Shown: in pieces, positions 1 to 64,000 of the stretch
How positions within the stretch are numbered: position 1 is the stretch's first letter
Layout: every line of letters begins with the position of its first letter
IMG/VR virus record: IMGVR_UViG_3300042382_000594
Strand: one strand, 5' to 3'
Length of the DNA: 64,000 nucleotides
Source of the DNA: a virus
Taxonomy: Duplodnaviria; Heunggongvirae; Uroviricota; Caudoviricetes
Translations under genes and position numbers: made by a program
Notes under the pieces: model-generated
Database searches by the model: none
What the model saw: the letters and a program-made list of their open reading frames with translations, nothing else
What the model was told of the DNA's origin: nothing

Positions 1-394
1 TTTTATATTTCGTTAGGTGACGACGTGTTACTCTCACTGATATCCAATTATTGTAATAACTGGAATCTATTAGTACGTTGTTGATGAACTGATAATAGGC
101 TTCCAAGTAAGAAAGTTGAGATCTGGAATGACAAATTTCCAATATCTCTTTCTTTAATTCTGGGTTATTTGTTTTTATATCAGTATTTAAATCGTCGTTG
201 GATCCGGTGTATGTTTTCCAATCGGATTCAACCTTTACTTTTTTCTTTTTTAAATTCTTCTGGATAGTTTTACTAAAATGGAAAACTTTTTTACCAATAT
301 ATTTTTTGTTATTTTGGGTGTTGGTAATTAGATAAACAAACCCAATTGCTTTTTCTGGGGGAGCAGTTAATGGTTCGTTGTTGTAAAGCCACAT
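1..394 (-). CDS. GIY-YIG homing-endonuclease-like protein, partial (runs off window start)
   Basis: Own translation of minus strand from ATG at 392-394. N-terminus is MWLYNNEPLTAPPEKAIGFVYLITNTQNNKKYIGKK, which carries the GIY-(10)-YIG motif. No stop codon before position 1. Absent from the ORF track, presumably because it is incomplete. Confidence 0.5.
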   Translation of the reverse strand, partial: MWLYNNEPLTAPPEKAIGFVYLITNTQNNKKYIGKKVFHFSKTIQKNLKKKKVKVESDWKTYTGSNDDLNTDIKTNNPELKKEILEICHSRSQLSYLEAYYQFINNVLIDSSYYNNWISVRVTRRHLTKYK

Positions 395-434
395 TGATTT
401 TTACCTGTTCAAGTTAAGATAACTTTACTTAGGG

Positions 435-644
435 TTATTCTTCGTCTTCAATTTCTTCTTCGTCATCAATTTCCGTTTCAATTTCACTACCACAAACAAT
501 ACAATACCTAATATCATCGGTAAGGCATCCCTGTTGAGAGTGAATTTGATATTCTGAGTCGCATTCAAAACAAGTTATTTTTGTTATCATAGACTTCCTT
601 GTCCTCTTTTTATTTATGTTTAAAGTCTGTTTTATACCATCCAT
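435..644 (-). CDS. small CxxC...CxxC zinc-ribbon protein with acidic C-terminal tail
   Basis: ORF track. Two Cys pairs (CFECDS...CIVCGS) followed by an Asp/Glu-rich tail. Confidence 0.3.
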   Translation of the reverse strand: MDGIKQTLNINKKRTRKSMITKITCFECDSEYQIHSQQGCLTDDIRYCIVCGSEIETEIDDEEEIEDEE

Positions 645-792
645 TACCCTTTAACGCAAAATTAGTACGAGCGATTAATCTTTTAGGAGATTCAGCTGCA
701 CAATATTTACAGTTTAGAGGGTCAGATTGGTCTTTTCTTAATTCTTCCCAAACTTGTTTACAGCTTGGGCATTCGTAATCGCGTAATGGCAT
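610..792 (-). CDS. FmdB-family zinc-ribbon protein
   Basis: The N-terminus MPLRDYECPSCKQVWEE...CKYC matches the FmdB regulatory zinc-ribbon pattern (MPxYEYxCxxC...CxxC). Overlaps the previous ORF by 35 nt in another frame. Confidence 0.4.
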   Translation of the reverse strand: MPLRDYECPSCKQVWEELRKDQSDPLNCKYCAAESPKRLIARTNFALKGNGWYKTDFKHK

Positions 793-910
793 AGTATAAT
801 CCTATTATCAACAGTAGAGCATAATAAAAAATAGTTGTTGTAAAAATTACTGGGATTAAAAATAACCCCAGTAAAGCAATGAAATTTAGTTTTCTTACCT
901 TATTTAGCAT

Positions 911-1240
911 TTAACTGCATTGACAGTATTTTTTAGCAGGCGGAGCTGAAGTCCAATCATATGGGTGTTCATCAATAGAATTAGGTAATGTAATTGTATC
1001 TCCTTCAAATTTAACATAAGAGTTATCATTTGGATACCATGGAGGTTGAACTCCTCCGCCCACTCCTCCTATAGGACCAACGCCTACGCTTTCTGTAATA
1101 ACAGTAGATTTTTCTCCAATAGATAATTTTCCGTCGAAAATTTTATGCAACTCATTATACAATTCTAATGCATCATGATTAGATAAAATTAATTCTTTTT
1201 TATCAGAAAGCGTAAAAACCAATTTACTTAATTTAGCCAT
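911..1240 (-). CDS. hypothetical protein (Gly-rich centre)
   Basis: ORF track only. No recognised motif. Confidence 0.3.
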   Translation of the reverse strand: MAKLSKLVFTLSDKKELILSNHDALELYNELHKIFDGKLSIGEKSTVITESVGVGPIGGVGGGVQPPWYPNDNSYVKFEGDTITLPNSIDEHPYDWTSAPPAKKYCQCS

Positions 1241-1249
1241 AATAATTCC

Positions 1250-2959
1250 TTAACCGTGACAAGCAACACATTCACCTTTAGTAACATTTACTCCATTTTC
1301 AGATCTAACATAATACAATGATTTAATCCATGGATCTTTAAATGCCAATTTATGAACTTCGCTAATATATTCTTCATCTTCATCAGCTGAAAAGAAGAAA
1401 TTAATGCTTTGAGCTTGATCAATATAACGTTGACGAGCTGATGCTAATCTAACAATTTGTTTTTGATCAATCTCAAAAGCTGTTTTAAATACTGCTTTTT
1501 CATTATCATCTAACCAAGTAACATGTTGAACTGAACCGTTATTACTTATAATGTCTTTAACCACTGCATCTGTATAAACGCCTTTGTTTTTCATCACTGT
1601 TAATAATGATGGGTTAACGCGATCCATTTTACCAGCAGAGGTATTTTGAACATAAGCATTTTTATAAATTGGTTCAATTCCCTGACTAACAGAACCACAG
1701 ATTAAAGCTGAACTGAGATTTGGAGCAATAGCAACTCGATGAGTATTTCTTACACCATAACCTACACACCATTCCGGTTCACCCCAATTTTCTGCCATCC
1801 ATTTAGATGCTCGTAATGATTCCACATCTAAATGTTTAAAGATCTCAGTATTTTTATAATAAGCGTCCATTGATTCAAATGGAATATTATGGTCTTGTAA
1901 ATATGTATGGAACCCAAGCATACCCAAACCAAGAGCTCTAGATGCTGTAGCAAAAGCAACAACTTTTTCCATTCCAGGTTGTGTTTTACCGATTTCAATT
2001 AAATCTTGATTAACACAATCTAGGAATACTGTTGCATTAAATACTGCGTCAGTATCTTTCCACTCATCATAAAGTGAAGCATTCATCGAGGATAAAACGC
2101 AGCTAAATGTATAATCTTCGCTGGAGTGTAAAGCGATCTCCGTACAGAGATTAGATGCATTTACTCTTAATCCTTTATCTTTATACATTTGAGGACTAAG
2201 ATTATTAACTCGATCAACAAAAAAGAAATATCCTTTTCCAGTAATCATTTTAGTTTTTAATGCTAATTGATAACGTAATGTGGCTTCATTATCATTAGCA
2301 TCTAATCGAGCAATAAATTCATCAGTAACAACCCATCCAAGATTTGCATCATCGGGGTTTTTGCTAATAAAATTTACAATCTCATAAAAATCTGGATGAT
2401 CAATTTCAATATACCCAGCCCAAGCTCCGCGACGTTGACTACCTTGAGAAATATCTCTGGACATTTGAATAAAATCTTTAAAGACTGGGAGAACGCCTGA
2501 AGCTCCTCCTTTAACGCCCTTGATAGGAGCTCCACGGTGTCTAATCTTTCCTAGGTAGCCACTAGTACCGAAACCATTTTTACTTAATACAGCAGCCTCT
2601 TGTTGAGCTCCATAGAATCCAAAAACGCTATCTGGAATTTCTCCTCCAGAACAACTAACAGGACAACCAAATCCAGTTCCCATATTAGATAAAACTGGAG
2701 TAGAGGCAGCCAACCAACCATTCCATAATAATTCAAAAAATTTAGGTTGCCATTCATCAGGATTTGGAGTATATTTTGCAGCATGTTTAGTTATTCGATT
2801 ATAAACTGATTTTAAATCTGGACACTCAGCAGAAAGGTTTTTCTCCTTAAGCATTTGCCAAGCAATAGTTGTGCACCATGCAGGCAGTTGACCAGTTTCT
2901 TGTAACTCTTTTCTCTCATCACTCAATTCATCATAAATTGATTTTTCTTGCTTTACCAT
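1250..2959 (-). CDS. nrdA: ribonucleotide reductase class I alpha subunit, short form without ATP-cone
   Basis: 569 aa. Active-site-like NLCTEI motif and C-terminal Cys pair (CVACHG). Immediately upstream of and overlapping the ferritin-like NrdB gene. Confidence 0.7.
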   Translation of the reverse strand: MVKQEKSIYDELSDERKELQETGQLPAWCTTIAWQMLKEKNLSAECPDLKSVYNRITKHAAKYTPNPDEWQPKFFELLWNGWLAASTPVLSNMGTGFGCPVSCSGGEIPDSVFGFYGAQQEAAVLSKNGFGTSGYLGKIRHRGAPIKGVKGGASGVLPVFKDFIQMSRDISQGSQRRGAWAGYIEIDHPDFYEIVNFISKNPDDANLGWVVTDEFIARLDANDNEATLRYQLALKTKMITGKGYFFFVDRVNNLSPQMYKDKGLRVNASNLCTEIALHSSEDYTFSCVLSSMNASLYDEWKDTDAVFNATVFLDCVNQDLIEIGKTQPGMEKVVAFATASRALGLGMLGFHTYLQDHNIPFESMDAYYKNTEIFKHLDVESLRASKWMAENWGEPEWCVGYGVRNTHRVAIAPNLSSALICGSVSQGIEPIYKNAYVQNTSAGKMDRVNPSLLTVMKNKGVYTDAVVKDIISNNGSVQHVTWLDDNEKAVFKTAFEIDQKQIVRLASARQRYIDQAQSINFFFSADEDEEYISEVHKLAFKDPWIKSLYYVRSENGVNVTKGECVACHG

Positions 2960-3957
2960 ACAAATCTTGCCTCTTTCCAGTTGCGGTTGTAGTCACTACC
3001 AGTCGAACTAAAGAAATCGTGTAGTGTAGTTGATTCTAAGTCTTTATAAAACCATTCTGCAATTGGATTCCACGACGGTTTAAAAATAGATTTATAACCT
3101 AATTGTTTTAAACACATGTCTAATCTAGATTCAGTGAAATTATTTAACTGAGTTTCTGTAACACCTTTAATATGACCTTTTTCAAAAGTTTTACCATTAA
3201 TAAATCCATCATGTTCTCTAATTACTCGAGCAGTTTCCTCTAATTCAGAACGTAAATGCAATTCATCTTCTTCGCTAAATTGTCCATCAACTTTTGCTTC
3301 AGCTAATAACGTTCTAAATAACCAAGCACCGCCTTGCGAATGTAAAGATTCATCAATAGCGGAAAAGTTAATTCCAGCATTTACATTAATTGCTTTATTT
3401 TTACCATTTGAATTAAAATGTTTAATAAAAGCAAACTGGCCAAATAAAACAGCTCCTTCAACCATAGAGAAAATTCCAACAGATTTTAATTTATCCATTA
3501 AAGTTTCTCTTTTCGATAAACGTTTACCGATCCATTTCATTCTATTAACTAAAACTTCATCATCTAGATATGATAAGTAAAATTCATCAGTATCTAAACC
3601 TAAAACTTGATTAATTTTATTATAAAAAGGAGCATGAACATTAGTTTCCATAAAAGCAAAGGCATCAGCCATTCTTTGAATATCAGGTCTCGGAAACACC
3701 TGAGCAACATAATTTTTCCAGTATTCATTAACTGAAATTTCATATTTGGTAAATAATTTTAAAGTAGAAGTCAATCCATAGAGTTCCGCTTCGTTAAAAT
3801 TAGTTCTTATATCATGTAGGTCTTTTTCGACCTCAATTTCAAAATCAAACCACATAATTTCTTGCTGTTTTCTAGCAAATTCAATCGCCACTGGGTAATC
3901 AACAGTGTATGTTTCCTTTGGCGTCAGTAATCTAATAGCCATATTAGTCCTTTTCAA
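2953..3957 (-). CDS. nrdB: ribonucleotide reductase class I beta subunit
   Basis: 334 aa ferritin-like protein with E/H metal-site motifs (KYE, ESLHSQG). Seven-nucleotide overlap with nrdA. Confidence 0.7.
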   Translation of the reverse strand: MKRTNMAIRLLTPKETYTVDYPVAIEFARKQQEIMWFDFEIEVEKDLHDIRTNFNEAELYGLTSTLKLFTKYEISVNEYWKNYVAQVFPRPDIQRMADAFAFMETNVHAPFYNKINQVLGLDTDEFYLSYLDDEVLVNRMKWIGKRLSKRETLMDKLKSVGIFSMVEGAVLFGQFAFIKHFNSNGKNKAINVNAGINFSAIDESLHSQGGAWLFRTLLAEAKVDGQFSEEDELHLRSELEETARVIREHDGFINGKTFEKGHIKGVTETQLNNFTESRLDMCLKQLGYKSIFKPSWNPIAEWFYKDLESTTLHDFFSSTGSDYNRNWKEARFVW

Positions 3958-4015
3958 TAAAAATTAAAATAGTTGCATCCCTGCAACTCATTATCCATAT
4001 ACTAATTATAAAGTT

Positions 4016-4861
4016 TTATTTTGTAAAATTTAACATTGGAACTGGTCCAGTCATATACTGAGGCAATTCACCATTCCATTTATCGATTTTATTTAGCTCA
4101 AGCACGCTTGGGTTATTTCTCAATGCAGCACCTTTAATTTCAATCGCCTCAGCTTCTGCTTTAGCAATAGCAATCTTAGATTCAGCTACACCTCGAGCTT
4201 CAGCAATAGTTTTATCTGCCTCAGCTTTTGATTGCGCTACTTCATTTTCTCGTTGTTGAGTTTTTTGTAATGCTTGAATTTTAGCATTAATAGATTCAAC
4301 AATAGATTCAGGTAAACGCATATCGCCAACCAAATAAATGCTTTCTATTTTAATACCAACTGAATCCATATCATGACGAACAAGAGTAGTTACATCATCA
4401 ATTAAAGCACTTTTACCCTCACCATAAACAGATTCAATATCTCTAGATGAAGCAGCTTTGTTAAACGCATCTCTCACGCTATTGCGTAATACAACATGAG
4501 TAATTTCACTAACGCCTTTGCGATATTTCTGAAAAATATCAGTCACTTTATCTGGTTCGATATGATAACTAATACCAACATCAGTATTTACAGTTAAACC
4601 TTGTCTGGTTTGAAATGTAAACGAATCATCATTTGGGCTACCTTCAGTAGAAGCTTTGGTCCAAACATGGTTTTGCGTAAATGTTGGGAATAAGAATAAG
4701 TCTTCATTAACACCGATCCAGTAACGCCCAACGCCTAATACTTGACTATCCACGCCCTTGTCACCGCCATTTAAAAATACCTTAATTCCAGTATAACCTG
4801 GAGGAACATTAGAACAAGCAACAAGGAATAGAATCACTAACAACCATAATAATTTTTTCAC
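4016..4861 (-). CDS. SPFH/Band-7 (prohibitin/HflK-like) domain lipoprotein
   Basis: Signal peptide with lipobox (LVAC). SPFH core followed by an Ala/Glu-rich coiled-coil tail (AQSKAEADKTIAEARGVAESKIAIAKAEAEAIEIK). Confidence 0.65.
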   Translation of the reverse strand: MKKLLWLLVILFLVACSNVPPGYTGIKVFLNGGDKGVDSQVLGVGRYWIGVNEDLFLFPTFTQNHVWTKASTEGSPNDDSFTFQTRQGLTVNTDVGISYHIEPDKVTDIFQKYRKGVSEITHVVLRNSVRDAFNKAASSRDIESVYGEGKSALIDDVTTLVRHDMDSVGIKIESIYLVGDMRLPESIVESINAKIQALQKTQQRENEVAQSKAEADKTIAEARGVAESKIAIAKAEAEAIEIKGAALRNNPSVLELNKIDKWNGELPQYMTGPVPMLNFTK

Positions 4862-4863
4862 TT

Positions 4864-5067
4864 TTATTCTCCAATCATTTTTTTCTTATAATCAGCATAA
4901 GCCGTTTCCCATTTACTTAAAAACATTTCGGCTAATTGTTCTCTAGGTAATACTGCAGTAGCATCCATTAATGATTCAATATCCAAAATAAGAGTAACTC
5001 TAGCTTTCGGCGCAAACGTATCTTTATCAACAAACATCTCAACATTTTCAATTAACATATCACACAC
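4864..5067 (-). CDS. hypothetical protein
   Basis: ORF track. 67 aa. Confidence 0.25.
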   Translation of the reverse strand: MCDMLIENVEMFVDKDTFAPKARVTLILDIESLMDATAVLPREQLAEMFLSKWETAYADYKKKMIGE

Positions 5068-5242
5068 CTCTAAAAATATATTTTACAACAGATGGTACTG
5101 TTGCAGCAGTTAATACAATTAAAACAAAACCGGAAATTACTTCAATGTCATCTCTAGCCGAAACTAGATACGGGCAAACAATTCCGATAATCAAAAAATA
5201 CAATATTAAAACAAAACCTGCTTCAATAATTGCTCTACCCAT
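5060..5242 (-). CDS. small 2-TM membrane protein (possible NfeD-like partner of the SPFH protein)
   Basis: 60 aa with two hydrophobic helices. Translationally coupled upstream of the SPFH module, as SPFH/NfeD pairs are in bacteria. Confidence 0.3.
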   Translation of the reverse strand: MGRAIIEAGFVLILYFLIIGIVCPYLVSARDDIEVISGFVLIVLTAATVPSVVKYIFRGV

Positions 5243-5652
5243 TACACGTCACCTTCTTGTCTAACTTCTGATTTAATAATATCAAAACCTTGCGGATATC
5301 TAGCGGATAACTTCTCGACATTCATTACAATAGCATCTTCTAACGTAATATTTAATGCATTACAAGCAACAACTACATACCATAAAATATCACCTAATTC
5401 GCGCTTCAAGTGAAAGATATTATCTTCATCTAGCGGTTTACCTTGAAATACGATTTTCTTAACAACTTCAGTAAATTCACCTGCCTCAGCAGTTAAACCA
5501 AAAGAAGCAGTTAATAATTCAGGAATTAAAATTCCTAATTTATTACCATCCAATTCGCTCAACCTTGATTCCAGAATACCAAAAATTGATGATGGTTGTG
5601 AAATTGTTGATTGGACAAATGCTTCATAATCTTTTAATTCAACTTTACTCAT
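5242..5652 (-). CDS. mazG: MazG-like nucleoside triphosphate pyrophosphohydrolase
   Basis: EExxE...ELGDILWYV motif typical of the MazG/all-alpha NTP-PPase fold. 136 aa. Confidence 0.75.
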   Translation of the reverse strand: MSKVELKDYEAFVQSTISQPSSIFGILESRLSELDGNKLGILIPELLTASFGLTAEAGEFTEVVKKIVFQGKPLDEDNIFHLKRELGDILWYVVVACNALNITLEDAIVMNVEKLSARYPQGFDIIKSEVRQEGDV

Positions 5653-5660
5653 AATTTCCT

Positions 5661-5903
5661 CTATCTAATATAATTGTGTTTACTTAATGATGCATGATAA
5701 TTTACTCCATTAATCCAATATGGATCGTACACTAAATTATCATTATGACATTTATTTTGTAATTGAACTTGTTTAAACTCTTGTTGTTCAACCATTTTTT
5801 GATCTAAATCAGATTTAAAATTTAAATCATAATAATATTGTTTTTGAACATTAATAGCTGTTATGTAATTCAAGCTGGAACTCATATTGGTGATCCTCTG
5901 CAT
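5661..5903 (-). CDS. hypothetical protein
   Basis: ORF track. Overlaps the ThyX start region by about 50 nt, so may be shorter or spurious. Confidence 0.2.
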   Translation of the reverse strand: MQRITNMSSSLNYITAINVQKQYYYDLNFKSDLDQKMVEQQEFKQVQLQNKCHNDNLVYDPYWINGVNYHASLSKHNYIR

Positions 5904-6717
5904 TAAATTTATTTAATTTTTGCTCTACTCTATCGCGATACTGTATCCAGCCTCTAAAGTTACGATACCAATATGATGGATCTCCTGGAGTTGCTTGATG
6001 TTCAGCTGGACTAGCATGAATTGGAACCGAACCAACCAATCTATCGTGTAATATAATATCATTTGCTAAATTAGCAGCACTACCATCATGATTGCTGTAA
6101 CTAACTCTAGCACAACGAGCTGTTGAAGCTTTTAATAAATCTTCTTCATCATAATATTTACGTTCTTCATCAGTAATGTACGGTAAATGCCACTCAGCAT
6201 GTTCTCTTTCAACAGATTCACTGGATTCAATAGCATCATAGATTGCTTTAGCTAGAGTTTGAATCTCAGGCTGAGCATCCGGATGAATTCTTAAATCAAA
6301 AAAGTTATCCCATTCTGTTGAAGTAACAATAACATTAATATATTGCCATGGCTCTAAAATTCTATTACCAATTTGTTTATGTAATCCAATTTTATCAAAT
6401 CCATAAGCAAAAATACAAGCAACTTTAGCTGAAGTTTTCCAAATAAATTTAGCAGCAGATAATTTCCATCCAGTTAATTCTTCATTAGCTTGCATTCCAG
6501 AAACATTAGCTCCCCAGTAAACCGGCATAGCTGGGTCATTCCAAACTTGAGAAATAATTTTACTAATTGGAATTGCTCTAGAACTAGATGCAGATCTAGA
6601 AAATACTCGATGTGTCATAAATTCTGCATGAATAAATCTAGGGTATTTTAATTGTAAAGTACAAATTCTATTATCAAAATCGTAATAAGAATCTGCAATC
6701 ATTTTAGCTGTAATCAT
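5851..6717 (-). CDS. thyX: FAD-dependent thymidylate synthase ThyX
   Basis: ThyX signature RHR-x7-S is present as MTHRVFSRSASSSRAIP. 288 aa. Confidence 0.75.
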   Translation of the reverse strand: MITAKMIADSYYDFDNRICTLQLKYPRFIHAEFMTHRVFSRSASSSRAIPISKIISQVWNDPAMPVYWGANVSGMQANEELTGWKLSAAKFIWKTSAKVACIFAYGFDKIGLHKQIGNRILEPWQYINVIVTSTEWDNFFDLRIHPDAQPEIQTLAKAIYDAIESSESVEREHAEWHLPYITDEERKYYDEEDLLKASTARCARVSYSNHDGSAANLANDIILHDRLVGSVPIHASPAEHQATPGDPSYWYRNFRGWIQYRDRVEQKLNKFNAEDHQYEFQLELHNSY

Positions 6718-6908
6718 TTTCCAAAAGTCTCCAAATATAAACTTTCTAATTCCGGTCTATCTTCGGGAATATATTTTACCTGATATTTATCCCATCTAAA
6801 CCAAATGCCACTAACTCTCATGTATTCTAGACCATCAATAAGGAATTTCGTATTTCCATCTTCGCTAGCATTAATTTTTTCTATTTTAGTTGTCATATTT
6901 TCTTCCAA
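6714..6908 (-). CDS. hypothetical protein
   Basis: ORF track. 64 aa. Start overlaps the stop of the primase gene. Confidence 0.25.
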   Translation of the reverse strand: MEENMTTKIEKINASEDGNTKFLIDGLEYMRVSGIWFRWDKYQVKYIPEDRPELESLYLETFGK

Positions 6909-7894
6909 TTTAAGTATTCCAGTTCAGCTCGTAACCCAGAGAAGGTGTTATTACTTATTATAACTAATAATTCCTCCTGCGTCAAGCCATTTTTTATTGC
7001 ATCATTAATATCCTTAACTCCAAATGATTCTGGTAATAAACAAACAGAGAACCCATTCTTAATAAACTTCCCGATATTTTTAACGATATTCGCGTTTCTA
7101 GGCTCGCAGTCAGGGATTAGTATCAACTTACTCTTATCAAACACATTAGCTGCAGCGGCCAAATTTGAGTCTGCAGTTGCGATCGCGTTTGGTAGGAATA
7201 AAGAATCGAATGGACCTTCTACAACATAAATCAGCTTCATTGGATCAACTTTATCCAGCCCAAAAATCTTTTCTTGTTCCCTGTCAATCTTTACTGTTAT
7301 ATATCTCATGGAATAACTATCAAGAGCTCTTCCCTGAAATGCAACTAAATCACCAGATCTAGAATAAAATGGAATGATTACCCTTGGACCAGTTTGATCA
7401 AGTTTTTTATCAGAAACGGATTCAACAAAAGCTTTAAAATCATCAGTAAAAAATAGATATTTAAGATATTTTTCTGGTATTTTGCGATCTAAGATATACT
7501 TTTTAGCAATATGACTATCATCTAAATCAGCAATAGTAGGTAAATCTATTTTTTTATCTTGAATTTTAAATTTTGGAATTGCAGGTTTATCAATAGAATT
7601 ATTTTTCTTTCCAGTAAATTTTTCCTGGAAATTTTCCATGATATATTCTTGTTCTAGGTGAGGATCTAGATAACCAAGCAAAGATCTAAGAGTTGTTCCT
7701 TTATCGCAATTAAAACACGTGTAGAAATAATTATCGTTTTTTGCATAAACGAATCCACGAGTTTTTGATTTCATTTTTTGAGAGTCGCCGCAATATGGGC
7801 AACGCATGGTATATAGGTTGGTATTCTTTTGTTTAAAGAGTTCCAACTTAGGTGATAACATTAAAATGTATTTTCTATCTATCCAAATGCTCAT
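6893..7894 (-). CDS. 61: DNA primase (T4 gp61-like)
   Basis: N-terminal zinc ribbon (CPYCGDS...CFNC) and Toprim-like VEGPFDSLF segment. 333 aa versus T4 gp61 342 aa. Confidence 0.75.
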   Translation of the reverse strand: MSIWIDRKYILMLSPKLELFKQKNTNLYTMRCPYCGDSQKMKSKTRGFVYAKNDNYFYTCFNCDKGTTLRSLLGYLDPHLEQEYIMENFQEKFTGKKNNSIDKPAIPKFKIQDKKIDLPTIADLDDSHIAKKYILDRKIPEKYLKYLFFTDDFKAFVESVSDKKLDQTGPRVIIPFYSRSGDLVAFQGRALDSYSMRYITVKIDREQEKIFGLDKVDPMKLIYVVEGPFDSLFLPNAIATADSNLAAAANVFDKSKLILIPDCEPRNANIVKNIGKFIKNGFSVCLLPESFGVKDINDAIKNGLTQEELLVIISNNTFSGLRAELEYLNWKKI

Positions 7895-7897
7895 TAT

Positions 7898-7924
7898 AAA
7901 AAAGCCTGAAGTTTATATTCAGGC
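7898..7924 (-). terminator. rho-independent terminator (minus strand)
   Basis: Hairpin gcctgaa-gtttatat-ttcaggc, followed on the minus strand by a T6 run. Lies between ORF 7959..8417 and the primase gene. Confidence 0.5.
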
Positions 7925-7958
7925 TTATTATACTACGAAAAGATAAAAAAGTAAAGCA

Positions 7959-8417
7959 TTATTTTATTACAAATAATTTTTTGAGCATATCAATATTTGA
8001 AAATATCCATAAAACAACTACACCGCCGCCCCACAATAACCATTTGTATTGTAATAGGTCTACAGTTTTGGCTTCATTTTTATCAACTCTATCAGTTAAA
8101 GTTTTATTCATAGAATTAATTTCCTCTGTTAATAACTTCTCAATAGCATTAATTCTACTTGAAATATTTTTCTCAGAGTCTTCTAATATTTTATATAAAT
8201 CTTCTAATTCATCTTTAGTATTAAGAAGGTTATATTCTATTTTCGTAGTTTTATCTAATACTGCTGCATGTTGAGTATCGATTTTATCAATTACGTCTTC
8301 GATTCTACTAAAAAGCCTATTAATAAATCCGACTTCTTGTTTTAAGACTGCAACTTCAACTTTTAATTCCGATAACGTTTCGACTTTTACATCATGCAAC
8401 GTTGAATTATCTGCCAT
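7959..8417 (-). CDS. coiled-coil protein with C-terminal transmembrane anchor
   Basis: Heptad-rich N-terminus and a hydrophobic C-terminal segment (WLLWGGGVVVLWIF). Confidence 0.3.
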   Translation of the reverse strand: MADNSTLHDVKVETLSELKVEVAVLKQEVGFINRLFSRIEDVIDKIDTQHAAVLDKTTKIEYNLLNTKDELEDLYKILEDSEKNISSRINAIEKLLTEEINSMNKTLTDRVDKNEAKTVDLLQYKWLLWGGGVVVLWIFSNIDMLKKLFVIK

Positions 8418-8608
8418 TATCTGCCCACCTTTAGGGAAATATCTTCTATTTTTGATGTTTGTTCAAGTAATTTATCTAGTTTATGAGAATAATTTTCTAA
8501 AGATCGCAATAAGTTAAGTCTTTTTGCTATATTACTTTTTGATAATATTTCTTTATCGTTATAATTATTATAATGGATCATCGGGGTTGCCTCTTTGACA
8601 GTCATCAT
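8417..8608 (-). CDS. hypothetical protein
   Basis: ORF track. 63 aa. Confidence 0.2.
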   Translation of the reverse strand: MMTVKEATPMIHYNNYNDKEILSKSNIAKRLNLLRSLENYSHKLDKLLEQTSKIEDISLKVGR

Positions 8609-8620
8609 AACAAATACCAG

Positions 8621-9145
8621 TTATTTCAATTTTTGTAATTTATAAATTGTAGTATTGCATAATTCAACAGATTCGTCAATTATATTTTGCATAGAAGTAT
8701 CATCAGTAATTAATCCTCTATTTTTAGAAATCCAATCCCTAAATTCTATAATAGCATCAACTGCGATTTTCATTTCAGCAGCAATTGGAGGCAAACTAAT
8801 AAATTTACCATATAATCCAATATAAGCTTCACAGAATTTATCTACAGTTTCAACAATTTCTTCATAAAAAGTTGTTAGAGCAGAATGTTCCGAAAAAGAA
8901 TCTGTACTTAAATGAGCAAAATGAGTAGTTGTAGCTAGAGCTCTACAACGAGCAAAAAATTCAGAAGCAATTGCATTGGAAATTCCTTCTTTTGAACTTG
9001 GATCTTGAGCTTCTTCAGGCGGATATCCAGGTTTTGTAGCTTCAAATAAAGCTTGTTCTATTTCTTTTTGATTAGCTTTACGTGTTCTATTAAAACCGCA
9101 ATCTTCAATAATAGAAGTTAATTTATTTTTATATTTATTATCCAT
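8621..9145 (-). CDS. hypothetical protein
   Basis: ORF track. 174 aa. No motif recognised. Confidence 0.3.
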   Translation of the reverse strand: MDNKYKNKLTSIIEDCGFNRTRKANQKEIEQALFEATKPGYPPEEAQDPSSKEGISNAIASEFFARCRALATTTHFAHLSTDSFSEHSALTTFYEEIVETVDKFCEAYIGLYGKFISLPPIAAEMKIAVDAIIEFRDWISKNRGLITDDTSMQNIIDESVELCNTTIYKLQKLK

Positions 9146-9146
9146 T

Positions 9147-9323
9147 TTATCCTGCCCTTGTTATTGGAGTTCCAGTCATAACTGGAGATTGTTTTTTTCT
9201 TGGCACTCTTACTCCAGGATCTTTAAGTCCTGCTATACCATTTGTAGTATTAGTTGGAGCGGTACTAACCGCAGCAGGAGCACCTTCTCCATCTTCTTCT
9301 AAAAATTGTTTAAATGTTTTCAT
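9147..9323 (-). CDS. small ORF (58 aa), hypothetical
   Basis: Own translation (MKTFKQFLEEDGEGAPAAVSTAPTNTTNGIAGLKDPGVRVPRKKQSPVMTGTPITRAG). ATGA-type overlap with the upstream ORF stop. Fills an otherwise empty 175-nt gap. Confidence 0.2.
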   Translation of the reverse strand: MKTFKQFLEEDGEGAPAAVSTAPTNTTNGIAGLKDPGVRVPRKKQSPVMTGTPITRAG

Positions 9324-9703
9324 AATTCTCTTAATATTTTTGCGATTTCCATATCTAAAGGAATATCAGAGGAAATTAATTTAGTTCCATCATACAAAAT
9401 TTCTGTAGGCATTCTATTTAGATAAACTAAAAACGTTTTTAATGCACTATAGCAATTATCATCTAATTTAAAAAATAACATTTTATTTACAGCTATAGTT
9501 GGTTCAAAAACGTTATATAATAATATTAAATGATTTAAAATTAACCGTTCAGCTAATTCGCCGGATTTTTTATATTTCTTTAACAATCGTTTAATGTAAA
9601 TTATTCTTTTTAAATCGGAATTAAATTCAGTCATAGAATAATGCACAGAATAATAATGTTTTGCGGCAAATAATAAAAAATTATCTTCAGTCAAGTCATC
9701 CAT
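9320..9703 (-). CDS. hypothetical protein
   Basis: ORF track. 127 aa. Confidence 0.3.
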   Translation of the reverse strand: MDDLTEDNFLLFAAKHYYSVHYSMTEFNSDLKRIIYIKRLLKKYKKSGELAERLILNHLILLYNVFEPTIAVNKMLFFKLDDNCYSALKTFLVYLNRMPTEILYDGTKLISSDIPLDMEIAKILREL

Positions 9704-9719
9704 AATTATAATATTATTT

Positions 9720-10136
9720 TTAATTTTGGTTAAGGTAATTATTTGGAGTATTAGCCTGTTCTAAATCGGTATTACTCATTTTAGCATCTTTACCTGGATA
9801 ACCATAAAAAGTAACTTTTGCTTTTTTTCCAACACTATCTTTCTTAGCATCTTTAATAGTTTCAATTAATGTTTTTGTTGAATTACTTTCAACACTTTCT
9901 ACATTATGCGCTTTTAATTGAAGCCATGCTTTAAATGCAGGAGAGTTTTTAATTCTTTCACGAAGCCTAGATCCAGCAACCCCGCGCAATTTATATGGAT
10001 CTAATTTTAGATGTCTATAATATGTAACAACTTGATCGTAATTACTAATTTCGTCGATTTGTTCAAATTCTTCTGTTACTTCAATATCCTGTAAAGAATT
10101 CTCTAATCTAAGCTCTTTTATGGCTTTAAAATCCAT
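9720..10136 (-). CDS. hypothetical protein
   Basis: ORF track. 138 aa. Confidence 0.3.
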   Translation of the reverse strand: MDFKAIKELRLENSLQDIEVTEEFEQIDEISNYDQVVTYYRHLKLDPYKLRGVAGSRLRERIKNSPAFKAWLQLKAHNVESVESNSTKTLIETIKDAKKDSVGKKAKVTFYGYPGKDAKMSNTDLEQANTPNNYLNQN

Positions 10137-10149
10137 TTAACTTCTCCTA

Positions 10150-10899
10150 TTATTTATTGTTGTTTTTAATTGGGTGAAATTTAGCCGGCGGGTTAAATTT
10201 CGGCGTATGTTTTACAACAAAAGAATCTTGTTTTTGTCCAATAATATGCGGATCATGCATAGCAGGATTACTTTGATGTTGCGGATGATTTGGAATATGT
10301 GGAACAGGAGCATGCGGAACAGGATGACTTGGCGGAACTACATGAGGTTCAGTATGAGTCAAATGTTGCGTGTTAACAGGAGGTTTTGAATGAACTGCGC
10401 GTTCCGGAGGTTTATATTCATGATGAAATTTATTTTGATAATTTTTTTCATGTTCCCTATTCATAGTATTCATTAAAATAGTATCTGCTTTAATTTCGCT
10501 ATCAGATTTAGTTACCTTTTTTTCGCGATTATTAAATTTATTAGTTAATTGTGCAATTTTTGGATTTGTATATCTTGAATGCAAATGAATACCAGCTTTA
10601 GCAAAACGAGCAGTTTCTGGATTTTTATATTGTCTAACAGAAGTATCTGTATCCTCAGTTAATCCACAAAACTCTTCATGATATTTCATTACTAATCTAT
10701 CTTTGAATGATAATGAAAATGGCGAATTTTTTCCTGATGAATGTGCAACTAGCTGCGGGGTTGATGTATCAGAATAATCTGGAGTAATTACACTAGGTTT
10801 TGCTTCTTTTCCATGAAAATGTTTCGATGGATGAGTAGATGAAAATGCCCCTTTTAGTGAAGTAAACCTACTTGAACTATGTTTATTTTTCGATGGCAT
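10150..10899 (-). CDS. His/Pro-rich low-complexity (probably disordered) basic protein
   Basis: C-terminal half is HxxP/PxH repeats (HVVPPSHPVPHAPVPHIPNHPQHQ). Confidence 0.35.
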   Translation of the reverse strand: MPSKNKHSSSRFTSLKGAFSSTHPSKHFHGKEAKPSVITPDYSDTSTPQLVAHSSGKNSPFSLSFKDRLVMKYHEEFCGLTEDTDTSVRQYKNPETARFAKAGIHLHSRYTNPKIAQLTNKFNNREKKVTKSDSEIKADTILMNTMNREHEKNYQNKFHHEYKPPERAVHSKPPVNTQHLTHTEPHVVPPSHPVPHAPVPHIPNHPQHQSNPAMHDPHIIGQKQDSFVVKHTPKFNPPAKFHPIKNNNK

Positions 10900-11695
10900 T
10901 TGGGATTACCTTTCTGAAATTTATTTTTTTAATTTTATTCAACACTTTTCTGGTATTTTCTTTATCTTGATCAGATTGCATACTAACTGTTGAAGATGCG
11001 GTACTTTGCATAGGACCGGTAGCTATAGGGGAAATATCATAATTAGGTGATTCAACTGATTCAGCAACTCCATTATAAACAGACCACGTCCCTGGAGTCA
11101 TACTTCTCGTATCAGAAGTATCTGCAGGAAGTTTTAATGGAACAATTTTATTAACCTTTTTCTTCAAATTAATTTTTACAATTTCTTCTAAACGCAAATC
11201 GGATTTAAATGTTAAATCTTCTAAAATATCATAAATAAATTCTCTTGATTCAGTTAAATCCAATGATTTTGAATTATCCACAGTAATATAAGAGTTAAAT
11301 AAACTAATAATTGCTTGTCTATTTGCATTTCCAACACTAATTCTATCCAATGATTCTTTTAAATTTTTTCTATCTTTTAATCTTTCAACAGCAATTCCTA
11401 AATCAGCCTCAACAACAATTAAATGCGTTGTATAACCAATTGCTTCTAATATATCTTTAGTTATAACAAACCCTAAATCAAATGAATTTCCAGTAACGAG
11501 TATAGAATATCTTTCTAAAAGAGAATCTTGTTTTTCCGATTTAGCTCGTTTAAATACTGCGTCATTATATAACATCTCATCAATTTGAGTTGACGTAAAT
11601 TCTACAATACCGTAATTAGATGCAATATCTCTAATTACGACATCCTTTCCGGATCCAGGAGATCCGATAATAAAAATTGCTTGTTTATTTTGCAT
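10883..11695 (-). CDS. P-loop nucleoside/nucleotide kinase-like protein with C-terminal extension
   Basis: Walker A IGSPGSGKDVVIRDIASNYG resembles the T4 gp1 N-terminus (SGVKRSGKDTTADFIMSNY). The rest is not gp1-like. 270 aa. Confidence 0.45.
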   Translation of the reverse strand: MQNKQAIFIIGSPGSGKDVVIRDIASNYGIVEFTSTQIDEMLYNDAVFKRAKSEKQDSLLERYSILVTGNSFDLGFVITKDILEAIGYTTHLIVVEADLGIAVERLKDRKNLKESLDRISVGNANRQAIISLFNSYITVDNSKSLDLTESREFIYDILEDLTFKSDLRLEEIVKINLKKKVNKIVPLKLPADTSDTRSMTPGTWSVYNGVAESVESPNYDISPIATGPMQSTASSTVSMQSDQDKENTRKVLNKIKKINFRKVIPNAIEK

Positions 11696-11696
11696 T

Positions 11697-12320
11697 TTAA
11701 AATAGTCTTATTTTGTTTAAAAATCCACGAATATATGATTCATGAACATTCATACCAGATTTAACATCACTCATCAATTCTTTTGCATGATCATCTGAAA
11801 CGTGAGATGGAACTCCTTGTCTAAATGAATGAAAATCATTGTTTTTAGCAAATTCTCGCATTTTAGTTCCAGACATACCAGCAGTTCCTTCTGCATTTGG
11901 ATCTCTATGACCAGCTGAACGCACTTCTATCTTTTTAAAATTATAATATCCATGTTTAGATGGCACTCCATTATATTTATGTATTAATTCTTCCATATCT
12001 TTTGTGCGATCCGAACCCGCAACATAAATTAAATGATCATGACCTTTATCGTGTAATTTAGATAAATGATGTAATAATGTTGGAGATTTAGAATCAGCTA
12101 CAGAAAAATTAGTTCCAGGAGAATATCTAGATAAATGTTTTAATTTGTGTTCTGAAGTTAATGGATTTTTCTTTGGATCATGACTACCTGAAGCGATAAT
12201 ATCATGATCAGCATTTTCTTTTTCTGCAGTAGAACGAACAGCATTAATTAACTGTAAGTGCCCAGTTGTAGGTGGATTCATTCTACCAAAAGCAGTAACA
12301 ACAGGATTTTTAGTGCTCAT
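11697..12320 (-). CDS. HxGH-motif nucleotidyltransferase (cytidylyltransferase/NMNAT-like)
   Basis: N-terminal AFGRMNPPTTGH matches the GRFxPxHxGH motif of the cytidylyltransferase-like superfamily (NadM/NMNAT, TagD). Confidence 0.55.
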   Translation of the reverse strand: MSTKNPVVTAFGRMNPPTTGHLQLINAVRSTAEKENADHDIIASGSHDPKKNPLTSEHKLKHLSRYSPGTNFSVADSKSPTLLHHLSKLHDKGHDHLIYVAGSDRTKDMEELIHKYNGVPSKHGYYNFKKIEVRSAGHRDPNAEGTAGMSGTKMREFAKNNDFHSFRQGVPSHVSDDHAKELMSDVKSGMNVHESYIRGFLNKIRLF

Positions 12321-13492
12321 TAACGTACCTTTAACAAATTAGCTTTAGAAAATTCTTCTCTATTAACAAGTTTAGTTGGTTCTCCATTATGATGAATAAC
12401 AAATCCTTCCGGATTTGTTCTTTTGTCACCAATATGGTGTTCTAATCCACCTTCATGTTGATTTAATGTTTTGGTTAAAATATTTTTAGCCGACTGTAAA
12501 TGGCCATGCATTTTTAATAAACGATTATAATGATCAGAATTACCAGCAATATGAGATAGATGACTAGTCAGTTCAGTATGTTTTCTAGCTTTACCTGCAT
12601 CACTTTTTAACTTATCAATTTGTTTTTCATATTTACCTACTATATGATTCTGCAATCCATCTGCAGAAGGTTTTTCGCCAGTTCTAACCGTATGATTAAT
12701 ATATGTTGCTAAATGACCGCTGTCACCACCATGAGGAGCTGTAGCATCATACATAGTATCTTTATGCGTTTTATGAATTTTATCAGCAGCATCCATATGT
12801 TTTTGAAATTTAGCTTGATCAGCTTCGCTATAATGAACGTTTTTGGTATCGTGTTCTGGAGTTTTACTCCAAACATCTGAATGAGATTTAAAATTATGTA
12901 AATCTGGATGAGGATCAGCTTTCATAGAAGATAAGGTATTTCCATGATACTGTGTATGAGTAACAACACCTAATTTTGCTTTTTTAACTTTATCTGCTTC
13001 TTCGCCGTGAGCAGTATATTTAATTGTATTTGGAGTAAATGATACGGATCCATTATCATTATGTTTCTTATCATCTCCACTAAACATTAAATCGCCTTGA
13101 TATACACCCTTTTTTGGAGTAATTTTATGTAAATGATCCAACGAATCTTTTAACTTCTCAACTAATCCAGGAGCATGGCCATGGTTTTGCTCAATATCTT
13201 CGTGAGTATAATTTATTTTTGGATTTTTATTAAATGCAGATTTACTGGCTACAAAGAATTTACCATTCTCTGGATGATGACCATATACGATGGAAGGAGA
13301 TCCATCGTATTTCATAGTAAGGTTAGTGCTATGTTCTCCAGATTTAATTGCATCATGAGCATGATGCAATGCACCTTTAGCATGAGCATATCCATTTGAA
13401 CCTTCAAAAACTCTATCTTCTGGATGTTTAATGTGCTTTAATTTAGCACCTTCTTCCTCGTTCTCAACAAGAAAATCTTTAAAACTTAGCAT
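12320..13492 (-). CDS. His-rich hypothetical protein
   Basis: 390 aa with very many His and Lys and no clear catalytic motif. Translationally coupled to the nucleotidyltransferase. Confidence 0.35.
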   Translation of the reverse strand: MLSFKDFLVENEEEGAKLKHIKHPEDRVFEGSNGYAHAKGALHHAHDAIKSGEHSTNLTMKYDGSPSIVYGHHPENGKFFVASKSAFNKNPKINYTHEDIEQNHGHAPGLVEKLKDSLDHLHKITPKKGVYQGDLMFSGDDKKHNDNGSVSFTPNTIKYTAHGEEADKVKKAKLGVVTHTQYHGNTLSSMKADPHPDLHNFKSHSDVWSKTPEHDTKNVHYSEADQAKFQKHMDAADKIHKTHKDTMYDATAPHGGDSGHLATYINHTVRTGEKPSADGLQNHIVGKYEKQIDKLKSDAGKARKHTELTSHLSHIAGNSDHYNRLLKMHGHLQSAKNILTKTLNQHEGGLEHHIGDKRTNPEGFVIHHNGEPTKLVNREEFSKANLLKVR

Positions 13493-13537
13493 ATAACCTC
13501 TCTGGCTTAATGTATATAATATAATTAACTATTTATA

Positions 13538-14443
13538 TTATAATAGTTTTTCTTTAATCCAGTCAATCACATTTATAGTTGGAACCCAATTTGTTGCTAA
13601 TTTAAATTTAGTATTATCTGATAAATTATTTAATGCTTCGCCAGCTGGTTTTTTAATATAAACAATACTATCTGATAGAGTATTAGCAATTTCATTAATA
13701 GTTTTTGTTTCTCCATATCCAATATTAAATACTTGAGCTTTCCACATATCTGGATTTGTATCAAAATTATCAATACATCGTATATTAGCCTGAGCAATAT
13801 CTTTTACATGTATAAAATCTCGCTCTTGGGTTCCATCACCAGTAACTGTTAATGGTTTACCATCTTTTAATAATTTTTCAAAGATACCTAATACTAGCGC
13901 ATATTGACCAGATTTGGGAGAACGTTCACCATAAACATTAAAATAACGAAGAATAACTGATTTAATTCCGTAGATTTCATAATAGTTTCTCAAAAATAAT
14001 TCTGCTGCATACTTAGTTGATGCATACGCATTTAAACAATCTTCTCGCTCAGTTTCTTTTAGCGGAAAATTTGTATTTAATCCATATATTGAAGATGTTG
14101 AAGAGAAAACAATACCTTTAATCTTATTTGCTTTTGCTGCTTCTAATACCGAAACAACGCCTTTAATGTTAGAATCAATTGCTTTTCTTGGATTAGCAAT
14201 AGAAGCACCTAATCGCGATTCTGCTGCTAAATGAAATATAAATTCACACCCTCTACTAACTGATATTAATTGCTTAGTATTACAAATATCAAAATGATAA
14301 TTTTTAATATTCTCATTAAAATAAAATTGATCATTATCTGCTGATAAATCATCAACATTAACAACAGTATAACCAGAATCAACTAACAAATCAATTAAAT
14401 GACTTCCAATAAACCCGCAACCACCAGTAACCAATACTTTCAT
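13538..14443 (-). CDS. NAD-dependent sugar-nucleotide epimerase/reductase (extended SDR)
   Basis: N-terminal VLVTGGCGFIGSHL Rossmann motif and YASTKYAAE (YxxxK) catalytic motif. Confidence 0.8.
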   Translation of the reverse strand: MKVLVTGGCGFIGSHLIDLLVDSGYTVVNVDDLSADNDQFYFNENIKNYHFDICNTKQLISVSRGCEFIFHLAAESRLGASIANPRKAIDSNIKGVVSVLEAAKANKIKGIVFSSTSSIYGLNTNFPLKETEREDCLNAYASTKYAAELFLRNYYEIYGIKSVILRYFNVYGERSPKSGQYALVLGIFEKLLKDGKPLTVTGDGTQERDFIHVKDIAQANIRCIDNFDTNPDMWKAQVFNIGYGETKTINEIANTLSDSIVYIKKPAGEALNNLSDNTKFKLATNWVPTINVIDWIKEKLL

Positions 14444-15168
14444 ACATCACCATTTATTGTTTGTTTAAAATATAAATTTATTGAATCAAATATTTTTTGT
14501 TTCAATGCAGTAGCAGAATAACTATGATCGCGTTCTATAAAATAAACAGGTAATTCTAAATCTTTACCAGTGAAACTTTTATCTTTATAATCAGAACCCA
14601 AAAAACGAATGTCAAAATTATTTATCTCTAGTAAATTATACAATTCTTCTTCTGTAGAATAACAGATAACATTATCAATATATCTAATTGCAGATAATAT
14701 TTCAATACGTTCTTCTACTGTTTGTACTGGGGTAATTTTATTTGCTGGAGAAATATTTAATAATACTGTTAAATTAGTGCAATGTAATTTAGCTTCTTTA
14801 AACATTCTAACATATCCAGGATGAATAATATCAAACGCTCCAGCTAATACTCCAAATTTATTTGGAATTGAGTTTTTCCAATCATCAATGGAAACCCCTT
14901 TATCATCAATAAAAATATGAGCATGAGGTTTAATACCCATAAGCAATTTATGATGTTTTATACCCCATTTTCTTAATTGGTCTTCAGTTAAATCATAATG
15001 ATCAATTCCACTAACGCAACCTCTTGCAGTCATAATAATAATTTCATGGCCAGAATCATATAAACGGTTAATCTCATTAACTACAGTTTTATCTGGAATA
15101 GAATTATAATATTCGCTATTTTCAACAGAGGAACAAATCGTTCCGTCTAAATCAAAACAATAAATCAT
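14440..15168 (-). CDS. bifunctional HAD-type sugar phosphatase / cytidylyltransferase-like nucleotidyltransferase
   Basis: N-terminal CFDLDGT HAD motif I (GmhB-like). C-terminal GAFDIIHPGY matches the HxGH nucleotidyltransferase motif (RfaE/HldE domain II-like). Confidence 0.6.
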   Translation of the reverse strand: MIYCFDLDGTICSSVENSEYYNSIPDKTVVNEINRLYDSGHEIIIMTARGCVSGIDHYDLTEDQLRKWGIKHHKLLMGIKPHAHIFIDDKGVSIDDWKNSIPNKFGVLAGAFDIIHPGYVRMFKEAKLHCTNLTVLLNISPANKITPVQTVEERIEILSAIRYIDNVICYSTEEELYNLLEINNFDIRFLGSDYKDKSFTGKDLELPVYFIERDHSYSATALKQKIFDSINLYFKQTINGDV

Positions 15169-15680
15169 TCAACAACTCCATGCAAAAATATTTGGTGTAC
15201 GCACTCAACTACGCCATAATCTTTACTATTAACGTGATAATCAAATTTGGCATTACGACCTAAACGACCCAAAACTCTAGCACTGTTACTTTTTGCAAAT
15301 CCAGTTAATATTCCATAAGGGTAATCATTTGCTTCGCAATATTTAATTACCTTTAATATATTTTCTGATTCGCCAGAAGAACTTATTAAAATAATAAATG
15401 TATCATAAGTTCTGTATGCTTTTACAAATTCTAAATACGCATTTTCCATACCGTAATCGTTAATAAAACACGTTAACATAGATGGATCGGAAAACGTTAA
15501 AGAATGTTTATGACACTTTTTAACATAATCTTGCGAGATATGAGAAGCAACTGAATTGCTTCCTCCATTACCGATAATAATAAATTTATTGTTTTGCTTA
15601 AAAACGCTTTTAAATTTATTGTATTCTTCGGAATCTTCCATTTTAGATAAAATATCTATACAATCTTTTATTAAACTCAT
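15165..15680 (-). CDS. gmhA: SIS-domain sedoheptulose-7-phosphate isomerase (GmhA-like)
   Basis: IIGNGGSNSVASH matches the GmhA GNGGSAADAQH signature. 171 aa. Confidence 0.7.
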   Translation of the reverse strand: MSLIKDCIDILSKMEDSEEYNKFKSVFKQNNKFIIIGNGGSNSVASHISQDYVKKCHKHSLTFSDPSMLTCFINDYGMENAYLEFVKAYRTYDTFIILISSSGESENILKVIKYCEANDYPYGILTGFAKSNSARVLGRLGRNAKFDYHVNSKDYGVVECVHQIFLHGVVE

Positions 15681-16624
15681 ATTTTTATACCTTCTACACC
15701 TGATGAACTTACATTTATTTTAATATAAGGTAACGATAAAGTCAAGCAGTTTTTCTTTGAAAATACAAGATAAAATCCGCCATTTCCTGCACCGCATAAT
15801 TTATGAGCTAATACTGTCGGGTTATCTAATAATATTTGATCGATTTCAGCTACAGTTACATTCTCGGTAATTAAATTACTTGTTTCCTTTTTAAGTTTCC
15901 AGCTATCAGAAACATATTGCAAAAATAACTCATATTCTTCATTATATAATGCTTGTTGAGCCAACTCAACAATTTGAATTAGTCCACGAGATTTTTCTAT
16001 ATTATTAGTAACATCTTTTAATACGTTTTTTGAATTTCGATTAACCCCTGTAAAAACTAAATGCATATCATAAATATCAAATATTTTTGTTGGGAGGAAT
16101 GTATATCTAACCTTATTATTTCTCTCAAATTCAATACGCTTAAATCCGCCAACCCCGCAACCAAATGGATCTTGTAATCCACAATGCGGATTAAACTTTT
16201 GTTCTAATTCAAGAGCAATTAAACAAATTTCAGTATCAGTTAAATGTAATTCATTTTTAATAGATATCGCTTTAATTAAAGAAATAATATAAGCTGACGA
16301 AGATGCCAATCCACTCCCTTGTGAGTAAACATCGCTGGTTAATGAAATTGTTAGAGGATCTATATTAAAATATTCTAATACAACTCTAACAACTTCATTT
16401 TTTATATCTTTAGCAAAAGATTCTTCTTCTCTAATAGAATAATTAAGAACATATTTATGTAAATGTTTGTTATAACCAACTTTATCTTCATGAATTGTAA
16501 CATAGGTTTTTAAATCACAAGTAAAACTTATTACTGAGCCATATCCATATCTCTCAATAAAAAGAGGATTATCAGTAGAACCCCCGAATAAAGAAACCCT
16601 TAATGGACAATTCGTTACTATCAT
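15677..16624 (-). CDS. GHMP-family sugar kinase (HddA-like heptose-7-phosphate kinase)
   Basis: GHMP motif 2 (SQGSGLASSSAYI). Lies between GmhA and a phosphatase/NTase in a heptose-pathway context. Confidence 0.7.
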   Translation of the reverse strand: MIVTNCPLRVSLFGGSTDNPLFIERYGYGSVISFTCDLKTYVTIHEDKVGYNKHLHKYVLNYSIREEESFAKDIKNEVVRVVLEYFNIDPLTISLTSDVYSQGSGLASSSAYIISLIKAISIKNELHLTDTEICLIALELEQKFNPHCGLQDPFGCGVGGFKRIEFERNNKVRYTFLPTKIFDIYDMHLVFTGVNRNSKNVLKDVTNNIEKSRGLIQIVELAQQALYNEEYELFLQYVSDSWKLKKETSNLITENVTVAEIDQILLDNPTVLAHKLCGAGNGGFYLVFSKKNCLTLSLPYIKINVSSSGVEGIKI

Positions 16625-17625
16625 GTTAAATAAACATCCTTAAATTCTTGCATTACGATTTCTGGAGTATAATTAGCAGTATAACCATCCCAATCTATTT
16701 TAGCTATCTCATTTCTATCAAAGAAACATAATATATTATATAGATCTTGGGCAGTATCATAATAAATTGCTTTATTTTGCATTAAGTAAATATGACCATA
16801 ATCATAAAAATGCGGTATTTCTTTTGGTAACCAAGAAATAACAGGTTTATTTCTAATAGTAAATTCAGCTACAGATAAACTAAATATTTCCCCATCAGCT
16901 CTTGCATGCATCATAGCATCACAAGTATTAACAAACTTCGCTTTTACTTGCTCGTCCATCGTCCATGGAAGATGAATAACTCGTTCGTGATCAATAAACT
17001 TATCTGTATTTAAAAAGACGAACCAGAGGTCTTTACGATCCTCTAACGCTTTTTTAATTGCAGGATAAACAAATTGTAGGTTAAAAGTTTCTCTACCACC
17101 ATGACGCCCAAGAACTAATGCATCTTTAGGGATACCCAATTCTTCTCTAAATGTATCATGCATATCTGAAGCTTCTTTTTCTAGAATATGATGAACATAA
17201 GGATGAGTTGCTCCAAATTTTTCTGAAATATATTTACATACCCCAGAATAAACGTCAGCATGAGGATCGTGCATTCTAAACACACAATGAGCCAACGATT
17301 TAGCATTAGTAGGCATTATACCATCATTTTCTCCAGCTTTAATTGCATAGAACGCATCAATCTTTTGCTTATCGCAAATTTTTTCTATAGCAGTTCTAAC
17401 ATTATTATTTTTAGCTCCATCTCTATATTCTTCTTCATATAAGATTGTTGAAAAATCTTTAAATCGATTTAAAGATGGAGTTGGTTTTAATCCAGAGGAA
17501 ATAATAATAGATTCATTACCCAAAATTTCTCTATTATATTTTGCATATTTGTAGAGACAAATTTCAGTACCTCTTTCACCTAATTGATTACTGTGGAACG
17601 CGATTCGCATTAGCTCTTTCCTCAT
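16621..17625 (-). CDS. GT-B fold glycosyltransferase (GT4-like)
   Basis: C-terminal ADGEIFSLSVAEFTIRNKPVIS resembles the GT4 E-x7-E/PVI motif. Confidence 0.45.
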   Translation of the reverse strand: MRKELMRIAFHSNQLGERGTEICLYKYAKYNREILGNESIIISSGLKPTPSLNRFKDFSTILYEEEYRDGAKNNNVRTAIEKICDKQKIDAFYAIKAGENDGIMPTNAKSLAHCVFRMHDPHADVYSGVCKYISEKFGATHPYVHHILEKEASDMHDTFREELGIPKDALVLGRHGGRETFNLQFVYPAIKKALEDRKDLWFVFLNTDKFIDHERVIHLPWTMDEQVKAKFVNTCDAMMHARADGEIFSLSVAEFTIRNKPVISWLPKEIPHFYDYGHIYLMQNKAIYYDTAQDLYNILCFFDRNEIAKIDWDGYTANYTPEIVMQEFKDVYLT

Positions 17626-18337
17626 CCATTTTTCTAAATTTTTCTACTGAATATTGACGTTCTTCTGTTTCAAGAGCTTGTAATTCAGGTTTTAAATAAT
17701 TAGCATCTTCGTGATATCTAAAACAATGAACAACTTTTTCAATCATAATTGGAGGACCATAATGCCAGTACGATCTAACAAAGTATTCTCCATCAACTAC
17801 GAATCGTAAATTTTCATCCATATCAATAGCAAATTCTCTACGAACTGCATAAGTAGAAGGATTTCCCGTTGAATTATCTCCGTTAACATATGCATTATCA
17901 AATCTAGGTAGCCTAGCATTAAAAAATTCAGTTCTATCTTCATTACAATTAACAAAGCCAGCAATCAACCACTTTTTATCTGGATTTGCTTGAAACGCAT
18001 CCCAAGTTTCCTGCAACCCAGTTTGTTCAACAAAAAAATCATCCATAAATAAAATTTTACATATTTCTCCAGTAGCTTTTTTCATACCAAAATTAACATT
18101 GGCTGCAGTAGAACCTCGCATATAATCGTTTTTATAGTATTTAATATCTAATACATGAGAAAAAGTGTCACAAATAGCTTTTAAATTATCACCAACACTA
18201 TGGTCAGCAACAACAATATCGAAATCTTTAAAATGTTGATACGATAATGAAGCAAAAAATTCTACTAAAAATCTTTCACTATAACCTTCTCTAATAGAAG
18301 AAGTATGAATGGGGGCAATTATTGATATTTTTGGCAT
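17588..18337 (-). CDS. GT-A fold glycosyltransferase (GT2-like)
   Basis: N-terminal ISIIAPIH...VVADHS pattern of GT2 enzymes. Confidence 0.5.
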   Translation of the reverse strand: MPKISIIAPIHTSSIREGYSERFLVEFFASLSYQHFKDFDIVVADHSVGDNLKAICDTFSHVLDIKYYKNDYMRGSTAANVNFGMKKATGEICKILFMDDFFVEQTGLQETWDAFQANPDKKWLIAGFVNCNEDRTEFFNARLPRFDNAYVNGDNSTGNPSTYAVRREFAIDMDENLRFVVDGEYFVRSYWHYGPPIMIEKVVHCFRYHEDANYLKPELQALETEERQYSVEKFRKMDEERANANRVPQ

Positions 18338-18340
18338 TAT

Positions 18341-19123
18341 TTAATCCTTTTCGTACATTGATCTAGGAAAGTATGTTTCACCTAAACTTGAAATTGGCGG
18401 CATAAAGGGAGCATTTTTTATTGTATAGAAATCGCTATTACAAACTGAACCTATCCACATTTCAGCTTTTAGCCTAATAGAATTCCAAGTTCGTAAATCA
18501 GTAGAATTAATTAAATTTATCCACCAATCATTTTCCATTATATCAGGGAGTTTATTTATATGCGAAGATTTAGACCACCAAATTGTTCCTGAATAATGAG
18601 GAGTTGGCCATTCGCACAAATTAACTCCAGCGCAAGAATGTGTTTCTAATGCTTTAATACAAAGTTTCCAGTTTTCAACGCAACCCCATTCTAAAAACTT
18701 TCTCCAATTATAATAATTAACATATCTTCTAAAATCGCCTGCTTGTTTCATTCTACTTGTAGCAGTAACTCCTTTAGAATGAAGATAAAGAAAATAAGCA
18801 TCTTCGCGTTTAGCATGAGCCTGTAATTCTTTCATTGTTATAGTTTCGTCATGAGGATTATGATTATCCAAATAATTAGAAGATAATTGTTGATCATTTA
18901 ATTTAGTTTCACAACAATTTAATACTTGAATTTTATTAAACTGAGTACATAATCCAACAAATAAATTTATTTGTTCCGGTGAACCGATACAATTAACATA
19001 CATTTTTTCCAATTCATCATATAAACCGGAATTTATAGTTAAATAAACTTGGTCTATAAATAAACTAGACCAAGTTCCAGTATCATCAGTAAGGTAAATG
19101 TGATAATACAAATATTTTTTCAT
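18341..19123 (-). CDS. hypothetical protein within glycan cluster
   Basis: ORF track. 260 aa, Trp/Cys-rich. Location only. Confidence 0.25.
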   Translation of the reverse strand: MKKYLYYHIYLTDDTGTWSSLFIDQVYLTINSGLYDELEKMYVNCIGSPEQINLFVGLCTQFNKIQVLNCCETKLNDQQLSSNYLDNHNPHDETITMKELQAHAKREDAYFLYLHSKGVTATSRMKQAGDFRRYVNYYNWRKFLEWGCVENWKLCIKALETHSCAGVNLCEWPTPHYSGTIWWSKSSHINKLPDIMENDWWINLINSTDLRTWNSIRLKAEMWIGSVCNSDFYTIKNAPFMPPISSLGETYFPRSMYEKD

Positions 19124-20154
19124 TAGGCTAACTCAATCCATTCTTGATTATCTAATGACCAATGAACGACTTCTGAAATACGTTCTTGAAGAGATACTTT
19201 TGGTTCCCAACCTAGAGATTTCATATATTCACCAGATAAAGCATAACGTAAATCGTGTCCAGGTCTAGAAGTATGGAAATCAATCATTTCATAATTTAAT
19301 TCTTTTCCCGCTGCAGCAGCAATCATTTTGGCTAAAGATAAATTATCAATTTCTTCTTTACCAACAACATTAAATTTAGGGCATTTAGCATTACCATAAT
19401 CAGGTTCGTAGATAGAAGGATTATCTAAATTTAATAAGAATAACATAGCATCAGCAACATCACTAGCATGAATATAATGGCGGCTACCAGCTTGAGTTTT
19501 ATCAGCATTAGAATGAATAAAAACTGTATCTCCATCTCTAGCTCTACGGATACATAATGGAATAAACTTTTCTGGATGTTGACGCTCACCAAACACATTC
19601 ATTGTGTGAGTAACAAAGATCGGAGTTCCATAAGTATTTTCATATGCTACACACAATTCTTCGCCTGCAGCTTTAGAAGCTGAATATGGATTTGTTGAAT
19701 TATATCTATCGCGTTCTTTATAATCAACGCCCTCTGGGGCGACACCAAAAATTTCATCAGTAGAAAAATAGATAAATCTTTCTAAACTTTTATGTTTTCT
19801 AGCGAACTCTAGGATATTTGTAGTACCAACAACATTATCCATTACAAATTCCATAGGAAATTCAATAGATCGATCTACATGACTTCCTGCAGCTAAATGT
19901 AGGATATAATTTATTTCACCAATAAAATTCTGTGTTAATGTTGAAATTTCAGCTTTTAAATCATGAAATACGAATTTAATTCTACTTTTAAATTCCGGAT
20001 TTCTAGCAATAACGTCAGCTAATCTATTTAAATTACCAGATAAATCTAATCTGTCTAACGTAACAATTTCCCAGTCAGTATTTGTTAGGAAATGATATAG
20101 AACATGATGTGCAATAAAACCTGCTCCGCCTGTTATTAATACTCTTTTTGCCAT
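19123..20154 (-). CDS. NDP-sugar 4,6-dehydratase (RmlB/GDP-heptose dehydratase-like SDR)
   Basis: VLITGGAGFIAHH, YSASKAAGE, HPEKFIPL and RPGHDLRYAL align with RmlB motifs (YSASKA, EKLIPL, RPGHDRRYAID). Confidence 0.8.
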   Translation of the reverse strand: MAKRVLITGGAGFIAHHVLYHFLTNTDWEIVTLDRLDLSGNLNRLADVIARNPEFKSRIKFVFHDLKAEISTLTQNFIGEINYILHLAAGSHVDRSIEFPMEFVMDNVVGTTNILEFARKHKSLERFIYFSTDEIFGVAPEGVDYKERDRYNSTNPYSASKAAGEELCVAYENTYGTPIFVTHTMNVFGERQHPEKFIPLCIRRARDGDTVFIHSNADKTQAGSRHYIHASDVADAMLFLLNLDNPSIYEPDYGNAKCPKFNVVGKEEIDNLSLAKMIAAAAGKELNYEMIDFHTSRPGHDLRYALSGEYMKSLGWEPKVSLQERISEVVHWSLDNQEWIELA

Positions 20155-20169
20155 TTTAAAACCCCCAAA

Positions 20170-20862
20170 TTACGAATAATTACAAATTTTTCCAGAATAA
20201 ACTTCAATAGAATTAAACATACCATTAGTAGAAAACGTTCCATCTACTATTTCATCGCATCTTAATTTAAATAAGTCAGCGTTTTGTTTATATCTTCCCT
20301 GAAATAAATGATATACAGAATTAGCAAATACTGTTCCAATACCGTAATATCCAAAATTACCCAATCTCCAAACACCTTCAACCGGCTCACGCTCAAAATT
20401 TGTTGGATACAATGCTTTATATGGAACCATAAAATCTTCAGCAACGTATGAAACTTCTTCAGCAACATCGCTTCTTGAATTTTCTAAGAAAGATGGTTTA
20501 CCCATTTTAACCCAAGTATCTCTATATATAAAGAAAAAGCACGGAGCAGCAAAAATATGCGCTCTTGGAGCAATATGATTTGATGCTTGAGCTGTTCCAA
20601 TAAATGATTTTGTTGCAGTTGCATATGCAATAGCATATTCTACAATACCTGCATTTAAGGGAACGCAATCATTATCAAAAAAACCAACAACGTCAGCTGT
20701 GCTATTTTCTAAAACCTCATTCATCCATTGACCATGAGGAATTGTTGTTAAATCATATTGAACCTGTAACCCTAAATGTTCAGTTACTTTTTTATGCGAT
20801 TCAATTAAATATTCACCATTTTGCCAATACATACATCTTAATTCTACAGTTACTTCTTCCAT
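20170..20862 (-). CDS. hypothetical protein within glycan cluster
   Basis: ORF track. 230 aa. Confidence 0.25.
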   Translation of the reverse strand: MEEVTVELRCMYWQNGEYLIESHKKVTEHLGLQVQYDLTTIPHGQWMNEVLENSTADVVGFFDNDCVPLNAGIVEYAIAYATATKSFIGTAQASNHIAPRAHIFAAPCFFFIYRDTWVKMGKPSFLENSRSDVAEEVSYVAEDFMVPYKALYPTNFEREPVEGVWRLGNFGYYGIGTVFANSVYHLFQGRYKQNADLFKLRCDEIVDGTFSTNGMFNSIEVYSGKICNYS

Positions 20863-21563
20863 GGATATTTCCCATTATATGTTTCATTCATTATTTTATT
20901 ACCCTGCTCAAAAAATTCTTTTGTCACAGAACCCTCGTTACCGCCCAATCGATAATTAATTGTATATTCACCAGAACATTCATAATTATTAAAATTATTA
21001 TGCAATACATTAAAAATTACTCTATCTTCACCCCAACCGGAATGCCAGAATGAAGCAATTTTAATAGCAATTTCTTTTGGAATACAATAACAATTAGTAT
21101 CAACCATATTTGTATTAGTCCAAGCAGACCATTTTCCTAAACTTTCGCAATTATCTTGCAACAAATACTCTCCAGCAGGAGAATATATATTACGCAAACT
21201 ATATGCCCATTGAGATCCAGTTGATTCAATAGTTGAAATCATAGATTCAATATGAGTAGGTTCATACCAATTATCTTGATCTAAGAAAAACAAATAATCT
21301 TTGTTTACTAGATGAGAAAAAGAGGCATAAATTCGTTGGCCATAAAAACCACCAGCACCAACGTTTTCTTCTAGATAAACTAGTTGAATAGGAATACCAA
21401 AACCTCTACCAAAAAACATCTTTCTTACTTTAGAAGCAAATTCTTTTCCATCAACTACAATAAGAGCAGTAACGTCCTTGTATGTTTGTTTAGAAATACT
21501 CTCTACTGCTTGTATAAGAGTGTCAGCTCCTGTTGTAGGAATTATTACTATCGCGCTTTTCAT
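20850..21563 (-). CDS. GT-A fold glycosyltransferase (GT2)
   Basis: AIVIIPTTG...ALIVVDGKE pattern typical of GT2 enzymes. Confidence 0.6.
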   Translation of the reverse strand: MKSAIVIIPTTGADTLIQAVESISKQTYKDVTALIVVDGKEFASKVRKMFFGRGFGIPIQLVYLEENVGAGGFYGQRIYASFSHLVNKDYLFFLDQDNWYEPTHIESMISTIESTGSQWAYSLRNIYSPAGEYLLQDNCESLGKWSAWTNTNMVDTNCYCIPKEIAIKIASFWHSGWGEDRVIFNVLHNNFNNYECSGEYTINYRLGGNEGSVTKEFFEQGNKIMNETYNGKYPWKK

Positions 21564-22960
21564 TATACTTTAAACCCATCAAATGATTTCTTTTCAAATT
21601 TATTTTGTTTTTGCATAGATTTATATGACTCAGATGGATCCATGCTTCCAGCATCAGTAATACCTTCCTGCGCTGATTGTTCAACATCAAATAATTTCAT
21701 CTTAGCTCTATCAACGCCAACAACAAAACGTTTATTTAAATTTAAATCTCTATATCGATTTTTTAATTGTTTAATCATTATTTGATTTAAATCATATAGT
21801 TCTTCGCTGTTAATAATTGCACACATAAAATCAGCAATAGCAGGAACACCAAATGATTCAGATACATCACTCATATCAACATCACTACTTTGAGATCCGC
21901 TTCTAGTTGTCTGAGTTGCTGTTACTACAGGAATACTAAACTCTTGAGCGAAGCCCCGCAATTCTTGCGCAATAGCTTGAATATATGTATAAGTGTTGAT
22001 ACTACCAGACATCTTCATTCTAGAACTAGCACAAATATTTAAATAATCAATAAAAACTACATCTGGAACGAAATTCTTTTTTAAACGCAATTCATTTAAT
22101 AAAGTTCTAAAATGATTTACATTAGCTGCAGCTGTTGGGTATTCTTTGACAAATAACTTACCAATCGTTTTTGATTTAACATAATTAATCTTTTTATCAA
22201 AAGAAGATTTATCCAATTGCATTAAATCATCCATAGATATTCTAAGCAAATTAGCATCAATACGTTTTGCGATTTCTTCTTCAGCCATTTCACAAGTTAT
22301 GTATAAAACATTTTTACCTGATAACTGAAAATCAGCTGCGAAATTACACATCATTAAACTTTTGCCGCCATGGGGTGGAGCTAAGATAACATTTAGAGTT
22401 TTCTTCGGTAAGCCGCCATTTGTTATTAAATTAAAATAATTTAAACTAAAAGGAACTTTTTCCTCAGTTCTATGATAATATTCATAACGACTATCGGCAT
22501 CACCCAAATAGTCGTGACCAACGCTTGAATCAAATGATATTGATAATGCTTCAGATAATAATGTAGGAATACTTCCCTTAGATAAATCTTTATGTTTTCC
22601 ATCAAGAATTGTAATAGATTCTCTAACAGCATTAAAGATTGCTTGGTCTTGACAAAAAGTTTCCGTTTTATCAACTAACCATTCTAAATCTACAGTTTCA
22701 GATTTAGCTTCATGCAATTCATTTAATAATGTAAGAGTTTCTTTATGTTCTTCTTCGGAAACTGCTTTTTCATTTAACTGAATAATAAGAGCTTCATATG
22801 TTGGAATATTTCCATAATTTGTAATGAACGAACTAATCTCGTTAAAAATTGTTCGTTCATTTCTATCATTAAAATAATCTGCCCTTAAAAAAGGTAATAC
22901 TTTTCTCGTAAATTCTTCAGAGTAATGAAGGTTCTTCAAAATCAGCGTATTCAGATTCAA
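21563..22960 (-). CDS. 41: replicative DNA helicase (T4 gp41, DnaB-like)
   Basis: Walker A PPHGGKSLMM, DnaB-like C-terminal RecA fold. Position between the primase region and uvsX. Confidence 0.85.
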   Translation of the reverse strand: MNLNTLILKNLHYSEEFTRKVLPFLRADYFNDRNERTIFNEISSFITNYGNIPTYEALIIQLNEKAVSEEEHKETLTLLNELHEAKSETVDLEWLVDKTETFCQDQAIFNAVRESITILDGKHKDLSKGSIPTLLSEALSISFDSSVGHDYLGDADSRYEYYHRTEEKVPFSLNYFNLITNGGLPKKTLNVILAPPHGGKSLMMCNFAADFQLSGKNVLYITCEMAEEEIAKRIDANLLRISMDDLMQLDKSSFDKKINYVKSKTIGKLFVKEYPTAAANVNHFRTLLNELRLKKNFVPDVVFIDYLNICASSRMKMSGSINTYTYIQAIAQELRGFAQEFSIPVVTATQTTRSGSQSSDVDMSDVSESFGVPAIADFMCAIINSEELYDLNQIMIKQLKNRYRDLNLNKRFVVGVDRAKMKLFDVEQSAQEGITDAGSMDPSESYKSMQKQNKFEKKSFDGFKV

Positions 22961-23255
22961 TATTTTCTCCTGCTTCTTTAATACTGTCAGTAAGAATTTT
23001 CATTAATATATCACCTATAGTATTTTTAAAATCTATAGTTTCAAATAATTCTTTTGGTTTTTCGGCGTCATAAACGACATCATAATTAAAACTTAACACA
23101 GCAGATCCATCTGGATTATCTGTACCATCATCTTGAACACTAAGATCGCTTAATGTTACGATAACCCCGTCAAATTCACCGGATTCTAATTTTAATCCAT
23201 TTGCTCCATTGACCTCAATGAAATTATACTCTACAACGGTTCTTTCGTCAACCAT
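22917..23255 (-). CDS. acidic hypothetical protein
   Basis: ORF track. 112 aa. Overlaps the gp41 3' end. Confidence 0.3.
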   Translation of the reverse strand: MVDERTVVEYNFIEVNGANGLKLESGEFDGVIVTLSDLSVQDDGTDNPDGSAVLSFNYDVVYDAEKPKELFETIDFKNTIGDILMKILTDSIKEAGENIESEYADFEEPSLL

Positions 23256-23264
23256 TTTTTTCTC

Positions 23265-23468
23265 CTACCAGAAATTAAACCAAACGCCAGTTCCATGAAC
23301 CCACGCAATTGGAGCCATAATGGCTCCGGCAATTAAAAATAACCATTCTTTATTGTTAATACAAACTATAATATGAGTAAACCAAGATGCTATTGTCCAA
23401 CAAAGAAAACTAATAATAAGCGTTACATAAAAAATATCATTAATATCAATTCTAGTTAATCTATGCAT
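23265..23468 (-). CDS. small membrane protein (start trimmed to Met just after uvsX stop)
   Basis: The track ORF 23265..23561 overlaps the uvsX 3' end by 100 nt. An internal Met (MHRLTRID...) at 23468 gives a 2-TM, 67-aa protein. Confidence 0.25.
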   Translation of the reverse strand: MHRLTRIDINDIFYVTLIISFLCWTIASWFTHIIVCINNKEWLFLIAGAIMAPIAWVHGTGVWFNFW

Positions 23469-24543
23469 CTTCCAATTCCTCATCAGCAAATACAGCATCA
23501 ATATCTTCATCAATATCATTACCAAAAATATCTCCATGAGATACTTTATATTTACTTTCAATAAATGCTTTAAATTGAGTGCTTTCCAAAATAGGATCCC
23601 AAAATTCAGCAGATTCAGTTTCTTTTAATCGATATTTTTTCTCTAAAAGTTCACCAGTTGCTAAATTAACTTTTTGATACCAACCATTACTCGGTTTAAT
23701 AACGATACCAGATTCTAATGCTAAATCAATTAAACCAGACCATTTACTAATACCACCTTTAAAACTTACGCAAACTGGAATTTTAGATTTCTCTTTGGTA
23801 TATCGAGATTTCTCAACGTTAATAATAAAGTTATATCCAATTACTTCAGTTCCTTCTTTTTCTTGCTGACGACCTAAAATATAAATGTTATCAGCTGCAT
23901 AATATGAACCAGTACCGCCACCAACAACATCTTTTGCATAAAGTTCCATAGTTTTATAGGTATGATTAACAGCTACCAATGGAATATCTTTTAACATTAA
24001 ATGAGGTGTAATCATTCTAAACAAAGATTTTAACTGTTTAGCTCTAGTCATATCAGCTGTTGATTTACCATCTAAGGCATCATCAACTTCTTTCTTACTA
24101 GCCAAATTACCAATAGAGTCTATAAGGATAAGAATTCGATCTCCACGGACAATATTATCAATCTGATTCATTATATCAAACTTCAATTCTTCGACGTTTT
24201 TAAGAGGAGTGTGGATCACTCTATCCATATCAATACCAAAAGATTGGAAATATGATTGCGGCGTACCAAACTCTGAATCATAAAATAACAAAACTGATTC
24301 TGGATATTTATCCATATACGATTTAGCCATTAATAAACTAAATGCAGTTTTAAAATGTTTACTTGGACCAGCCCACATTGTAAATCCAGGAGTAAACCCA
24401 CCATCTAAAGATCCTGATAACGCCACGTTAATAATTGGAATTGGCGTTTGAATCATATCTTTATCAACAAAGAATTTTGATTTAGAAAGAACCGAAGTTT
24501 CTTTAATTGTACTATTCTTTTTAATTTTATCTAACAAACTCAT
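23461..24543 (-). CDS. uvsX: RecA-like recombinase UvsX
   Basis: MWAGPSKHFKTAFSL matches the T4 UvsX Walker A region (FAGPSKHFKSNMSL). 360 aa. Confidence 0.9.
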   Translation of the reverse strand: MSLLDKIKKNSTIKETSVLSKSKFFVDKDMIQTPIPIINVALSGSLDGGFTPGFTMWAGPSKHFKTAFSLLMAKSYMDKYPESVLLFYDSEFGTPQSYFQSFGIDMDRVIHTPLKNVEELKFDIMNQIDNIVRGDRILILIDSIGNLASKKEVDDALDGKSTADMTRAKQLKSLFRMITPHLMLKDIPLVAVNHTYKTMELYAKDVVGGGTGSYYAADNIYILGRQQEKEGTEVIGYNFIINVEKSRYTKEKSKIPVCVSFKGGISKWSGLIDLALESGIVIKPSNGWYQKVNLATGELLEKKYRLKETESAEFWDPILESTQFKAFIESKYKVSHGDIFGNDIDEDIDAVFADEELEDA

Positions 24544-24556
24544 ATTTTATTTTCCT

Positions 24557-27073
24557 TTAAGCAAAAAAGTCATCAATACAATTTCTTCTTTCATGCGACC
24601 AACCAACGGCTTGTAACATACCATTTAATGGATCCAAGAAAGTTTTTTCATACTGTTTATCGTAATCTACATATTGTTCTAAATCAAACTCAGGTGGAAT
24701 TGAAACTGGAAATGAAATTACTTCATGTTTTAATGGATTAGGTAATTTTAAATAACAAAATTTAATATGCGCACCTTCACCAATCATTTCATATCTATTC
24801 TGAAGACCCATTTCACGAAGTTTATTGTTATATAGTATCGATCCTTTAGTATGAATCGGGCATTTATTACCATAAATCGTTTCTGAATCAGAATACTTTT
24901 CAATACCATTTACTCCACGAGGAAACGCAATCTCTTCAACAGAATAATTTTTAAACTTAGATTTAACCGCAGCTACAAAATCTTGAATATCACCTTCAGT
25001 TCCGTTTAAAATCAAACCAACTGAACTACGAAGTTTATCGCGAATAACTAATGGAGTTGAAGATTTAACAACTTCAAGACCCATAATTTTTATCTTAGGT
25101 TCGTTATAAACAACACCTTCATTTTCATACACATTTAATGCATATCGTTTTTTACCAGTCCAAAAACCATTAGAACTAATACCCTCAAGTTTAAATGAAA
25201 TACAGTTACGTTTTACATGAGTATAGGCTTGCAAATCATCACAACATTCATTAATAATTGGATCAATCTTTTCTTTACAAATTTTACTTAAAACAGGAAC
25301 AATTTCTTTAAATTCTTTATCAGAATAAAATTTATTAACAATAGGTTCTAACGAAAGATAAATTGAATCTGTATCTTGATAAATTACCCATGGATAATCA
25401 GCTTTAAACATTTTATCTAATTTTAATTTAACAAATTCACCAACGGAAATAATAATGTATTGACCAGATAAAGTTACAGCTCTAGCATTTTCTAAGGTGT
25501 AATATCTAAAAAACGCATTACCCAAAGCTCCATACAAACTGTTCATAGCAATTTTAAATGCCATCTGCTCATTATTAAACTTGGAAATTAAATTTGAAAT
25601 TCGTTTGTATTCTTTTTTATCATAATCTTTATTAGATTTTAAGGCTTCTAACTCAGATTCATATTTTAACATTGTTGATTTTGCTTCTTTACGTTTTTTC
25701 ATATAAACGTCAATCAACTCAGGAATCATACCAACTTTATCTTTACGATACATAGCTCCATTAGCTGCAACAGCATATTCTTCTGGAAAAGTATATTCTT
25801 TATCTAATAAACCTTTAGTTGTAATATTACCATCAAACATACCAGTAAAAGTTTCCAACGAAATATTCCATGTTTGTAAAATACTTGGATACAAACTAGT
25901 GGCATCGAAACTAGCAATATCGCGATAAAATCCAGGAACTGGTTCGCGAACGTATGCACCTTCAAACTGTTCGCTTTTACTATTTTTAGATCTAGGCGGA
26001 ATTACTATTTTATTGGCTTTTAAATGATTAAAAATAATTGCATCCCACATTCTAATCTGACTATAAATATCACCATAATTAATCTTAGCCAGATAACTCA
26101 TAGTTAAACATAAATCAATAAGTTTTTCTGTATCTTCTAACTCATCAACTCTATCACAGTCGATAATGTTATAGTCAACAAACTTATTCCAACCATTGGT
26201 ATAGAAATCTTTAAATGTATCAAATTCACTATGGTCTAATTTACCATGACCTAATACTAGTTGAGCAACTGTTTCTAGGCGCAAGTTTTCTGGCTTTTTC
26301 TGACCGTATTTTTTATAAAGATCTCTAAAATCAATGACGTTAACTCCGACAATTTCAAATAAAGTTGTTGGTTTACCAAAATCATCCTTTGTTTTACGTT
26401 CTTTAATACGGTTCCATGGACTTAATTCGCGAACTCTATCTTCGCTAACTATTTTTGTAATACGATTAACCAGATATTTTATATCGAACCCTTCTACGTT
26501 CCAACCTGTAATAATATCGATATCACTACGTTTCCAGAAATCAACAAAACGATTTAATAAAGAATACTCATCATCACACAAAATAAACTCACAGTTTTCT
26601 TTTTTATCTCCAGTATATTCTCTAGACATAAAAGTTGTACTGCGTTTTGTTTTCATGTTTTTCATGGTAATAAGAAGAACTTCCTCTGCTGCAACATCAG
26701 GCGAAGGAAAACCGGAATTTTCAGTTGAAGTTTCGATATCCAATACATAAGAATTAATGAATTCTATATCCCAATCAATAACTTTTGGAAATTGATCAGA
26801 GATAAATTGAACATCGAAACCGATATCACCATAAATTTCAAAATTATCTACATCTTCGTATCTTTTAATAAAATCGCGAGTTTCTTTAATATCTCCAGGT
26901 TGGATTTCTTCAACATATTGACCGAAAAGATTTTTCCAATCACTTTGTTTATTTGATTTAACATAAACTTTAGGCGAATATTCATATTTAAACTGAACTC
27001 GCTTACCATCCTCAATCCCTTTATATAAAATACTATTCCCTAATATAGATACGTCAGTGTAGAATTTTGACAT
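24557..27073 (-). CDS. 43: family B DNA polymerase (T4 gp43)
   Basis: 838 aa. Pol motif C YQDTDSIY, motif A DxxSLYPS (DATSLYPSI) and exonuclease motifs present. Confidence 0.95.
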   Translation of the reverse strand: MSKFYTDVSILGNSILYKGIEDGKRVQFKYEYSPKVYVKSNKQSDWKNLFGQYVEEIQPGDIKETRDFIKRYEDVDNFEIYGDIGFDVQFISDQFPKVIDWDIEFINSYVLDIETSTENSGFPSPDVAAEEVLLITMKNMKTKRSTTFMSREYTGDKKENCEFILCDDEYSLLNRFVDFWKRSDIDIITGWNVEGFDIKYLVNRITKIVSEDRVRELSPWNRIKERKTKDDFGKPTTLFEIVGVNVIDFRDLYKKYGQKKPENLRLETVAQLVLGHGKLDHSEFDTFKDFYTNGWNKFVDYNIIDCDRVDELEDTEKLIDLCLTMSYLAKINYGDIYSQIRMWDAIIFNHLKANKIVIPPRSKNSKSEQFEGAYVREPVPGFYRDIASFDATSLYPSILQTWNISLETFTGMFDGNITTKGLLDKEYTFPEEYAVAANGAMYRKDKVGMIPELIDVYMKKRKEAKSTMLKYESELEALKSNKDYDKKEYKRISNLISKFNNEQMAFKIAMNSLYGALGNAFFRYYTLENARAVTLSGQYIIISVGEFVKLKLDKMFKADYPWVIYQDTDSIYLSLEPIVNKFYSDKEFKEIVPVLSKICKEKIDPIINECCDDLQAYTHVKRNCISFKLEGISSNGFWTGKKRYALNVYENEGVVYNEPKIKIMGLEVVKSSTPLVIRDKLRSSVGLILNGTEGDIQDFVAAVKSKFKNYSVEEIAFPRGVNGIEKYSDSETIYGNKCPIHTKGSILYNNKLREMGLQNRYEMIGEGAHIKFCYLKLPNPLKHEVISFPVSIPPEFDLEQYVDYDKQYEKTFLDPLNGMLQAVGWSHERRNCIDDFFA

Positions 27074-27439
27074 TTATTTTCCTGTAAAGATTTTTTGTGG
27101 CGCAGTTAAGATTTTACCAAAAATTTTATTATATTGTTCAACAAATTGTTCGTCTGGTTCAATATAAAATACAACTAGATTTTTATTAATTTCAATCTTA
27201 TTTTTATTTTTCGGGTTATTATATTCTGGAAAAGGAGCAAATCCTACTGATTGTTCTTTTGGGTTTTCCAGCGAATCAGCAATAACTAATTGAATTGTAT
27301 CCTCGAACAAATCACACTCAGGTCGCGTTTCACATGGACCAAGATATGTACCTAAAACTGTTTCGCCAGACAATAATTTAAATTGTTTAACTGTCATTTT
27401 CTTCCTCAATTTTATAGATTTTAACACCGCATTTTTCAA
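27074..27439 (-). CDS. hypothetical protein
   Basis: ORF track. 121 aa. Confidence 0.3.
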   Translation of the reverse strand: MKNAVLKSIKLRKKMTVKQFKLLSGETVLGTYLGPCETRPECDLFEDTIQLVIADSLENPKEQSVGFAPFPEYNNPKNKNKIEINKNLVVFYIEPDEQFVEQYNKIFGKILTAPQKIFTGK

Positions 27440-27899
27440 GAAAACGAATACCTGCGGATGAACGATATTCGTTTTTATAATATAATGTTTTTATACCAGA
27501 ACTGTATATAATTTTTGCACACTGTAAACAAGGGCTATGAGTACAAATAATTGTTGCATCTATACCAGATTCTGTTGAACGCGCTAGTTGACTAATTGCA
27601 TTTGCCTCAGAATGAATTAACTCATCATAAGTTTTTAACCCTTCCCATGCATTTTTATTGGAATTATACGTGAATCTAGCTTGTTCGTCAATAGGTAATT
27701 TTGAAAATTCAACATTATCAATAGAAACTGGATATTCACAATCATTAGGCGTCCACCCTGCAGGCATTCCATTGTACCCACAGCTAATGATACGATTATT
27801 CTTTACTATGACCGTACCAACTTGTAAACGAGTCGCATAGGACAACTGAGCAGTTCTCTCGGCGACATCCATAAAGTATTTAACAAATTTTTCTTTCAT
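27387..27899 (-). CDS. cd: dCMP deaminase
   Basis: Zinc-binding HSEANAI and PCLQC motifs of the cytidine/dCMP deaminase family. Confidence 0.8.
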   Translation of the reverse strand: MKEKFVKYFMDVAERTAQLSYATRLQVGTVIVKNNRIISCGYNGMPAGWTPNDCEYPVSIDNVEFSKLPIDEQARFTYNSNKNAWEGLKTYDELIHSEANAISQLARSTESGIDATIICTHSPCLQCAKIIYSSGIKTLYYKNEYRSSAGIRFLEKCGVKIYKIEEENDS

Positions 27900-28168
27900 T
27901 TTTTATCAGGATTAAATTCATCATCAATATCAAATATAAATTGCTTTATAATATAAAGTGCTTCTTCCATATTACTTTCGCTAATTTCCATATCGCACCT
28001 TGATCTAATTATCTCGGGAGTAATTGTTTTTAATTCTTCATATGTATAAATTGGATTTTCGTCAGCTCCAGCATACCATAAAGCTAACTTTTGAGTTTCT
28101 TTTGTTTCACCGGATTCAGTTGTATGAAATGCATACCAATCTGAACAAGACCAACGGCTATAAGACAT
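27896..28168 (-). CDS. hypothetical protein
   Basis: ORF track. 90 aa. Confidence 0.3.
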   Translation of the reverse strand: MSYSRWSCSDWYAFHTTESGETKETQKLALWYAGADENPIYTYEELKTITPEIIRSRCDMEISESNMEEALYIIKQFIFDIDDEFNPDKK

Positions 28169-28228
28169 AATACCTCCTACATTTAAACTATAATAATATT
28201 ATACTATATAAGTTGTTTTTTGTCAAGC

Positions 28229-28262
28229 AAAAAAAAAAGGGGCAACCATTTCTGATTGCCCC
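28229..28262 (-). terminator. rho-independent terminator downstream of hsp20 (minus strand)
   Basis: Stem ggggcaa/ttgcccc with an 11-nt loop. On the minus strand it is followed by a T10 run. Confidence 0.6.
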
Positions 28263-28280
28263 TATAGTTATAAAACCTAA

Positions 28281-28709
28281 TTATTCTATTTGAAATATTT
28301 TAGGCTTTTTATTATCTGGTATTACATTTCTTAGCGATACATATAACATACCATCGGATAATGATACTTTATCGACTTCAACTGTATCAGCTATGGTAAA
28401 TGTTCTAGTAAAATCTCTTTCAGCAATTCCTTTATATAAGAATTCCGAATCTTTTTTAGATTCATCTGGTTTAATTTTACCTGTAACAACAAGTTTACCT
28501 GTATCTAAAGTAACTGAGATTTGATCTTTTGTATATCCAGCAACTGCCATTTTGATAACAAACTTCTCTTCAGACTGTTTGATAATATCATATGGAGGAA
28601 AACCAGTTTGAGGCTTTTCCAATTCAGTGATTCTACGAAATAATTCGTCAAAACCAATTAATGCTGAATTATGAATTGTTCTAAAAGTAGTTAAGTCTTT
28701 AGCGTACAT
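28281..28709 (-). CDS. small heat-shock protein (Hsp20/alpha-crystallin family)
   Basis: Alpha-crystallin domain features (YDIIKQSEEKFVIKMAVAGY...SDGMLYVSL). Confidence 0.85.
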   Translation of the reverse strand: MYAKDLTTFRTIHNSALIGFDELFRRITELEKPQTGFPPYDIIKQSEEKFVIKMAVAGYTKDQISVTLDTGKLVVTGKIKPDESKKDSEFLYKGIAERDFTRTFTIADTVEVDKVSLSDGMLYVSLRNVIPDNKKPKIFQIE

Positions 28710-28790
28710 ATTTTTCTCCTTAAAAGCAAGATTTAATTTCGACCCCCGAAGCAGGTCATTTTTCTACGAGAACCATTCTCGCAAAACTAT

Positions 28791-29054
28791 TTAGCCACCA
28801 GCAAAAACGTCTCCCGACCCTGACGCTGAATGGCCACAAGTAGCGGCATCGCCAGCTCGACAAACTGCAATGCCATTAACAAATACTGAACCAGAACCAG
28901 CAGCCATAGTTGGGGAATCATGAGGGGCGACCCCATGACCTGTAACTGCATCACCTTTTCTAACAGCTGCAGCTCCATTAACAAATACATCACCGGATCC
29001 AGCAGCTAATTTACCTCCAGCTGAATCCGTACCTTTTCTAGTAACTCCAGGCAT
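28791..29054 (-). CDS. PAAR-repeat protein (T4 gp5.4-like spike tip)
   Basis: Gly/Ala-rich 87 aa with repeated GDVFVNGAAAVRKGD / GSVFVNGIAVCRAGD (PAAR motifs) and conserved Cys/His. Locally GC-rich DNA. Confidence 0.6.
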   Translation of the reverse strand: MPGVTRKGTDSAGGKLAAGSGDVFVNGAAAVRKGDAVTGHGVAPHDSPTMAAGSGSVFVNGIAVCRAGDAATCGHSASGSGDVFAGG

Positions 29055-29455
29055 TATTTTTTAACTTTGCCGATGTTATATTTACTAACCAAATTATATT
29101 CATCTTTTTCTTTATACGATAAAATTTTAATTTGACTAATTGGAACTAATGGAGATTTACATTCATCTTCATGTCTAATTTCCAATAGTTCCCAATCCCT
29201 TAAAAGGTTTACAATAGTATTTCTTCTAGCAATATCATTTTCACTAATTTCATGAGATTTGTTATCCAGACCAAATAATTCTTTAAAATGGATAATTACA
29301 TATCTACCTTGTTTATGTAAGATATGACATGATTGATATAAAGTTTTATCTTTTTTAGATAATACGCCAATTCTAGATAACGTTTCTTTAATTTTTAAAA
29401 AATTATTCTCATCAATAAATACCTCAACGCCATATCCATTAAAAATGTCACTCAT
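29054..29455 (-). CDS. regA: translational repressor RegA
   Basis: LKIKETLSRIGVLSKKDKTLYQSCHILHKQGRYVIIHFKELF aligns closely with T4 RegA (LKVKETLTRMGIANNKDKVLYQSCHILQKKGLYYIVHFKEML). Confidence 0.9.
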   Translation of the reverse strand: MSDIFNGYGVEVFIDENNFLKIKETLSRIGVLSKKDKTLYQSCHILHKQGRYVIIHFKELFGLDNKSHEISENDIARRNTIVNLLRDWELLEIRHEDECKSPLVPISQIKILSYKEKDEYNLVSKYNIGKVKK

Positions 29456-29498
29456 TTTTATATTTCCTATTTATTCAAAATTATCATAATAATATATT

Positions 29499-29506
29499 TA
29501 TAAATA
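29499..29506 (+). promoter_or_regulatory. T4-type late promoter TATAAATA (plus strand) upstream of GIY-YIG gene
   Basis: Exact TATAAATA, immediately 5' of a hairpin. Confidence 0.45.
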
Positions 29507-29509
29507 TTT

Positions 29510-29540
29510 GTAAGTCGCGATGCGCTAACATCCACTTACA
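29510..29540 (+). promoter_or_regulatory. RNA hairpin (gtaagtcgcgat...acttac) between late promoter and GIY-YIG RBS
   Basis: 6-bp stem with shared tcgcgat core. A paralogous element is upstream of the second plus-strand GIY-YIG gene. Confidence 0.4.
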
Positions 29541-29566
29541 CTAACTGTTATTAAGGAACAATCAGC

Positions 29567-30208
29567 ATGAATATATATTCACCCATCAAACCAACATATC
29601 TTTATATTAAACAACATTCCATTACCGGATTAAAATATTTCGGTAAGACAACTAAAGATCCACGCACATATTTGGGATCAGGAATAAAATGGAAAAGTCA
29701 TATTAAAAAACACGGCAAACAATTTGTAAAAACTTTATGGATTTCAGATTTATATTATGATACATCAATAAAAGAAATTGCGTTACATTTTTCTACGGAA
29801 AACAATATTGTTGAATCAGATAAGTGGGCTAATCTAATCCAGGAAAATGGGTTAGATAGCGGAACTCTTACAAAAAATCAAAAAATTAAAATTTCACAAA
29901 AACAAAAATATAATTGGAATAAAAATAATTCTCCTTATAATGAAGATAGAAACTTAAAATGTTCTAATATTAAAAAAGAACAGTGGGAAGATTTAAAATC
30001 AAAATATAATTCTAATACATATAGACTTCAACAAAAAAAGCTAAAAGAAAAGCAATACGAAGTAATAAATCCAATAGGTACTAAATTTATTATAACTGGG
30101 TTAAAACAATTTTGTAAAGAAAATAATCTCTCAGAACAAAATATGTATAAAGTTTCCAATAAATTAAGAGAGCATCACAAAGGATGGAAATGTAATAAAA
30201 TTATTTAA
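29567..30208 (+). CDS. GIY-YIG homing-endonuclease-like protein (Seg-like), free-standing
   Basis: N-terminal YLYIKQHSITGLKYFGKTT (GIY...YFG) and Lys-rich C-terminal half. Lies on the strand opposite its neighbours, between regA and gene 62. Confidence 0.55.
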   Translation: MNIYSPIKPTYLYIKQHSITGLKYFGKTTKDPRTYLGSGIKWKSHIKKHGKQFVKTLWISDLYYDTSIKEIALHFSTENNIVESDKWANLIQENGLDSGTLTKNQKIKISQKQKYNWNKNNSPYNEDRNLKCSNIKKEQWEDLKSKYNSNTYRLQQKKLKEKQYEVINPIGTKFIITGLKQFCKENNLSEQNMYKVSNKLREHHKGWKCNKII

Positions 30209-30584
30209 TTACCCCGCCTTTGTCTAATATTTGTCTTATAGTTTCCAACTGCAAAGACGTAAGAATTCTTAACGCATCTTTGGCTTTTTCTGATGAATAA
30301 CCGAAATACTCTTTAATTAATGCTATGTCTTTTGATTCATTTGCTTTATACCATTTTTGAAATGGGCGTTTTTTGCTATGTAAAATAAACAAATAAAAAT
30401 CATATTGCATTTTTTTATCTAAGCCAGAATACTGATTCATTTCATTTACATATAACAAACAATCATTATGTTGGCTTAATGCGCGATTTACAATATAAGG
30501 TTCATATTCTTTTTCGTTATCAGATGTAATAATAGATTTTTTAGTTTGAAGCAATGATGGTAAAACTTCTTTAAACAAATCCAT
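30201..30584 (-). CDS. 62: clamp-loader small subunit (T4 gp62-like, by position)
   Basis: 127-aa ORF immediately downstream of gp44, as in T4. No strong motif. Confidence 0.5.
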   Translation of the reverse strand: MDLFKEVLPSLLQTKKSIITSDNEKEYEPYIVNRALSQHNDCLLYVNEMNQYSGLDKKMQYDFYLFILHSKKRPFQKWYKANESKDIALIKEYFGYSSEKAKDALRILTSLQLETIRQILDKGGVIK

Positions 30585-30591
30585 AAATCAC

Positions 30592-31530
30592 CTATTTGAA
30601 TTCTAAGTCAACCATACATTCTGTAAAGAAAGCCATTAAATTAATCTCATGATCAATAACAAAAGCTGTTTGATATTGATAACGACCAATTAATAATACT
30701 AACTGTGGAATTGAATTCGGCTTTAAAATATCATACATTGAATCATACATCTTGCGATAAATTGTTTGACTATCGTTATCTAAGTTATCAACAACCCACT
30801 TTCTAACATCAGCAAATGATTTTTCTTTTAAACCTTTGATTAATGGTGTTAAATTTACATCAGAAACTTGTGATAATAAACCAGCATCAATAACACCACC
30901 CATTGCATAACGCTGAAGTTCATTTAAAACTCTACGATTATCTGGATAATATTTAGCAATAACCTGAGCTACAACTTCTTTGTTATATTCAACTTTTTCT
31001 TCATCTAAAATCCAACAAACTCGTTTAAAAAACTGAGCCATTAATTTCTGCTTATCATCTTTTGTAATCTTTACATCAACAACTGAACATCTTGAATGTA
31101 GCGGTTCAATAATACGATTTTTATAGTTACAAGTAAATATAAAAGAACAGTTACGAGAAAACTCTTCAATTGCATTACGCAAAGCTGGTTGTAGTGAATT
31201 AGCATTTAAATAATCTGCTTCATCAATAATAATTACTTTACGTCCGCCAGATAAACTAACTGATGAAGCATAATTTTTAATTTTACCACGAAGAACATCA
31301 ATACCATTTTCATCAGAACCATTAATGACAATATAGTCGCAATCTGTTTCTTTACATAAGGCTTTTGCAATAGTTGTTTTACCAACGCCAGCTGAACCTG
31401 CAATTAATAAATGAGGGATTTTGTTTTGAGTAACAAATTCTTGAAACGTTGATTTGATTGATTCAGGAAGAATACAATCGGCAATTTTTTCTGGTCTGTA
31501 TTTTTCAACCCAAAGTACATGTTCACGCAT
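30592..31530 (-). CDS. 44: clamp-loader large subunit (T4 gp44, RFC-like AAA+)
   Basis: Walker A AGSAGVGKTT and Walker B IIIDEAD. 312 aa. Confidence 0.9.
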   Translation of the reverse strand: MREHVLWVEKYRPEKIADCILPESIKSTFQEFVTQNKIPHLLIAGSAGVGKTTIAKALCKETDCDYIVINGSDENGIDVLRGKIKNYASSVSLSGGRKVIIIDEADYLNANSLQPALRNAIEEFSRNCSFIFTCNYKNRIIEPLHSRCSVVDVKITKDDKQKLMAQFFKRVCWILDEEKVEYNKEVVAQVIAKYYPDNRRVLNELQRYAMGGVIDAGLLSQVSDVNLTPLIKGLKEKSFADVRKWVVDNLDNDSQTIYRKMYDSMYDILKPNSIPQLVLLIGRYQYQTAFVIDHEINLMAFFTECMVDLEFK

Positions 31531-31556
31531 AATATAATCTCACAATAAAAATAATA

Positions 31557-31579
31557 AAAAGGGTGACCGAAGCCACCCA
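31557..31579 (-). terminator. rho-independent terminator (minus strand)
   Basis: Hairpin gggtg-accgaagc-caccc, followed on the minus strand by T5. Confidence 0.45.
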
Positions 31580-31590
31580 AAAATCAATAA

Positions 31591-31875
31591 TTAAGCTGTA
31601 TGACCTGATACAACACTTACATAAAGTTTAGCAAATTCTTTATCTTCAGTATTCTGTTCAGCAAAATTCTGTTTATGATACGTTTTAGCTAAACGATTAA
31701 TAATTTTCTTTGGTAACTCAATTTGATCTTTAACAGCATCAACGATATCTTTAATTGCTTCTTTTTCGCGCTCAACTCTAGAAAAATGAACTGAAATTTC
31801 TTTTAATCCATCAGTAAGAATTTTTAATTGTTTATCATCAAGCGTACCAAATACAGTTTCTAAAGTTTCAGTCAT
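31591..31875 (-). CDS. hypothetical protein
   Basis: ORF track. 94 aa. Between genes 45 and 44. Confidence 0.3.
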   Translation of the reverse strand: MTETLETVFGTLDDKQLKILTDGLKEISVHFSRVEREKEAIKDIVDAVKDQIELPKKIINRLAKTYHKQNFAEQNTEDKEFAKLYVSVVSGHTA

Positions 31876-31879
31876 AATA

Positions 31880-32053
31880 TTATTCCTCTGTCAAAATTGA
31901 TTTAATGCCATGTATTAATTCTTTTTTATCAACTTCTTCACTAATATAAGCATCTAATAAAGTAAATAAAAATATTTGTTTCATTTTATAACTTGAAGTA
32001 GCTGGAATATAAGAATTCCAGTTATCTAACATTGTATTATTAAAATCGCTCAT
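31880..32053 (-). CDS. small ORF (57 aa), hypothetical
   Basis: Own translation MSDFNNTMLDNWNSYIPATSSYKMKQIFLF... Fills the gap between gene 45 and the next ORF. Confidence 0.2.
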   Translation of the reverse strand: MSDFNNTMLDNWNSYIPATSSYKMKQIFLFTLLDAYISEEVDKKELIHGIKSILTEE

Positions 32054-32056
32054 ATT

Positions 32057-32740
32057 TTATTTACCAAATGTTGAACTCGTTTCAATAGTAATCCAATATT
32101 TTAATTCAGCTGTAGTAGAAGTCCATGCTGAAATACCTTTACTAGAAATCTCAACCGAATACGTATCTGGAATAACTTTTAAATTTTCAGCTTTAAATAC
32201 TAATTTAAATACTTTACCTTCTGGATCAACGTCAGCCATTTCTAATGAATTAACATGACTTGAATCATTTGCTTCATCAAAAGTAACTAAAGATACAGTA
32301 GTTCCATCCGATTCAACGGCAACATGAGGTGCACCAAGAACAGTTGCAGTTTTTAATACCCACTCAAAATCTTCTTTAGAGAATGTAAATTTAACATCTG
32401 GAGCTGGAACATTAGGAAGTTTTTCTGGCGGAACAACAATCATTGATTGATCAGCAACACGATATTTAATCTTACTACGACCGCCACGACCTTTAATAAT
32501 AACATGTTTATCATCAAATTCTAATTCTGGACCTTCTTTAAATAAAGAAGCAACTGATAAAAAGTTATTTAAATCGTAAATACCGAAATCTTGGGGGATT
32601 GTATCTGAGATAGTTGCAACAGATAAGATATTTTTACCTGGACTCATAGTTGAAACTGTAGAACCTTTTCTAAAGAAAATACCTTGATTAATATGAGCAA
32701 AGTTTTTTAGAATTGCAGTTGTTTCTTGAGAAATTTTCAT
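32057..32740 (-). CDS. 45: sliding clamp (T4 gp45)
   Basis: MKISQETTAILKNFAHINQGI... aligns with T4 gp45 MKLSKDTTALLKNFATINSGI. 227 aa versus 228 aa. Confidence 0.9.
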   Translation of the reverse strand: MKISQETTAILKNFAHINQGIFFRKGSTVSTMSPGKNILSVATISDTIPQDFGIYDLNNFLSVASLFKEGPELEFDDKHVIIKGRGGRSKIKYRVADQSMIVVPPEKLPNVPAPDVKFTFSKEDFEWVLKTATVLGAPHVAVESDGTTVSLVTFDEANDSSHVNSLEMADVDPEGKVFKLVFKAENLKVIPDTYSVEISSKGISAWTSTTAELKYWITIETSSTFGK

Positions 32741-32780
32741 ATTTTATATCACCTCATCGTTAAGAATCATTTTAAAAATT

Positions 32781-32854
32781 TGGAGCGGGATAAGGGAATC
32801 GAACCCTCACTAGGAGATTGGAAATCTGCTGTTCTACCATTAAACTAATCCCGC
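32781..32854 (-). tRNA. tRNA-Gly (anticodon UCC)
   Basis: Manual fold. Acceptor gcgggat/atcccgc, D-arm gttt/gaac, anticodon loop tttccaa, T-arm gaggg-ttcgatt-ccctt, CCA encoded. One C-C mismatch in the anticodon stem. Confidence 0.6.
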
Positions 32855-32860
32855 AATATT

Positions 32861-32937
32861 TGGTGCCCCTCCTAGGACTTGAACCTAGAACCAACCGATT
32901 ATGAGTCGGACGCTCTAACCATTTGAGCTAAAGGGGC
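32861..32937 (-). tRNA. tRNA-Met or Ile2 (anticodon CAU)
   Basis: Manual fold. Anticodon loop ctcataa, T-arm ctagg-ttcaagt-cctag, CCA encoded. Confidence 0.6.
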
Positions 32938-32982
32938 AAATTACATTACTATTATATAACGTAAACGTGTATTAGTCAAGAA

Positions 32983-33165
32983 TTATTTTTTCTGAACTTT
33001 TTTAAAGAAATTATCTAATTTTTTATCGCACTGTTTATTTGAATTTGTTAAAGATTCGACCTTTGCAGTTAAAGCAGCATGATCATCTTGTAACTTAGCT
33101 AAATCGCCTGAACTAGCGCAACCTGTTACAAATAAACATAAACTAACTAAAAATAAAGTTTTCAT
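32983..33165 (-). CDS. Lpp-like coiled-coil lipoprotein
   Basis: Signal peptide with lipobox LFVTGC followed by a helical SSGDLAKLQDDHAALTAKVESLTN region, like Braun lipoprotein. Embedded in the tRNA array. Confidence 0.45.
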   Translation of the reverse strand: MKTLFLVSLCLFVTGCASSGDLAKLQDDHAALTAKVESLTNSNKQCDKKLDNFFKKVQKK

Positions 33166-33187
33166 AACTTTCTCTTATTAAATTAAT

Positions 33188-33264
33188 TGGCGGGCAGGGA
33201 AAGACTCGAACTCTCATCTTTGTGTTTTGGAGGCACATGTTTTATCCAATTAAACTACCTACCC
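33188..33264 (-). tRNA. tRNA-Trp (anticodon CCA)
   Basis: Manual fold. Acceptor gggtagg/cctgccc, anticodon loop ctccaaa, T-arm gagag-ttcgagt-ctttc, CCA encoded. C-A mismatch at the base of the anticodon stem. Confidence 0.5.
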
Positions 33265-33269
33265 AGTAT

Positions 33270-33344
33270 TGGCGTCGCTACGGGGAATCGAACCCCGCTT
33301 ACAAGAATGAAAATCTTGTGTCCTAACCGATAGACGATAGCGAC
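33270..33344 (-). tRNA. tRNA-Glu (anticodon UUC)
   Basis: Manual fold. Acceptor gtcgcta/tagcgac, anticodon stem caaga/tcttg with loop ttttcat, T-arm cgggg-ttcgatt-ccccg, CCA encoded. Confidence 0.55.
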
Positions 33345-33368
33345 AATTATTTTTTAAACCCATTAGGG

Positions 33369-33441
33369 GTGACTAGTGGGACTTGAACCCACAAAATCTC
33401 GAATCACAATCGAGGACGTCTACCAATTCCGTCATAGTCAC
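33369..33441 (-). tRNA. tRNA-His (anticodon GUG)
   Basis: Manual fold. Anticodon stem ctcga/tcgag with loop ttgtgat, T-arm gtggg-ttcaagt-cccac, discriminator C, CCA not encoded. Confidence 0.55.
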
Positions 33442-33458
33442 ACCTAATGGGTCTTATT

Positions 33459-33535
33459 TGGCTCCCAGAGTAAGAATCGAACTTACCTGATAAACTGATT
33501 AACAGTCAGCTGGCACACCTTGCGCCCATCTGGGA
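33459..33535 (-). tRNA. tRNA-Asn (anticodon GUU)
   Basis: Manual fold. Acceptor tcccaga/tctggga, anticodon stem gctga/tcagt with loop ctgttaa, T-arm gtaag-ttcgatt-cttac, CCA encoded. Variable region is unusually long (7 nt). Confidence 0.5.
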
Positions 33536-33543
33536 TTTATCTT

Positions 33544-34167
33544 TTAATTATTTACAATTACATCTAATATTTTTAACTCTAATTCTTGTAGAGTTCCATT
33601 ATTGTCAATTATATAGTCAATATGAGGATTTCCATACCAATCGTATTCAGATTTATGTATATTTTGCGATGCTGCATAAGCATCAAATACAGATTTATCT
33701 AACGAATCAAGATAACCGTACCAGTTAGGTCGTGTTTCTTTTCTATCAATTTGAATAAATACAGCTCCAATAGATTTTAAGAAACTAATCTCGTTTTTAA
33801 ATCTAACATCAGTAATAACTACATTATCATACTGTTGAATTTTTCGCTCAAGAGAATCAACCCAAATTCCATCAAGTAAATTTTCTCTACAAACTTCTGT
33901 ACCAAAATACTGTAGTATATATCTAGGTGTTATAGGTTTATTAAATTTAACCGACCAAAAAGTATCAACAGTTTCACGAAAAACTCTAGATTCTTCGGTG
34001 TCACCTTCTAATAAAGCTCTATCCCAACCAAAAATAGAAGATACTGCATCTTTTAATGAGCCAGCAAAAGATAGAGCAGTAAAATTATTTTCTACTAAAA
34101 TATCGCCAGCAGTTCCTTTTCCAGAACCAATAAAACCAAGTAACCCAATAATCATAATATAACCCAA
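33544..34167 (-). CDS. 1: deoxynucleoside monophosphate kinase (T4 gp1-like)
   Basis: P-loop GFIGSGKGT. VVITDVRFKNEISFLKSIGAVFIQIDR and the C-terminal IDNNGTLQELELKI resemble T4 gp1 (IVPDTRQDHE...GATVIHVVRP, ITNDGSLEELFSKI). Confidence 0.6.
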   Translation of the reverse strand: MGYIMIIGLLGFIGSGKGTAGDILVENNFTALSFAGSLKDAVSSIFGWDRALLEGDTEESRVFRETVDTFWSVKFNKPITPRYILQYFGTEVCRENLLDGIWVDSLERKIQQYDNVVITDVRFKNEISFLKSIGAVFIQIDRKETRPNWYGYLDSLDKSVFDAYAASQNIHKSEYDWYGNPHIDYIIDNNGTLQELELKILDVIVNN

Positions 34168-34171
34168 AACG

Positions 34172-34993
34172 TCAAGAAAGTAAAGACAAATACTTATTCA
34201 TAATATTTGACAAATCTTGTTTTAATAATATTCTTCCATGATATTTAAAAGTATCTCGTAATTGCTCATAACTCTCAGCGTTTTCGGATAAATGTTCGTT
34301 AAACGTAACTAATAATTTTTCTTTAGTTAATCCAGTTGGACTATTATTATCAGTATGTTGACCGCCAGCCATAGAAAACCTATCGCTAAGAGGTACTCGC
34401 GTTTGAATCTGCAACTTTCTAGCTATAAATTCATCGGTCATAGGAGCAAAACCATAATTAAAAATAATAAATCTTGCTGTATTAATTAATCTCGGGTAAT
34501 GCCTGCCTTGGCTATATCTAACAGAATTAGAATGCATTAAACGAGAACCTCTGTGTTCTATAGTATTAGGAACATCTAAACCAACTTTAAGAACATCCCA
34601 TAAAGGAACGTCATACGACAACGTATTTGATCCCCTAAACTCTAATTCATCAACAAAATATAAACATGGAATATATAATTCTTCTTCTTTTGTCGAATTT
34701 AAACTAGCAAAATCGCCAATTAAAAATTCAGTGGTATTTAAACAAACTTTCCAATCAGTTATAGTTGCCTCAATATCCATCACTTCACGATCTACGTCAC
34801 TAGCACTAAAGTCTCGGTTTTTGCTGTTAACTATTTCCCAAGTAGGGCAAATGTGTTTAATAATTTCAACACTTTTATCTGTACTAGCATAATTAATCAA
34901 AATGCCATGATCAAAATATTTTTTATGGTGATTTAACCACCACGGAAGTAAATATTCTTCATTATAAAAATGCGAAATAATAGTTTTTTTCAT
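34172..34993 (-). CDS. putative GT-A glycosyltransferase (DUF23/GT92-like)
   Basis: N-terminal ISHFYNEEYLLPWWLNHH resembles the NE..L.EW..HH motif of GT92/DUF23 proteins. Confidence 0.3.
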   Translation of the reverse strand: MKKTIISHFYNEEYLLPWWLNHHKKYFDHGILINYASTDKSVEIIKHICPTWEIVNSKNRDFSASDVDREVMDIEATITDWKVCLNTTEFLIGDFASLNSTKEEELYIPCLYFVDELEFRGSNTLSYDVPLWDVLKVGLDVPNTIEHRGSRLMHSNSVRYSQGRHYPRLINTARFIIFNYGFAPMTDEFIARKLQIQTRVPLSDRFSMAGGQHTDNNSPTGLTKEKLLVTFNEHLSENAESYEQLRDTFKYHGRILLKQDLSNIMNKYLSLLS

Positions 34994-35008
34994 TTATCAC
35001 CTAAAAAT

Positions 35009-35075
35009 TGGACGCGAAAGGGTGGAATAGAACCGCAAGTTATGAGCCTAGCTATCTACCACTGATATACTTCGC
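35009..35075 (-). tRNA. degenerate tRNA-like element with CAU anticodon loop (possible pseudo-tRNA)
   Basis: Acceptor 6/7 bp, perfect D-arm tatc/gata, anticodon loop ctcataa. The anticodon stem is weak and no canonical T-arm could be folded. Confidence 0.25.
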
Positions 35076-35083
35076 ATAATATT

Positions 35084-35160
35084 TGGTCTCCCATGACAGA
35101 TTCGAACTGCCGACCTATCCGCCCCAAACGGATCGCTCTACCAGACTGAGCTAATGGGAG
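35084..35160 (-). tRNA. tRNA-Pro (anticodon UGG)
   Basis: Manual fold. Acceptor ctcccat/atgggag, anticodon stem atccg/cggat with loop tttgggg, T-arm ggcag-ttcgaat-ctgtc, CCA encoded. Confidence 0.65.
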
Positions 35161-35168
35161 TAATAATT

Positions 35169-35244
35169 TGGAGCCAAAGACAGGAATCGAACCCGCAACA
35201 TCTTCATTACAAGTGAAGCGCTCTACCTATTGAGCTACATTGGC
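35169..35244 (-). tRNA. tRNA-Thr (anticodon UGU)
   Basis: Manual fold. D-arm gctc/gagc, anticodon stem cttca/tgaag with loop cttgtaa, T-arm gcggg-ttcgatt-cctgt, CCA encoded. One U-U mismatch in the acceptor stem. Confidence 0.55.
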
Positions 35245-35259
35245 AATTTGTAAAGTATC

Positions 35260-35267
35260 TATTTATA
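35260..35267 (-). promoter_or_regulatory. T4-type late promoter TATAAATA (minus strand) upstream of the tRNA-Thr/Pro group
   Basis: Plus strand reads tatttata. Confidence 0.35.
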
Positions 35268-35366
35268 AAAATACTTTATTCTATTTAGTCAAATTTTACA
35301 ACTTTTTTATTATAGAGGTATTATATATTAACACCTCTATAAAGTCAAGCACTTTTTTAAATTATT

Positions 35367-36161
35367 TTACAATTCGCCGAGATAATTTGCTACAGCTGGT
35401 AAATTACCTTGGAACTGATAACTTCCGACATGGACGCAATTAACCCATGGCGCCATCCAAACTTCAATTCCGATTTTTCTGCATTGTTGACAGAAATGAT
35501 AATCTTCGCTCAATACGCGATTTGATTCTTCGTCAATCTCAACATTAAAATATGAATGAATTTTTCTATCACCGCTGAAATGTTGCGTACCAACATGATC
35601 TGGCGTATATTCATATTGCGGAAACTCTTCTTTAAATTTAGATAGAACATCTTTACGAATCATCATCATACCAGTTCCAATCTCAAGAACTTGTAATGGT
35701 TCAGTAACATTAAACTGTTTAGTTCCAGCAACAGGATTAAATACAATATCTCCACCTAATCTCTCTAATTCTCCAGTCGAAATATTAGGATTTTTAATAA
35801 TTGCCTTTTTAATATTTTCCCATTTAATAGTTTTCTTGGGATAAGGAGCTCCAATAATATCTTTATCTAATACCAGCATTGCAATAACATCTACTGCACT
35901 AAATCCAATATCAGCATCAATAAACATCATATGAGTACAATCAGAACGTAAAAATTCATCAACTAAATAATTTCTTGCTCGCTGAATTAAACTTTCATTA
36001 AATAAGAACGAGAATTTAATTTCCAATCCATATTGCAATGCGGCCATTTGTAAGTCTAAACAAGACTTCATATAAGCACCAAGACAACTACCGCCATACA
36101 TTGGTGTAGCAACAAATAGTTTTTTGCCTTCTAGATTTTCTTTTGATAATTTAATTTCCAT
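35367..36161 (-). CDS. putative GT-A glycosyltransferase
   Basis: Rossmann-like N-terminus LFVATPMYGG and DxD-like FIDADIG. Confidence 0.3.
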   Translation of the reverse strand: MEIKLSKENLEGKKLFVATPMYGGSCLGAYMKSCLDLQMAALQYGLEIKFSFLFNESLIQRARNYLVDEFLRSDCTHMMFIDADIGFSAVDVIAMLVLDKDIIGAPYPKKTIKWENIKKAIIKNPNISTGELERLGGDIVFNPVAGTKQFNVTEPLQVLEIGTGMMMIRKDVLSKFKEEFPQYEYTPDHVGTQHFSGDRKIHSYFNVEIDEESNRVLSEDYHFCQQCRKIGIEVWMAPWVNCVHVGSYQFQGNLPAVANYLGEL

Positions 36162-36164
36162 AAT

Positions 36165-36473
36165 TTAAGTAGTCTCTTTTAAAATTTGTTCGTTAATTTT
36201 ATTTTGTATATCTTCTGGTATTGCGAATATCTTTTCGGTAATCTCGGAATTATATTTAGATGCAGCAGTTTCTCGTACCTTTTTAATTGCTTCGGCTTCT
36301 CTGGATGGAATTAAAGGAATTTTTGAAATATCCTCAGCATAATGAATTTTACACGAATATTCTTGAACTTCATTAAATGCTCGAATATCTTCTATAAAAT
36401 GCCTAAAATGTATTTTACTTAATTTCCAAATAGTAGAAATAGTTACACATGTACGACATTTACTTCTTGTCAT
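36165..36473 (-). CDS. hypothetical protein
   Basis: ORF track. 102 aa. Confidence 0.25.
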   Translation of the reverse strand: MTRSKCRTCVTISTIWKLSKIHFRHFIEDIRAFNEVQEYSCKIHYAEDISKIPLIPSREAEAIKKVRETAASKYNSEITEKIFAIPEDIQNKINEQILKETT

Positions 36474-37071
36474 TTTTACCTCTCTTTTTCGTGATTATGC
36501 GACTCTTTACGAATTTCTTAATTTTTTTATTTAGAGCAGTTTCAGCTCGTTCTAAAACAAATTTAGAAACTTTAGTTTTAAAATCAATTCCATTTAATCT
36601 ATCTATTCCTTGTTGAATAATTCTTGAAGTTAAACCATCGAACCTAGTCATCTTTTCATTTCCTTCAAAATCTTGATATGAAACAATAACTGTAGTAGGG
36701 CGTTTAACTACCATTAATAAACCCATATTACTCAAATCAGATTCTTCTAGTAAAATTTCGCCATGCGATTCAATAACAATAGGATTGAAAAATGCAACAA
36801 AATTATCTGCAACTCCAGCAACCAATACTTTATGCTCTAATCCGCATTGATTTGCAGCAATTCCATATACTTTATGAAATTTACATGTTGCAATTAACTT
36901 TGAAGCAATTTCGCTAGAATTTAATTCAGTATTGGTAAAATCGAAGTGTTTTAACTTTGTAGTTAAAACTGGATCTTTTTGATCACATAATTCATAACCA
37001 AGAAATTGAGGTTCAGGCACTGCTGCAGCCTGAGAAACTACATCAGCAGTATTATATATAAACTCACTCAT
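36460..37071 (-). CDS. peptide deformylase-like protein with substituted metal-ligand motifs
   Basis: Motif 1 is GIAANQCG (PDF GφGφAAxQ). The EGCLS position reads EESDLS and the HExxH position reads QQGIDRLNG. Carries a Lys-rich C-terminal tail. Confidence 0.55.
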   Translation of the reverse strand: MSEFIYNTADVVSQAAAVPEPQFLGYELCDQKDPVLTTKLKHFDFTNTELNSSEIASKLIATCKFHKVYGIAANQCGLEHKVLVAGVADNFVAFFNPIVIESHGEILLEESDLSNMGLLMVVKRPTTVIVSYQDFEGNEKMTRFDGLTSRIIQQGIDRLNGIDFKTKVSKFVLERAETALNKKIKKFVKSRIITKKRGKNDKK

Positions 37072-38789
37072 TGTATAACCTTCATCTTTGAAAAGTTTTT
37101 TATTTTTTCGAACTTTAATACAGTATCGAATTTATCTGATACTTGATCAGACTTATGACTAATAACAAATATATTTGTACTTTTATCAACTGATGATAAT
37201 AAATTCATAAAAACATCAGTACCCCCAGTATCAAGACTGCCGTCCATTATTTCGTCAAGAATTAATAAATTGGTATTTACTGAATTTTTTAATCTAGCTA
37301 ACTGTCTAAATGAAAATAAAATAGCTAAATCTAATCGAGTTTTTTCGCCCTCAGAGAAATTAGCATAAGTAAATTCATCTCTATGACGAGATTTAATTAC
37401 TTCTTCAAAATTTTCATTAATATTAAAATTAACAAAGAAATCTAATTGAGCCAAATACTGATTTATATATTTGTTTAAAATAGGAAGATACTGTTTAATT
37501 ATACGAGTTTTAATTCCTCCGTCCTTTAACATAACAGAAATAAAATCATAATAACTTTTTTCATTTATATATTCTTCATATTTTTCAACATAAACATCTA
37601 ATGATTCAATTAATTCTTGCAGTTTATCTGAACCATTATCAGTGGTATTTGATGAATCTTTTAGTTGATCAATTTCATTAGAAACTAGTTTTATATATTT
37701 TTGCGCAGAAACAATATTTGAATTTTTCTCTGATAAAATACTTGAATTCTTTAAAATTTTAGCGTTTATCTTGGATATAGCAACTAATCTATCAGTAGCA
37801 ACCTTTAATTCCTTAGATAATTTTTTTTCGCCATCAACTAATTCTATTAATTTAGTGCTATTTTTTTCAATAATTTCCTGTTTAAACGCAGAATTAATAG
37901 ATTGACGGCATGTTGGACAATTATCATTTGAATGATAGAATGTATTATCTTTTTCTACCTTAGATATATTATCGCGCAATTTACCTTCAATTAATAATAA
38001 TTTATTTTTCTTTTTTTCAACGACATCCATATCAGAAATTTCATGACCCAGTCGTTCGTTTTCAGACAATAACTCAGAGATAGTTTGCTGTAAATCTTCA
38101 ACTTCAACACAAGTATTTGCAATTAATTCTTTTTTTCTAAGAATTAGTTCATCAGAAACTTGATTGGTACGTTTAATATTTTGTTTTTGAAGTTCTATTT
38201 TGTCTTTAAATAATTCAATATTAAATTTACAATCTTGAACAGTTTCTTTAATTCCAGATACTTTATCTTTAACAATAGAGTTCATGTTAGAAAAAATCTG
38301 AATATCAAGCAAATCTTCAATAACAGAGCGTCTATCTCCAGCTGATAACTGCATAAAAGGAGTATATCTAGCTGAGCCAAGAATAACAACTTGAGTAAAA
38401 GATTTGTAACTCATTTTAAGTATATATCTTTCTAATTGTTCTTGATAATCTTTTACTTTTGCGTCTTGGCGAACTAAATCACCATTACAATAAACTTCAA
38501 AAATATTTGGTTTAATACCACGAATAATTTTATATTTGTTTGGACCAATAGAAAACTCAACTTCAGTAACCAATTCAGATTTATTAATTGAATTTATTAA
38601 ACCGCTTTTGTTAATTTTTCTAAAAGGTTTTCCATAAAGGGCAAAGGTAATTGCATCAATAAATGTTGATTTGCCTTGCCCATTAATTCCAGTGGATAAA
38701 GTAGTTCTATCTTTATTTAATTCAATTTCAGTAAAGTTATTTCCATAGGAAAGAAAGTTTTTAAACCGGATTGTTTCAAAAATTACCAT
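37068..38789 (-). CDS. 46: recombination endonuclease subunit gp46 (Rad50/SbcC-like)
   Basis: N-terminal Walker A GINGQGKST, long coiled coil with zinc-hook-like CPTC, C-terminal signature/Walker B LILDEIMD. Confidence 0.9.
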   Translation of the reverse strand: MVIFETIRFKNFLSYGNNFTEIELNKDRTTLSTGINGQGKSTFIDAITFALYGKPFRKINKSGLINSINKSELVTEVEFSIGPNKYKIIRGIKPNIFEVYCNGDLVRQDAKVKDYQEQLERYILKMSYKSFTQVVILGSARYTPFMQLSAGDRRSVIEDLLDIQIFSNMNSIVKDKVSGIKETVQDCKFNIELFKDKIELQKQNIKRTNQVSDELILRKKELIANTCVEVEDLQQTISELLSENERLGHEISDMDVVEKKKNKLLLIEGKLRDNISKVEKDNTFYHSNDNCPTCRQSINSAFKQEIIEKNSTKLIELVDGEKKLSKELKVATDRLVAISKINAKILKNSSILSEKNSNIVSAQKYIKLVSNEIDQLKDSSNTTDNGSDKLQELIESLDVYVEKYEEYINEKSYYDFISVMLKDGGIKTRIIKQYLPILNKYINQYLAQLDFFVNFNINENFEEVIKSRHRDEFTYANFSEGEKTRLDLAILFSFRQLARLKNSVNTNLLILDEIMDGSLDTGGTDVFMNLLSSVDKSTNIFVISHKSDQVSDKFDTVLKFEKIKNFSKMKVIQ

Positions 38790-39865
38790 TATTCAACCGC
38801 CATTGCTTCAGTATATAAATTAGACATCATAGTCTTCAATTTGTTTTTATCTAATTCTTGTTGATTAATACTATCAATATATTTGTAAGTAATTGTTAAT
38901 GTATCATCAGTTTCATCAACATCCTCATCAATTTCTAAATCAACTACATCTTCAGTAATTGATACATCTATAGGGTTATTCGCATAAACTTGATCGACAA
39001 ATAAATCAAACAAATATGGATTAGTTTTAGCCTTAACTTGAATCTTAACATATTTACCAATTACGTTAGATAAAAATTCTTTATCAAGATAACTGGAATT
39101 AGTGACATCACTAGATCCAGAATCATCATAATCCATCTTATAGAAAATTGAATTTGGATTAAGTACAGTTTCCAATTCCCTAGTTTCTAAGTCAAAAACT
39201 CTAAAACCTTTTGGATCGGCATAATCTTGCCAAGTCATCTCATAAGGAGTCCCTATGTACTCGATATTCCCTCTCTTAGACGCGTGATGATAATGACCGG
39301 ATAATACCCTTTCATAATTAGAAAACGCCTTAGCGGACAATCCATGCTCCGATAGGATACTACTTTGGTACATCTTAAAACCTTCTATTTCAAAATGACC
39401 AACACAAACAGTAGAAGTATCTTGTTTAATAAAATTTAAACATTCTTGATAATTTTCTTTACAAATCCATGGAATAATAGAAATTCCATTGTCAAGTTTA
39501 GTTGGTTCTTTTACAACAGTTACGTTTTTAAACTGAGTTAAAAATAATCCAGAACTACTAATACTCAATGATTCTTTATACGCTAAATCGTGGTTTCCAA
39601 GTAATGTTATTAATTTAATATCAAATTTATCGAACTTAGAAAAGAAATAATTATTAGCTTCAGATAATGTTATATGATTCGTGTATTTTCTTCTATCAAA
39701 TAAATCCCCTAATTGAATAACAGTGCTTATATTATTTTGTATAAGATAAGGAAAAAATACCTGATCATAAAATTTTTCAAAAAACTTATGAAAATACATA
39801 CTGTCGCCTCTTGCACCAAAATGACAATCACCAAGAAAAACTATTTTACTCATAACAAAATCCAA
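38789..39865 (-). CDS. 47: recombination endonuclease subunit gp47 (Mre11/SbcD-like)
   Basis: Calcineurin-like phosphoesterase motifs (VFLGDCHFG, GDLFD, GNHD, GHFE, GHYH). Confidence 0.9.
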   Translation of the reverse strand: MDFVMSKIVFLGDCHFGARGDSMYFHKFFEKFYDQVFFPYLIQNNISTVIQLGDLFDRRKYTNHITLSEANNYFFSKFDKFDIKLITLLGNHDLAYKESLSISSSGLFLTQFKNVTVVKEPTKLDNGISIIPWICKENYQECLNFIKQDTSTVCVGHFEIEGFKMYQSSILSEHGLSAKAFSNYERVLSGHYHHASKRGNIEYIGTPYEMTWQDYADPKGFRVFDLETRELETVLNPNSIFYKMDYDDSGSSDVTNSSYLDKEFLSNVIGKYVKIQVKAKTNPYLFDLFVDQVYANNPIDVSITEDVVDLEIDEDVDETDDTLTITYKYIDSINQQELDKNKLKTMMSNLYTEAMAVE

Positions 39866-39870
39866 AAATA

Positions 39871-39880
39871 ATAAATAATA
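39871..39880 (+). promoter_or_regulatory. near-consensus late promoter (aATAAATAat) upstream of second GIY-YIG gene
   Basis: 7 of 8 positions match TATAAATA. Positioned 6-9 nt 5' of the hairpin, as at 29499. Confidence 0.3.
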
Positions 39881-39885
39881 AAAAA

Positions 39886-39915
39886 GCTACTCGCGATATC
39901 CCCATATCCAGTAGC
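39886..39915 (+). promoter_or_regulatory. RNA hairpin (gctactcgcgat...agtagc) upstream of GIY-YIG RBS
   Basis: 6-bp stem and tcgcgat core, followed by cactaa. Paralogous to the element at 29510-29540. Confidence 0.4.
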
Positions 39916-39929
39916 ACTAAACATTAACC

Positions 39930-40682
39930 GTGTTATCAAAGGAGACAACTATGTCCAGCACAAATACTTATACTGAACAAAAATACTGCGTTTATCATAT
40001 TACATACTCAGGCGATAAGTTATCACCAAAAAATAATTCAAATATAATCCCATCAAATTACATCGGTTCATCTACAATTGATAGTATTAAATCCGGTTAT
40101 ATGGGATCCATAAAATCAAAAATTTATAAAAATATTTGGAAATCAGAATTAAAAACTAATCCACATTTATTTTCTATTGAAATAATATCATATCACGAAA
40201 CTAGACCATCAGCTACCTACAAAGAATTACAAATACAAAAAATATTTAACGTTGTTAAGAATCCATTATTTGTTAACATGGCGTATGCTGCGCCAAATGG
40301 GTTTTTTGGTAGAGATGTTTCGAGAGAAAAACATCCAAATTATAATAAACCGCGAACAAATGATAGTAAAGAAAAAATATCAAAAAATCATGCAAACGTA
40401 TCAGGTAAAAATAATCCAATGTCTAACAAAATTAGAATTACTAATGGTATATTAAATTCTGCAGTAAAACATAAAAATGAAATACCTGATGGATGGTATA
40501 CAGGACTAACATTTAATACTCAACGGAAAAAAGAAACTAACCCCAGAAAAGCATATAAAAAAGAAAATAAAAATCGATCAACAAAAGGCATTAAACGTAA
40601 AAAATTTATTTGTATTATTGAAACCAAGAAAGAATACGATAAAGCAAAAGCAAAAATATATTTTCCTGAATTACCATATTAA
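39930..40682 (+). CDS. GIY-YIG homing-endonuclease-like protein, free-standing
   Basis: CVYHITYSG...NYIGSST (GIY...YIG) with a Lys/Arg-rich C-terminal half. Plus strand between gp47 and gp55. Confidence 0.55.
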   Translation: MLSKETTMSSTNTYTEQKYCVYHITYSGDKLSPKNNSNIIPSNYIGSSTIDSIKSGYMGSIKSKIYKNIWKSELKTNPHLFSIEIISYHETRPSATYKELQIQKIFNVVKNPLFVNMAYAAPNGFFGRDVSREKHPNYNKPRTNDSKEKISKNHANVSGKNNPMSNKIRITNGILNSAVKHKNEIPDGWYTGLTFNTQRKKETNPRKAYKKENKNRSTKGIKRKKFICIIETKKEYDKAKAKIYFPELPY

Positions 40683-41344
40683 TCCTCCAAGAAAGTTTCA
40701 ATTCCTTTAGCTTTTTTCTTTTTCTTCGCTACAGGACTTTTAGTGCTTTTTTTGAATTCAGTATCTTCAAATTTTTGAATAAAATCATACATATTATCAT
40801 AAACTTCAATTTGTTTAATTTGACCTTCACCAAGTTCCAATAACTCAGCTTCATCAAGAATACCGAAATTTTCTGTTGCTTTATATTTTATATACTGCTG
40901 TTTTTTTTCTTTTTGGATCCTACGAACAAAACACCACCAAAGAATCTGAGTAAAATAAGCAAAGGGATTTTTAGTTTTTGCTGAATCAAAATTTTCAAAA
41001 TACATTAAACAGTTTTCAATTCCATCAGCAATCATTTCATCTTTATATGAATACCCAAAGAAATTAGGTCTACGAGCTAATCCCTCTGATAATTTAACGA
41101 AACATTCTCCAATATAATTTGGAATTCTAGGTTTAATTTTCCCTTCAGCTTTAGCAAGAGCGCAATCAGCTTTATATTTCTCTAAAGCAGCGCAAAAATC
41201 AGCATTATTAATATATTCTCGCGTGACCTTTTTTCGTTTTACTTTAGCAACAACGGGTTTTTCTTCCGGAAGATCTTCTAATAAAGAAGGTATTTCTTCA
41301 GTAAAATCTGGAACGTCAGCAAAATCAAATTTTAATTCTTTCAT
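40679..41344 (-). CDS. 55: late-transcription sigma factor gp55
   Basis: [40 protein letters not shown] aligns with T4 gp55 [44 protein letters not shown]. Confidence 0.9.
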   Translation of the reverse strand: [221 protein letters not shown]

Positions 41345-41380
41345 AGCAATTACTCCATGTATTATCAGTTATTTAATAGT

Positions 41381-41409
41381 ATTATACTATGAAATAGATA
41401 AAATAGCAA
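41381..41409 (-). promoter_or_regulatory. sigma70-like promoter (TTGCTA-17-TATAAT) for gene 55
   Basis: On the minus strand the -35 is at 41404-41409 and the -10 at 41381-41386, with a GGAG RBS at the ATG. Confidence 0.35.
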
Positions 41410-41495
41410 GAATTATTTCTTCTGAACAGGGAATTTGATTGAATTTTCGTCAAGAACTATTTCTCGTTAAAATATAATAAGTTGAAAAAAAGTGC

Positions 41496-41524
41496 TTGAC
41501 GAAATTAAATTTGTAGGTTACATT
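41496..41524 (+). promoter_or_regulatory. sigma70-like promoter candidate on plus strand (TTGACG-17-TACATT) with no annotated plus-strand target
   Basis: Lies in a 280-nt intergenic region that also contains two hairpins. See the findings entry for 41345-41625. Confidence 0.25.
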
Positions 41525-41625
41525 ATACTCTAAGTGTTGTTTGGAACTTCGCTGATGCTTCGTTCCATAAACATTAGAGTCTCAAAATAGAATTACTGCG
41601 TAGCAGATCCTCGAAGAGGATTAAA

Positions 41626-42003
41626 TTAGTGAATACTAGATCCTTCTGGCGGAATATCTGTTTCATCTATTATTGTTTCTTTAATTTGTTTAGCTAATGT
41701 TGATTCTGGATCTAGATAATCCAATATAGCATCAAGATATCGATATCCAAACTCTATAGATGAATAAGAAACAAATAAAATGTGATCCATTGGAATAGGT
41801 GCTTCTTGTAGAGGAAATGCTTCTAAAGGCATCCAGTCAACCATAATAATTTCTTCAGTTTCATTTTCAATGTCAATGGTAGGGTAGAATGTTTTAGGGT
41901 ATTTTATTATTACAGTATTAGTTTCTTTATCTTGATGATAGAATCCAATTAAATCTTCACCAGTTCTTAATCTAACAATTTTAATTTCAAATTTTTCGGT
42001 CAT
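41626..42003 (-). CDS. hypothetical protein
   Basis: ORF track. 125 aa. Overlaps the uvsW start. Confidence 0.3.
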   Translation of the reverse strand: MTEKFEIKIVRLRTGEDLIGFYHQDKETNTVIIKYPKTFYPTIDIENETEEIIMVDWMPLEAFPLQEAPIPMDHILFVSYSSIEFGYRYLDAILDYLDPESTLAKQIKETIIDETDIPPEGSSIH

Positions 42004-43505
42004 AATGTTTCCATATCCACTTTAATAATTTTATAATCAAATTTTTCTTCATTGTAAATCTTGATTCTTTCTTGAAAATGTGTTAGAGTATAATTTTGAT
42101 GCTTCTTATACCGTAAATCATCAGCAAGGTCATATAATACTGCTTCATCTTTATTTTCATTTAAACGTAAAACGCGACCAATAGCTTGGAGGTTTCTTAT
42201 TCTAGATTTAGAAGGGCTAGCAAATATAATATTATGTAGGTTTTTAATATTAGTTCCAGTAGACACTGTTCCAACAGAACCTATTAAAATTACATTATGT
42301 TCAGTCTCCATTGCCTTTCTAATTTCTTCTCTTTCTTCAGCCTTAATATTACCATGAATATAATATATCTTTTTATTAACAGCATGTTTTGAATTAGAAA
42401 TTAACTCATATAACACATCTCCATGTTTTTCAACATATTGATAAAGTAATAATGTATTTCCTTTTAATGATAATGATAAATTCTTAATAAATTTATTTCT
42501 ATTGGCATTAGCAATTAAATATTCTAATTCTTGTTGATATTTTAATCCTTTTGATAACTTACAAGTTTCCTCGGGATATTTTAAAACAATACATTTAATA
42601 TTTAATTTTGTTACTTGTTTGTTATCCATTAATTGTTTAGTTGTAATAACCTTTCTAACTGGACCAAATAAACTTTCTAATTGTAATGAATGTATTTTTT
42701 GTCCATTTAAAGTTCCAGTAACACCAACTCGATAATCGGCATTAACGCATTTTTGTACAATACCTGTTAAGCTATTTGCTGATGCTAAATGAGCTTCATC
42801 ACATAACACAAAATCAAATTGATCAAAATAAGTTCGGCTTTTATGATTAAATAATGATTGCCAAGTGCTAATATATAAATGTTTTTCTGCATTTTTATCT
42901 TGACCAGCAAATATCATATGAATATGTTTATTTACATCCCATCTATTATGACTTGAGTAATCAGCAAAATCTGATGTAAGTTGATGACATAATGATGTGT
43001 TTGGAACCAACAGTAATCCTTTCTTTCTATTATGCGCTAACAAGAATCTAACAATAATATAAAGAATACAACTTTTACCTGATGACGTTGGAGATAATAA
43101 CATTAAACGTTTTTCGTTAAGGAAATCTAAAACGCCTTTAAATTGATAATCTCTAACCTCAATTTTCTTTCCATTAGAATGGATATCTAATGAAGTAATA
43201 AATTTGTGTAACTCAGTGTCCGTAACTGGGTCGTAGTTATCTTTATAATTGTGTTGAAGGGTATAGTCCCTATCTTTAGCAAACGCCTCTAATTGAGGGA
43301 TTAAACCGATAAAAAACTCCATATCTCCATTTGGTAATATTTTTGCTAGGCGAACCTTTCCATCCCATAATCTTGCTTTATAACTGGGCATAAATTTATA
43401 TCCAGTAGCAAAAAAAGAGAAGTAATCGCTTAGTTCCTGTGCAATACTTTTGTCGCATTTTAGGATGGCATAAGTTTCGTTATGTTTTTCAATTTCAATT
43501 ATCAT
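42000..43505 (-). CDS. uvsW: DNA helicase UvsW (SF2)
   Basis: Walker A LLSPTSSGKS, DEAH box, size 501 aa versus T4 UvsW 503 aa. Position next to uvsY. Confidence 0.85.
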   Translation of the reverse strand: MIIEIEKHNETYAILKCDKSIAQELSDYFSFFATGYKFMPSYKARLWDGKVRLAKILPNGDMEFFIGLIPQLEAFAKDRDYTLQHNYKDNYDPVTDTELHKFITSLDIHSNGKKIEVRDYQFKGVLDFLNEKRLMLLSPTSSGKSCILYIIVRFLLAHNRKKGLLLVPNTSLCHQLTSDFADYSSHNRWDVNKHIHMIFAGQDKNAEKHLYISTWQSLFNHKSRTYFDQFDFVLCDEAHLASANSLTGIVQKCVNADYRVGVTGTLNGQKIHSLQLESLFGPVRKVITTKQLMDNKQVTKLNIKCIVLKYPEETCKLSKGLKYQQELEYLIANANRNKFIKNLSLSLKGNTLLLYQYVEKHGDVLYELISNSKHAVNKKIYYIHGNIKAEEREEIRKAMETEHNVILIGSVGTVSTGTNIKNLHNIIFASPSKSRIRNLQAIGRVLRLNENKDEAVLYDLADDLRYKKHQNYTLTHFQERIKIYNEEKFDYKIIKVDMETL

Positions 43506-43506
43506 T

Positions 43507-43947
43507 TTAATTTCCAGCTAGGAATCTAGTGTATGTCATATATTCTCTTAATTGCCAAGTTCTGTTACCGAGCTCTTTAATTATTGCCTCACAAACATAT
43601 ATACATTCCTCATAGTAGGCTTTCTTTTCAAGAATTTTTATTAAAAAATCGTCAGCTTCAAGATACGTATCGATATTACCTTTGGTGCCAATCTTTAAGT
43701 CGAACTGATCCCACCCATACTCGTCTAAGGTTTCCTTTGCAAGATTTCCTAGGTAATACTCCCTACGAACTTTTTTCATCCTTGCATGGTCGAATTTTGC
43801 TTTCTGTGCAGCGAGTCTATGCTGAGAAAGAATCTCGACATATTTCGCGTGCAATAAAGGGGTATTAACTAATTCTTGGTGAGGTTTTGATTCGTCGATT
43901 TTACTATCAATTTTCCAATATTCTATAATTGTATCAAGTTTTATCAT
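43507..43947 (-). CDS. uvsY: recombination mediator UvsY
   Basis: 146 aa versus T4 137 aa. Basic helical protein immediately downstream of uvsW, as in T4-like cyanophages. Confidence 0.55.
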   Translation of the reverse strand: MIKLDTIIEYWKIDSKIDESKPHQELVNTPLLHAKYVEILSQHRLAAQKAKFDHARMKKVRREYYLGNLAKETLDEYGWDQFDLKIGTKGNIDTYLEADDFLIKILEKKAYYEECIYVCEAIIKELGNRTWQLREYMTYTRFLAGN

Positions 43948-43984
43948 TTTATATTCTCAAGTAAACATTACAAAAATATATAGG

Positions 43985-44527
43985 CTAGCCAACTAAAGTC
44001 AATTCATACCTTTTAAACCTAAATGTTGCAGTTGCTGTCATTGTTTTTGCAGAACTAACCCTAACATCAAACGGTATAGCAGACAGATAAACTGGAAATA
44101 AATCTATAAAATGGATATTTACCTTTGGTTTATCAGAAGCTGGCGATAATGTTGTTAATATCGCGTCAGCATATTGTGGAGTATTTATATATTCATATTG
44201 ACTATATTTTGATAATTTATTTAAATTGGCATAATCGTCCCAAGCTTCAGCTTGCGTATATCCCTTAATCCAATAATATATCGAAGTCCAAGATCTCAAT
44301 TCCTCATCAATAAGAAACTCGATAGATAAATCTTCGTATTCCATTTTATCTCCTGGGACGCCCATATCTCTAAACGGGTTTACTTGAACCGTGCTTTGGG
44401 AATTTACTCCTGGAAGATTTACTGCTTGACAGAAGAATTGAACTTCCATTAATCTAGGAATCGTAAAAATAAATTTTGCTGACTGCAACAAATCGGTATT
44501 ACAGATGTTTGTATCGTTAAGAGCCAT
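43985..44527 (-). CDS. 3: tail completion/sheath stabilizer protein (gp3-like, by size and position)
   Basis: 180 aa versus T4 gp3 176 aa. Located between uvsY and g23. Late promoter directly upstream. Confidence 0.4.
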   Translation of the reverse strand: MALNDTNICNTDLLQSAKFIFTIPRLMEVQFFCQAVNLPGVNSQSTVQVNPFRDMGVPGDKMEYEDLSIEFLIDEELRSWTSIYYWIKGYTQAEAWDDYANLNKLSKYSQYEYINTPQYADAILTTLSPASDKPKVNIHFIDLFPVYLSAIPFDVRVSSAKTMTATATFRFKRYELTLVG

Positions 44528-44554
44528 AAAAAATCCTTATAATTTATTTACTTG

Positions 44555-44562
44555 TATTTATA
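44555..44562 (-). promoter_or_regulatory. T4-type late promoter TATAAATA (minus strand) for gene 3
   Basis: Plus strand reads tatttata, 28 nt from the start codon. Confidence 0.45.
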
Positions 44563-44643
44563 AAATTCTAAATACAAAAAAACGCTTTACTTTTTTTAAT
44601 TTATGTAGTAAAATATATTTGAATCTTACAATAGGAGATATAG

Positions 44644-46026
44644 ATGGTAAAAGTTGTAGTTTTAAAACCGGAAGAGGTAACTCCAAGACCCGATTTGGTT
44701 GGTAAATGGCTTAATGAAAGTCATTATAGAATATTAGTTGAAGAAGATTTAGATGTATATCTTCCTCCAGATTGCGCAGATTTTACTGCCGAAGAAAACT
44801 GTGATAACAATATGGAATGTAATTCTTGTCATAAAGGGTTATCTGAAAAGAATATTGTATTTAAGTTTCGTAAAAATTTCTTTAATAAAGAAGAGGCTGA
44901 TGCAGCTTACGCGGGTTTACGTGATGCAGCTGTTGAAACTCAAAATCGCGGTATGGCTGGTGGACCAAGAACTGCTACATGCGCAGGAAGAGAATGGGTT
45001 ACTGATGAACAATTTGATTTATTAGAATTCTTTGCACATAAAAATTCGACTTCAGTATTCGGCGGATATACGCCAAAGGCAGATGTTGATTTAATACGAG
45101 CCAAGTATAAAAATCTTAAATCTGATGATAGTCGTGGTGTCGTCTGGTTGACTGAGCAAATTAGAGCTGAGAAATTTGTATTTAATGACTTTATCGATAA
45201 ATTATGCGCATTAACTATTGATGAAGCAAAAGCTGAAGCTCAACGAGTATTAGATAAATTGATTAGTAAAACGACTTATGCTAATGTCGTAAATTCTGGT
45301 ATTGCTGGTTGGTATGATAGATATCCTAGAATTCCTTTTGGTAGACCAACTACCTATACAAGAGATAATCTAGAAAAGTTTTCTAAGTCTTATCCATTCT
45401 TACAATCTTTAGCTAAAGGTTTTAAGGATATGTTGCCATGGCGTTATGGTAATCAAAAACGAGCTGCAGAATCAATTGATCAAAGATTTGTTGTACCAGA
45501 TACTCCATTTACGACAATTACAGTAAATAAAAACTTTCGAACCGCTGGCCATTACGATCCAGCTAATATGGAAGATGGATTCGCTAATCTTTGTGTTATG
45601 TCAAATAATGATCAATATGAAGGATGTTATTTAGTATTTCCGGAAATTGGTTATGCAGTTGATGTCAGACCTACTGATTTATTATTAGTAAATAATCAAG
45701 CTGGATTACATGGTAATACTGAATTAAAACTAAAAGATCCAGATGCAGAAAGAATTAGTATGATTGCGTTTTTCCATGAAGGTATGTTAACGCTTGGTAC
45801 TTATGATTACGAGAATACTCGCAGAGAATTTATTGATAGTCGTAGATTAAATCCCGATCATCCAGACCAAAGATACCGTTGGAATGGCATCACTCCTGGA
45901 TTATGGGAATCTGATGAGTGGATTGATTATTTGTTAGCTCAACCGCAAGGCAAAGGTTGGTTAGAATCCTATCACAAAGATTTGTATGACCGTAGATTCG
46001 GTAACAGTTTAGATAACTTTTTTTAA
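44644..46026 (+). CDS. 2-oxoglutarate/Fe(II)-dependent oxygenase with long N-terminal extension
   Basis: HYD (HxD), then LHGNT about 60 aa later, then ERIS (RxS): the classic 2OG-Fe(II)-oxygenase facial triad plus 2OG-binding Arg. Strong AGGAGA RBS. Confidence 0.55.
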   Translation: MVKVVVLKPEEVTPRPDLVGKWLNESHYRILVEEDLDVYLPPDCADFTAEENCDNNMECNSCHKGLSEKNIVFKFRKNFFNKEEADAAYAGLRDAAVETQNRGMAGGPRTATCAGREWVTDEQFDLLEFFAHKNSTSVFGGYTPKADVDLIRAKYKNLKSDDSRGVVWLTEQIRAEKFVFNDFIDKLCALTIDEAKAEAQRVLDKLISKTTYANVVNSGIAGWYDRYPRIPFGRPTTYTRDNLEKFSKSYPFLQSLAKGFKDMLPWRYGNQKRAAESIDQRFVVPDTPFTTITVNKNFRTAGHYDPANMEDGFANLCVMSNNDQYEGCYLVFPEIGYAVDVRPTDLLLVNNQAGLHGNTELKLKDPDAERISMIAFFHEGMLTLGTYDYENTRREFIDSRRLNPDHPDQRYRWNGITPGLWESDEWIDYLLAQPQGKGWLESYHKDLYDRRFGNSLDNFF

Positions 46027-46034
46027 GGTAGATT

Positions 46035-46844
46035 ATGAAATTGAATATTGCAATTCCTTCGTATAAACGATCTGATACGCTTAGAGATAAAACTTTAAGT
46101 GTATTGGAGAAATATAATGTAGATCCAAGTACAGTAACAATCTTTGTTGCTAATGATGCCGAAAAGACTGCATACGAAACATCATTAAAAGATAACATTT
46201 ATAACAAAAATATTGTTGTGGGTGTTGTTGGTATGGGACCAATTAGAAACTTTATTAGAAATTATTATGATGAGGGGGAATTTGTTGTAAATTTTGATGA
46301 TGATTTATCGAGTATTATGCGCAAAGCTCCTGCTGATGAAAAGAAAATGGAGCCAATTGAAGATATCCATAAAGAAGTATTTGAGCCAATGTATAATATT
46401 ATGCAGGAGAACGAAAATAAGCTCTGTGGTGTCTATGCAGCGTCGAATGCGTTTTTTATGAGTTATACCCCTAAGACTGGTTTATATTACTGCATTGGGT
46501 CGCTGTGGGGCTGCATTAACGATAAACATCAAGATCGTATGGTTCAATTATGCGATAAAGAAGATTTTGAGCGAACTCTTCAACATTATGTTCTTGATGG
46601 TTCAGTTTCGCGATTAGACAATATTACTGTTATATCCAAATATTATACTGAAGATGGAGGAATGCAAGTTGAACGAACTCTTGAACGTATTGATAAAAGT
46701 GCTGACGATTTAGTTCGTAGATTTCCAGATTTATGTACAAAATACGTCCGTGAAACTACAGGTCACGCTGAATTACGCTTACGGGATACTAGTGGAGGTA
46801 AATATCAAAAATCCACTTCTTTTGGTTTAGATAGTTTTTTCTAA
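46035..46844 (+). CDS. GT-A fold glycosyltransferase
   Basis: N-terminal IAIPSYKRSD and DxD-like NFDDDL. Start lies 9 nt after the oxygenase stop. Confidence 0.5.
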   Translation: MKLNIAIPSYKRSDTLRDKTLSVLEKYNVDPSTVTIFVANDAEKTAYETSLKDNIYNKNIVVGVVGMGPIRNFIRNYYDEGEFVVNFDDDLSSIMRKAPADEKKMEPIEDIHKEVFEPMYNIMQENENKLCGVYAASNAFFMSYTPKTGLYYCIGSLWGCINDKHQDRMVQLCDKEDFERTLQHYVLDGSVSRLDNITVISKYYTEDGGMQVERTLERIDKSADDLVRRFPDLCTKYVRETTGHAELRLRDTSGGKYQKSTSFGLDSFF

Positions 46845-46856
46845 ACTTCCAAATAG

Positions 46857-46883
46857 AAAAAGGGAGCCGAAGCTCCCTTTTTT
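46857..46883. terminator. bidirectional rho-independent terminator between the plus island and g23
   Basis: Hairpin gggagc-cgaa-gctccc flanked by A4 upstream and T6 downstream. Confidence 0.6.
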
Positions 46884-46908
46884 GTTTCATCCATGAAACA
46901 CAACTAAA

Positions 46909-48243
46909 TTACATCAAGTTTTTAACAGCAAAGATTCTGTAATAGTTGTTGCTACGTGGAGTAATCAAACCTTGACCTTGGGTTGTACCTTCAGCGAATG
47001 GATTTGCTACTAAACCGTAACGAGTTTTGAAGCCGATTTTTGGTTGGAAAGTACCTGGATCAACTGCACGAACCATTTGTAAAGGAACGTATGGGCAGTA
47101 GAATAAACCAGAGTCATAAGGACTTGTACCTTTATAACCAACTGTACATAATTCAACGTTTTGGTATGAACCACCAAAGTAAGGGTCGATATAAACTTTG
47201 ATACGACCATGTAACAAACCAGCATATGTATTACCAGTGTCATCAACTTGTAAATCAGCAGATAACGCAGGAGTATATTGTAATACACCAGCCATAGCTA
47301 GAGCAGAAGCAACGTCAGAAGAAACGATTAAAATGTTACCTTTTCCTCTACGAGTTGTTTTAGCGATTTGATTAGCTTCTCTTTCGATATGATAAATCAA
47401 ACCTTTAAATCTTTCAACTGACCAACGACCATTTGAGTCTGTATCTAAGTCGAATACGCCTGGAGTAACTGTACCGAATTGAGCACCAGCTTTAGCTACT
47501 GTATAGATTGTACGAATTACTTCGCGGTTCATCTCAGCAAGAATTTCTGTAGATAAAACGTTTGATAATTCAGTTTCAGCATCCAAACCATGGATTGCTT
47601 TCAAATCTTGAGCCATTTCTAAGCTGTATTCAGCTTTCAATGCACGAGTTCTAGCAGAAACAGTAACTTTTTCGATTGAAATTGACATTTCGCCGAATAC
47701 AGTACCAGCACCATCGCCTAATACTTCACCCATAGCAGTTGTCATTGCTTGCCCAGTATCAAAAGATGAATTTGCTAATGGACCAGAAGTTCCAACAGCT
47801 GAATTCGCTTGACCTGTAGTAGTTGAACCACCTGTGCCGATAATACCAGAGAAGATAGTATTAGCTTCGTTATAGAATGCTTCAGTACCGCCACCGTTAG
47901 GGAATGTACCGTTACCTTGAGCGCCATAACGTGAACGTAAAGCAAAGATTAATCCAGTAGGACCAGTCATTGGTTGAACGCCAGCTACGTCATAAGCAAT
48001 CAAGTTAGGTAAAGCACGACGTACTAAACTGATTAAAATTGGATCGAAGTTAGAAATACCACCAGTTGTATTAGTTGGTGTTCCTTCCATCAATGTTTCG
48101 CGATCTGAATCCATCGCTGCTTGTTGATTTTCCAATACAATTGCAGTAACTGCTTTTTTGTATGGGTCAGTAATTTTTGCTAATTCTGGATGATCCAGAA
48201 CTGGACTCCATTTATTTTGCAATTCTTCGTTTAATAAAGCCAT
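46909..48243 (-). CDS. 23: major capsid protein gp23
   Basis: VRRALPNLIAYDVAGVQPMTGPTGLIFALRSRYG aligns with T4 gp23 VRRAIPNLIAFDICGVQPMNSPTGQVFALRAVYG. 444 aa. Confidence 0.95.
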   Translation of the reverse strand: MALLNEELQNKWSPVLDHPELAKITDPYKKAVTAIVLENQQAAMDSDRETLMEGTPTNTTGGISNFDPILISLVRRALPNLIAYDVAGVQPMTGPTGLIFALRSRYGAQGNGTFPNGGGTEAFYNEANTIFSGIIGTGGSTTTGQANSAVGTSGPLANSSFDTGQAMTTAMGEVLGDGAGTVFGEMSISIEKVTVSARTRALKAEYSLEMAQDLKAIHGLDAETELSNVLSTEILAEMNREVIRTIYTVAKAGAQFGTVTPGVFDLDTDSNGRWSVERFKGLIYHIEREANQIAKTTRRGKGNILIVSSDVASALAMAGVLQYTPALSADLQVDDTGNTYAGLLHGRIKVYIDPYFGGSYQNVELCTVGYKGTSPYDSGLFYCPYVPLQMVRAVDPGTFQPKIGFKTRYGLVANPFAEGTTQGQGLITPRSNNYYRIFAVKNLM

Positions 48244-48270
48244 TTAGATAAACTCCTTAAATTTTTATTT

Positions 48271-49353
48271 TTATTTTAAAATTGTTTGTGAAATACGTGA
48301 AGCATAAGCAGCAATTGTTGGGTCAACTCTTTTTGCTGGTTTTATTTCTTCATTTAAGTCAATAACGTCATTTAAAGATTCGATAGAAGCGGGTTTAACA
48401 GTAGATACCGAGAAATAAGATTCTTTAATATCTTCCATTTGTGTAACAAAATCATTTTCGCTTACAAATTCTACGCTCTCTGCAATAGTTTTAATTTTTT
48501 CAGCTTGAGATAATGTTAATCCTTCACATACTGCGTGAAGAGCTTCAACTTTCTTTTGTTCTGACAATTTTTGTTTCAAGTTAATGTTTTTATTCATTTC
48601 TTCATTAACTTGTTTTTCTAATGCCTCTACTTTAGAAGCTAATTCTTCTACTACATCGAATTTTTCTTCAGGAATATCGATATAGTGTTCTTCGAATACG
48701 GTTTTCAAAGACTCAATAAAGCCTTCTGCAATTTCAGTTCTTAAGCCTGATTCAACTGCTAATTTGTTTTCTTCCATCCAAGATTCAGTAACGTAATCTA
48801 GATATTCATCAACTTTATCAGTAAAATCTTCTTTCATGTCTTCATAAGCTTCTTCGAATTGTGCAACATAATGCGCTTCTAATTCTTCAGCTAATTCGCC
48901 AACTTTAGATTTAACAGCAGCTTCAAAAATAGCAGATGCTTTACGTTTGAAACTTTCTGATAAGTTTTCGCCAGCCATTAATGCTGCGATATCTTCGTTT
49001 ACTTCTTCTTCATCTTCGTCTGGTTCGCCTTCTTCATTAACACCTTTTTTAGGATGAAGATTTACTTTTGTATCAACTTTAGAAGAAGCTTCAGCTGGTT
49101 GTGGAGCTAATTTTTTCATTGGTTCAGCGCCAACAGGTGGTGTTTGCCCTGGAGGAGTTGCAGATGGAGCTTCAACGCTCAATTTTTCCCAATCAGCATT
49201 TCCTACATCATGACCTGTTGTTTTATTAACTGTATCATGTAATTTTTCGCCTTCGCCAAATTTATCTTGTTTAGCGCCTTTGTCTTTTCTATTGCCGTTC
49301 AGAATATCCATTGCAGCTTCAGAAAGATTTAAATTTTTATCTTGTGACATCAA
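48271..49353 (-). CDS. 22: prohead scaffolding protein gp22
   Basis: Highly acidic coiled-coil protein between the g21 and g23 homologues. Confidence 0.65.
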   Translation of the reverse strand: MMSQDKNLNLSEAAMDILNGNRKDKGAKQDKFGEGEKLHDTVNKTTGHDVGNADWEKLSVEAPSATPPGQTPPVGAEPMKKLAPQPAEASSKVDTKVNLHPKKGVNEEGEPDEDEEEVNEDIAALMAGENLSESFKRKASAIFEAAVKSKVGELAEELEAHYVAQFEEAYEDMKEDFTDKVDEYLDYVTESWMEENKLAVESGLRTEIAEGFIESLKTVFEEHYIDIPEEKFDVVEELASKVEALEKQVNEEMNKNINLKQKLSEQKKVEALHAVCEGLTLSQAEKIKTIAESVEFVSENDFVTQMEDIKESYFSVSTVKPASIESLNDVIDLNEEIKPAKRVDPTIAAYASRISQTILK

Positions 49354-49381
49354 ATATCTCCTATTAGATTTTTATAATAAT

Positions 49382-49389
49382 TATTTATA
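49382..49389 (-). promoter_or_regulatory. T4-type late promoter TATAAATA (minus strand) for gene 22
   Basis: Plus strand reads tatttata, about 30 nt upstream of the g22 start. Confidence 0.45.
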
Positions 49390-49405
49390 TAAATTAAATT
49401 TTGTA

Positions 49406-50047
49406 TTAAAGTTTTCTTAAAAAGTTTTCGAAGATTTTAAGAGCCATCGGTTCAACTTCTTTAGCTGTAAGTTTTCTTAAAGTATCTCTTGATTCTTGTA
49501 AATATTGTTCAACCCAGCCTTTTCCTTCAACAAACATCCATTCCTTTCCTTCCATTAAACCTTCAACATAGCAATCTTTACCTGATGGGTCTAATACAAT
49601 ATCAACTGTTACTAAACGAAAATCTGGTTGGACATATTTAATACCATTAGATTCTTTAATAGAACCCAATCCTCTTGTTGATACGCCAAAATTTACGCCA
49701 GCATCAATAAAAGATTTTACGATGTTTCCATTAGGTGTATCTAAAACTTTAGCTTCACCGTAGCAACGGTGGTCATCAAAATCCAATTTAGTAATAAGGT
49801 GAGATACTTTATCTGGATTAATTTGTGGTCCTTCTGGGTGAGACAATTCACCTAAAGATCTACGGGTATCAATATAATCTCTTTTATATCTTGTTACTTC
49901 AGGTAGCATATGCTCTTTTACATAAACTCTGCCATTTCTATTTTGTTCATTACAATGAATGAAATAACCTTTAATAGTATGATTCTTTTTACCGTTAGTT
50001 TCTTCTACAAGAACTTCTGTTTCGGTAAACTCATTTAACAATTTCAT
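49406..50047 (-). CDS. 21: prohead protease gp21
   Basis: LGELSHP and STRGLGSI match T4 gp21 LGELNHP and SSRGLGSL. 213 aa versus 212 aa. Confidence 0.9.
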   Translation of the reverse strand: MKLLNEFTETEVLVEETNGKKNHTIKGYFIHCNEQNRNGRVYVKEHMLPEVTRYKRDYIDTRRSLGELSHPEGPQINPDKVSHLITKLDFDDHRCYGEAKVLDTPNGNIVKSFIDAGVNFGVSTRGLGSIKESNGIKYVQPDFRLVTVDIVLDPSGKDCYVEGLMEGKEWMFVEGKGWVEQYLQESRDTLRKLTAKEVEPMALKIFENFLRKL

Positions 50048-50063
50048 CGTTTGTTAACTCCTG

Positions 50064-50471
50064 TTATTGACCAGATTCTTCCGATAAATCTGTTGATTGT
50101 AATTGAGCAGCCTGTTCCAAAATTTCTAAGAAACTTTTATCTGAAACGTGTAATTGTTCTGCTAATTCTTCGTTTTTGCTAATAAAATCTAAAATTACAT
50201 CAGCGCATTCTTTATTTATATTTAACTCTGAAGAGTCATTAAAAATAACAACTCCAATATCATCATTTTCTGATATTTGAGTTAATTTTTCTAATACTGA
50301 TTCTGTTGTATTTGAAAATTGAGAACCATCTAATGGAACAGTAACAAATTGATCCAAATGTTCTGAGTGATAAAGAGCAACTTGTTGTCCATTAGGGAAT
50401 CTTTGAATATAAGTTCTTTTTAAGATTAAGATTTGCGGTAAATCTCTATGTATTTTTTTCTTATTAGTCAT
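50064..50471 (-). CDS. prohead core protein (gp67/gp68-like, by position)
   Basis: 135-aa acidic ORF between the portal and protease genes. Confidence 0.3.
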   Translation of the reverse strand: MTNKKKIHRDLPQILILKRTYIQRFPNGQQVALYHSEHLDQFVTVPLDGSQFSNTTESVLEKLTQISENDDIGVVIFNDSSELNINKECADVILDFISKNEELAEQLHVSDKSFLEILEQAAQLQSTDLSEESGQ

Positions 50472-52140
50472 AGTATGGGTTTTTTGAAGTTTTATCGGAT
50501 TGTTGTTTAGAGTTTGCTCTTCCTATAGATGGATCTTGGTCATTAGTATCTTGACTATTTGGTATTCCGTCTCCATCTGGATCAGCATTTGGATCTTGCC
50601 CATCATCGCCACCATCTCCTCCGCCTAAACCTGCCATTGGATCATTCATTAATTTTGGGTCTGGATATACTTGATCTTTAATTTCTTGTGCAATTTGTTT
50701 TTGCATTTCTTCAATTTCATCTTCATCCATTTTAAGAATATTTTTTTGGATCCATGCTTGAGAATAATAAACGCCTTTATATGGATCAACAACTGCCAAT
50801 AAATTTAATCTATTCTGTAATAATTCTGAATCTTTCATTTCAGCATAATTATTATCTCTAACAAATTCATAATCGAAATCTTGTTTGTATACATCAAACT
50901 CATCATCAGAGCAAATACCTTTTAATTGGCATTGAACTTTTAATGCTTGATCAAACACGTCAGTAAATTTATTTCTTAATCTTTGAATAAATTTATCAAA
51001 TTTAATTTCATCTCTGGATATTACTTGATTTGTACCAACATCAAATGCACTATCGGGTTGAACTAATCTAGAAAATGGAACATTAAGTGCTTTATATAAT
51101 TTTTTCTCGAAATATTCTACCATTGACATATCATCAAATGCAGCAGAAGATGGTAATGTAGTAATTTCTGTTGATTTATTATCAGAGCGTCTAGGTAACC
51201 AGAAATCATCCATCATAGAAAGGAATCTTCTATCATCTCTGATTTCACCTGTTGTAGCATCATAAACGACTTTATTTTTATATTTAGTCATAATATCTTT
51301 AAGATATTGTTCTGCCTTCATTTTAGGTAGATTACCGACATCAATATAAAAAATACGTCTTTCTGGAGCTCTTGATACTTTGTAAATTACGCTAGCATCT
51401 TCAATCATTCTTAGTTGATTTAGAGGTTTGATGCATTTATGTAAATTACTTAATATAATTGATCGTTTTGCGTCTAATAACCCTGATGTAACGCAAATCA
51501 TTGAATCTGGGGCAATTCTTAATCCGGAATTAGTTAAATTAGATTTTGTTGATATAGTATCAGAATAGATATAATATTCAACATAACCGGCGACAATATC
51601 GTATCCAGTAGTTTGATCTTTTACTTTTTTAATTTCGCGAATTTTTGTAATTTTTCGTGGATCTGTATATCTTAATTCTTGAATACCCGCATTTGGGTTT
51701 GCTTTATCAAGAATAATATTATAATACATTCTTCCATCAATATAATATCTTCTAAAAATATCTTGACCCAGTTGTTTAAAATTCAAAAGAGTCAAGATAT
51801 TATCAAATTCATCTTCAATAGCTTTTTTTATTTTTGGTGCAACTTTTAAATTATCTAATTTTAATTTTACAATAACACCATCTTCATTGATAATAGCTTC
51901 ATTAATAATATCATCAACTGCACTTTCTATCTCTGGCTGCATAGCCATTTCACGATATCTAGTGATTAATTCTACGTCATTTTTATAATTTGAATCTAAA
52001 TCAATAGTTGTGCCATAATGCGCTGCTGCAGTAATAGTTACTGCACCATCATCTAACACTGGTGCTGAAAAAGAAGGTAGCACTTCCTGTGCTGGTGTAT
52101 CTTTCCCTATTTTAAAACCGAATAATGAGAATTTAGCCAA
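50464..52140 (-). CDS. 20: portal vertex protein gp20
   Basis: 558 aa with Gly/Asp-rich C-terminus. Position between g19 and g21. Confidence 0.85.
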   Translation of the reverse strand: MAKFSLFGFKIGKDTPAQEVLPSFSAPVLDDGAVTITAAAHYGTTIDLDSNYKNDVELITRYREMAMQPEIESAVDDIINEAIINEDGVIVKLKLDNLKVAPKIKKAIEDEFDNILTLLNFKQLGQDIFRRYYIDGRMYYNIILDKANPNAGIQELRYTDPRKITKIREIKKVKDQTTGYDIVAGYVEYYIYSDTISTKSNLTNSGLRIAPDSMICVTSGLLDAKRSIILSNLHKCIKPLNQLRMIEDASVIYKVSRAPERRIFYIDVGNLPKMKAEQYLKDIMTKYKNKVVYDATTGEIRDDRRFLSMMDDFWLPRRSDNKSTEITTLPSSAAFDDMSMVEYFEKKLYKALNVPFSRLVQPDSAFDVGTNQVISRDEIKFDKFIQRLRNKFTDVFDQALKVQCQLKGICSDDEFDVYKQDFDYEFVRDNNYAEMKDSELLQNRLNLLAVVDPYKGVYYSQAWIQKNILKMDEDEIEEMQKQIAQEIKDQVYPDPKLMNDPMAGLGGGDGGDDGQDPNADPDGDGIPNSQDTNDQDPSIGRANSKQQSDKTSKNPYYD

Positions 52141-52182
52141 AATAAAATACCTTTTTAATAATTAATAGTATATTCTTATATA

Positions 52183-52722
52183 TTAGGTTACAGAATCTGA
52201 TTCCCAATATTGATAAGAGAACGTCACATTAAATTCTTCAATTCTATCGTTTGAACCCCAATCAACTTGAATAGGATCAACTGTATTAGGGAACATACCA
52301 ACAAATTTATATGCTTTAATTGGGGTTCCAATTTTACTATATTGTGTTACTGTAGCATCAGCGCAATATAATTGCGAATTAATTGCTCCAGCAGCACGAA
52401 CGTTTTGTGAATGACTGTTTAATTTATCTGACCATCTTTCGAACGCATTTCTTACGATAAAATCTTCATCATTAATAATCGTCAAACTCCAATCTGGGAA
52501 TTGTCTATCACCAGCAAATTTTACTTGACGACCAAAATAAAATTGTGTAGCAACACCCACGATTGATGGTGGTAATGATGTTGCATGAGCCATAAATGTT
52601 AATTTTTGAGATGCAATAGGTGAACTTGCAACTGTTGGAAATGTTAAAGACACTGAAAATAAATTAGGTCTCGCTCCATCACCAATCATTGCCGATCTAA
52701 ATTCTGCAATATTGAACGCCAT
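52183..52722 (-). CDS. 19: tail tube protein gp19
   Basis: ARPNLFSVSL, FAGDRQFPDWSLTIINDED and VDWGSNDRIEEFNVTFSYQYWE align with T4 gp19 (ARPNLFQVEI, VAGDRTFDDWTVTVMNDE, LDWDSNNEIQTFEVTLALDYWE). Confidence 0.9.
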   Translation of the reverse strand: MAFNIAEFRSAMIGDGARPNLFSVSLTFPTVASSPIASQKLTFMAHATSLPPSIVGVATQFYFGRQVKFAGDRQFPDWSLTIINDEDFIVRNAFERWSDKLNSHSQNVRAAGAINSQLYCADATVTQYSKIGTPIKAYKFVGMFPNTVDPIQVDWGSNDRIEEFNVTFSYQYWESDSVT

Positions 52723-52765
52723 GTTTGGATACTCCTTGTTAAAAAATCGTAATTATTCTTTTAAT

Positions 52766-52773
52766 TATTTATA
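52766..52773 (-). promoter_or_regulatory. T4-type late promoter TATAAATA (minus strand) for gene 19, adjacent to an intergenic hairpin
   Basis: Plus strand reads tatttata. A hairpin gagccagt...actggctc lies at 52775-52798. Confidence 0.45.
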
Positions 52774-52811
52774 TGAGCCAGTAACGAATCACTGGCTCAC
52801 AAGTTCATTAT

Positions 52812-54932
52812 TTAGAATTTGCCTGCAATTTCAGTAAAGTCAACGCCAGTACGAACTGCTACGAAATTCAACTGGATAAAGTTAATAGATCTAGCTGGTT
52901 TAATATAAATATCACCAACAAATCTATTTGTATCAATAACTTCAGCTGTGTTGTTTGTGTCATCACAAACAACTTTAAAGTCGTAAATACCTCTACGCCC
53001 TTTTACATCTCTTAAGAATGGTTCAACCATAGACACAAATTGAGCTCTTGTAAATGCATCATTAAATTCAAATAGAGAGTATTTAGCCGCAATAGCAATT
53101 GCTTTTTCAAGAACGATAAACAATCTACGGACATTAATACGATCAAACGCAGATGGTTTTGTTTGCATAGTTTTATCGCCATATAAAATAATACCTTCAC
53201 CTGGAAATGCAACAACAGGATTAATACCATTTTTATACAATTCATCTCTTTGAGCTTTAGATGGATTCCATGATAATTTAATTGCATTCAAAATTTGACC
53301 GCGATTAAATCCAGCAGGAGACCACCATGGATCTCTAATATTATCAGTTCTCGCGCATAATCCAGCAATATCACCGTTTAATGGGACATAACGATATTTG
53401 TTATTGTATTTATCAAATTGATATTTCCATCCAGAATCAAATACTGAATATGATGTAGAAGGAGTTAACCCATTTCTATATTCAATAATATTATCTAAAT
53501 TAATAGATTCAACTGCATCAGCTCTAGTTGGAGAAACAAATGCAACGCAATCTTTTCTTTGATTTACGATATCCAATGCATGATTTACAACAGTTATATC
53601 ATTATCTCCAGTAAGAACTAAAGAAATATCAACTTCGTCAGGATTTGCAAATAAATCGTAAGAGGAATATATATCTGCTGTAGTTGGAGCAACATCAGTT
53701 CCTCCGGATAATTTACTTGAATAATTTTTTAATTTATCGAATTCTAAACCTGTGTCGCAAGTAGAACCCCAATTAGAAGATCCAACAAGGTGATCAGCTA
53801 CATAAACATATTTTGACGCATTAAAAAGTTTGGTTACATAATAATTCGGAGAACCGTCATCTGTTCTTGCATCATCAGCTTTAGATACATGAGAGTATTT
53901 CTCTAATACAGTATCTCTTTCTCCTGAAAATTTGCCATCGGTATCAATAACAATAATATGTATTTCATCATTTGCAGAAGTTTTTCCTGCTGCATAAACT
54001 GAAGTTCCTGGAGCTGAATCAAATGCAGATGCATATGCCCATTTTGTTGATGTTGTTAAATTGGTTACATTAGCACTCATTGGTTCAGATATTACAACTG
54101 ATGTTGTACGCGCATCTACTGCAGTAACGCTAACTACATCATAACTTGTTCCGCTAATAGTAATAATATCACCAGAAGATAAGAATGTATTAGCATATCC
54201 TGTATTTAAAATTACAGTAGAACTTGCTGATGTTGTATTTGCAGTTAATCCGGTTTTTAAGAAAGAATCTGATGAAGAGCAAACGCTAACAGTTAATGAA
54301 TTGCCGAATGTTCCAGGATAACGACCATAAAATCCACCAAATTTAGTAATTGATCCCGCTTCAAAATTTAGTTCGTAATCTTCTTCATTTGAAATGCTGA
54401 CATTAGTTTGATATGCTGGTAATGTAACAGAAGCCCCAGAAGTATCGCCGACTAAGTTATTATAAACAACAACTGTATTACCGCTAACTGTATTTGCAGT
54501 TAATGTAAATTGATTTCCACCTGGAGTTGTTACTTTAAATGTATCGCCGCGCGTTATATATGATGATACTTCATCAGTAAATACAACATTATTGCTTGCA
54601 CTAGCTGTAGTTGCAGTTAAATTTCCTAAATCGATAAAATCAGAAATACTTGTTGAGTTAAATGTATTTGAATTATCGATAGCTCTTACAACTCTAAGAT
54701 TGTTTGTATATGCTAAGAAATTTGCTGCTGTAAAAAATGATGTAAAATTGTTATTATTCGGTTTTCCGAAAATTGATGCTAATCTGTTTTCTGAGTCAAC
54801 TAATACTCTAATTGCCGCTGGTCCCCAGCTAAATTGCCCAGCAAATGCCCCAATAGAAGAACTTACGCCTGGAACGACGTTAGTTAAATCTATTTCAGAT
54901 ACATTTACTCCTGGCGATAATTGAAATCCCAT
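52812..54932 (-). CDS. 18: tail sheath protein gp18
   Basis: 706 aa. Position between g17 and g19. Thr/Ser-rich central insertion domain. Confidence 0.85.
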   Translation of the reverse strand: MGFQLSPGVNVSEIDLTNVVPGVSSSIGAFAGQFSWGPAAIRVLVDSENRLASIFGKPNNNNFTSFFTAANFLAYTNNLRVVRAIDNSNTFNSTSISDFIDLGNLTATTASASNNVVFTDEVSSYITRGDTFKVTTPGGNQFTLTANTVSGNTVVVYNNLVGDTSGASVTLPAYQTNVSISNEEDYELNFEAGSITKFGGFYGRYPGTFGNSLTVSVCSSSDSFLKTGLTANTTSASSTVILNTGYANTFLSSGDIITISGTSYDVVSVTAVDARTTSVVISEPMSANVTNLTTSTKWAYASAFDSAPGTSVYAAGKTSANDEIHIIVIDTDGKFSGERDTVLEKYSHVSKADDARTDDGSPNYYVTKLFNASKYVYVADHLVGSSNWGSTCDTGLEFDKLKNYSSKLSGGTDVAPTTADIYSSYDLFANPDEVDISLVLTGDNDITVVNHALDIVNQRKDCVAFVSPTRADAVESINLDNIIEYRNGLTPSTSYSVFDSGWKYQFDKYNNKYRYVPLNGDIAGLCARTDNIRDPWWSPAGFNRGQILNAIKLSWNPSKAQRDELYKNGINPVVAFPGEGIILYGDKTMQTKPSAFDRINVRRLFIVLEKAIAIAAKYSLFEFNDAFTRAQFVSMVEPFLRDVKGRRGIYDFKVVCDDTNNTAEVIDTNRFVGDIYIKPARSINFIQLNFVAVRTGVDFTEIAGKF

Positions 54933-54978
54933 AACTTATACTCCTTGTTAGTAAAATAGAAAATATCTTTCATGCAAG

Positions 54979-54986
54979 TATTTATA
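54979..54986 (-). promoter_or_regulatory. T4-type late promoter TATAAATA (minus strand) for gene 18
   Basis: Plus strand reads tatttata, about 47 nt upstream of the start. Confidence 0.45.
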
Positions 54987-55003
54987 ATTTTGGTATTTTA
55001 TGT

Positions 55004-56719
55004 TTAATAATAAAATGCTGCAGGTTGAACAGTTTCCCATAAATCTCCATCTTCTAATGTAAATCTATCCATTAATGGGTTACTAAATTGTGGCATAGGC
55101 GGAACATCAATATCATCTTCTTTAATATAATTATTTTCTATTTGTAATCTTTTGCGAATATCTGTAGAAGATAATTCTATAAATAATTTTTGAGTAGATA
55201 ACCAAGCAAAAATGACAAGAGTCATTGCTAAATCATCATTTGCACCTTCTTCAGCTGCAAATGAATTATTTGTTGCAATAAATCGAGTTAGTTCATATAT
55301 TGTTTCGCTAGAATTAATTCGTAATTTATCAGTTTCAATTAACGTTTTTAATGTAGTACACCCAACACGTTTTACTAATGGACTCATATTGACGCCATTT
55401 TGTGTTGCTTTACCGTTTTCGCTTATTTGTTGAGCTTTTTTATTTCCAGCATAAACTTTTAATACATTTTCATATTCTAAATCTTGAAATAGAGTATCTG
55501 CTACCGTTGGATTATTATTTACCTCAATTAATACATATGCGTTGTTGTAATATTCTCCAGCCATTTTAATAATATCTGGAAATAACATTGGATGCAATTG
55601 ATTATTTCTATATGTAGCTACTTGAGTATATGGAATTGTTGATACATCAAAAATAGAAAATGCGGCATAATCTAAGTTTTTCCCTTCTGAAACGTCAACA
55701 GTCATTGCATAGATGTGATCTTTATCTATTTGTTTTTTCGTTTCTTCATCAAATGATTCTTTAACTGGAGGAATAAATACATCCATTTCATTTGGAATTG
55801 TTATTCCGGAGAATATTTCATCATCTGTATCTAATGGATCTATTGCAACAAGAGTTTGTAATTTAGATCCGTCGATTAATGTATTTGTAGAACCTAAAAA
55901 TTCGCAACCAAATTCTTGGTTAAACTGACGAGCAGAAGTATTTCTAATCGTAGTTTCTTTCCAGTTTTCATCGCGCCCTGGAACTCTAGACCAATGAATA
56001 TCAACAGCTTTATAATCACTCTTTTTACTTACTGCATCCATCCACATTTTGTAGTATAAATTCATACCACGAGGAGTAGATACAATAATAATTTTTGTAG
56101 TTTTACCTGATGAAATTACAGGATATGTTGAAGTAAAGAATTCTTCTGCTAAGTTATTATGAACGTGAGCAAACTCGTCCATAAATACAAGGTTAAATGA
56201 TCCGCCACGAACAGAAGAAGCAGCAGTAGAAGCTGCTAACATCTTAGAACCATTTTCTAACTCAATACTACCTTTATTCCATATAACAATACCTTGTTGT
56301 AGCCACATAGGTAAATTTTCATATGCTAATTGGTATCTAGATAGAATCTCAACAGCTAATGATTTTTTATTGGCAGTAATAGCAATGTTATAATTTTCAG
56401 TAAATAGCGATAACCATAAAAGATAACCAACAGATGTGGTGGTTTTACCTGATTGTCGACCAATTCTTACAATAGAAAATCTATTCTCATGAAATGCTTG
56501 AACCATTTCTTCTTGGTAATCATGCATATCAAAATAAACAAGACCTTCATCAAGATTAATAATTTTTACATAATTTCTAATAAAATATATTGGATTATTA
56601 ATACATTTTCTAATCTCATCTCTTTGGAATTCATCAAATTCCCAATTTTCAATGCCTGCTCTTCTTAAATTAGGGTTATCTCTATAATATAATTTATTAC
56701 TGCCTTCAAAATCAATCAT
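55004..56719 (-). CDS. 17: terminase large subunit gp17
   Basis: ATPase Walker A GRQSGKTT, Walker B VFMDE, C-terminal RNase-H-like nuclease region. 571 aa. Confidence 0.9.
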   Translation of the reverse strand: MIDFEGSNKLYYRDNPNLRRAGIENWEFDEFQRDEIRKCINNPIYFIRNYVKIINLDEGLVYFDMHDYQEEMVQAFHENRFSIVRIGRQSGKTTTSVGYLLWLSLFTENYNIAITANKKSLAVEILSRYQLAYENLPMWLQQGIVIWNKGSIELENGSKMLAASTAASSVRGGSFNLVFMDEFAHVHNNLAEEFFTSTYPVISSGKTTKIIIVSTPRGMNLYYKMWMDAVSKKSDYKAVDIHWSRVPGRDENWKETTIRNTSARQFNQEFGCEFLGSTNTLIDGSKLQTLVAIDPLDTDDEIFSGITIPNEMDVFIPPVKESFDEETKKQIDKDHIYAMTVDVSEGKNLDYAAFSIFDVSTIPYTQVATYRNNQLHPMLFPDIIKMAGEYYNNAYVLIEVNNNPTVADTLFQDLEYENVLKVYAGNKKAQQISENGKATQNGVNMSPLVKRVGCTTLKTLIETDKLRINSSETIYELTRFIATNNSFAAEEGANDDLAMTLVIFAWLSTQKLFIELSSTDIRKRLQIENNYIKEDDIDVPPMPQFSNPLMDRFTLEDGDLWETVQPAAFYY

Positions 56720-57147
56720 TCAGTATTCTCATTTTTAATAGATCTTATTAAATCTTTTGTGGATCCAACGAAAACTGCATTTTTTATATTTTGTGTAACG
56801 GTTTCTTTTTTTCCGGTAATGTCGCGCATTTTCTTTTGAACTTCTAGTAGTTCTTTTGATGCATCAACAACAGTTTTGATCATATTACCTGCGACTTCAA
56901 AATCGCGAGCTTTTTCTGATTGCCTAGCAATAGCTAACATATCATCAATTGCTTCAGTTCCTTTTGATATTAATATATCGATACTTTCGCGGGTTCTTTC
57001 GTAATCAGTTTTTAAATCATGATCGAGTAATGTTGAAAGGTCATGCGTTGATTCTACAGGTAAAAATTCTGCAAATTCAGTTTCTTCTTCTGTCACCGGT
57101 GAAGGAACGTTAAATAAATCCTCCATCGTTCTATTAAATTTACTCAT
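56716..57147 (-). CDS. 16: terminase small subunit gp16 (by position)
   Basis: 143-aa ORF directly upstream of, and overlapping, gp17. Confidence 0.5.
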   Translation of the reverse strand: MSKFNRTMEDLFNVPSPVTEEETEFAEFLPVESTHDLSTLLDHDLKTDYERTRESIDILISKGTEAIDDMLAIARQSEKARDFEVAGNMIKTVVDASKELLEVQKKMRDITGKKETVTQNIKNAVFVGSTKDLIRSIKNENTE

Positions 57148-57150
57148 AAG

Positions 57151-58113
57151 TTATATTGTTTTATCAATTATTACTACATCTAATGCATATGGACCAATTG
57201 GTGGAAAAGTATTTGGAGTTGGAGTTATTGATGTTGCATAAACTAATCCGCTTTCGGGTAATTCTCCTATAAAATATTCTGCAGATCCTGCAACATTTCT
57301 TAGTAATGCGTGTTTAGTAAATGAGCCTATTACATTTGACACAGATAATATTTTTGTATATTTATCCCATGAAGCCACTGTTGCTTTTGCTGAAGCTGTG
57401 TCATAATTATATCCTTGATATATATTTTCCCCTCCAACAAAATCACCGAATCCATCAATTAATTTTAAATTAATGTAAGTATAATTTTGAGGAATATACA
57501 TATTTGTATTCGCAGTTAAAATTGGAATATATGTTAATGGCGGTTGGTAAATAAAACTTCTGGCTGTAAATGTTAACGTTCTAAATACAGATCTAACTGG
57601 AGAATCAAATGAACCTGTTGAATCTTCTTCTTCGGAATCTCCATTAAATGTTACGGGTATAGTTTTAATTATACCTGCTTCCGGAACCATAACGATACGC
57701 ATATTATAATCCGGTTGAAAATGCGACAAAATATATTCCATTATTTGATTGGCATCTTCAATATTTCTTGTGTACAATATTAATTCAAAATTAAAATTAT
57801 ATGGAATAGGTGAATTAACATAAGTATCTCCTAATCCAGCGCACCCCATCAATTTATTTACAGGGTTTAATTTTCTATCTACATCATACTCCATGGTCGT
57901 TAACCCATATTCAATACGAGGTAAAGTTATTTGGACTTTTTCGCGCGAAATATCTAATCTTTTTACATATTTTTCTTTATCGCCATAGATAATAGGAACT
58001 ATCATTCTTTCTACTTCTATCCCATTATCATCGTATTTTATTAATGGAATATCTTTAAATAAACTAGCAAATGCAATGGTAGTTTTTCTTATTGATTGTA
58101 ATCTATATGTCAT
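57151..58113 (-). CDS. 15: tail sheath stabilizer/completion protein gp15 (by position)
   Basis: 320 aa between the g14 and g16 homologues. Confidence 0.45.
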   Translation of the reverse strand: MTYRLQSIRKTTIAFASLFKDIPLIKYDDNGIEVERMIVPIIYGDKEKYVKRLDISREKVQITLPRIEYGLTTMEYDVDRKLNPVNKLMGCAGLGDTYVNSPIPYNFNFELILYTRNIEDANQIMEYILSHFQPDYNMRIVMVPEAGIIKTIPVTFNGDSEEEDSTGSFDSPVRSVFRTLTFTARSFIYQPPLTYIPILTANTNMYIPQNYTYINLKLIDGFGDFVGGENIYQGYNYDTASAKATVASWDKYTKILSVSNVIGSFTKHALLRNVAGSAEYFIGELPESGLVYATSITPTPNTFPPIGPYALDVVIIDKTI

Positions 58114-58122
58114 ATTTTACCC

Positions 58123-58986
58123 TTAGTATTTTAAACTACCAAAACCTTGTGATGAGTCTAAGAATCCAATAACTTCATTAAATATTGGTAAATTATCGAA
58201 TTGAGATTCACGAATTTTCGTATCAACGACAGTTAATAAATAGCTAGAATTACTTGTTTGACCAACAATAGATCCTGCTGTGTTAGAGAATTCCCCTTTG
58301 GTATTCATTACAACTAATATTGTATTTGCTGCATCCCAAGAAACTACTTCAGCTTGAGCTAATTTATTATTTGCAGCTCCTTGATAAATAATTTCGCCAG
58401 CCACGTAATTACCGGTTCCATTTTGAACGTCAATTATCGTTTTATATGCTTCAATAAGTTCTATTTCATCAATAAACTCAATACCAGTATCAAGGCTTTC
58501 GTCATTATATTTGAACGGTTCAAGAGATAATTCGTAATAAAATGGTCTTATTCTACCTAGAGTATATAAATCTTTTGATGTGTTAACAAACTTAATTTCA
58601 AATAATTCGCCTGAATCTTTAAAAAATGGAATAAAAATTAAATTTCCTTCCTTTGGAACTTCGAACTGATTATTAGTTCGTTTCATAAATTCTTTAAAGG
58701 TAAATTGAATTTTAGTCTGGTTTCTTACTTCCAATCCAAATTTAGAAAAGAAATCCTGTTCGTCTCCATAATCCATTGTATTGACAAGATACATATCCAT
58801 TTTATACGCGTCATCAAAATGCTTTAAAGGATCGTCTCCATAGATCAAATCTCGTCCTTCAACGTTCGTATTTGGAATATAGTACCCGCTAAAGCCTTGG
58901 ATATTTATCGCCTCGTTGTAGAGATCCTCAATTAAATTTATCTCGACTGCAGGTTTACCATAATTCTGAAAATATTTACTTGGCAT
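58123..58986 (-). CDS. 14: neck protein gp14 (by position)
   Basis: 287 aa downstream of g13. Confidence 0.45.
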   Translation of the reverse strand: MPSKYFQNYGKPAVEINLIEDLYNEAINIQGFSGYYIPNTNVEGRDLIYGDDPLKHFDDAYKMDMYLVNTMDYGDEQDFFSKFGLEVRNQTKIQFTFKEFMKRTNNQFEVPKEGNLIFIPFFKDSGELFEIKFVNTSKDLYTLGRIRPFYYELSLEPFKYNDESLDTGIEFIDEIELIEAYKTIIDVQNGTGNYVAGEIIYQGAANNKLAQAEVVSWDAANTILVVMNTKGEFSNTAGSIVGQTSNSSYLLTVVDTKIRESQFDNLPIFNEVIGFLDSSQGFGSLKY

Positions 58987-58991
58987 AATGT

Positions 58992-59738
58992 TTATCCAAC
59001 TAAAAATTGAACAGGCAATTCGTATCTATCTTGCATTTCAGTTTCTAATCTTTGAATATCTGCTGTTGCCTCATCATATGTTTCTTTTCCGTTTAATGTT
59101 AATCCACCTGGAAGTTGAATACCGCCAAATTTTTTCATATTATCACCCCATTGACGTTTAAACAATGAAGTAACGTATTCTTTTAGCCAACGGTCATTAT
59201 AAACGCTTTCATATGTTTCTGGATCAATAGCTTTATATCCTTCTGCAATTACATTAGTACCAACTGGTATTTGAGCAGAACCCCAACCCCAATCAACATA
59301 TAACTTACGAGTATGCCTTTGAAATCTAATTGGAACGTCTCCAGTAAACATCTCGCTTAAATTTTGGAGATGTTGCATTGTAATAGAGAAATTAGTATAT
59401 GACGTCGATGTAAAATCATATAATTCATGGAGGCGAAGTTGATATCTTAAATCAAACATATTATTTTTTGTAATTGTATCATTAAGAGGAAATACTCTTG
59501 TAATACCTAAAATGCCTGGATCGACATTAAAATACCTTTGATTAACATCTTCTTGTGTAATTACATGCATCCAATAAAAAGATTCAGTTGCATCATAATG
59601 GTAATCTTGATAGAATTGTAATGCATCATCTATTCTATCTTCTAATTGATTATCATCAACATTTATCTTTATTACTGGAGCACCTAATCTTCTTAGAGCA
59701 TAATCTTTTAATTCATCTCTTGTTGTAACATGTGCCAT
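58992..59738 (-). CDS. 13: neck protein gp13
   Basis: ELKDYALRRLGAPVIKINV aligns with T4 gp13 ELKDVILRRLGAPIINVEL. The C-terminus LPGGLTLNGKE resembles LPGGVTIDGQR. Confidence 0.8.
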   Translation of the reverse strand: MAHVTTRDELKDYALRRLGAPVIKINVDDNQLEDRIDDALQFYQDYHYDATESFYWMHVITQEDVNQRYFNVDPGILGITRVFPLNDTITKNNMFDLRYQLRLHELYDFTSTSYTNFSITMQHLQNLSEMFTGDVPIRFQRHTRKLYVDWGWGSAQIPVGTNVIAEGYKAIDPETYESVYNDRWLKEYVTSLFKRQWGDNMKKFGGIQLPGGLTLNGKETYDEATADIQRLETEMQDRYELPVQFLVG

Positions 59739-59769
59739 GGAAAATCCTTTTATTTTAAACTTTATTATC

Positions 59770-59777
59770 TATTTATA
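59770..59777 (-). promoter_or_regulatory. T4-type late promoter TATAAATA (minus strand) for gene 13
   Basis: Plus strand reads tatttata, about 32 nt upstream of the start. Confidence 0.45.
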
Positions 59778-59791
59778 ATAAAAGGATTATT

Positions 59792-60193
59792 TTAAAATAA
59801 TGCTTTTTTTACTTGTGTAGCCCAATAATATGCGTGCTTACTATCAACCCTAACGTTAAAATTATTTGGTTTTTCAAATATTTTATTTGTATTCTCGTAT
59901 TCGCATCTATCAATCGTATCCATAAATATCATTAAATCTGCTCTAAAATATTTTCTAATTTCGTTAGTTGGAGCAACGAAATCACAAATAACATAATCAG
60001 CTTTAGAATCCTCGGCTAATCTTTTTATTCTATCACATTGACGAATTCTTCCTTGATCGCTAAAATCCCAATCATTATACTGTTTTCTAATCTCATCTGC
60101 ATTAAACCATTCAGAATTTGGTAAAATTTTAGCCAATTCCCTTGCTAATGTTGTTTTACCGGAATTAGGTAATCCCATTATTAAAATTTTCAT
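59792..60193 (-). CDS. adenylylsulfate (APS) kinase-like P-loop kinase, short form
   Basis: [17 protein letters not shown] matches [43 protein letters not shown] matches [44 protein letters not shown] matches the CysC ISP motif. Confidence 0.5.
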   Translation of the reverse strand: [133 protein letters not shown]

Positions 60194-60201
60194 GTTTTTC
60201 T

Positions 60202-60765
60202 CTATTGGTGAGTATGATATCTTGGTGGCTTATGGATAATTGCATTGATTCTAACTTGACTGCATACATTTCCATATGTATTAGATATATCAATAATTTC
60301 TTGCATATTATGATTAGACATATCAGTATCACAATCATAAGCTACTTGTGATACTTCTATATCAACATTGCACTGATACCCTAATGTAGTTTCCTGACCC
60401 CCAGATTCAATTGTTTGTTTATTTCTATGTTGATTAAACATATCAATTGTAACAGGCGTAATTTTTCTGCAGTGTGTTGGGTCGTGGTGAAAGTTCTCGT
60501 GATTATGATGCGGAACTACAATCTTTAATTGACCTTGATCGCTTAAAATTCTATAAAATTCTTTAATAATATTTAAAAAGGTATCTGTTTGCTGCCCAAG
60601 ATGTTCTAATACATGATTAAGAATAATTTCGTCAACAGAATTATCATCGAACGGTAATTTAGTTTCTAAATTTGCTATTACATCAGGGTTACAATTTTGA
60701 TCATAATCGACGTTGATATATCCATCTAATTTATTATATCCGCACCCAAGGTTTAATTTAATCAT
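60202..60765 (-). CDS. class I SAM-dependent methyltransferase
   Basis: LNLGCGYNKLDGYINVD (motif I) and LPFDDNSVDEIILNHVLEHL (motifs II/III). Confidence 0.7.
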   Translation of the reverse strand: MIKLNLGCGYNKLDGYINVDYDQNCNPDVIANLETKLPFDDNSVDEIILNHVLEHLGQQTDTFLNIIKEFYRILSDQGQLKIVVPHHNHENFHHDPTHCRKITPVTIDMFNQHRNKQTIESGGQETTLGYQCNVDIEVSQVAYDCDTDMSNHNMQEIIDISNTYGNVCSQVRINAIIHKPPRYHTHQ

Positions 60766-62114
60766 AATAAATTGTTATTGTTAGGTAGGGAAATGGTGGA
60801 ATTTCCATATACTTGTCTGATTTCTAATTTCGATTTGAGTTGATTCATTGGTTCTGCCCATGATTTCCATTTAATTTGTCTTAATAGAGTCGTATTCTTA
60901 TACCAGATAGTTGATGTATCTGTTGTTGAACTCCATAGATAGTATTCAAATATTGGAGTAAAAATATAAGTTTCTTTTCCTAATGCTCCAGCTGCATGAG
61001 GCACAGAAGTACAGCTGGAAACGACATAATCTAAATTATATATTAATCCTAGAGTATCATCAAATGTTTTTAATTTAGCCGATAAATCAATTATTGGTCT
61101 AATGTTGGAATGAATTGGTTCTTGATGTAATGAAACTAATACTGCTTGTTCCGAAATATTAGATACTAATTCGTCTAAATCTAGAGTTCGATGTAAATTA
61201 TGTTCGTATCCTATTTCTCCATAATATTTAATACCAACGCAACCTCTATATTGTTTAAACTTTTCGATAGATTCAGGAGTAGCTGTTAAGTAAGGTCCTT
61301 TATCAATTTCATGTTCATCTAGATTTAATAGGTACGGTAATCTCATAGAAACACACCAAACTGTATATTTGGTTGAGTCTAATTCAGTCACGTGTTCGAT
61401 TGCTTGATATCCCATTCTAATAATAATATCTCGAATATCTTTTCTATGAGTCTTCCATACTGGGATCATACCTAACGCTTTAATATTTTCAAGAAATCTT
61501 ATGTTAATAATTTCATCGCCATATCCGCCATAAGATTCAATTAATAATACTGCATCTTGAATAGGAGTTTTATCCCAATAATCGAAATTGTATTTATTGG
61601 TTTCTTTAGGTTTAGAGTTATCCCAAATACAAGACAACCCTTTATTAAATTCATGTCTTGATAGATAATATGCGGTAAGATTATGTTTGACTGCATTACG
61701 AATTGCTGAATTATTAGACTTTTGTTCAAGTTCTAATAAAAGCTTATTAGCTTCATCCCTATTATTTAACAATGATAAAGATATAGACTTTTCAATTAAC
61801 ACATCTTCATTATTGGGGGTTTTATTAAGCACCCAGTTTGACAATTCCAATGATTTATGTGGCTCATTTAATAAATTATAAACTCGAGTTAAATTAACTT
61901 TAATAAAATATTCTTCTTGCTCGGTAGCAATCTCTAATTCTCTAATTGCTAAGTCTATAACTTCTTGATAAAAATGAAGTTTATCGTAAATTACAATAAT
62001 TTCATCCATTTGCTCTATCGTAAATGCATGTAATTCAAAAGTTTTAAGTAATTCGCGCGCCAAATTACTTTTATTATTGTCATGCAAAAACATAGCTATT
62101 TCTAACAACGTCAT
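60762..62114 (-). CDS. TPR-repeat N-terminal domain fused to GT9-family (heptosyltransferase-like) glycosyltransferase
   Basis: C-terminal LIYNLDYVVSSCTSVPHAAGALGKETYIFTPIFEYYLW matches the heptosyltransferase signature LI...DL.I..DSGPMHLAAALG.P.V.LFGPT. The N-terminal 170 aa are helical repeats. Confidence 0.55.
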   Translation of the reverse strand: MTLLEIAMFLHDNNKSNLARELLKTFELHAFTIEQMDEIIVIYDKLHFYQEVIDLAIRELEIATEQEEYFIKVNLTRVYNLLNEPHKSLELSNWVLNKTPNNEDVLIEKSISLSLLNNRDEANKLLLELEQKSNNSAIRNAVKHNLTAYYLSRHEFNKGLSCIWDNSKPKETNKYNFDYWDKTPIQDAVLLIESYGGYGDEIINIRFLENIKALGMIPVWKTHRKDIRDIIIRMGYQAIEHVTELDSTKYTVWCVSMRLPYLLNLDEHEIDKGPYLTATPESIEKFKQYRGCVGIKYYGEIGYEHNLHRTLDLDELVSNISEQAVLVSLHQEPIHSNIRPIIDLSAKLKTFDDTLGLIYNLDYVVSSCTSVPHAAGALGKETYIFTPIFEYYLWSSTTDTSTIWYKNTTLLRQIKWKSWAEPMNQLKSKLEIRQVYGNSTISLPNNNNLL

Positions 62115-62136
62115 ACTATAATTTCTCGTTTATATG

Positions 62137-62904
62137 TTATTTCCAGAATTCCATACCTTTTACATGCTGTTGAATATCTGGCGGAATAATACATGGTCTA
62201 TTAATAAATGATACTTTCTTTCTGGTAGTATGTAATCCAGGCATATTAACATCGGCATCAAATTCATCAAATGAAAATTCCACGTCATCAAAATTATGTT
62301 CGAAATACGGTTTTTCTATAAATTTGTAAATTCGTTGCATCTCAACTTTAGGATTTTTAGCTAAATTTTCATAATCTACTATTAACATCATTGATCGTTC
62401 TGTTGAAAAATACCCTTGTTTTAATGCATGATACGCAAACCCAAGAGTTCTATTATCACTTAATAATGTCTGAGTTCTTGTATAAACATTAACGTTTTCT
62501 TCAGGGGAAAACATACTAGAAGCTGTATATGGATTTTTTCTAATCAACGTTTCGAATGAATCTAAAATCCATCTAATCTCTCTAACACAAACAATTACCT
62601 TAGCTTGAGGAAATAAATCCTTCAATAATGGTAACATTAATGGATATCCACGATTTGTATCAAAATGTACTTTATCGCCTTCAAAATATGTATCAAAGAT
62701 AGATTTAATAATTGCTTTACGTTTTAATTCTGTGCATTGAAATCTATAACCACCTTGATCAGATGATTGTTCAATAATTGCTCTGGTAAATCTAGCAACT
62801 GGACCTGAGATAGATGCATTAAAATCTGGATTTTGATTTAATATTGTTGATAATAATGTAGTTCCTGAACGAGGTAATCCCGTAATGAAGTTGTATTCTT
62901 TCAT
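62137..62904 (-). CDS. sulfotransferase-family protein
   Basis: N-terminal ITGLPRSGTTLLSTIL matches the PAPS 5'-phosphosulfate-binding motif (PKSGTTWL). 255 aa. Confidence 0.55.
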   Translation of the reverse strand: MKEYNFITGLPRSGTTLLSTILNQNPDFNASISGPVARFTRAIIEQSSDQGGYRFQCTELKRKAIIKSIFDTYFEGDKVHFDTNRGYPLMLPLLKDLFPQAKVIVCVREIRWILDSFETLIRKNPYTASSMFSPEENVNVYTRTQTLLSDNRTLGFAYHALKQGYFSTERSMMLIVDYENLAKNPKVEMQRIYKFIEKPYFEHNFDDVEFSFDEFDADVNMPGLHTTRKKVSFINRPCIIPPDIQQHVKGMEFWK

Positions 62905-62942
62905 AATATAATTCTCTGTTGTTAATAATATAATTATATATA

Positions 62943-64000
62943 TTAAAACTGGGACTTTATTTCGGCTACACTGAAGCTATTACTGTATGCCACATTCTTC
63001 CAGGTCAATAAACTACCAACTTGTACTGGACTTGATCTTGAAGTAGTATCGCCTAATCCTAATTGTCCATAACCATTATATCCCCAAGCCCATGAAGACC
63101 CATCGGTTTTTATAGCTCTAGTAGAAAAGGATGTAGGCGCGTTTGATATTTTATTCCAGTTTAATAGCGATCCAACTTGTACTGGGCTTGATCTATTGAT
63201 TCTATCGATTAATCCTAACTCACCTTGGGTGTTGGTTCCCCAAGCCCATAAAGACCCATCGGTTTTTGTAGCTACTGTATGAAAGTATCCGCCTGATAGA
63301 TTATTCCAAGTCAATAAATTTCCAACTTGAACTGGGCTTGATCTAAAGGTAGTATCGCCTAATCCTAATTGCCCATATTCATTACCTCCCCAAGCCCACA
63401 AAGACCCATCGGTTTTTGTAGCTAACACGTAGTAGCCACCGCCTGCTACCTTATCCCAAGTTAATAAAGATCCAACTTGAACTGGACTTGATCTAGCAAT
63501 ATTATCGCCTAATCCTAATTGCCCTTGCCAGTTATATCCCCAAGCCCATAAAGACCCATCGGTTTTTGTAGCTACTGTATGAAAGTATCCGCATGCCACA
63601 TTCTTCCAGGTCAATAAACTACCAACTTGTACTGGACTTGATCTTGAAGTAGTATCGCCTAATCCTAACTCTCCAGAAGAGTTATATCCGCAAGCCCATA
63701 AAGATCCATCGGTTTTTGTAGCTAAAGTATATTTTCCTCCACATGATACGTTCTTCCATGTCAATAATGATCCAACTTGTACTGGACTTGATCTATGAGT
63801 ACGATCGCCTAATCCTAACTGACCAAATTCATTATATCCCCAAGCCCATAAAGATCCATCGGTTTTTGTAGCTAAAGTGTGTTGACTCCCGCATGCTAAT
63901 TTATTCCAAGTTGTTAAACTTCCAATTTGTACGGGGCTAGATCTAGAAATAGCATTATCGCCTAATCCTAATTGGCCTAAGCCGTTAGCTCCACAAGAGA
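62943..64000 (-). CDS. RCC1-repeat beta-propeller protein (putative fibre/host-recognition protein), N-terminus beyond window
   Basis: About 52-aa repeats with GELGLGDTTSRSSPVQVGSLLTWKNVA..G.HT.A.KTDGSLWAWG.N (RCC1 blade). The reading frame stays open past the TTG used by the ORF track and continues to the window end. Confidence 0.7.
   Translation of the reverse strand, partial: SCGANGLGQLGLGDNAISRSSPVQIGSLTTWNKLACGSQHTLATKTDGSLWAWGYNEFGQLGLGDRTHRSSPVQVGSLLTWKNVSCGGKYTLATKTDGSLWACGYNSSGELGLGDTTSRSSPVQVGSLLTWKNVACGYFHTVATKTDGSLWAWGYNWQGQLGLGDNIARSSPVQVGSLLTWDKVAGGGYYVLATKTDGSLWAWGGNEYGQLGLGDTTFRSSPVQVGNLLTWNNLSGGYFHTVATKTDGSLWAWGTNTQGELGLIDRINRSSPVQVGSLLNWNKISNAPTSFSTRAIKTDGSSWAWGYNGYGQLGLGDTTSRSSPVQVGSLLTWKNVAYSNSFSVAEIKSQF
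62990..64000. repeat. tandem DNA repeats (about 156-nt unit) encoding the RCC1 blades
   Basis: Near-identical 50-60-nt blocks recur at 63041, 63341 and 63641 (cctaattg.ccat. .cattat. .ccccaagcccat...), and again at 63241 and 63541 (ccaagcccataaagacccatcggtttttgtagctactgtatgaaagtatccgc). Confidence 0.7.

Follow-up and report, generated by a model that had tools for sequence, protein, structure and literature searches.

The window analysed here is a 64,000-nucleotide stretch of DNA from a virus of the class Caudoviricetes (IMG/VR record IMGVR_UViG_3300042382_000594). It contains two genes of homing-endonuclease type (HEGs), both on the plus strand and both inserted antisense to their neighbours: HEG1 (29567..30208) lies between gp62 and regA, and HEG2 lies between gp55 (40679-41344), the late-promoter factor gene, which this phage encodes, and gp47. 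The ORF at 39930..40682 (plus strand) that the initial annotation singled out is present, but the real start of HEG2 is almost certainly the ATG at 39951; a Shine-Dalgarno sequence, AAGGAG, is found at 39939-39944, and the N-terminus MSSTNTYTEQK is kept across the HEG2 homologues.

HEG2 (39951..40682, plus strand) is a free-standing homing endonuclease of 243 amino acids, identified by its ORF, its PHROG, NUMOD3 and AlphaFold assignments and its homologues (n=125). It is laid out as a divergent GIY-YIG-like N-terminal domain (residues ~12-115), a borderline NUMOD3 motif (20.2 bits, the cut-off being 20.4) and a C-terminal tail, FICIIETKKEY..FPELPY, and it matches PHROGs 10820 and 314, both of them homing-endonuclease families. 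The GIY-YIG label that it had been given draws on fold and motif but not on Pfam, whose GIY-YIG (PF01541; PF19835, SegE_GIY-YIG) and HNH profiles do not match the query; SegE_GIY-YIG is weakly matched by two of 39 family members (E 0.0019). A sequence profile search of the PDB with HEG2 returned nothing. In the AlphaFold model the leader is disordered and the N-terminal domain (pLDDT >90) has the order beta-beta-alpha-alpha-beta-alpha; its top three Foldseek matches in the PDB are all the I-TevI catalytic domain (probabilities 0.96, 0.93 and 0.72). The fold match (TM 0.57 on the target, E 0.04) lends modest support to a GIY-YIG alpha/beta fold. With respect to the GIY-YIG catalytic set (the Tyr of "GIY", the Tyr of "YIG", Arg, Glu and Asn), Y15/Y19, Y37-x-G39, E92 and N109 are invariant in the family, with no invariant Arg/Lys at the position of I-TevI R27. 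On the basis of fold and motif only, HEG2 would be a divergent GIY-YIG-like endonuclease.

HEG1 encodes a 213-amino-acid endonuclease of the "TYLYIKQH..GLKYFGKT" family, assigned by its ORF, its PHROG and its related loci. The family is abundant: viral contigs contain 415 loci related to it. HEG1 matches no nuclease, GIY-YIG or HNH domain of Pfam, and BLASTP detects no similarity between the HEG1 and HEG2 proteins. Gene duplication thus does not account for the 5' cassette that, as described below, the two genes have in common.

Comparison of the gp47-gp55 junction in relatives yielded empty alleles: in near-identical phage contigs that lack HEG2, gp55 adjoins gp47 directly, and in L117-L121, L124 and L139 the two genes (gp55 with 100% amino acid identity) abut with a TAATG stop/start overlap. 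What these alleles are missing is an 825-nt segment (39854..40678) comprising the cassette and HEG2, and the cassette model finds no match in them. Between HEG2+ and HEG2- alleles gp55 is 98.3% identical, and the identity of gp47 is 70-78% over the first ~300 nt, ~92% from nt 300 to 420 and ~100% from nt 420 onward. The divergent 5' part of gp47 (39440..39853, minus strand) is, judging from this allele comparison, a probable co-conversion tract and target-site region. With its presence/absence polymorphism and divergent flank, HEG2 behaves as a homing element. In HEG1-less alleles, which are without the cassette as well, gp62 and regA abut; the part that differs at this site is the 3' half of gp62 (30201..30392, minus strand; 56-83% nucleotide identity, as against ~94% in the gp62 5' half and 97-98% in regA). 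The earlier surmise that HEGs target conserved gene junctions is in line with both empty sites being overlapping or abutting gene pairs. Its placing of HEG2 between 47 and 55, the interval in which we take T4 to carry alpha-gt, is also borne out: the gp55-gp47 interval of coliphage IME08 contains a-gt.2, a-gt.3 and a-gt.4 together with an unannotated HEG2 homologue immediately before gp47. That homologue is co-oriented and has no cassette beside it.

Each gene is preceded by a 30-nt bulged hairpin, at 29510..29539 for HEG1 and 39886..39915 for HEG2, assigned to the minus strand for reasons that are given below. The latter had been proposed from the sequence and is real; the two have the same architecture (6-bp outer stem, bulged C, one R:Y pair, bulged C, G:C-closed inner stem, ACTAA), and the TCGCGAT core and trailing CACTAA are shared, as had been claimed. 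The claim of identical spacing does not hold, the distance from box to hairpin being 8 nt for HEG2 and 3 nt for HEG1, and that from hairpin to ATG 35 and 27 nt, respectively. Plain similarity of the two upstream regions is marginal: their best ungapped match (21/30 identical, score 12) is equalled in 71 of 2000 dinucleotide shuffles, and windows taken at random from the genome attain it in 230 cases out of 2962. Since such a score is not significant, the case for homology rests on comparative data. A covariance model built from homologous loci (R1) and run over both strands of the window finds only the two HEG upstream sites (49.0 bits for HEG1 and 47.7 bits for HEG2, E~1e-10); by this sequence comparison the hairpins are homologous. 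TCGCGAT is enriched in the window (14 observed, 3.6 expected), and its other occurrences lie inside genes and form no hairpin. Rfam finds only seven tRNAs above gathering score in the window and no family that the cassette matches; a search of 39840-39960 at E<=10 gave only a chance preQ1-II match (E 1.4).

The hairpin is part of a sharply bounded cassette of ~120 bp at the 5' end of HEGs in aquatic T4-like phages. On the HEG strand its order is: late-promoter-like box, bulged hairpin, CTAAWCAT, Shine-Dalgarno sequence, ATG-WCC-AGC and, in codons 5-8, an inverted late box, TATTTATA. When the covariance model was used to search viral contigs for the motif upstream of other HEGs, about 100 distinct copies were found, each directly 5' of an endonuclease ORF or remnant. 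The cassette heads at least eight HEG sequence types at many genomic sites, among them GIY-YIG and SegE-like nucleases and, by motif only, HNH-like and Zn-finger-like ones, and nucleases of unrelated sequence types begin with the same leader, M-[ST]-S-x-x-[IT]-Y. No cassette without an adjacent HEG or HEG remnant occurs among 101 distinct copies, three of which are followed by truncated remnants. The boundaries are mosaic: positions 39869-39988 of the window are 96-100% identical to the cassettes of different HEGs at two other sites (L003 and L005), the flanks and ORF bodies of which are only 45-80% identical. Together with its disappearance from empty alleles, these comparisons sustain the original proposal of a mobile cassette that travels with HEGs, and support regarding it as a conserved, mobile, non-coding element tied to endonuclease genes. 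A blastn search of 50,697 GenBank phage records with one cassette gave chance matches only, and the cassette is missing from HEG homologues of both a Vibrio phage and Synechococcus phage S-SRM01. The only cultured phage in which a copy was found, a diverged one, is Pseudoalteromonas phage vB_Psh_XG4 (PP712099.1, near 56.1 kb; 37.6 bits with R1, 45.3 bits with R2). In 596 Gbp of cellular genomes, the same DNA pattern has 23 matches, with true hairpins at only five loci, all in MAG contigs.

AT-only 8-mers are common in this genome, and the exact late box TATAAATA occurs 16 times in the AT-rich window with 19 occurrences expected, so that a box by itself carries little information. The box previously noted upstream of HEG2 exists as AATAAATA, although at 39870..39877 (plus strand) and not at 39871-39880; it lies 8 nt 5' of the hairpin and has counterparts at the equivalent place in other cassettes, 71 of 101 having TATAAATA or NATAAATA within 45 nt upstream, with a modal spacing to the hairpin of 3-5 nt. 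HEG1 has the exact TATAAATA as part of TATTTATAAATA (29495..29506), in which exact late boxes on both strands overlap, the plus-strand box facing HEG1 and the minus-strand box facing regA from 40 nt away. The inverted box lies at ORF nt 15-22, where 31 of 101 cassettes match the consensus TATTTATA exactly and another 39 with one mismatch. Sequence conservation ends at ORF nt 22; up to that point third codon positions are kept though residues vary, and the DNA block is retained where the ATG shifts by 9 nt. Both inverted boxes in the window are imperfect: that of HEG2 (39965..39972, minus strand, codons 5-8; sense TACTTATA, antisense TATAAGTA) has one mismatch to TATAAATA, and that of HEG1 (29572..29579, minus strand; antisense AATATATA) has two. 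Both copies belong to the 27-30% or so of cassettes with changes at box positions 5 or 6, which are well conserved in T4 late promoters. T4-type late transcripts start ~6 nt downstream of the box. If, as we assume, T4 geometry applies, the predicted start from the inverted box is a G immediately 5' of the helix designated P1a below. Sigma-70-like sites are no more frequent in the window than in shuffled sequence, and none is positioned on the cassette.

The strand on which the cassette folds is revealed by its base pairs. In 46 distinct copies of the hairpin, 97.8% of cells are paired and all 10 pairs have double changes; the covariation score is 0.85, with 0.28 for shuffles, and none of 500 shuffles reaches it. 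Read on the HEG strand, 83 distinct hairpins have 815 Watson-Crick pairs, 14 A.C or C.A pairs and not one G.U pair, out of about 830; read on the opposite strand, the same hairpins have 14 G.U pairs and no A.C. (The 14 cases represent about 11 lineages, not all of them phylogenetically independent. Strand-biased G-to-A mutation could contribute to the A.C pairs.) The second helix, P1a, was found with RNAalifold on the antisense strand and pairs CUGGWCAU with AUGWUUAG. Its 5' strand in HEG2, CUGGACAU (39951..39958, minus strand), is the complement of the ATG and codons 2-3; its 3' strand, AUGUUUAG, is the complement of the conserved box that reads CTAAACAT on the sense strand (39917..39924, minus strand). 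Pairing in P1a is complete (100%) on the antisense strand, where two of its pairs are near-invariant G.U, and 75% on the sense strand. It contains one truly covarying pair only, W:W (UA 21, AU 18, GU 6), and its pattern recurs in 40 further matches, most of them at loci outside the model-building set. The minimum free energy is lower for the antisense than the sense strand in all 83 cassettes (mean -21.1 and -13.1 kcal/mol), a difference to which the G/U-rich composition of the antisense strand itself contributes. The conserved stable structure is specific to the antisense strand. As its base pairs suit the strand complementary to the HEG, the hairpin probably does not function within the 5' UTR of the HEG message and probably encodes part of a small antisense RNA.

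We propose, with confidence that is evenly balanced, that the portable 5' cassette encodes a cis-antisense RNA of 65-85 nt covering the HEG ribosome-binding site. The inverted box would drive its synthesis, starting at the G one base ahead of helix P1. The 8 paired nucleotides nearest the 5' end, the anti-AUG among them, would pair with the complement of CTAAWCAT to generate stem-loop 1 (SL1), the apex of which would display an anti-Shine-Dalgarno sequence; the hairpin (P2) would constitute stem-loop 2 (SL2), with a U-rich tail behind it, and would serve to terminate transcription or stabilise the RNA. With complete complementarity to the part of the HEG message at which translation is initiated, such an RNA would be expected to hold synthesis of the nuclease down. 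Transcription from the inverted box, the RNA ends and HEG repression are what we infer. For HEG2, the predicted RNA (39880..39959, minus strand, both ends predicted) is ~80 nt long (-23.5 kcal/mol, z -2.55; 80 bits with model R2) and consists of the G, SL1 (P1a/P1b, with the anti-Shine-Dalgarno UCUCCU in the apical region), SL2 and a U-tract. That of HEG1 (29505..29566, minus strand; -18.9 kcal/mol, z -2.97; 48.7 bits with R2) belongs to a short-leader subclass, with SL1 formed by GCUGAUUGUU/AACAGUUAGU, the anti-Shine-Dalgarno in its loop, and then SL2; in the alignment of this subclass (A7), SL1 covaries at inner pairs. On the antisense strand, the hairpin is followed by UUUUUUAUUAUUU in HEG2 and AAAUAUUU in HEG1, and at least four U are found within 2 nt of SL2 in 50 of 101 cassettes. 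A consensus terminator scan of the window does not call the hairpin, because of its bulges. Co-oriented HEGs in late-gene regions keep the cassette even though their neighbours cannot supply antisense transcription. The broader proposition has somewhat less than an even chance in our estimation: that this is an undescribed, abundant family of cis-antisense RNAs with two stem-loops and their own late promoter in the leader, serving free-standing HEGs of many nuclease types in aquatic T4-like phages as a universal, exchangeable "safety catch", and that the leader peptide M-S-S-x-N-I-Y-T owes its conservation to the opposite strand and not to the protein.

A sense-strand function is implicit in the initial annotation and is the published T-even paradigm. 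It would have the hairpin, just 3' of a late promoter, stabilise the HEG message or tune its translation, with CTAAWCAT masking the start codon by pairing with AUGWCCAG. The hairpin does fold on the sense strand also (z -2.6 for the HEG2 copy), a late promoter with a hairpin is the known layout of I-TevI, I-TevII, I-TevIII, segB and mobE, and seg43(25) is known to have a hairpin that does not sequester (PMC2988022); Dassa et al. 2009 read the hairpins before marine HEGs as sequestering the ribosome-binding site (PMC2677866). The pairs nevertheless have the wrong wobble for the sense strand. P1a would have to tolerate two near-invariant A.C mismatches there, in a pairing whose non-coding side could change freely, and minimum-energy folding of that strand does not form it. 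The Shine-Dalgarno sequence lies outside the hairpin, 13-23 nt downstream; the modal 3-5-nt spacing from the box would start a late sense transcript inside the outer stem; and most such HEGs are antisense to their neighbours, so that early read-through does not produce an mRNA in need of silencing. We consider this reading improbable.

There are two other readings. Because the HEGs lie backwards inside operons, read-through RNA from gp55 or gp62 would include the antisense cassette directly ahead of gp47 or regA, and its stem-loops might there serve as an insulator, as an attenuator or as a 5' structure protective against RNase, limiting the polarity of the insertion. That the folding and the flanking genes share a strand at about 77% of loci speaks for such a role, as do the splitting of overlapping or abutting gene pairs (TAATG of gp55/gp47; gp62/regA), the burial within SL1 of an anti-Shine-Dalgarno that could pair with downstream ribosome-binding sites, and the exact late box facing regA at the outer edge of the HEG1 cassette. 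We nevertheless judge it unlikely: conservation of the cassette is undiminished at loci where the HEG runs in the direction of late structural genes, and where the antisense strand is thus in no operon; the distance to the next gene ranges from about 30 to >300 nt; a conserved inverted box with a helix at the predicted start is not needed; and the U6 tract after the HEG2 hairpin would terminate transcription just before gp47. Alternatively, the cassette might act as DNA, as a patch of homology for shuffling endonuclease bodies and insertion sites, with RNA structure incidental (or, in a variant, with a function for the hairpin in single-stranded DNA). The 96-100% identity to L003 and L005 within otherwise dissimilar surroundings and the sharing of one cassette by at least eight nuclease sequence types speak for such a module, and promoter-stem-loop (PeSL) cassettes are documented as mediators of such shuffling in T4-like phages (PMC2839356, PMC4122927). 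PeSLs are early (sigma-70) promoter-terminator units, unlike this cassette, and compensatory changes in two helices, strand-specific wobble and conserved bulges would go unexplained. As a replacement for an RNA function, this is the explanation to which we give little credence; a role in recombination may well coexist with one.

For the restraint of selfish endonucleases in dense phage genomes, the known cases are limited to a handful in T-even phages, and each relies on a hairpin of the sense strand. If the antisense RNA proposal is correct, a portable module on many unrelated HEG types would represent a second, general solution. It would also explain the puzzling conserved leader peptide and why these HEGs consistently point in the direction of late transcription, would supply the annotation of uncultured phage genomes with a new RNA family that covaries strongly and matches nothing in Rfam, and would make the cassette a simple marker of HEG 5' ends and insertion boundaries. 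With the HEG+/HEG- allele pairs, target sites that lend themselves to direct testing are available in gp47 (5' part) and gp62 (3' part).

The closest parallel in logic is RNA-OUT/RNA-IN of IS10, by which a mobile element keeps its own nuclease gene under antisense control. As in IS10, an outward-facing promoter in the first codons of the nuclease gene would oppose that gene's own promoter, the predicted product is a small antisense RNA with a stable fold and with complementarity to the Shine-Dalgarno sequence and start, and the cassette moves along with mobile DNA. There is no homology of sequence or structure. Both cassette promoters would be phage late promoters, the cassette RNA has two predicted stem-loops where that of IS10 has one, and the host is a homing endonuclease gene and not a transposase. 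(Type I antitoxins can be named beside IS10 as having the same control logic.)

Among phage elements, a late promoter next to a hairpin controls I-TevI, I-TevII, I-TevIII, segB and Aeh1 mobE, restricting their expression to late times (PMC2988022). In those T-even HEGs, the late promoter is inside the hairpin and the Shine-Dalgarno sequence in its stem; in the cassette, the box is 5' of the hairpin and the Shine-Dalgarno sequence 3' of it, which separates it from the sequestering hairpins of the I-TevI/mobE type, and its pairing fits the opposite strand in HEGs that are mostly antisense to their neighbours. Dassa et al. 2009 describe hairpins, TATAAATA and two complementary conserved motifs, common to several HEG families, before marine GIY-YIG and Vsr-like "fractured-gene" HEGs (PMC2677866); these may be the same cassette. 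PeSLs resemble the cassette in being short, repeated units of promoter and stem-loop, sharply bounded and marking the places at which modules are exchanged, but they are early-promoter/terminator units between ORFs of hyperplastic regions, are not tied to endonucleases and have neither the covariation-supported two-helix RNA nor the inverted late box of the cassette. With no positioned sigma-70 site and conserved boxes of the late type, the cassette is not a PeSL.

An antisense RNA at a phage HEG has precedent. CfrI of cyanophage S-PM2 (NC_006820) is an expressed antisense RNA over the 5' end of the HEG F-CphI (Millard et al. 2010; PMC2984593). Like the proposed RNA, it has its origin within the first part of the coding sequence of a free-standing HEG and crosses the HEG start into the upstream region (PMC2984593). 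In the CfrI region, R1 has no match and neither an inverted TATAAATA nor a bulged hairpin is found, and homology with the cassette is accordingly rejected. Unlike the cassette RNA, CfrI is ~200-225 nt long and extends into psbA; it is known from one phage, whereas the cassette is present in hundreds of contigs.

The replication and recombination genes of this AT-rich T4-like myophage, marine or aquatic and without a close cultured relative (its gp55 is ~72% identical in nucleotide sequence to those of Methylophilales phage Melnitz, Pelagibacter phage HTVC008M and cyanomyophages), lie on the minus strand. Two homing endonuclease genes (HEGs) stand among them on the plus strand: HEG1 (29567-30208) between gp62 (30201-30584, minus) and regA (29054-29455, minus), and HEG2 (39951-40682) between gp55 (40679-41344, minus) and gp47 (38789-39853, minus), next to gp46 (37068-38789, minus). 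Seven clustered tRNA genes (32784-35244, minus; Rfam) separate the clamp-loader and gp46 regions, and a peptide deformylase gene (36460-37071, minus; Pfam E 2.9e-22) lies directly downstream of gp46; a gene of that kind is also found beside a HEG in Synechococcus phage S-SRM01. Directly downstream of regA are a G+C-rich PAAR-motif gene (28791-29054, minus) with an internal direct repeat (repeat family D8) and an Hsp20-family gene (28281-28709, minus). A tandem array reaching the window end (62987-63980; period 150 nt, 6.5 copies, ~75% identity) is in frame as 50-aa units and is probably a gene for a repeat-domain structural or fibre protein.

The features that the initial annotation described around HEG2 are all present, with small corrections to start, box position and spacings: the gene stands, but it almost certainly begins at ATG 39951 rather than GTG 39930, and the late-like box is at 39870-39877, where it reads AATAAATA. 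The two hairpins, at 39886-39915 before HEG2 and 29510-29539 before HEG1, are each 30 nt long and fold alike, with a 6-bp outer stem followed inwards by a bulged C, a single R:Y pair, another bulged C and an inner stem closed by G:C. Their spacing, given as equal in the initial annotation, differs (box to hairpin, 8 nt for HEG2 vs 3 nt for HEG1; hairpin to ATG, 35 vs 27 nt), and the similarity of the two upstream regions falls short of significance on shuffling, the score of the best ungapped match (12) being reached in 71 of 2000 shuffles and in 230 of 2962 random windows. Exact TATAAATA is no commoner in the window than expected (16 occurrences vs 19), so the late box alone says little here.

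The case for the hairpin comes from its relatives. HEG2 homologues in IMG/VR carry the same hairpin upstream, with stems that are different yet complementary. Trained on 14 of these upstream regions, a covariance model hits the window at two sites only (49.0 and 47.7 bits) and has a match 55-100 nt before the start codon in most HEG1-family loci. Among 46 distinct copies, 97.8% of cells are paired and compensatory changes occur at all 10 pairs, covariation that no shuffle or register shift comes near. A protein-independent DNA pattern search found at least 116 viral stretches; in 596 Gbp of cellular genomes the same pattern had 23 matches, with true hairpins at only five loci, all on MAG contigs. 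The proposed tie between hairpin and HEGs holds throughout 101 distinct cassettes (~120-bp modules comprising late box, hairpin, CTAAWCAT box, SD, ATG and inverted late box): no hairpin without a HEG was met, and the downstream ORF is endonuclease-like in every one. At least eight sequence types are represented among these ORFs; Pfam cut-offs are passed by the canonical GIY-YIG and the SegE-like types, and a motif alone identifies the HNH-like and Zn-finger-like ones. Of 92 complete ORFs, 89 reach 120 aa and the other three are truncated remnants. Among cultured phages a copy, a diverged one, was found in Pseudoalteromonas phage vB_Psh_XG4 alone (unannotated record PP712099.1, 1416-1491). It precedes an anti-oriented GIY-YIG-like ORF and has the hairpin and a stem resembling SL1, but neither the M-S-S leader nor the CTCTAA box.

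Comparison of alleles indicates that HEG1 and HEG2 are real mobile insertions. In seven viral contigs whose gp55 matches that of the window (100% protein, 98.3% nucleotide identity), all seven HEG-free at this site, gp47 abuts gp55 through a TAATG stop/start overlap; the window has 825 nt extra at this junction (39854-40678). Likewise, gp62 and regA abut in contigs with 99-100% identical regA, and the cassette is absent from both empty alleles. Between HEG-bearing and HEG-free alleles, gp47 is 70-78% identical over its first ~300 nt, ~92% from nt 300 to 420 and ~100% beyond, and gp62 is 56-83% identical in its 3' half and ~94% in its 5' half. Such one-sided divergent tracts are the footprint expected of homing, through co-conversion and target-site change. 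Near-identical phages differ in HEG complement: contigs L117 and L318 lack both genes at these sites. A related phage, L005 (IMGVR_UViG_3300042482_000841, 863-3685), has HEG1 between regA and gp62 and, at another site, a second HEG2-family gene preceding that for the large clamp-loader subunit, with a cassette identical to that of the window HEG2. In coliphage IME08 (NC_014260) an unannotated, co-oriented HEG2 homologue (2501-3049) lies in the a-gt interval between a-gt.2 and gp47, whose over-extended annotation covers part of it.

The cassette itself is a module with sharp boundaries: aligned with the cassettes that head different HEGs at other sites (L003, L005), positions 39869-39988 of the window show 96-100% identity, against only 45-80% for flanks and ORF bodies. 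From the ATG, the consensus of the 101 cassettes reads ATG WCC AGC AMA AnT ATT TAT A; the conservation includes third codon positions and breaks off abruptly at nt 22. A short-leader subclass, including the window HEG1, keeps the same DNA block with its ATG 9 nt further in. It is thus the nucleotide sequence that is conserved, which accounts for the M-S-S-x-N-I-Y-T leader shared by otherwise unrelated nucleases and disordered in the AlphaFold model of HEG2.

HEG2 matches phage homing-endonuclease PHROGs and has a borderline NUMOD3 motif. Its 125 homologues share a conserved N-domain of ~115 aa and have variable C-termini. The N-domain, modelled confidently by AlphaFold, has the I-TevI GIY-YIG catalytic domain as its best PDB fold match; two family members match SegE_GIY-YIG weakly, and Tyr, Tyr-x-Gly, Glu and Asn are invariant but no invariant Arg was found among the homologues, for which reasons we call HEG2 GIY-YIG-like and divergent. 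The very abundant HEG1 family (415 loci; motif TYLYIKQH..GLKYFGKT) has no nuclease assignment in Pfam, and no similarity between the HEG1 and HEG2 proteins was detectable. A C-terminal tail of ~28 aa, F[LI][SC]II[ED]T[KR]K[TE]Y..K......[FY]P[ED][LF]K.[YF][YF], without Pfam assignment, is common to HEGs of different N-terminal nuclease types (window 40608-40682; L197:4271-5161, L233:806-1573, L272:355-1212, L100:1833-2615), which suggests a conserved 3' module besides the 5' cassette. Within the HEG2 coding region, a terminator-like stem and T-run (40279-40304, plus) at the conserved MAYAAPNGFFG segment may be coincidental.

Four kinds of evidence favour the strand opposite to the HEG as the one that folds. 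On the HEG strand, 83 distinct hairpins have 815 Watson-Crick pairs, 14 A.C/C.A juxtapositions, not all independent, and no G.U; every wobble pair thus falls on the opposite strand. RNAalifold gives that strand a second helix, P1a, between CUGGWCAU, complementary to the ATG and codons 2-3, and AUGWUUAG, complementary to the conserved CTAAWCAT box after the hairpin. Pairing in P1a is 100% when it is read on the antisense strand, against 75% on the sense one; the helix includes two G.U pairs that are near-invariant, and the W:W pair covaries (UA 21, AU 18, GU 6). The pattern recurs in 40 further matches, mostly at loci outside model building, and the short-leader subclass repeats it with covarying inner pairs. 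The antisense fold is the more stable in 83 of 83 cassettes (means -21.1 vs -13.1 kcal/mol), an energy favoured by the G/U richness of that strand; the window copies give -23.5 (z -2.55) and -18.9 kcal/mol (z -2.97). Its layout is a 5' stem-loop, the apex of which usually presents the anti-SD, followed by the bulged hairpin and a U-rich stretch that is a clear U-tract in only about half of cassettes.

T4 late promoters have their box at -13 to -6. Nucleotides 15-22 of the ORF are TATTTATA, the reverse complement of such a promoter, exactly in 31 of 101 cassettes and with one mismatch in 39; neither window copy is perfect (TATAAGTA and AATATATA), and ~30% of cassettes vary at box positions 5 and 6. 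By the T4 geometry the antisense start would be the G directly 5' of P1a, a prediction made before that helix was found. At the outer edge of the HEG1 cassette, TATTTATAAATA (29495-29506) holds exact late boxes on both strands; since the minus-strand box faces regA, 40 nt off, it may give regA a late promoter.

The evidence is most economically read as a portable 5' control cassette with predicted face-to-face late promoters, the inner of which would make a 65-85-nt structured antisense RNA over the HEG translation-initiation region, with the hairpin as its 3' stem-loop. Three other explanations each leave part of the evidence unexplained. Were the hairpin a sense 5'-UTR element, it would have to contend with the sense late box, most often only 3-5 nt away, so that a late sense transcript would start within the outer stem. 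It could instead be an insulator in the RNA of the host operon. About 77% of cassette HEGs are antisense to both neighbours, and those that are co-oriented occur in late structural regions (after gp23, for example), so HEGs follow the direction of late transcription; the cassette is retained even where neighbours cannot supply antisense transcription. A purely recombinational module, the remaining possibility, likewise covers only some of the observations.

The proposed antisense cassette would act much as IS10 RNA-OUT/RNA-IN does. CfrI of S-PM2 is a conceptual precedent (PMC2984593, PMC5931967); homology between the two was rejected on comparison. The cassette is unlike the published T-even scheme, whose hairpins sequester the RBS (PMC2988022), and unlike the PeSL cassettes (PMC2839356, PMC4122927). 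In front of marine HEGs from two families, Dassa et al. 2009 described hairpins, TATAAATA and a pair of complementary motifs, which they interpreted as sense-strand RBS traps (PMC2677866); these elements may be the same cassette.

What the first reader, a model, noticed from the sequence alone, without database searches (positions are those of the whole stretch)
59792..62904. Sulfation/methylation/heptosylation module (APS-kinase-like, SAM-MTase, TPR-GT9, sulfotransferase) in the fibre region next to an RCC1-repeat protein
Immediately beyond neck gene 13, where T4 carries wac/fibre genes, the window has four co-oriented genes:
- A truncated CysC-like APS kinase. The P-loop and the LDGDNIR...ENIRR region are conserved.
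- A class I SAM methyltransferase.
- A TPR domain fused to a GT9 catalytic domain. The DSGPMHLAAALG-type motif reads VPHAAGALG.
- A sulfotransferase with a PAPS-binding PRSGTTLL motif.

An APS kinase would make PAPS, the obligate sulfotransferase donor. A GT9 enzyme uses NDP-heptose, which would be supplied by the cluster at 11.7-21.6 kb. BAHT-type GT9 relatives (Aah/TibC) heptosylate proteins, and TPR domains mediate protein targeting.

Together this suggests the phage makes a sulfated and/or O-methylated heptose glycan. The location points to tail fibres or the adjacent RCC1 beta-propeller protein as the target. Phage-encoded PAPS synthesis plus sulfotransferase is essentially undescribed.
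Basis: partly seen in the sequence, partly recalled or inferred. Interest (0 to 1): 0.85.

Follow-up and report, generated by a model that had tools for sequence, protein, structure and literature searches.

The report
Phage heptose, methyl and sulfate decoration module
A T4-like freshwater phage carries, between its RCC1-type fibre genes and its neck genes, a conserved four-gene set (heptosyltransferase-like enzyme, methyltransferase, sulfotransferase, mini APS kinase) that most likely puts a methylated, sulfated sugar on a virion surface protein, a kind of phage modification nobody has yet described.

Summary
Four tightly packed minus-strand genes at 59792-62904 encode:
- a 133-aa APS-kinase-fold protein;
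- a class I SAM methyltransferase;
- a TPR + GT9-fold glycosyltransferase;
- a PAPS-type sulfotransferase.

They lie between three RCC1-repeat fibre-region genes and neck gene gp13.

The kinase is not a truncation. It belongs to a large "mini" APS-kinase family with a short lid. The family keeps the APS-binding residues, has APS kinases as its best structural matches, and in some alphaproteobacteria sits in a cysI-cysH sulfate-assimilation operon.

In IMG/VR the four genes plus RCC1 genes recur together in shuffled orders. ST~GT9 and MT~GT9 fusions exist. In 26 loci the kinase gene overlaps or abuts the end of the sulfotransferase gene. In relatives, HldE and HldD (ADP-heptose synthesis) sit inside the module.

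Best reading: a late-expressed module that heptosylates, O-methylates and sulfates a virion protein, probably the RCC1 proteins. PAPS would be made from host APS.

The donor, acceptor and chemistry are inferred, not shown. No ATP sulfurylase was found in the roughly 84 kb of the phage that I could read.

The genes are already deposited in cyanophage S-SRM01, and viral cysC is routinely listed as a sulfur auxiliary metabolic gene. The functional link is undescribed in the searched literature.

The parts
59792..60193 (-). Mini APS-kinase-family protein (133 aa): P-loop, N31-A-D33-x-x-R36, D43-F44-S45-x-x-G-R49, F72-V-A-P75; shortened lid
   Evidence: Pfam APS_kinase 34.7 bits, above GA 21.1. AF2 pLDDT 96. 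The top 35 Foldseek PDB hits are APS kinases. Invariant residues map onto the APS-binding residues of 1M7G. A sulfotransferase lies within 10 kb in 31 of 80 kinase-seeded viral loci. The family sits in cysI-cysH operons in 4 alphaproteobacterial genomes.
60202..60765 (-). Small class I SAM-dependent methyltransferase (187 aa); motif I LNLGCG at residues 4-9
   Evidence: Methyltransf_11 30.9 bits, above GA 21.2. phrog_6636 'methyltransferase' E 6.6e-14. The weak best NCBIfam hit is an oligosaccharide methyltransferase, MftM. Homologues lie next to the GT9-like gene in about 70% of ST- or GT9-seeded loci, and one MT~GT9 fusion exists at L144:6966-8702.
60795..61577 (-). GT-B (GT9-fold) catalytic domain of the 450-aa protein (about aa 180-440); invariant G197-x-x-D200 and T369-S370-x-x-H373
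61620..62114 (-). N-terminal TPR-like helical repeat domain of the 450-aa protein (about aa 1-165)
62137..62904 (-). PAPS-type sulfotransferase (255 aa) with intact 5'-PSB (PRSGTT) and 3'-PB (R108...S116) motifs
   Evidence: Sulfotransfer_3 E 5.4e-20 and Sulfotransfer_1 E 6.9e-14. phrog_27463 E 2.8e-40. Invariant motif residues in A4. Best PDB sequence hits are TPST1/2, E 7e-5.
62943..64000 (-). RCC1-repeat beta-propeller protein. It runs off the window and is 383 aa in the source contig. It is the last of three RCC1 paralogues in the fibre region and the candidate acceptor or partner.
   Evidence: PF00415 E 1.2e-54 and WD40_RLD E 3e-59. The contig shows RCC1 proteins of 385, 403 and 383 aa after a long-tail-fibre-like 938-aa protein. 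RCC1 genes accompany 65 of 79 GT9-seeded and 55 of 79 ST-seeded viral loci.
58992..59738 (-). gp13 neck/head-tail adaptor gene: downstream boundary of the module
   Evidence: PF26809 Phage_T4_gp13. phrog_211 E 7e-40. gp13 lies within 10 kb in 37 of 79 ST-seeded loci.
59770..59777 (-). T4-type late-promoter-like TATAAATA between the kinase and gp13. The next upstream copy on this strand lies before the 938-aa fibre gene (L001:2507), so the fibre genes, RCC1 genes and module may form one late transcription unit.
   Evidence: This is suggestive only, because the motif count in the window is not above chance.
13538..16624 (-). Distant NDP-heptose genes that may feed the module: SDR epimerase (13538-14443), HAD phosphatase~RfaE-II-like adenylyltransferase (14440-15168), GmhA-like isomerase (15165-15680), HddA-like heptose-7-P kinase (15677-16624)
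   Evidence: Best NCBIfam hits are heptose-pathway models: gmhA E 1.4e-14, HddA E 1.3e-26, rfaE_dom_II E 1e-13. All score below the curated cut-offs. Homologues of the SDR and nucleotidyltransferase genes lie inside the module in related phages, where they are clear HldD and HldE.
18341..19123 (-). DUF8361 protein in the sugar cluster. Homologues lie between the GT9-like gene and the sulfotransferase in 18 other viral loci.

Best explanation
The four genes form a conserved, probably late-expressed glycan-decoration module of T4-like aquatic phages.

Proposed mechanism:
1. The TPR-GT9 enzyme uses its TPR array to bind a protein substrate and its GT9-fold domain to transfer a heptose, most likely from ADP-heptose made by phage genes.
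2. The small SAM methyltransferase O-methylates that glycan.
3. The sulfotransferase sulfates it using PAPS.
4. The mini APS kinase makes that PAPS by phosphorylating APS supplied by the host's ATP sulfurylase. This gives the phage its own source of a donor that the host may not supply in sufficient amounts.
5. The most likely acceptor is one or more of the adjacent RCC1-repeat fibre-region proteins, or another virion surface protein. The result would be virions carrying an anionic, methylated heptose decoration.

Shown here:
- gene existence and family and fold assignments;
- PAPS-binding and APS-binding motifs;
- gene fusions and recurrent linkage;
- ADP-heptose genes inside the module in relatives;
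- the sulfate-assimilation context of the kinase family.

Inferred:
- the donor sugar and the acceptor;
- the order of reactions;
- that the methyl and sulfate groups go on the sugar;
- late expression.
For: Family and fold:
- Sulfotransferase: Pfam E 5e-20 with invariant 5'-PSB and 3'-PB residues.
- Kinase: above the Pfam gathering score. Its high-confidence model has APS kinases as its top 35 PDB matches. Profile hits to APS kinases range from E 3e-10 to 1e-5. Residues equivalent to 1M7G D63, R66, F75, R80 and the ISP loop are invariant or nearly so.
- 450-aa protein: TPR plus a GT-B domain closest to GT9 enzymes, including the protein heptosyltransferase TibC. Distant homologues are TPR plus PF01075.

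Coupling:
- ST~GT9 fusions: 3 proteins and 8 viral loci. One MT~GT9 fusion.
- The kinase gene overlaps or abuts the end of the sulfotransferase gene in 26 loci.
- ST-seeded loci (n=79): GT9-like 73%, MT 71%, RCC1 70%, kinase 49%.
- GT9-seeded loci (n=79): ST 76%, RCC1 82%, MT 70%.
- Many different gene orders occur.
- Independence would predict about 0.01 co-occurrences among the 80 kinase loci, given 339 ST hits in 2.9 million contigs. Observed: 31.

Heptose:
- HldE (E 1e-85 to 1e-89) and HldD (E 9e-59) lie between the kinase and gp13 in related phages.
- HldE or HldD is within 10 kb in 30 of 157 GT9-bearing loci, against 7 of 81 loci without a GT9-like gene.
- The window has GmhA-, HddA- and RfaE-II-like genes.

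PAPS role of the kinase family:
- In four alphaproteobacterial genomes it sits in the operon siroheme genes-CysI-CysH-DUF2061-kinase-NTase.

Virion context:
- The module lies between long-tail-fibre-like, DUF4376 and RCC1 genes and gp13-gp20.
- Cyanophage S-SRM01 has the same layout.
- No late-promoter motif lies between the fibre gene and gp13.
Against: - No biochemical data exist for any component.
- The 450-aa protein itself has no PF01075 or TPR Pfam hit.
- Its clade has Cys where distant TPR-GT9 relatives have the Asp of the D-T-S-x-x-H donor-site motif. The donor may therefore not be ADP-heptose.
- GmhA and HddA homologues never lie within 10 kb of the module in 238 other loci. Most GT9-bearing loci show no HldE or HldD within 10 kb.
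- The window's heptose cluster is 40 kb away, next to replication genes, in a genome with Tet/JBP. TET-linked phage clusters can put heptose on DNA.
- The kinase lid is about 20 residues shorter than in characterised APS kinases, and all NCBIfam equivalog cut-offs are missed.
- About half of the kinase-bearing viral loci, and cultured phages such as Salvo and DLP6, have no sulfotransferase of this family nearby.
- No ATP sulfurylase was found in the ~84 kb that could be read.
- RCC1 as the acceptor rests only on adjacency.
- Many loci are related T4-like phages, so the co-occurrence counts are not independent events.
Confidence: 0.6

Rival explanations
1. The module is real, but its target is the host cell surface (LPS core, capsule or another envelope glycan), not the virion. 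The phage would remodel the infected cell's surface, for example to block superinfection or to release progeny from receptors, by adding sulfated and methylated heptose.
Against: The module sits consistently between RCC1/fibre genes and neck genes in several gene orders. No flippase, polymerase or membrane-anchoring genes were seen in the module, although the four proteins were not scanned for membrane segments. A TPR fused to a GT-B domain is the architecture of protein glycosyltransferases such as OGT. There is no separate late-promoter motif within the fibre-to-kinase stretch.
Confidence: 0.15
2. The genes are neighbours but are only partly one pathway. The mini-kinase would be a general sulfur-assimilation auxiliary metabolic gene that boosts host PAPS and cysteine synthesis. 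The GT, MT and ST would act independently of it.
For: Virome surveys list viral cysC with cysD and cysH as assimilatory sulfur genes. About half of the kinase-bearing viral loci, and cultured phages (Salvo, Sano, DLP6, phiRSL1), lack this sulfotransferase family near the kinase. In cells the family sits in cysI-cysH operons.
Against: The kinase gene overlaps or abuts the end of the sulfotransferase gene in 26 loci. The kinase is within 10 kb of the sulfotransferase in 49% of ST-seeded loci. No cysH or cysI homologue was found in any of the 238 viral loci. The sulfotransferase needs PAPS whatever else the kinase may do.
Confidence: 0.1
3. The kinase is not an APS kinase. It would phosphorylate another nucleotide-like substrate, for example a NadR-like ribosylnicotinamide kinase for NAD salvage, or a Cj1415-like CDP-amidate kinase as in Campylobacter O-methyl-phosphoramidate synthesis (the latter from my own knowledge). 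The 'sulfotransferase' would then transfer a different group.
For: Long forms of the kinase are fused to a NadM/NMNAT-type adenylyltransferase domain. NRK1 and NadR appear among the weak sequence hits. The lid that helps define the substrate pocket is shortened. The best NCBIfam model is far below its cut-off.
Against: APS kinases are the top 35 structural hits. NRK1 is not in the top 50. Profile E-values for APS kinases are 3 to 6 orders of magnitude better than for NRK1. The APS-contacting residues are invariant. The family is linked to sulfotransferases and to CysH and CysI. No glutamine-kinase, cytidylyltransferase or glutaminase set of the MeOPN pathway appears in the Pfam annotations of the window and flanks.
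Confidence: 0.07
4. The module decorates phage DNA, not protein. It would extend a Tet/JBP-initiated 5hmC hypermodification with heptose that is then methylated or sulfated.
For: The window encodes Tet_JBP, dCMP deaminase, a dNMP kinase and a Thy1-like protein. TET-linked phage clusters install mono- and di-heptose on 5hmC. The heptose cluster lies beside replication genes.
Against: The module's conserved neighbours are RCC1/fibre and neck genes, not Tet or replication genes. The DNA glycosyltransferases described in that study resemble T4 beta-GT, BshA and MshA or are GT-A folds, not TPR-GT9. TPR domains are protein-binding. DNA sulfation has no precedent that I know of.
Confidence: 0.05

Closest known systems
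Rhizobial Nod-factor sulfation: NodP/NodQ (dedicated ATP sulfurylase and APS kinase) with NodH sulfotransferase (from my own knowledge)
   Same: A carbohydrate-decorating gene cluster that carries its own PAPS-supply enzyme next to a PAPS-dependent sulfotransferase, independent of housekeeping sulfate assimilation.
   Different: NodPQ are full CysD and CysN-CysC homologues that perform both activation steps. Here only a 133-aa lid-shortened APS kinase is present, no ATP sulfurylase was found, the element is a lytic-type phage, and the presumed acceptor is a protein-linked heptose and not a lipo-chitooligosaccharide.
GT9 heptosyltransferases: LPS WaaC/WaaF and the protein heptosyltransferases TibC/AAH (BAHT family)
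   Different: There is no PF01075 hit for the window protein. It has an N-terminal TPR array that WaaC, WaaF and TibC lack. Cys replaces the Asp of the D-T-S-x-x-H motif in this clade. The neighbour is an RCC1 propeller, not an autotransporter. TibC's iron-finger dodecamer was not examined.
Synechococcus phage S-SRM01 gp334-gp349 (NC_070963)
   Same: Homologous layout: long tail fibre - RCC1 - RCC1 - TPR protein (31% identical to the 450-aa protein) - ... - RCC1 - sulfotransferase (28% identical) - glycosyltransferase - epimerase.
   Different: No kinase homologue was detected in that genome by tblastn. The genes are annotated individually, and no function for the set was found in the searched literature.
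Virus-encoded virion glycan machineries: chlorovirus PBCV-1 A064R (two GT domains plus a sugar methyltransferase domain) and mycobacteriophage capsid/tail glycosylation (from my own knowledge; giant-virus glycans are reviewed in PMC9614988, listed)
   Same: A virus encodes its own glycosyltransferase together with a sugar-modifying methyltransferase, sometimes fused, to decorate structural proteins.
   Different: None of those systems includes a sulfotransferase, a PAPS-supply kinase or a GT9-fold enzyme. Their sugars are rhamnose, xylose, fucose or hexoses, not heptose.
O-GlcNAc transferase / SPINDLY-type enzymes (TPR array plus GT-B catalytic domain)
   Same: The same two-part logic applies: TPR repeats for protein-substrate recognition fused to a GT-B transferase. 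The family profile hits the OGT TPR domain at E 6e-28.
   Different: The catalytic domain is GT9-like and not GT41, and no GT41 Pfam hit was found.
Canonical APS kinase CysC and the kinase domain of PAPS synthase
   Same: The fold, P-loop, catalytic Asp, the two Arg residues that bind the phosphosulfate and the Phe that stacks on adenine are conserved.
   Different: It is 133 aa against about 175-200 aa. The first Asp of DGD is Asn. The ISP loop is VAP. The lid (RDxKGLY...FTG) is cut to about half its length. In many relatives it is fused to, or followed by, an NMNAT-type adenylyltransferase in place of an ATP sulfurylase.

Membership tests
APS kinase (PF01583; CysC, EC 2.7.1.25) | Profile match above the curated threshold | tested here: inconclusive
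   The Pfam gathering score is passed (34.7 against 21.1), but the match covers only profile positions 5-97 of 152. NCBIfam models (PRK05541 39 bits against 127; apsK 26 bits against 138.7) are far below their cut-offs.
APS kinase (PF01583; CysC, EC 2.7.1.25) | P-loop kinase fold closest to solved APS kinases | tested here: met
   AF2 model pLDDT 96. The top 35 Foldseek PDB hits are APS kinases, TMq 0.76-0.86. Gluconate and shikimate kinases score lower.
APS kinase (PF01583; CysC, EC 2.7.1.25) | Catalytic and APS-binding residues (1M7G numbering: D61/D63, R66, F75, R80, N83, I106-S107-P108) | tested here: met
   D63->D33, R66->R36, F75->F44, R80->R49 and P108->P75 are invariant in 49 family members. 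Conservative changes: D61->N31, N83->Q52, I-S->V-A.
APS kinase (PF01583; CysC, EC 2.7.1.25) | Mobile lid segment (RDxKGLY...FTG) closing over ATP and APS | tested here: not met
   There are only 22 residues with one short helix between strands 87-91 and 114-116. The alignment to APS kinases ends before or skips the lid. Family consensus: IxxxxYEDTNxxFExP.
APS kinase (PF01583; CysC, EC 2.7.1.25) | Genomic association with sulfate activation, sulfate reduction or sulfotransferases | tested here: met
   The family sits in cysI-cysH-DUF2061-kinase-NTase operons in 4 genomes. A sulfotransferase lies within 10 kb in 31 of 80 kinase-seeded viral loci, and the kinase lies within 10 kb in 39 of 79 ST-seeded loci.
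APS kinase (PF01583; CysC, EC 2.7.1.25) | Catalyses APS + ATP -> PAPS + ADP | not testable with these tools
   Needs an enzyme assay.
PAPS-dependent sulfotransferase (PF13469 / PF00685) | Profile match above the curated threshold | tested here: met
   Sulfotransfer_3 73 bits against 27. Sulfotransfer_1 52.3 bits against 22.
PAPS-dependent sulfotransferase (PF13469 / PF00685) | 5'-phosphosulfate-binding loop (P-K/R-S-G-T-T) and 3'-phosphate-binding Arg...Ser spaced 8 residues apart | tested here: met
   G9-L10-P11-R12-S13-G14-T15-T16 and R108...S116 are invariant or nearly invariant in 32 homologues. They align with the TPST1 motifs.
PAPS-dependent sulfotransferase (PF13469 / PF00685) | Acceptor class (carbohydrate, tyrosine or small molecule) | not testable with these tools
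   The best PDB sequence hits are tyrosylprotein sulfotransferases, but only at E 7e-5. Fusion to the GT9-like domain suggests a shared substrate.
Glycosyltransferase family 9 (PF01075; heptosyltransferases) | Sequence-profile membership | tested here: not met
   The window protein has no PF01075 hit at E<=0.1. Only distant homologues (P0060, P0062, P0064) reach 26-28 bits against GA 22.
Glycosyltransferase family 9 (PF01075; heptosyltransferases) | GT-B fold most similar to solved GT9 enzymes | tested here: met
Glycosyltransferase family 9 (PF01075; heptosyltransferases) | Catalytic Asp in the N-terminal G-D motif and the C-terminal D-(T/S)-x-x-x-H donor-site motif | tested here: inconclusive
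   G197-x-x-D200 is invariant, and T369, S370 and H373 are nearly invariant. The Asp seen in distant TPR-GT9 relatives (N-D-T-S-V-A-H) is Cys in this clade (S-C-T-S-V-P-H). Equivalence to WaaC D13/D261 was inferred from motif position, not from a residue-level structural alignment.
Glycosyltransferase family 9 (PF01075; heptosyltransferases) | Uses ADP-heptose as donor | not testable with these tools
   Context supports it: HldE and HldD lie inside the module in relatives, and GmhA-, HddA- and RfaE-II-like genes are in the window.
BAHT protein heptosyltransferases (TibC/AAH) | Closer to TibC than to LPS heptosyltransferases; acceptor is an adjacent autotransporter | tested here: not met
Class I SAM-dependent methyltransferase (PF08241) | Profile match above threshold and Gly-rich motif I | tested here: met
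   Methyltransf_11 30.9 bits against 21.2, although the match covers only the C-terminal half of the profile. LNLGCG lies at residues 4-9. phrog_6636 E 6.6e-14.
Bifunctional PAPS synthase / complete sulfate activation | An ATP sulfurylase (Sat or CysDN) or equivalent adenylyltransferase alongside the kinase | tested here: not met
   No such Pfam family appears in the window or in 10 kb on either side. An HMM of the NMNAT-like domain fused to long kinases finds nothing in the window or in L001-L007 and L091. The remaining ~130 kb of the phage could not be read.
Campylobacter O-methyl-phosphoramidate pathway (Cj1415-Cj1418) | Glutamine kinase, phosphoglutamine cytidylyltransferase and gamma-glutamyl hydrolase accompanying the APS-kinase-like enzyme | tested here: not met
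   None of these appears in the Pfam annotations of the window and flanks. The partner transferase is a bona fide sulfotransferase-family protein.

The most novel reading that the evidence does not exclude
Aquatic T4-like phages coat their RCC1-repeat receptor-binding fibres with a sulfated, O-methylated heptose, which would be a virion post-translational modification not described before.

The viral 'cysC' genes that virome studies count as sulfur-assimilation auxiliary genes would then be, in a large share of cases, PAPS suppliers for this virion chemistry.

As a corollary seen in related loci, the mini-kinase together with its NMNAT-like partner domain would be a minimal, non-canonical PAPS synthase. 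The adenylyltransferase would act as the ATP sulfurylase. This pair is shared by phages, SAR11 and SAR86, so SAR11 cells could activate sulfate even though they are described as lacking assimilatory sulfate reduction (abstract of PMC5069961, listed).
Probability: 0.35. Interest if true: 0.88.

Novelty: new variant of a known kind. Interest (0 to 1): 0.72.

Why it matters
If correct, this is the first phage-encoded sulfation system and the first heptose-based virion glycan in phages. It is also not rare: IMG/VR holds 339 confirmed sulfotransferase loci and at least 503 GT9-like loci.

- **Host range.** An anionic, methylated glycan on receptor-binding proteins could tune host range, shield fibres from proteases or from decoy binding, or mimic host surface glycans.
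- **Unexplained genes.** It gives a testable function to phage sulfotransferases, whose function one paper calls unclear (PMC10580990), and to the many RCC1 proteins in phage genomes.
- **Virome accounting.** Viral cysC is routinely scored as assimilatory sulfur metabolism. Here it appears tied to a sulfotransferase.
- **Sulfate activation.** The kinase + NMNAT-like pair in cysI-cysH operons points to a possible non-canonical route of sulfate activation in abundant marine bacteria.

Tried and rejected
- **Close relatives of the region.** Megablast of the region against 50,697 deposited phages found no match. The phage has no close cultured relative.
- **Campylobacter MeOPN-type pathway.** I considered it because its kinase is APS-kinase-like. 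I rejected it because the partner enzymes are absent and the transferase is a true sulfotransferase-family protein.
- **NadR-like NAD salvage role for the kinase.** Rejected as the primary reading on the structural ranking and on the sulfur-gene context.
- **Second sulfate-activation enzyme in the phage.** I searched the window and reachable flanks for an ATP sulfurylase or for the NMNAT-like partner domain. None was found.
- **Heptose genes near the module elsewhere.** GmhA and HddA homologues do not travel with the module, but HldE and HldD do in a subset of loci.
- **Cellular genomes.** The scan with alignment A1 failed because the alignment had no stretch conserved enough to search with. 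The scan with the single 450-aa protein found no relative.
- **Late promoter.** The T4 late-promoter motif is not enriched in the window overall. The operon inference from it is weak.
- **Literature.** Searches combining phage, sulfotransferase, heptosyltransferase, tail fibre and glycosylation returned no paper describing this module.

Full report
**1. What is in the sequence**

The window is AT-rich (about 31% G+C). It comes from a T4-like phage whose 213,894-bp contig (JGI 3300034355, Ga0335039_0000003) and near-identical copies were assembled from several metagenomes.

At 59792-62904 there are four co-oriented, tightly packed minus-strand ORFs:
- 133 aa, 59792-60193;
- 187 aa, 60202-60765;
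- 450 aa, 60762-62114, overlapping the previous gene by 4 bp;
- 255 aa, 62137-62904.

Downstream in transcription order come gp13, gp14, gp15, the terminase, sheath, tube and portal genes. Upstream come three RCC1-repeat proteins (385, 403 and 383 aa), a DUF4376 tail-fibre-like protein and a 938-aa protein. That 938-aa protein matches long-tail-fibre distal subunit and baseplate-wedge PHROGs.

**2. The sulfotransferase**

This is the most secure call.
- Sulfotransfer_3 E 5.4e-20 and Sulfotransfer_1 E 6.9e-14.
- The 5'-phosphosulfate loop G-L-P-R-S-G-T-T is invariant or nearly so across 32 homologues. So is the 3'-phosphate pair R108...S116, with the canonical 8-residue spacing.
- The closest solved sequences are tyrosylprotein sulfotransferases, but only at E 7e-5. 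The acceptor class is therefore open.

**3. The kinase**

It passes the Pfam APS_kinase gathering score but covers only two thirds of the profile. It misses all NCBIfam cut-offs.

It is not a truncation. 4,755 database proteins match it, and the best matches are 128-155 aa long.

A 49-sequence alignment shows invariant residues that map onto the APS kinase of P. chrysogenum (1M7G):

| 1M7G | Mini-kinase |
|---|---|
| D63 | D33 |
| R66 | R36 |
| F75 | F44 |
| R80 | R49 |
| N83 | Q52 |
| F-I-S-P | F72-V-A-P75 |
| D61 | N31 |

The AlphaFold model is very confident (pLDDT 96). Its 35 best PDB matches are all APS kinases (TMq 0.76-0.86), ahead of gluconate and shikimate kinases.

The lid is about half the normal length: 22 residues between the fourth and fifth strands. 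I therefore file it as an APS-kinase-family variant and not as a canonical CysC.

**4. The 450-aa protein**

It has no Pfam hit and no PDB sequence hit.
- Its 69 homologues grade into bacterial-type proteins with many TPR hits plus PF01075 (GT9) above threshold.
- The model (pLDDT 92.7) has eleven helices up to residue 164, followed by two Rossmann-like halves.
- G197-x-x-D200 is invariant, and T369, S370 and H373 are nearly invariant.
- One difference stands out. This phage clade reads S-C-T-S-V-P-H where distant TPR-GT9 relatives read N-D-T-S-V-A-H. A donor-site Asp is replaced by Cys.

**5. The methyltransferase**

It is a minimal class I enzyme.
- Motif I (LNLGCG) is at the extreme N-terminus.
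- Methyltransf_11 is above threshold.
- phrog_6636 "methyltransferase" E 6.6e-14.
- The weak best NCBIfam hit is an oligosaccharide O-methyltransferase.

**6. Are the four genes one system?**

Three kinds of evidence say yes.

*Fusions.*
- Three database proteins of about 595 aa and eight IMG/VR loci encode an N-terminal sulfotransferase fused to the GT9-like domain.
- One locus encodes a methyltransferase~GT9 fusion.

*Translational coupling.*
- In 26 viral loci the kinase gene overlaps, or starts within a few bases of, the end of the sulfotransferase gene.

*Reciprocal co-occurrence within 10 kb in IMG/VR.*

| Seed (loci) | ST | GT9-like | MT | RCC1 | Kinase | gp13 |
|---|---|---|---|---|---|---|
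| ST (79) | – | 58 | 56 | 55 | 39 | 37 |
| GT9-like (79) | 60 | – | 55 | 65 | 23 | 18 |
| Kinase (80) | 31 | 20 | 9 | 19 | – | 13 |

- With 339 sulfotransferase hits in 2.9 million contigs, chance predicts about 0.01 co-occurrences among the 80 kinase loci.
- Many loci are related phages, so these are not independent events. Even so, the gene order differs widely. Examples: RCC1-ST-MT-GT9-kinase-gp13, RCC1-MT-GT9-ST-kinase, ST-kinase-MT-GT9, and GT9-DUF8361-RCC1-ST. The window has RCC1-ST-GT9-MT-kinase-gp13. That variety argues for selection on linkage and not only inherited synteny.
- Cyanophage S-SRM01 has the same fibre-RCC1-TPR...RCC1-sulfotransferase layout.

**7. Heptose**

The window's cluster at 11.7-21.6 kb has best hits to the following. 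All are below the curated cut-offs.
- GmhA;
- the GHMP-type heptose-7-phosphate kinase HddA;
- a HAD phosphatase fused to an RfaE-II-type adenylyltransferase;
- SDR epimerases.

On its own this link to a gene 40 kb away would be weak. The cluster lies beside replication genes in a genome with Tet/JBP, and TET-linked phage clusters are reported to put heptose on 5hmC in DNA.

The comparative data strengthen the link.
- In many related phages the two genes between the kinase and gp13 are unmistakable HldE (E 1e-85 to 1e-89) and HldD (E 9e-59) homologues.
- HldE or HldD is within 10 kb in 30 of 157 GT9-bearing loci, against 7 of 81 loci without a GT9-like gene.
- A DUF8361 protein from the window's cluster sits between the GT9-like gene and the sulfotransferase in 18 loci.

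ADP-heptose is the donor of characterised GT9 enzymes (established knowledge). I therefore consider heptose the most likely sugar, with moderate confidence because of the Asp-to-Cys change.

**8. Independent support for PAPS synthesis**

The mini-kinase is also chromosomal in at least 574 cellular genome hits, mostly Pelagibacteraceae and SAR86.

In four alphaproteobacterial genomes it lies in the following operon, which has no canonical ATP sulfurylase:
- uroporphyrinogen methylase (with CbiX upstream);
- sulfite reductase CysI;
- PAPS-reductase-family CysH;
- DUF2061;
- the mini-kinase;
- a small adenylyltransferase.

This places the family in sulfate activation. SAR11 genomes were already noted to carry an annotated APS kinase (PMC3448164).

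**9. What remains inferred**

- No ATP sulfurylase is present in the window or in 10 kb on either side. The phage encodes only the APS-to-PAPS step and presumably uses host APS.
- The acceptor is unknown. RCC1 proteins are the best candidates purely by conserved adjacency, and because the TPR + GT-B architecture is typical of protein glycosyltransferases.
- Late expression is suggested by position. A TATAAATA motif lies before the 938-aa fibre gene, and there is none until the one before gp13. The motif is not enriched overall.

**10. Comparison with known systems and novelty**

The closest functional analogue is NodPQ + NodH: a dedicated PAPS supply next to a carbohydrate sulfotransferase. 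The closest analogues by fold and logic are the GT9 and BAHT heptosyltransferases, and OGT for the TPR + GT-B design. Virus-encoded virion glycan machineries with methyltransferase domains are known in chloroviruses, and virion glycosylation is known in mycobacteriophages (my own knowledge; PMC9614988 was listed).

Within the searched library I found no description of:
- a phage module combining heptosyltransferase, methyltransferase, sulfotransferase and APS kinase;
- any function for phage sulfotransferases ("remains unclear", PMC10580990).

Viral cysC is treated as a sulfur-assimilation auxiliary gene. I therefore rate the finding as a new variant of a known kind. The enzyme families and the general idea of virus-encoded glycan decoration are known. 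The sulfation branch, the mini-kinase and the RCC1 association are new.

**11. Verdict**

Corrections: the kinase is not a truncation, only half of PAPS synthesis is encoded, the heptose cluster has a rival use, and the novelty claim is somewhat overstated.
- Confidence in the overall mechanism is 0.6. It is higher for "coupled module with PAPS-dependent sulfation" and lower for "heptose on RCC1 proteins".
- Interest is 0.72.

Noticed in passing
Related loci, e.g. L049:9995-10786, L035:7031-7819, L009:6992-7738 (Xylella phage Salvo gp32), L010:7001-7732 (Stenotrophomonas phage DLP6): Most viral homologues of the kinase (55 of 88 ORFs) are about 262-280 aa. They carry a C-terminal ~120-aa adenylyltransferase domain with GRW/YQPWHxGH and ISATKIR motifs. 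That domain is closest to NadM-type NMNAT (PDB 2QJT E 9e-9, 1F9A E 1.6e-8) and gives no ATP-sulfurylase hit. The N-kinase/C-adenylyltransferase order mirrors metazoan PAPS synthase. It could be a minimal PAPS synthase or a NAD-related enzyme. The window's kinase lacks this domain.
   Followed up: partly
L254:4396-8757, L263:4434-8754, L269:1660-5994, L282:2-3918 (alphaproteobacterial SAGs/MAGs): Operon: TP_methylase - CysI (NIR_SIR) - CysH (PAPS_reduct) - DUF2061 - mini-kinase - NMNAT-like adenylyltransferase, with CbiX upstream in L254 and no CysDN or Sat in the operon. The kinase and adenylyltransferase pair are the only candidates for sulfate activation there, which suggests a non-canonical ATP sulfurylase.
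   Followed up: partly
L250-L329 (genome-contig scan): The mini-kinase plus adjacent or overlapping NMNAT-like ORF is a conserved pair in 65 of the 80 best cellular loci. Almost all are Pelagibacteraceae (SAR11, including the HIMB1456 and HIMB1444 genomes) and SAR86. Contexts vary: Cys/Met PLP enzyme + MFS transporter; DAO/GCV_T + methyltransferase + M24 peptidase. This is notable because SAR11 is described as lacking assimilatory sulfate reduction.
   Followed up: partly
window 44644-46844 (+), with 27387-27899 (-), 33544-34167 (-) and 5851-6717 (-): There is a Tet/JBP-family dioxygenase (460 aa) followed by a 269-aa ORF of unknown function on the opposite strand to most genes. The window also has dCMP deaminase, a DNMK-type dNMP kinase and a faint Thy1-like protein. 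Together these suggest cytosine hypermodification of the phage DNA. The two GT2 genes and the heptose cluster at 11.7-21.6 kb could belong to that pathway.
   Followed up: partly
window 60762-62114 (residue C368) and homologues P0052, P0055, P0058: In the phage clade of the GT9-like protein, the motif that reads N-D-T-S-V-A-H in distant TPR-GT9 relatives reads S-C-T-S-V-x-H. An Asp expected to contact the donor sugar is replaced by Cys. This may signal a changed donor specificity.
   Followed up: no
L033:6867-7844, L146:10756-11718, L159:1512-2495, L161:10756-11739: In some phages an ORF of about 320-325 aa lies between the sulfotransferase and the long kinase. It weakly matches the kinase HMM but has no Pfam hit. 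It is an unidentified extra member of the module.
   Followed up: no
L165, L166, L158, L163, L164, L148, L131, L017 (ST-seeded and kinase-seeded loci): Several phages carry two sulfotransferase paralogues 4-5 kb apart. A set of loci (L145-L166) has the sulfotransferase plus long kinase near gp13 but no GT9-like, methyltransferase or RCC1 gene. Sulfation there must have a different acceptor.
   Followed up: no
window 36460-37071 (-), 28281-28709 (-), about 28.8-29.0 kb (-), 4016-4861 (-), 5242-5652 (-): Other accessory genes in the window: peptide deformylase, an HSP20-family chaperone, a small PAAR-motif protein, a Band_7/SPFH protein and MazG.
   Followed up: no
L091:14138-21710 (beyond the window start in the source contig): Large surface-type proteins lie just outside the window: 1,044 aa (no Pfam hit), 875 aa with a weak YadA_head hit, and a 1,772-aa protein with Laminin_G domains. 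This may be a second adhesin or fibre locus in the same phage.
   Followed up: no
L077:9485-9979, L080:3948-4418, L084:9522-9992, L045:2012-2425, L071:9371-9805: In several kinase-only or module-bearing phages a stand-alone RfaE-domain-II-type heptose-1-P adenylyltransferase (E 1e-51 for L045) lies directly next to the long kinase. This ties the kinase to heptose genes even where no GT9-like gene is in view.
   Followed up: partly

Follow-up and report, generated by a model that had tools for sequence, protein, structure and literature searches.

Organization of the locus

The window analyzed here is the whole 64,000-nt stretch of the viral record IMGVR_UViG_3300042382_000594, derived from a T4-like myovirus whose host is probably a cyanobacterium. 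The gene at its end encodes a stand-alone RCC1-like propeller, referred to as RCC1-C, and lies on the minus strand, which corrects the preliminary description. The reading frame occupies positions 62943-63998 and lacks the first 32 N-terminal codons; these lie beyond the end of the window, as an open frame there had been taken to mean. The complete gene, encoding 383 amino acids, is located at L002:8811-9962, on a contig 100% identical to the window, and its paralogs were likewise read from contigs with 100% identity to the window.

The earlier placement at a fiber locus was confirmed: RCC1-C is the third of three paralogs (RCC1-A, RCC1-B, and RCC1-C; ~385 amino acids each) encoded downstream of an S74 tail-fiber gene, and each comprises an N-terminal extension of 30-40 amino acids followed by seven blades. 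The gene order is S74 tail fiber, RCC1-A, a DUF4376 protein, RCC1-B, a 131-amino-acid ORF, RCC1-C, sulfotransferase, TPR-glycosyltransferase (TPR-GT), methyltransferase, and an APS-kinase-like protein, followed by the neck genes gp13-gp15 (Table 1). From the fiber gene through the kinase gene, all genes lie on the same strand with gaps of no more than 38 nt. PHROG and NCBIfam searches yielded no explanation for the 131-amino-acid ORF or the DUF4376 protein. Motifs of the sequence TATAAATA, resembling T4 late promoters, were found solely before the fiber gene, gp13, gp18, and gp19. The motif preceding the gp13 motif on this strand is located at L002:2051, outside the window and 41 nt upstream of the fiber gene, and the gp13 motif likely marks the end of a fiber-RCC1-enzyme transcription unit, judging from its consensus match.

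Table 1. Features of the RCC1-C gene and of the genes downstream of it (window coordinates).
Feature	Position	Strand	Remarks
RCC1-C ("C383")	62943..64000	-	3' 92% of the gene; stop codon 62943-62945
Blade 1 (residues 33-82 of the full protein)	63849..63998	-	Register by translation
Blade 2	63699..63848	-	
Blade 3	63549..63698	-	76-nt exact tract in common with blade 7
Blade 4	63399..63548	-	
Blade 5	63249..63398	-	
Blade 6 (52 amino acids)	63093..63248	-	Most divergent blade
Blade 7 (C-terminal, 49 amino acids)	62946..63092	-	
76-nt exact tract, two copies	63593..63668 (blade 3) and 62987..63062 (blade 7)	-	Both flanks mismatched
56-nt exact tract, two copies	63537..63592 and 63237..63292 (blade 5/6 boundary)	-	
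38-nt exact tract, two copies	63841-63878 and 63691-63728		
Sulfotransferase (255 amino acids)	62137..62904	-	Sulfotransfer_3, 73 bits (cut-off 27); 38 nt downstream of RCC1-C
TPR + GT-B glycosyltransferase-like protein (450 amino acids)	60762..62114	-	Assigned by homologs and fold
SAM-dependent methyltransferase (187 amino acids)	60202..60765	-	Pfam Methyltransf_11, PHROG methyltransferase; 4-nt overlap with the TPR-GT stop
Small P-loop kinase, APS-kinase-like (133 amino acids)	59792..60193	-	Pfam APS_kinase, E = 2e-8
TATAAATA, T4 late-promoter-like motif	59770..59777	-	39 nt upstream of gp13; consensus match only

Fold and family of RCC1-C

The Pfam profile PF00415 (RCC1) matched RCC1-C in seven stretches (E = 7.8e-76; 250.9 bits against a cut-off of 21.7), and PF25390 matched it with E = 3.8e-77 (260.5 bits against a cut-off of 150). 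An AF2 model of the 351-amino-acid fragment encoded in the window, rather than of the 383-amino-acid protein, reached a pLDDT of 96.3 and a pTM of 0.92, with 26 strands in seven groups, and Foldseek superimposed it on UVR8, the HERC2 RLD, and RCC1 with TM scores of 0.88-0.91 (rmsd 1.6-2.9 Å). In this model, RCC1-C is composed of seven four-stranded blades closing into a single RCC1-like (RLD) propeller, and the profile matches, the structure prediction proposed as a check, and the fold matches all agree with the seven-bladed propeller suggested earlier. RCC1-C resembles eukaryotic UVR8, RCC1, and HERC2 in its seven four-stranded blades of ~50 amino acids (26-33% identity), but differs from them in being a stand-alone viral protein with a short N-terminal extension and without any sign of Ran-GEF, chromatin, or UV-B functions. 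Neither Ran nor nucleosomes are known from the host, and the family name should not be taken to denote a function in Ran exchange or chromatin.

Among PHROG profiles, RCC1-C matched phrog_7220 (E = 1.2e-59) and phrog_4219 (E = 3.8e-51). Megablast of the 60-64 kb region against isolate phages gave no match, and a scan of IMG/VR with the RCC1 protein returned only relatives of at most 51% identity. We conclude that RCC1-C is a new member of a phage protein family that has already been annotated but is uncharacterized.

The closest counterpart of the locus in a cultured phage is found in S-SRM01 (Kyanoviridae, NC_070963), whose gp335, gp337, and gp344 are annotated as "regulator of chromosome condensation" and have never been characterized. 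As in the window phage, they are three stand-alone propellers (~345-405 amino acids) whose genes follow the distal tail-fiber gene with the order preserved (fiber, RCC1, DUF4376-like, RCC1, TPR-GT ... RCC1, sulfotransferase), with identities to the window phage of 40-46% for RCC1, 33% for the DUF4376-like protein, 31% for TPR-GT, and 27.5% for the sulfotransferase. The S-SRM01 module differs in having an additional 2OG-Fe oxygenase, GT, and epimerase and in lacking the adjacent methyltransferase/kinase pair. More distant relatives (<30% identity by tblastn) sharing phrog_4219 are the RCC1-like proteins of large myoviruses, including coliphage W70 (Vequintavirinae; W70_237-239), GAP32 (gp001), phAPEC6, 121Q, and PBEC04, which likewise hold multiple tandem paralogs of ~40 kDa; phAPEC6 encodes eleven such copies (PMC7247149). 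In contrast to the locus studied here, these arrays have not been reported beside tail-fiber, sulfotransferase, or TPR-GT genes.

Structure of the repeat array

TRF detected an array at ~62987-63980 with a period of 150 nt and 6.5 copies (75% matches, score 880), and the start-to-start spacings of the blades are 156, 150, 150, 150, 150, and 150 nt. The repeat unit is 50 amino acids (150 nt) long; the 52 amino acids (156 nt) given in the preliminary description apply to blade 6 only. Its near-identical DNA tandem repeats stand as a tandem array but not as near-identical units, since blade pairs of RCC1-C share 61-84% of their DNA sequence (mean 74%) and 52-78% of their protein sequence (mean 66%), whereas the blocks identical over more than 50 nt are real and comprise tracts of 76 and 56 nt. 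Across 33 related phage RCC1 genes, the mean blade identity ranges from 0.53 to 0.87, with RCC1-C in sixth place. The 56-nt tract begins in the final 12 nt of blade 3, continues into blade 4, and directly abuts the 76-nt tract, so that the two make up a mosaic of 132 nt whose parts have different partners.

The number of blades appears stable. Four independent assemblies spanning the array, two from ENA and two from JGI, obtained from different samples with different pipelines, show 100% identity with the window in that stretch, and two of the four contain the whole 383-amino-acid, seven-blade gene; a fifth contig carries a 383-amino-acid gene call, known as a call only, at the position of RCC1-C. 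The ortholog in a sister phage (L068) has 380 amino acids and seven blades. Of the 33 related genes, 25 have seven detected blades, the exceptions being one with five, one with six (in L070), and others with 8-71 repeats, which encode much longer proteins. A difference between seven and six blades is confined to another lineage, represented by the contigs L069 and L070, and possibly is an assembly artifact. A metagenome scan yielded 79 loci, none closer than 56%, and no further population variants. The repeat expansion and contraction envisaged earlier thus find no counterpart in a length polymorphism of RCC1-C, and genuine length polymorphism is located instead in the neighboring S74 fiber gene, outside the window. 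A closed-propeller fold would keep the blade number at seven.

That the repeat structure itself is a product of short-read assembly, through collapsed or chimeric repeats, is hardly credible to us. Two Logan contigs do break at window position 63016, within the blade 7 copy of the 76-nt tract, and L069/L070 show odd blade counts of six, four, and two. However, wherever the four assemblies overlap the window they match it fully, in two cases along the entire gene, and the product is an intact seven-blade propeller with a pLDDT of 96. For this phage, an assembly artifact was rejected on the agreement of independent assemblies.

Support for gene conversion among blades

The similarity of the blades in DNA might simply reflect purifying selection on a 50-amino-acid motif together with the codon bias of an AT-rich genome, with no special dynamics. 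Consistent with this, the identity of the blades in DNA (74%) goes along with that in protein (66%), and codon identity in several related genes is near the random expectation (0.39-0.47). We compared the gene with a null in which the RCC1-C protein was back-translated with the codon usage of the genome or of the gene itself (300 simulations each). The longest exact repeat averaged 21-23 nt with a maximum of 36-40 nt, and 76 nt was reached in 0 of 300 simulations. Where blades share an amino acid, they also share the codon in 458 of 636 cases (72%), compared with 292 of 636 (46%) expected. A GENECONV/Sawyer-type site permutation, which takes no account of uneven constraint along the blade, gave global p < 0.001 for the blade pairs C3-C7 and C3-C5, and p = 0.003-0.004 for the inter-paralog tracts A7-B2 and A3-C2 and for A2-A4. 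The sister phages described below, moreover, show no orthology signal in their blades although the flanks are well conserved. Codon identity and the back-translation null led us to reject codon bias and purifying selection alone, an explanation that we consider very improbable, and they bear out the earlier expectation of DNA identity above that required by amino-acid conservation. Of the two processes named at the time, recent expansion or gene conversion, the exact tracts, the permutation test, and the sister phage support conversion, while a change in repeat number receives no such support.

The 21 blades of the three RCC1 genes behave as a single pool of homologous units of ~150 nt, and gene conversion appears to move short tracts of about 40-130 nt among the blades of one gene as well as from gene to gene. 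Such exchange would homogenize the blades inside each genome and cause fast divergence between genomes. Because homogenization is only moderate (mean 74%), most of the conversion in this phage may be old. A diversity-generating retroelement was ruled out, since 46% of blade-blade mismatches involve no A and are thus not adenine-specific; no reverse transcriptase turned up in the subset of ORFs that was scanned.

Concerted evolution and a possible cassette exchange of blade regions

The one sister genome compared, L068, was recovered solely via its sulfotransferase. Its non-repeat genes are 85-91% identical to those of the window phage at the nucleotide level (131-amino-acid ORF, 89%; sulfotransferase, 91%), whereas both RCC1 blade regions, between which the conserved 131-amino-acid gene lies, are just 64-72% identical and have thus evolved faster than their neighbors. 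Orthologous blade pairs are 72.7% identical and non-orthologous pairs 72.0%. For a dN/dS estimate, synonymous sites are saturated in this only ortholog pair, and L069 and L070 lie too close to each other. The nearest neighbor of each blade was found in its own genome in 31 of 31 cases, and in 48 of 48 when S-SRM01 was included. Since every blade has its closest relative in its own genome, this indicates that RCC1 blades undergo concerted evolution. Lineage-specific blade motifs are apparent: the S-SRM01 motif, TPVTTFAGGTNWKQV, differs from that of the window phage, and S-SRM01 blades are homogenized across paralogs (77% identity within genes and 77% between paralogs).

Alternatively, whole blade regions might be swapped horizontally between phages as cassettes. 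Crossovers would then fall in the blade sequences and in the conserved N-terminal extension, and the repeats would serve as landing pads rather than as partners in intragenomic conversion. In favor of this explanation, the window phage and L068 lose identity sharply where the blade regions begin and end, and types of N-terminal extension recur across lineages. The contigs L069 and L070, which are 99.7% identical, differ by TPR-GT plus a two-blade ORF versus DUF4376 plus a four-blade ORF, with breakpoints within RCC1 blades, but these junctions could be chimeras of short-read assembly. Cassette exchange would also need a precise replacement of two blade regions around an 89%-identical gene by regions of the same blade type, and it is at odds with the significant conversion tracts within one genome and with genome-specific blade motifs common to all paralogs in three genomes. 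We thus regard it as unlikely and prefer intragenomic conversion, although with one sister genome conversion and repeated cassette replacement are only in part separable.

Amino-acid differences between the orthologs are unevenly distributed, with 60% of them in 22% of the blade columns (about 11 of 50 positions). In an alignment, and not in model coordinates, the variable columns correspond to UVR8 D96/D107 and to W and R of GWRHT, residues that, according to published work on the UVR8 dimer interface, form one interaction face. Amino-acid change thus appears, by alignment to UVR8, to be focused on one face of the propeller, and conversion together with selection would diversify this binding face.

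Neighboring enzymes and possible modification of the propellers

The sulfotransferase encoded next to RCC1-C carries the 5'-PAPS-binding motif PRSGTTL, and its closest solved relatives are protein-tyrosine sulfotransferase 1 (TPST1) structures, matched weakly (E = 7e-5 over residues 6-201); its acceptor could be a protein tyrosine or, instead, a sugar or small molecule. TPR-GT had no sequence match in Pfam, NCBIfam, or PDB, but its homologs are named glycosyltransferases and match TPR families in Pfam and, in one case, PF01075 (GT9). Its AF2 model (pLDDT 92.9) starts with 11 helices at the N terminus and continues with two Rossmann-like halves, and the top Foldseek matches are SPINDLY, OGT, XcOGT, TibC, and heptosyltransferase II, with E-values of 5e-7 to 1e-4 for SPY, OGT, and TibC but TM scores of just 0.3-0.47. 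Invariant residues include G197, G199, D200, R206, and H373. Other phages encode TPR-GT and sulfotransferase as one fused protein, and some TPR-GT homologs are joined to methyltransferases. The small kinase matched the NCBIfam adenylyl-sulfate kinase model below the curated cut-off (E = 6e-10). Genes resembling those of a heptose-nucleotide pathway (GmhA/HddA/RfaE-like) are located in the window at 13.5-16.6 kb.

The enzymes look like protein-modifying types. The sulfotransferase adjoins RCC1 genes in many diverged contigs, and the linkage of RCC1, sulfotransferase, and TPR-GT recurs across diverged phages, including the cultured cyanophage S-SRM01, while homologs are found in only 10 (sulfotransferase) and 6 (TPR-GT) of 50,697 isolate-phage records. 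Modification of the RCC1 propellers or the fiber by the co-encoded enzymes is plausible, and the case for RCC1-C as their substrate, based on conserved adjacency and enzyme types, is circumstantial. The best solved fold matches of TPR-GT, with the low TM scores given above, include the heptosyltransferases TibC/AAH, acting on the adhesins TibA/AIDA-I, besides OGT/SPINDLY; as with TibC/AAH, the gene beside that of the enzyme encodes a repeat protein, which is the candidate substrate. Predicted bacterial sulfation operons with a tail-collar or collagen-like protein as the proposed substrate have been described (Iyer et al., 2010; PMC2938197). They share with the present locus a sulfotransferase, a PAPS-supply gene, and a methyltransferase accompanying a non-enzymatic fiber-like protein, but they are bacterial, dioxygenase-centered, and without an RCC1 propeller partner, and are also only predicted.

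A full virion-protein modification system, in which the RCC1 propellers or the fiber would be glycosylated, possibly with phage-made heptose nucleotides, and then methylated and sulfated with PAPS supplied by the kinase to give sulfated glyco-adhesins, is a tentative and rather doubtful extension of these observations. If true, virion sulfation would be seen here for the first time in a phage, and this would explain what sulfotransferases encoded in phage genomes are for. Their target has been called unclear (PMC10580990), and literature searches for a sulfotransferase associated with a tail fiber found nothing.

Role of the RCC1 propellers

We favor, with a probability of roughly 0.6, a joint explanation in which the propellers are produced late and, as we infer, are associated with the virion, their binding face being diversified by conversion, their blades fixed at seven, and their surface possibly modified. 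RCC1-C is probably a virion binding module. The propellers would be late-expressed accessory adhesins or receptor-binding heads, docked near the fiber through the N-terminal extension. RCC1-C may work by analogy with gp38 of T2/S16-type phages, a small adhesin encoded just after the distal fiber gene gp37, in which hypervariable loops on a conserved scaffold decide the receptor. The analogy concerns a separate protein encoded downstream of the fiber; the polyglycine sandwich of gp38 is unrelated to RCC1-C in both sequence and fold. Among the distant relatives, three tandem phrog_4219 proteins of ~40 kDa were detected by MS in virions of W70 (PMC11370258), as was gp001 in those of GAP32 (PMC5259590).

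The evidence for RCC1-C as a host-recognition protein is circumstantial. The 50 PDB fold matches listed for RCC1-C include no characterized receptor-binding fold, all being RCC1-like or related propellers; its matches to PHROG "tail protein" families are weak and partial (phrog_20500, E = 2e-11), and literature searches for a receptor-binding protein of RCC1 type found none. The propellers may instead be absent from the virion and act inside the cell, either as scaffolds or substrate-recruiting partners of the sulfotransferase and TPR-GT or as binders or inhibitors of host proteins. RCC1-like domains are general platforms for protein interaction, and the RCC1-like BLIP-II, an inhibitor of beta-lactamase, is among the fold matches (3qhy). 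Linkage of the propellers to the enzyme genes is, moreover, tighter than to any structural gene: several diverged lineages have them immediately side by side, and fused sulfotransferase/TPR-GT genes directly follow RCC1. The function of phage RCC1 proteins has itself been stated as unknown (PMC7247149). Against an intracellular role, which seems to us improbable, stand the position of the genes in a block bounded by late-promoter-like motifs with the tail-fiber gene first, the presence of phrog_4219 relatives in virions, and the existence of three fast-diverging paralogs with change on one face, which better fit an externally selected surface. A virion-associated role therefore remains our preferred reading.

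The locus is a triad of fast-evolving propellers within a tail-fiber operon, with a concrete diversification mechanism in conversion among 21 blades. "Chromosome condensation" is a misleading name repeatedly given to RCC1-like proteins of large phages, and the role in DNA condensation proposed for the W70/GAP32-type proteins was derived from the name only. The syntenic module of the cultured S-SRM01 makes the questions of a virion adhesin and of the sulfotransferase target directly testable.

The RCC1 repeat array and its complete gene

The tandem array in the last kilobase of the window (period 150, 6.5 copies, 75% matches, score 880; TRF) lies in a minus-strand reading frame encoding seven RCC1 repeats (Pfam PF00415, E 7.8e-76; RCC1-like domain PF25390, E 3.8e-77), whose start-to-start spacings are 156, 150, 150, 150, 150 and 150 nt. 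The unit, given as about 52 aa or 156 nt in the preliminary description, is therefore 50 aa or 150 nt, with blade 6 alone measuring 52 aa (156 nt). The term "near-identical" was likewise too strong for blades that are 61-84% identical in pairs at the DNA level (mean 74%) and 52-78% at the protein level, although exact blocks of 76 and 56 nt do exist. These two tracts abut, forming a 132-nt stretch from blade 3 into blade 4 that is a mosaic with two different partners. Two Logan assemblies of this phage start at window position 63016, within the copy of the 76-nt tract that lies in blade 7; evidently, these repeats are branch points in short-k assembly graphs.

Contigs 100% identical to the window tail were reached via the adjoining sulfotransferase gene: L001 (ENA, 126 kb), L002 (JGI, 214 kb), L005 and L006. 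The whole gene, RCC1-C, encodes on L002 a 32-aa N-terminal extension followed by seven blades, so the frame does run beyond the window, as had been proposed, by only 32 codons. Two paralogues, RCC1-A and RCC1-B, lie just past the window end (see table). Interleaved with the paralogues are small conserved genes, the 131-aa ORF and the DUF4376 gene, whose products may be assembly or attachment factors. The N-terminal extensions (30-45 aa; proteins P0002-P0120) fall into a few recurrent types common to several lineages, such as 'SN[FY]..G.DLD..[FY][VI]', 'MS.RY..G.I.PGFNPL' and 'G.WT...Q......G.WP', and may serve as docking peptides.

From the large fibre gene to the portal gene the series occupies one strand, with gaps of at most 38 nt from the S74 fibre gene to the kinase. 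The T4 late-promoter-like motif TATAAATA precedes the S74 fibre gene by 41 nt and gp13, gp18 and gp19 by 39-54 nt, and is absent between the sites of the S74 fibre gene and gp13. Given the common strand, short gaps and motif placement, the fibre-to-kinase block can reasonably be predicted to form a single late transcript.

Coordinates of features of the RCC1 locus and of the phage; the first twelve rows follow gene order
Feature	Size or detail	Coordinates	Strand
Large fibre protein, then two proteins	495 aa, 80 aa		
S74-chaperone tail fibre, just past window end	1090 aa	L002:2092-5364	
RCC1-A	385 aa; extension 5367-5460	L002:5367-6524	
DUF4376 protein	219 aa	L002:6534-7193	
RCC1-B	403 aa; extension 7209-7320	L002:7209-8420	
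131-aa ORF	131 aa	L002:8426-8821	
RCC1-C	383 aa; extension 8811-8906	L002:8811-9962	
Sulfotransferase	255 aa	window:62137-62904	-
TPR-GT	450 aa	window:60762-62114	-
Methyltransferase			
APS-kinase-like protein			
gp13, gp14, gp15, gp16, gp17, gp18, gp19, then portal gene			
RCC1-C frame in window	stop codon 62943-62945	window:62943-63998	-
Exact block	76 nt	63593-63668 = 62987-63062	
Exact block	56 nt	63537-63592 = 63237-63292	
Exact block	38 nt	63841-63878 = 63691-63728	
Sulfotransferase-TPR-GT fusions		L007:3760-5526, L012:11069-12853, L021:11075-12859	
Further such fusions		L080:4187-5971, L092:2649-4505, L095:5299-7158	
Cassette, L069		8001-10917	
Cassette, L070		8001-10463	
Nucleotide-heptose-like cluster		window:13538-21563	-
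Epimerase		13538-14443	-
HAD phosphatase fused to RfaE-II-like nucleotidyltransferase		14440-15168	-
GmhA-like isomerase		15165-15680	-
HddA-like heptose-7-P kinase		15677-16624	-
GT2 enzymes	two	17588-18337 and 20850-21563	-
4,6-dehydratase		19123-20154	-
tRNA cluster	eight tRNAs	window:32781-35244	-
Tet/JBP dioxygenase and TAGT		window:44644-46844	+

Propeller structure and its proposed variable face

The AlphaFold2 model, built from the 351-aa window fragment and 39 homologues, comprises 26 strands in seven groups (pLDDT 96.3, pTM 0.92), and Foldseek aligned it to UVR8 (TM 0.88) and to HERC2 RLD2/3 and RCC1 (TM 0.90-0.91); UVR8 also leads the sequence matches to solved structures (E 6e-73). 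Structure prediction thus confirms the seven-blade propeller first proposed from sequence. Eleven of the 50 blade columns (5, 7, 8, 16-18, 33, 36, 38, 39 and 42) vary strongly across 31 blades and account for 60% of the amino-acid changes that separate the orthologues. In the HMMER alignment they correspond to UVR8 positions 96 and 107 and to the W and R of the GWRHT motifs, residues that in published UVR8 structures lie together on the face used for dimerisation and partner binding. Change concentrated on one face would fit a ligand-binding surface under diversifying pressure. A role of the propeller in host recognition is a reasonable hypothesis.

Many large phages have proteins annotated as RCC1-like, and RCC1-C, which matches phrog_4219 (E 3.8e-51), adds one member to a known, uncharacterised phage family. 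Three tandem phrog_4219 proteins were detected by MS in virions of phage W70 (PMC11370258), as was GAP32 gp001 (PMC5259590), and phAPEC6 carries eleven RCC1-like copies whose function was stated to be unknown (PMC7247149). Our literature search returned no paper that connects RCC1 propellers with receptor binding or with sulfotransferases.

Gene conversion and concerted evolution of blades

The similarity of the blades at the DNA level exceeds that expected from amino-acid conservation. At blade positions sharing an amino acid, the codon is also shared in 72% of cases, compared with 46% expected from window codon usage (458 vs 292 of 636). In 300 back-translations of the protein using the codon frequencies of the genome, and another 300 using those of the gene itself, the longest self-repeat averaged 21-23 nt and reached at most 36-40 nt; the observed one is 76 nt. 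Permutation of polymorphic sites (Sawyer/GENECONV-type) was significant for blade pairs 3-7 and 3-5 (global p<0.001), as well as for tracts that span two paralogues (A7-B2, A3-C2) or lie inside RCC1-A (A2-A4) (p 0.003-0.004). A DGR-type mechanism was excluded, as the blade mismatches have no adenine specificity.

The gene conversion suggested earlier is borne out, with stronger support from the comparison of genomes than from the window by itself. The syntenic IMG/VR contig of a sister phage, L068, was reached via its 93%-identical sulfotransferase. Nucleotide identity between the two phages is 89% for the 131-aa ORF, 91% for the sulfotransferase, 88% for the methyltransferase and 85% for the kinase, compared with 72% for the RCC1-C blade region and 64% for the last three blades of RCC1-B. 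The two divergent blade regions flank the conserved 131-aa gene, and blades diverge about three-fold faster than neighbouring genes. Orthologous and non-orthologous blades of the two phages are almost equally similar (72.7% and 72.0%), with no positional orthology signal. Within the sister phage, blades are 80-91% identical among themselves and 82% across its two paralogues, and carry the lineage-specific motifs WSWGRN.YGQ and TWNNVA.GY.HTVA. The nearest neighbour of every blade lies in its own genome, often in another paralogue (31 of 31; 48 of 48 with the cultured Synechococcus cyanophage S-SRM01 added). This pattern is a hallmark of concerted evolution, both among blades and among paralogues. 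Among 33 related phage RCC1 genes, mean blade identity is 0.53 at the lowest, where codon identity is close to random, and 0.87 at the highest; the window gene ranks sixth (0.74). The family thus covers the whole course from newly homogenised blades to fully diverged ones.

Blade number and length polymorphism

The repeat expansion and contraction envisaged for this protein found no support in this phage, whose blade number is stable. All four independent assemblies spanning the array match the window at 100% identity over that stretch, two of them with the whole 383-aa, seven-blade gene, and the sister protein (380 aa) also has seven blades. Stand-alone relatives among the matches listed in the protein search measure roughly 350-410 aa. 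The closed propeller accounts for the constraint on blade number. The true repeat-length polymorphism of the locus lies instead in the S74 fibre gene beyond the window, whose near-perfect tandem repeats (SGNT.L.GNT; periods 126, 72 and 42 nt, 98-100% matches; TRF) vary in copy number between samples of this phage (gene calls of 938, 1090 and 1098 aa).

Two ENA contigs of another lineage, L069 and L070, cyanophage-like because they carry heme oxygenase and bilin reductase, and also encoding three sulfotransferases, are 99.7% identical across their initial ~9 kb and 99.3% identical across another 3.5 kb. Their cassettes differ: L069 has a seven-blade gene, TPR-GT and a two-blade ORF; L070 has a six-blade gene, a DUF4376 protein and a four-blade ORF. 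The breakpoints fall inside RCC1 blades, and the swap may be either genuine recombination at repeats or a short-read assembly chimera.

Linkage of RCC1 genes to putative modifying enzymes

The lead of greatest interest is the conserved coupling of the RCC1 gene to a sulfotransferase/TPR-glycosyltransferase module. The sulfotransferase belongs to the Sulfotransfer_3 family and bears a PRSGTTL motif, and its top solved relatives, at a weak match (E 7e-5), are protein-tyrosine sulfotransferases. TPR-GT matched no family in Pfam, NCBIfam or PDB sequences; its homologues are TPR proteins labelled glycosyltransferase, one with a GT9 Pfam match and many fused to methyltransferases. The top fold matches of its model (pLDDT 92.9) include the protein glycosyltransferases SPINDLY, OGT and TibC, together with XcOGT and heptosyltransferase II (E 5e-7 to 4e-4, TM 0.3-0.47). 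Six contigs carry a fused sulfotransferase-TPR-GT ORF of ~595 aa directly 3' of an RCC1 gene, and the two kinds of fusion link all three enzymes to a single pathway.

TPR-GT and/or the sulfotransferase occur in 11 of 61 fetched RCC1-bearing IMG/VR loci, concentrated among the closest relatives, with none beyond locus L030 in that set. Despite 4-kb flanks, 12 of 79 metagenome loci have at least one enzyme- or fibre-module gene beside RCC1 (sulfotransferase in nine, TPR-GT only in two, kinase only in one). Homologues in 50,697 isolate-phage records number only 10 for the sulfotransferase and 6 for TPR-GT, and the best RCC1 matches (S-SRM01, BUCT-ZZ01, AG-345-E08) belong to isolate phages with such homologues. 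S-SRM01 has the same order as the window phage: distal fibre gp334, RCC1 gp335, DUF4376-like gp336 (33% identical to its counterpart), RCC1 gp337, TPR-GT gp338 and a 2OG oxygenase; farther along lie RCC1 gp344, sulfotransferase gp345, a GT and an epimerase.

The fusions, the recurrence across loci and the S-SRM01 order indicate that the linkage is real and old, which supports, without proving, modification of the propellers by the adjoining enzymes. Iyer et al. predicted that tail-collar proteins co-encoded in bacterial operons are sulfated (PMC2938197), and a 2023 paper called the role of phage sulfotransferases unclear (PMC10580990). The RCC1 propellers are reasonable candidate substrates; the fibre or a non-protein acceptor is a possible alternative.

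Other features of the phage

The phage is T4-like, encoding gp23, UvsW, UvsX, a gp43-type polymerase and a clamp loader, with a TerL ~50% identical to that of cyanomyoviruses and a GC content of 31%. Its tRNA cluster comprises Gly, Met, Trp, Glu, His, Asn, Pro and Thr. Between UvsW and the gp23 capsid gene, on the opposite strand, lie genes for a Tet/JBP 2OG-Fe dioxygenase (E 1e-23) and, after it, a TET-associated glycosyltransferase (TAGT, E 8e-12); the pair resembles a module for hypermodifying DNA cytosines. A further cluster resembles a nucleotide-heptose pathway, every score being below curated cut-offs, and could provide the GT9-like TPR-GT with its donor sugar.
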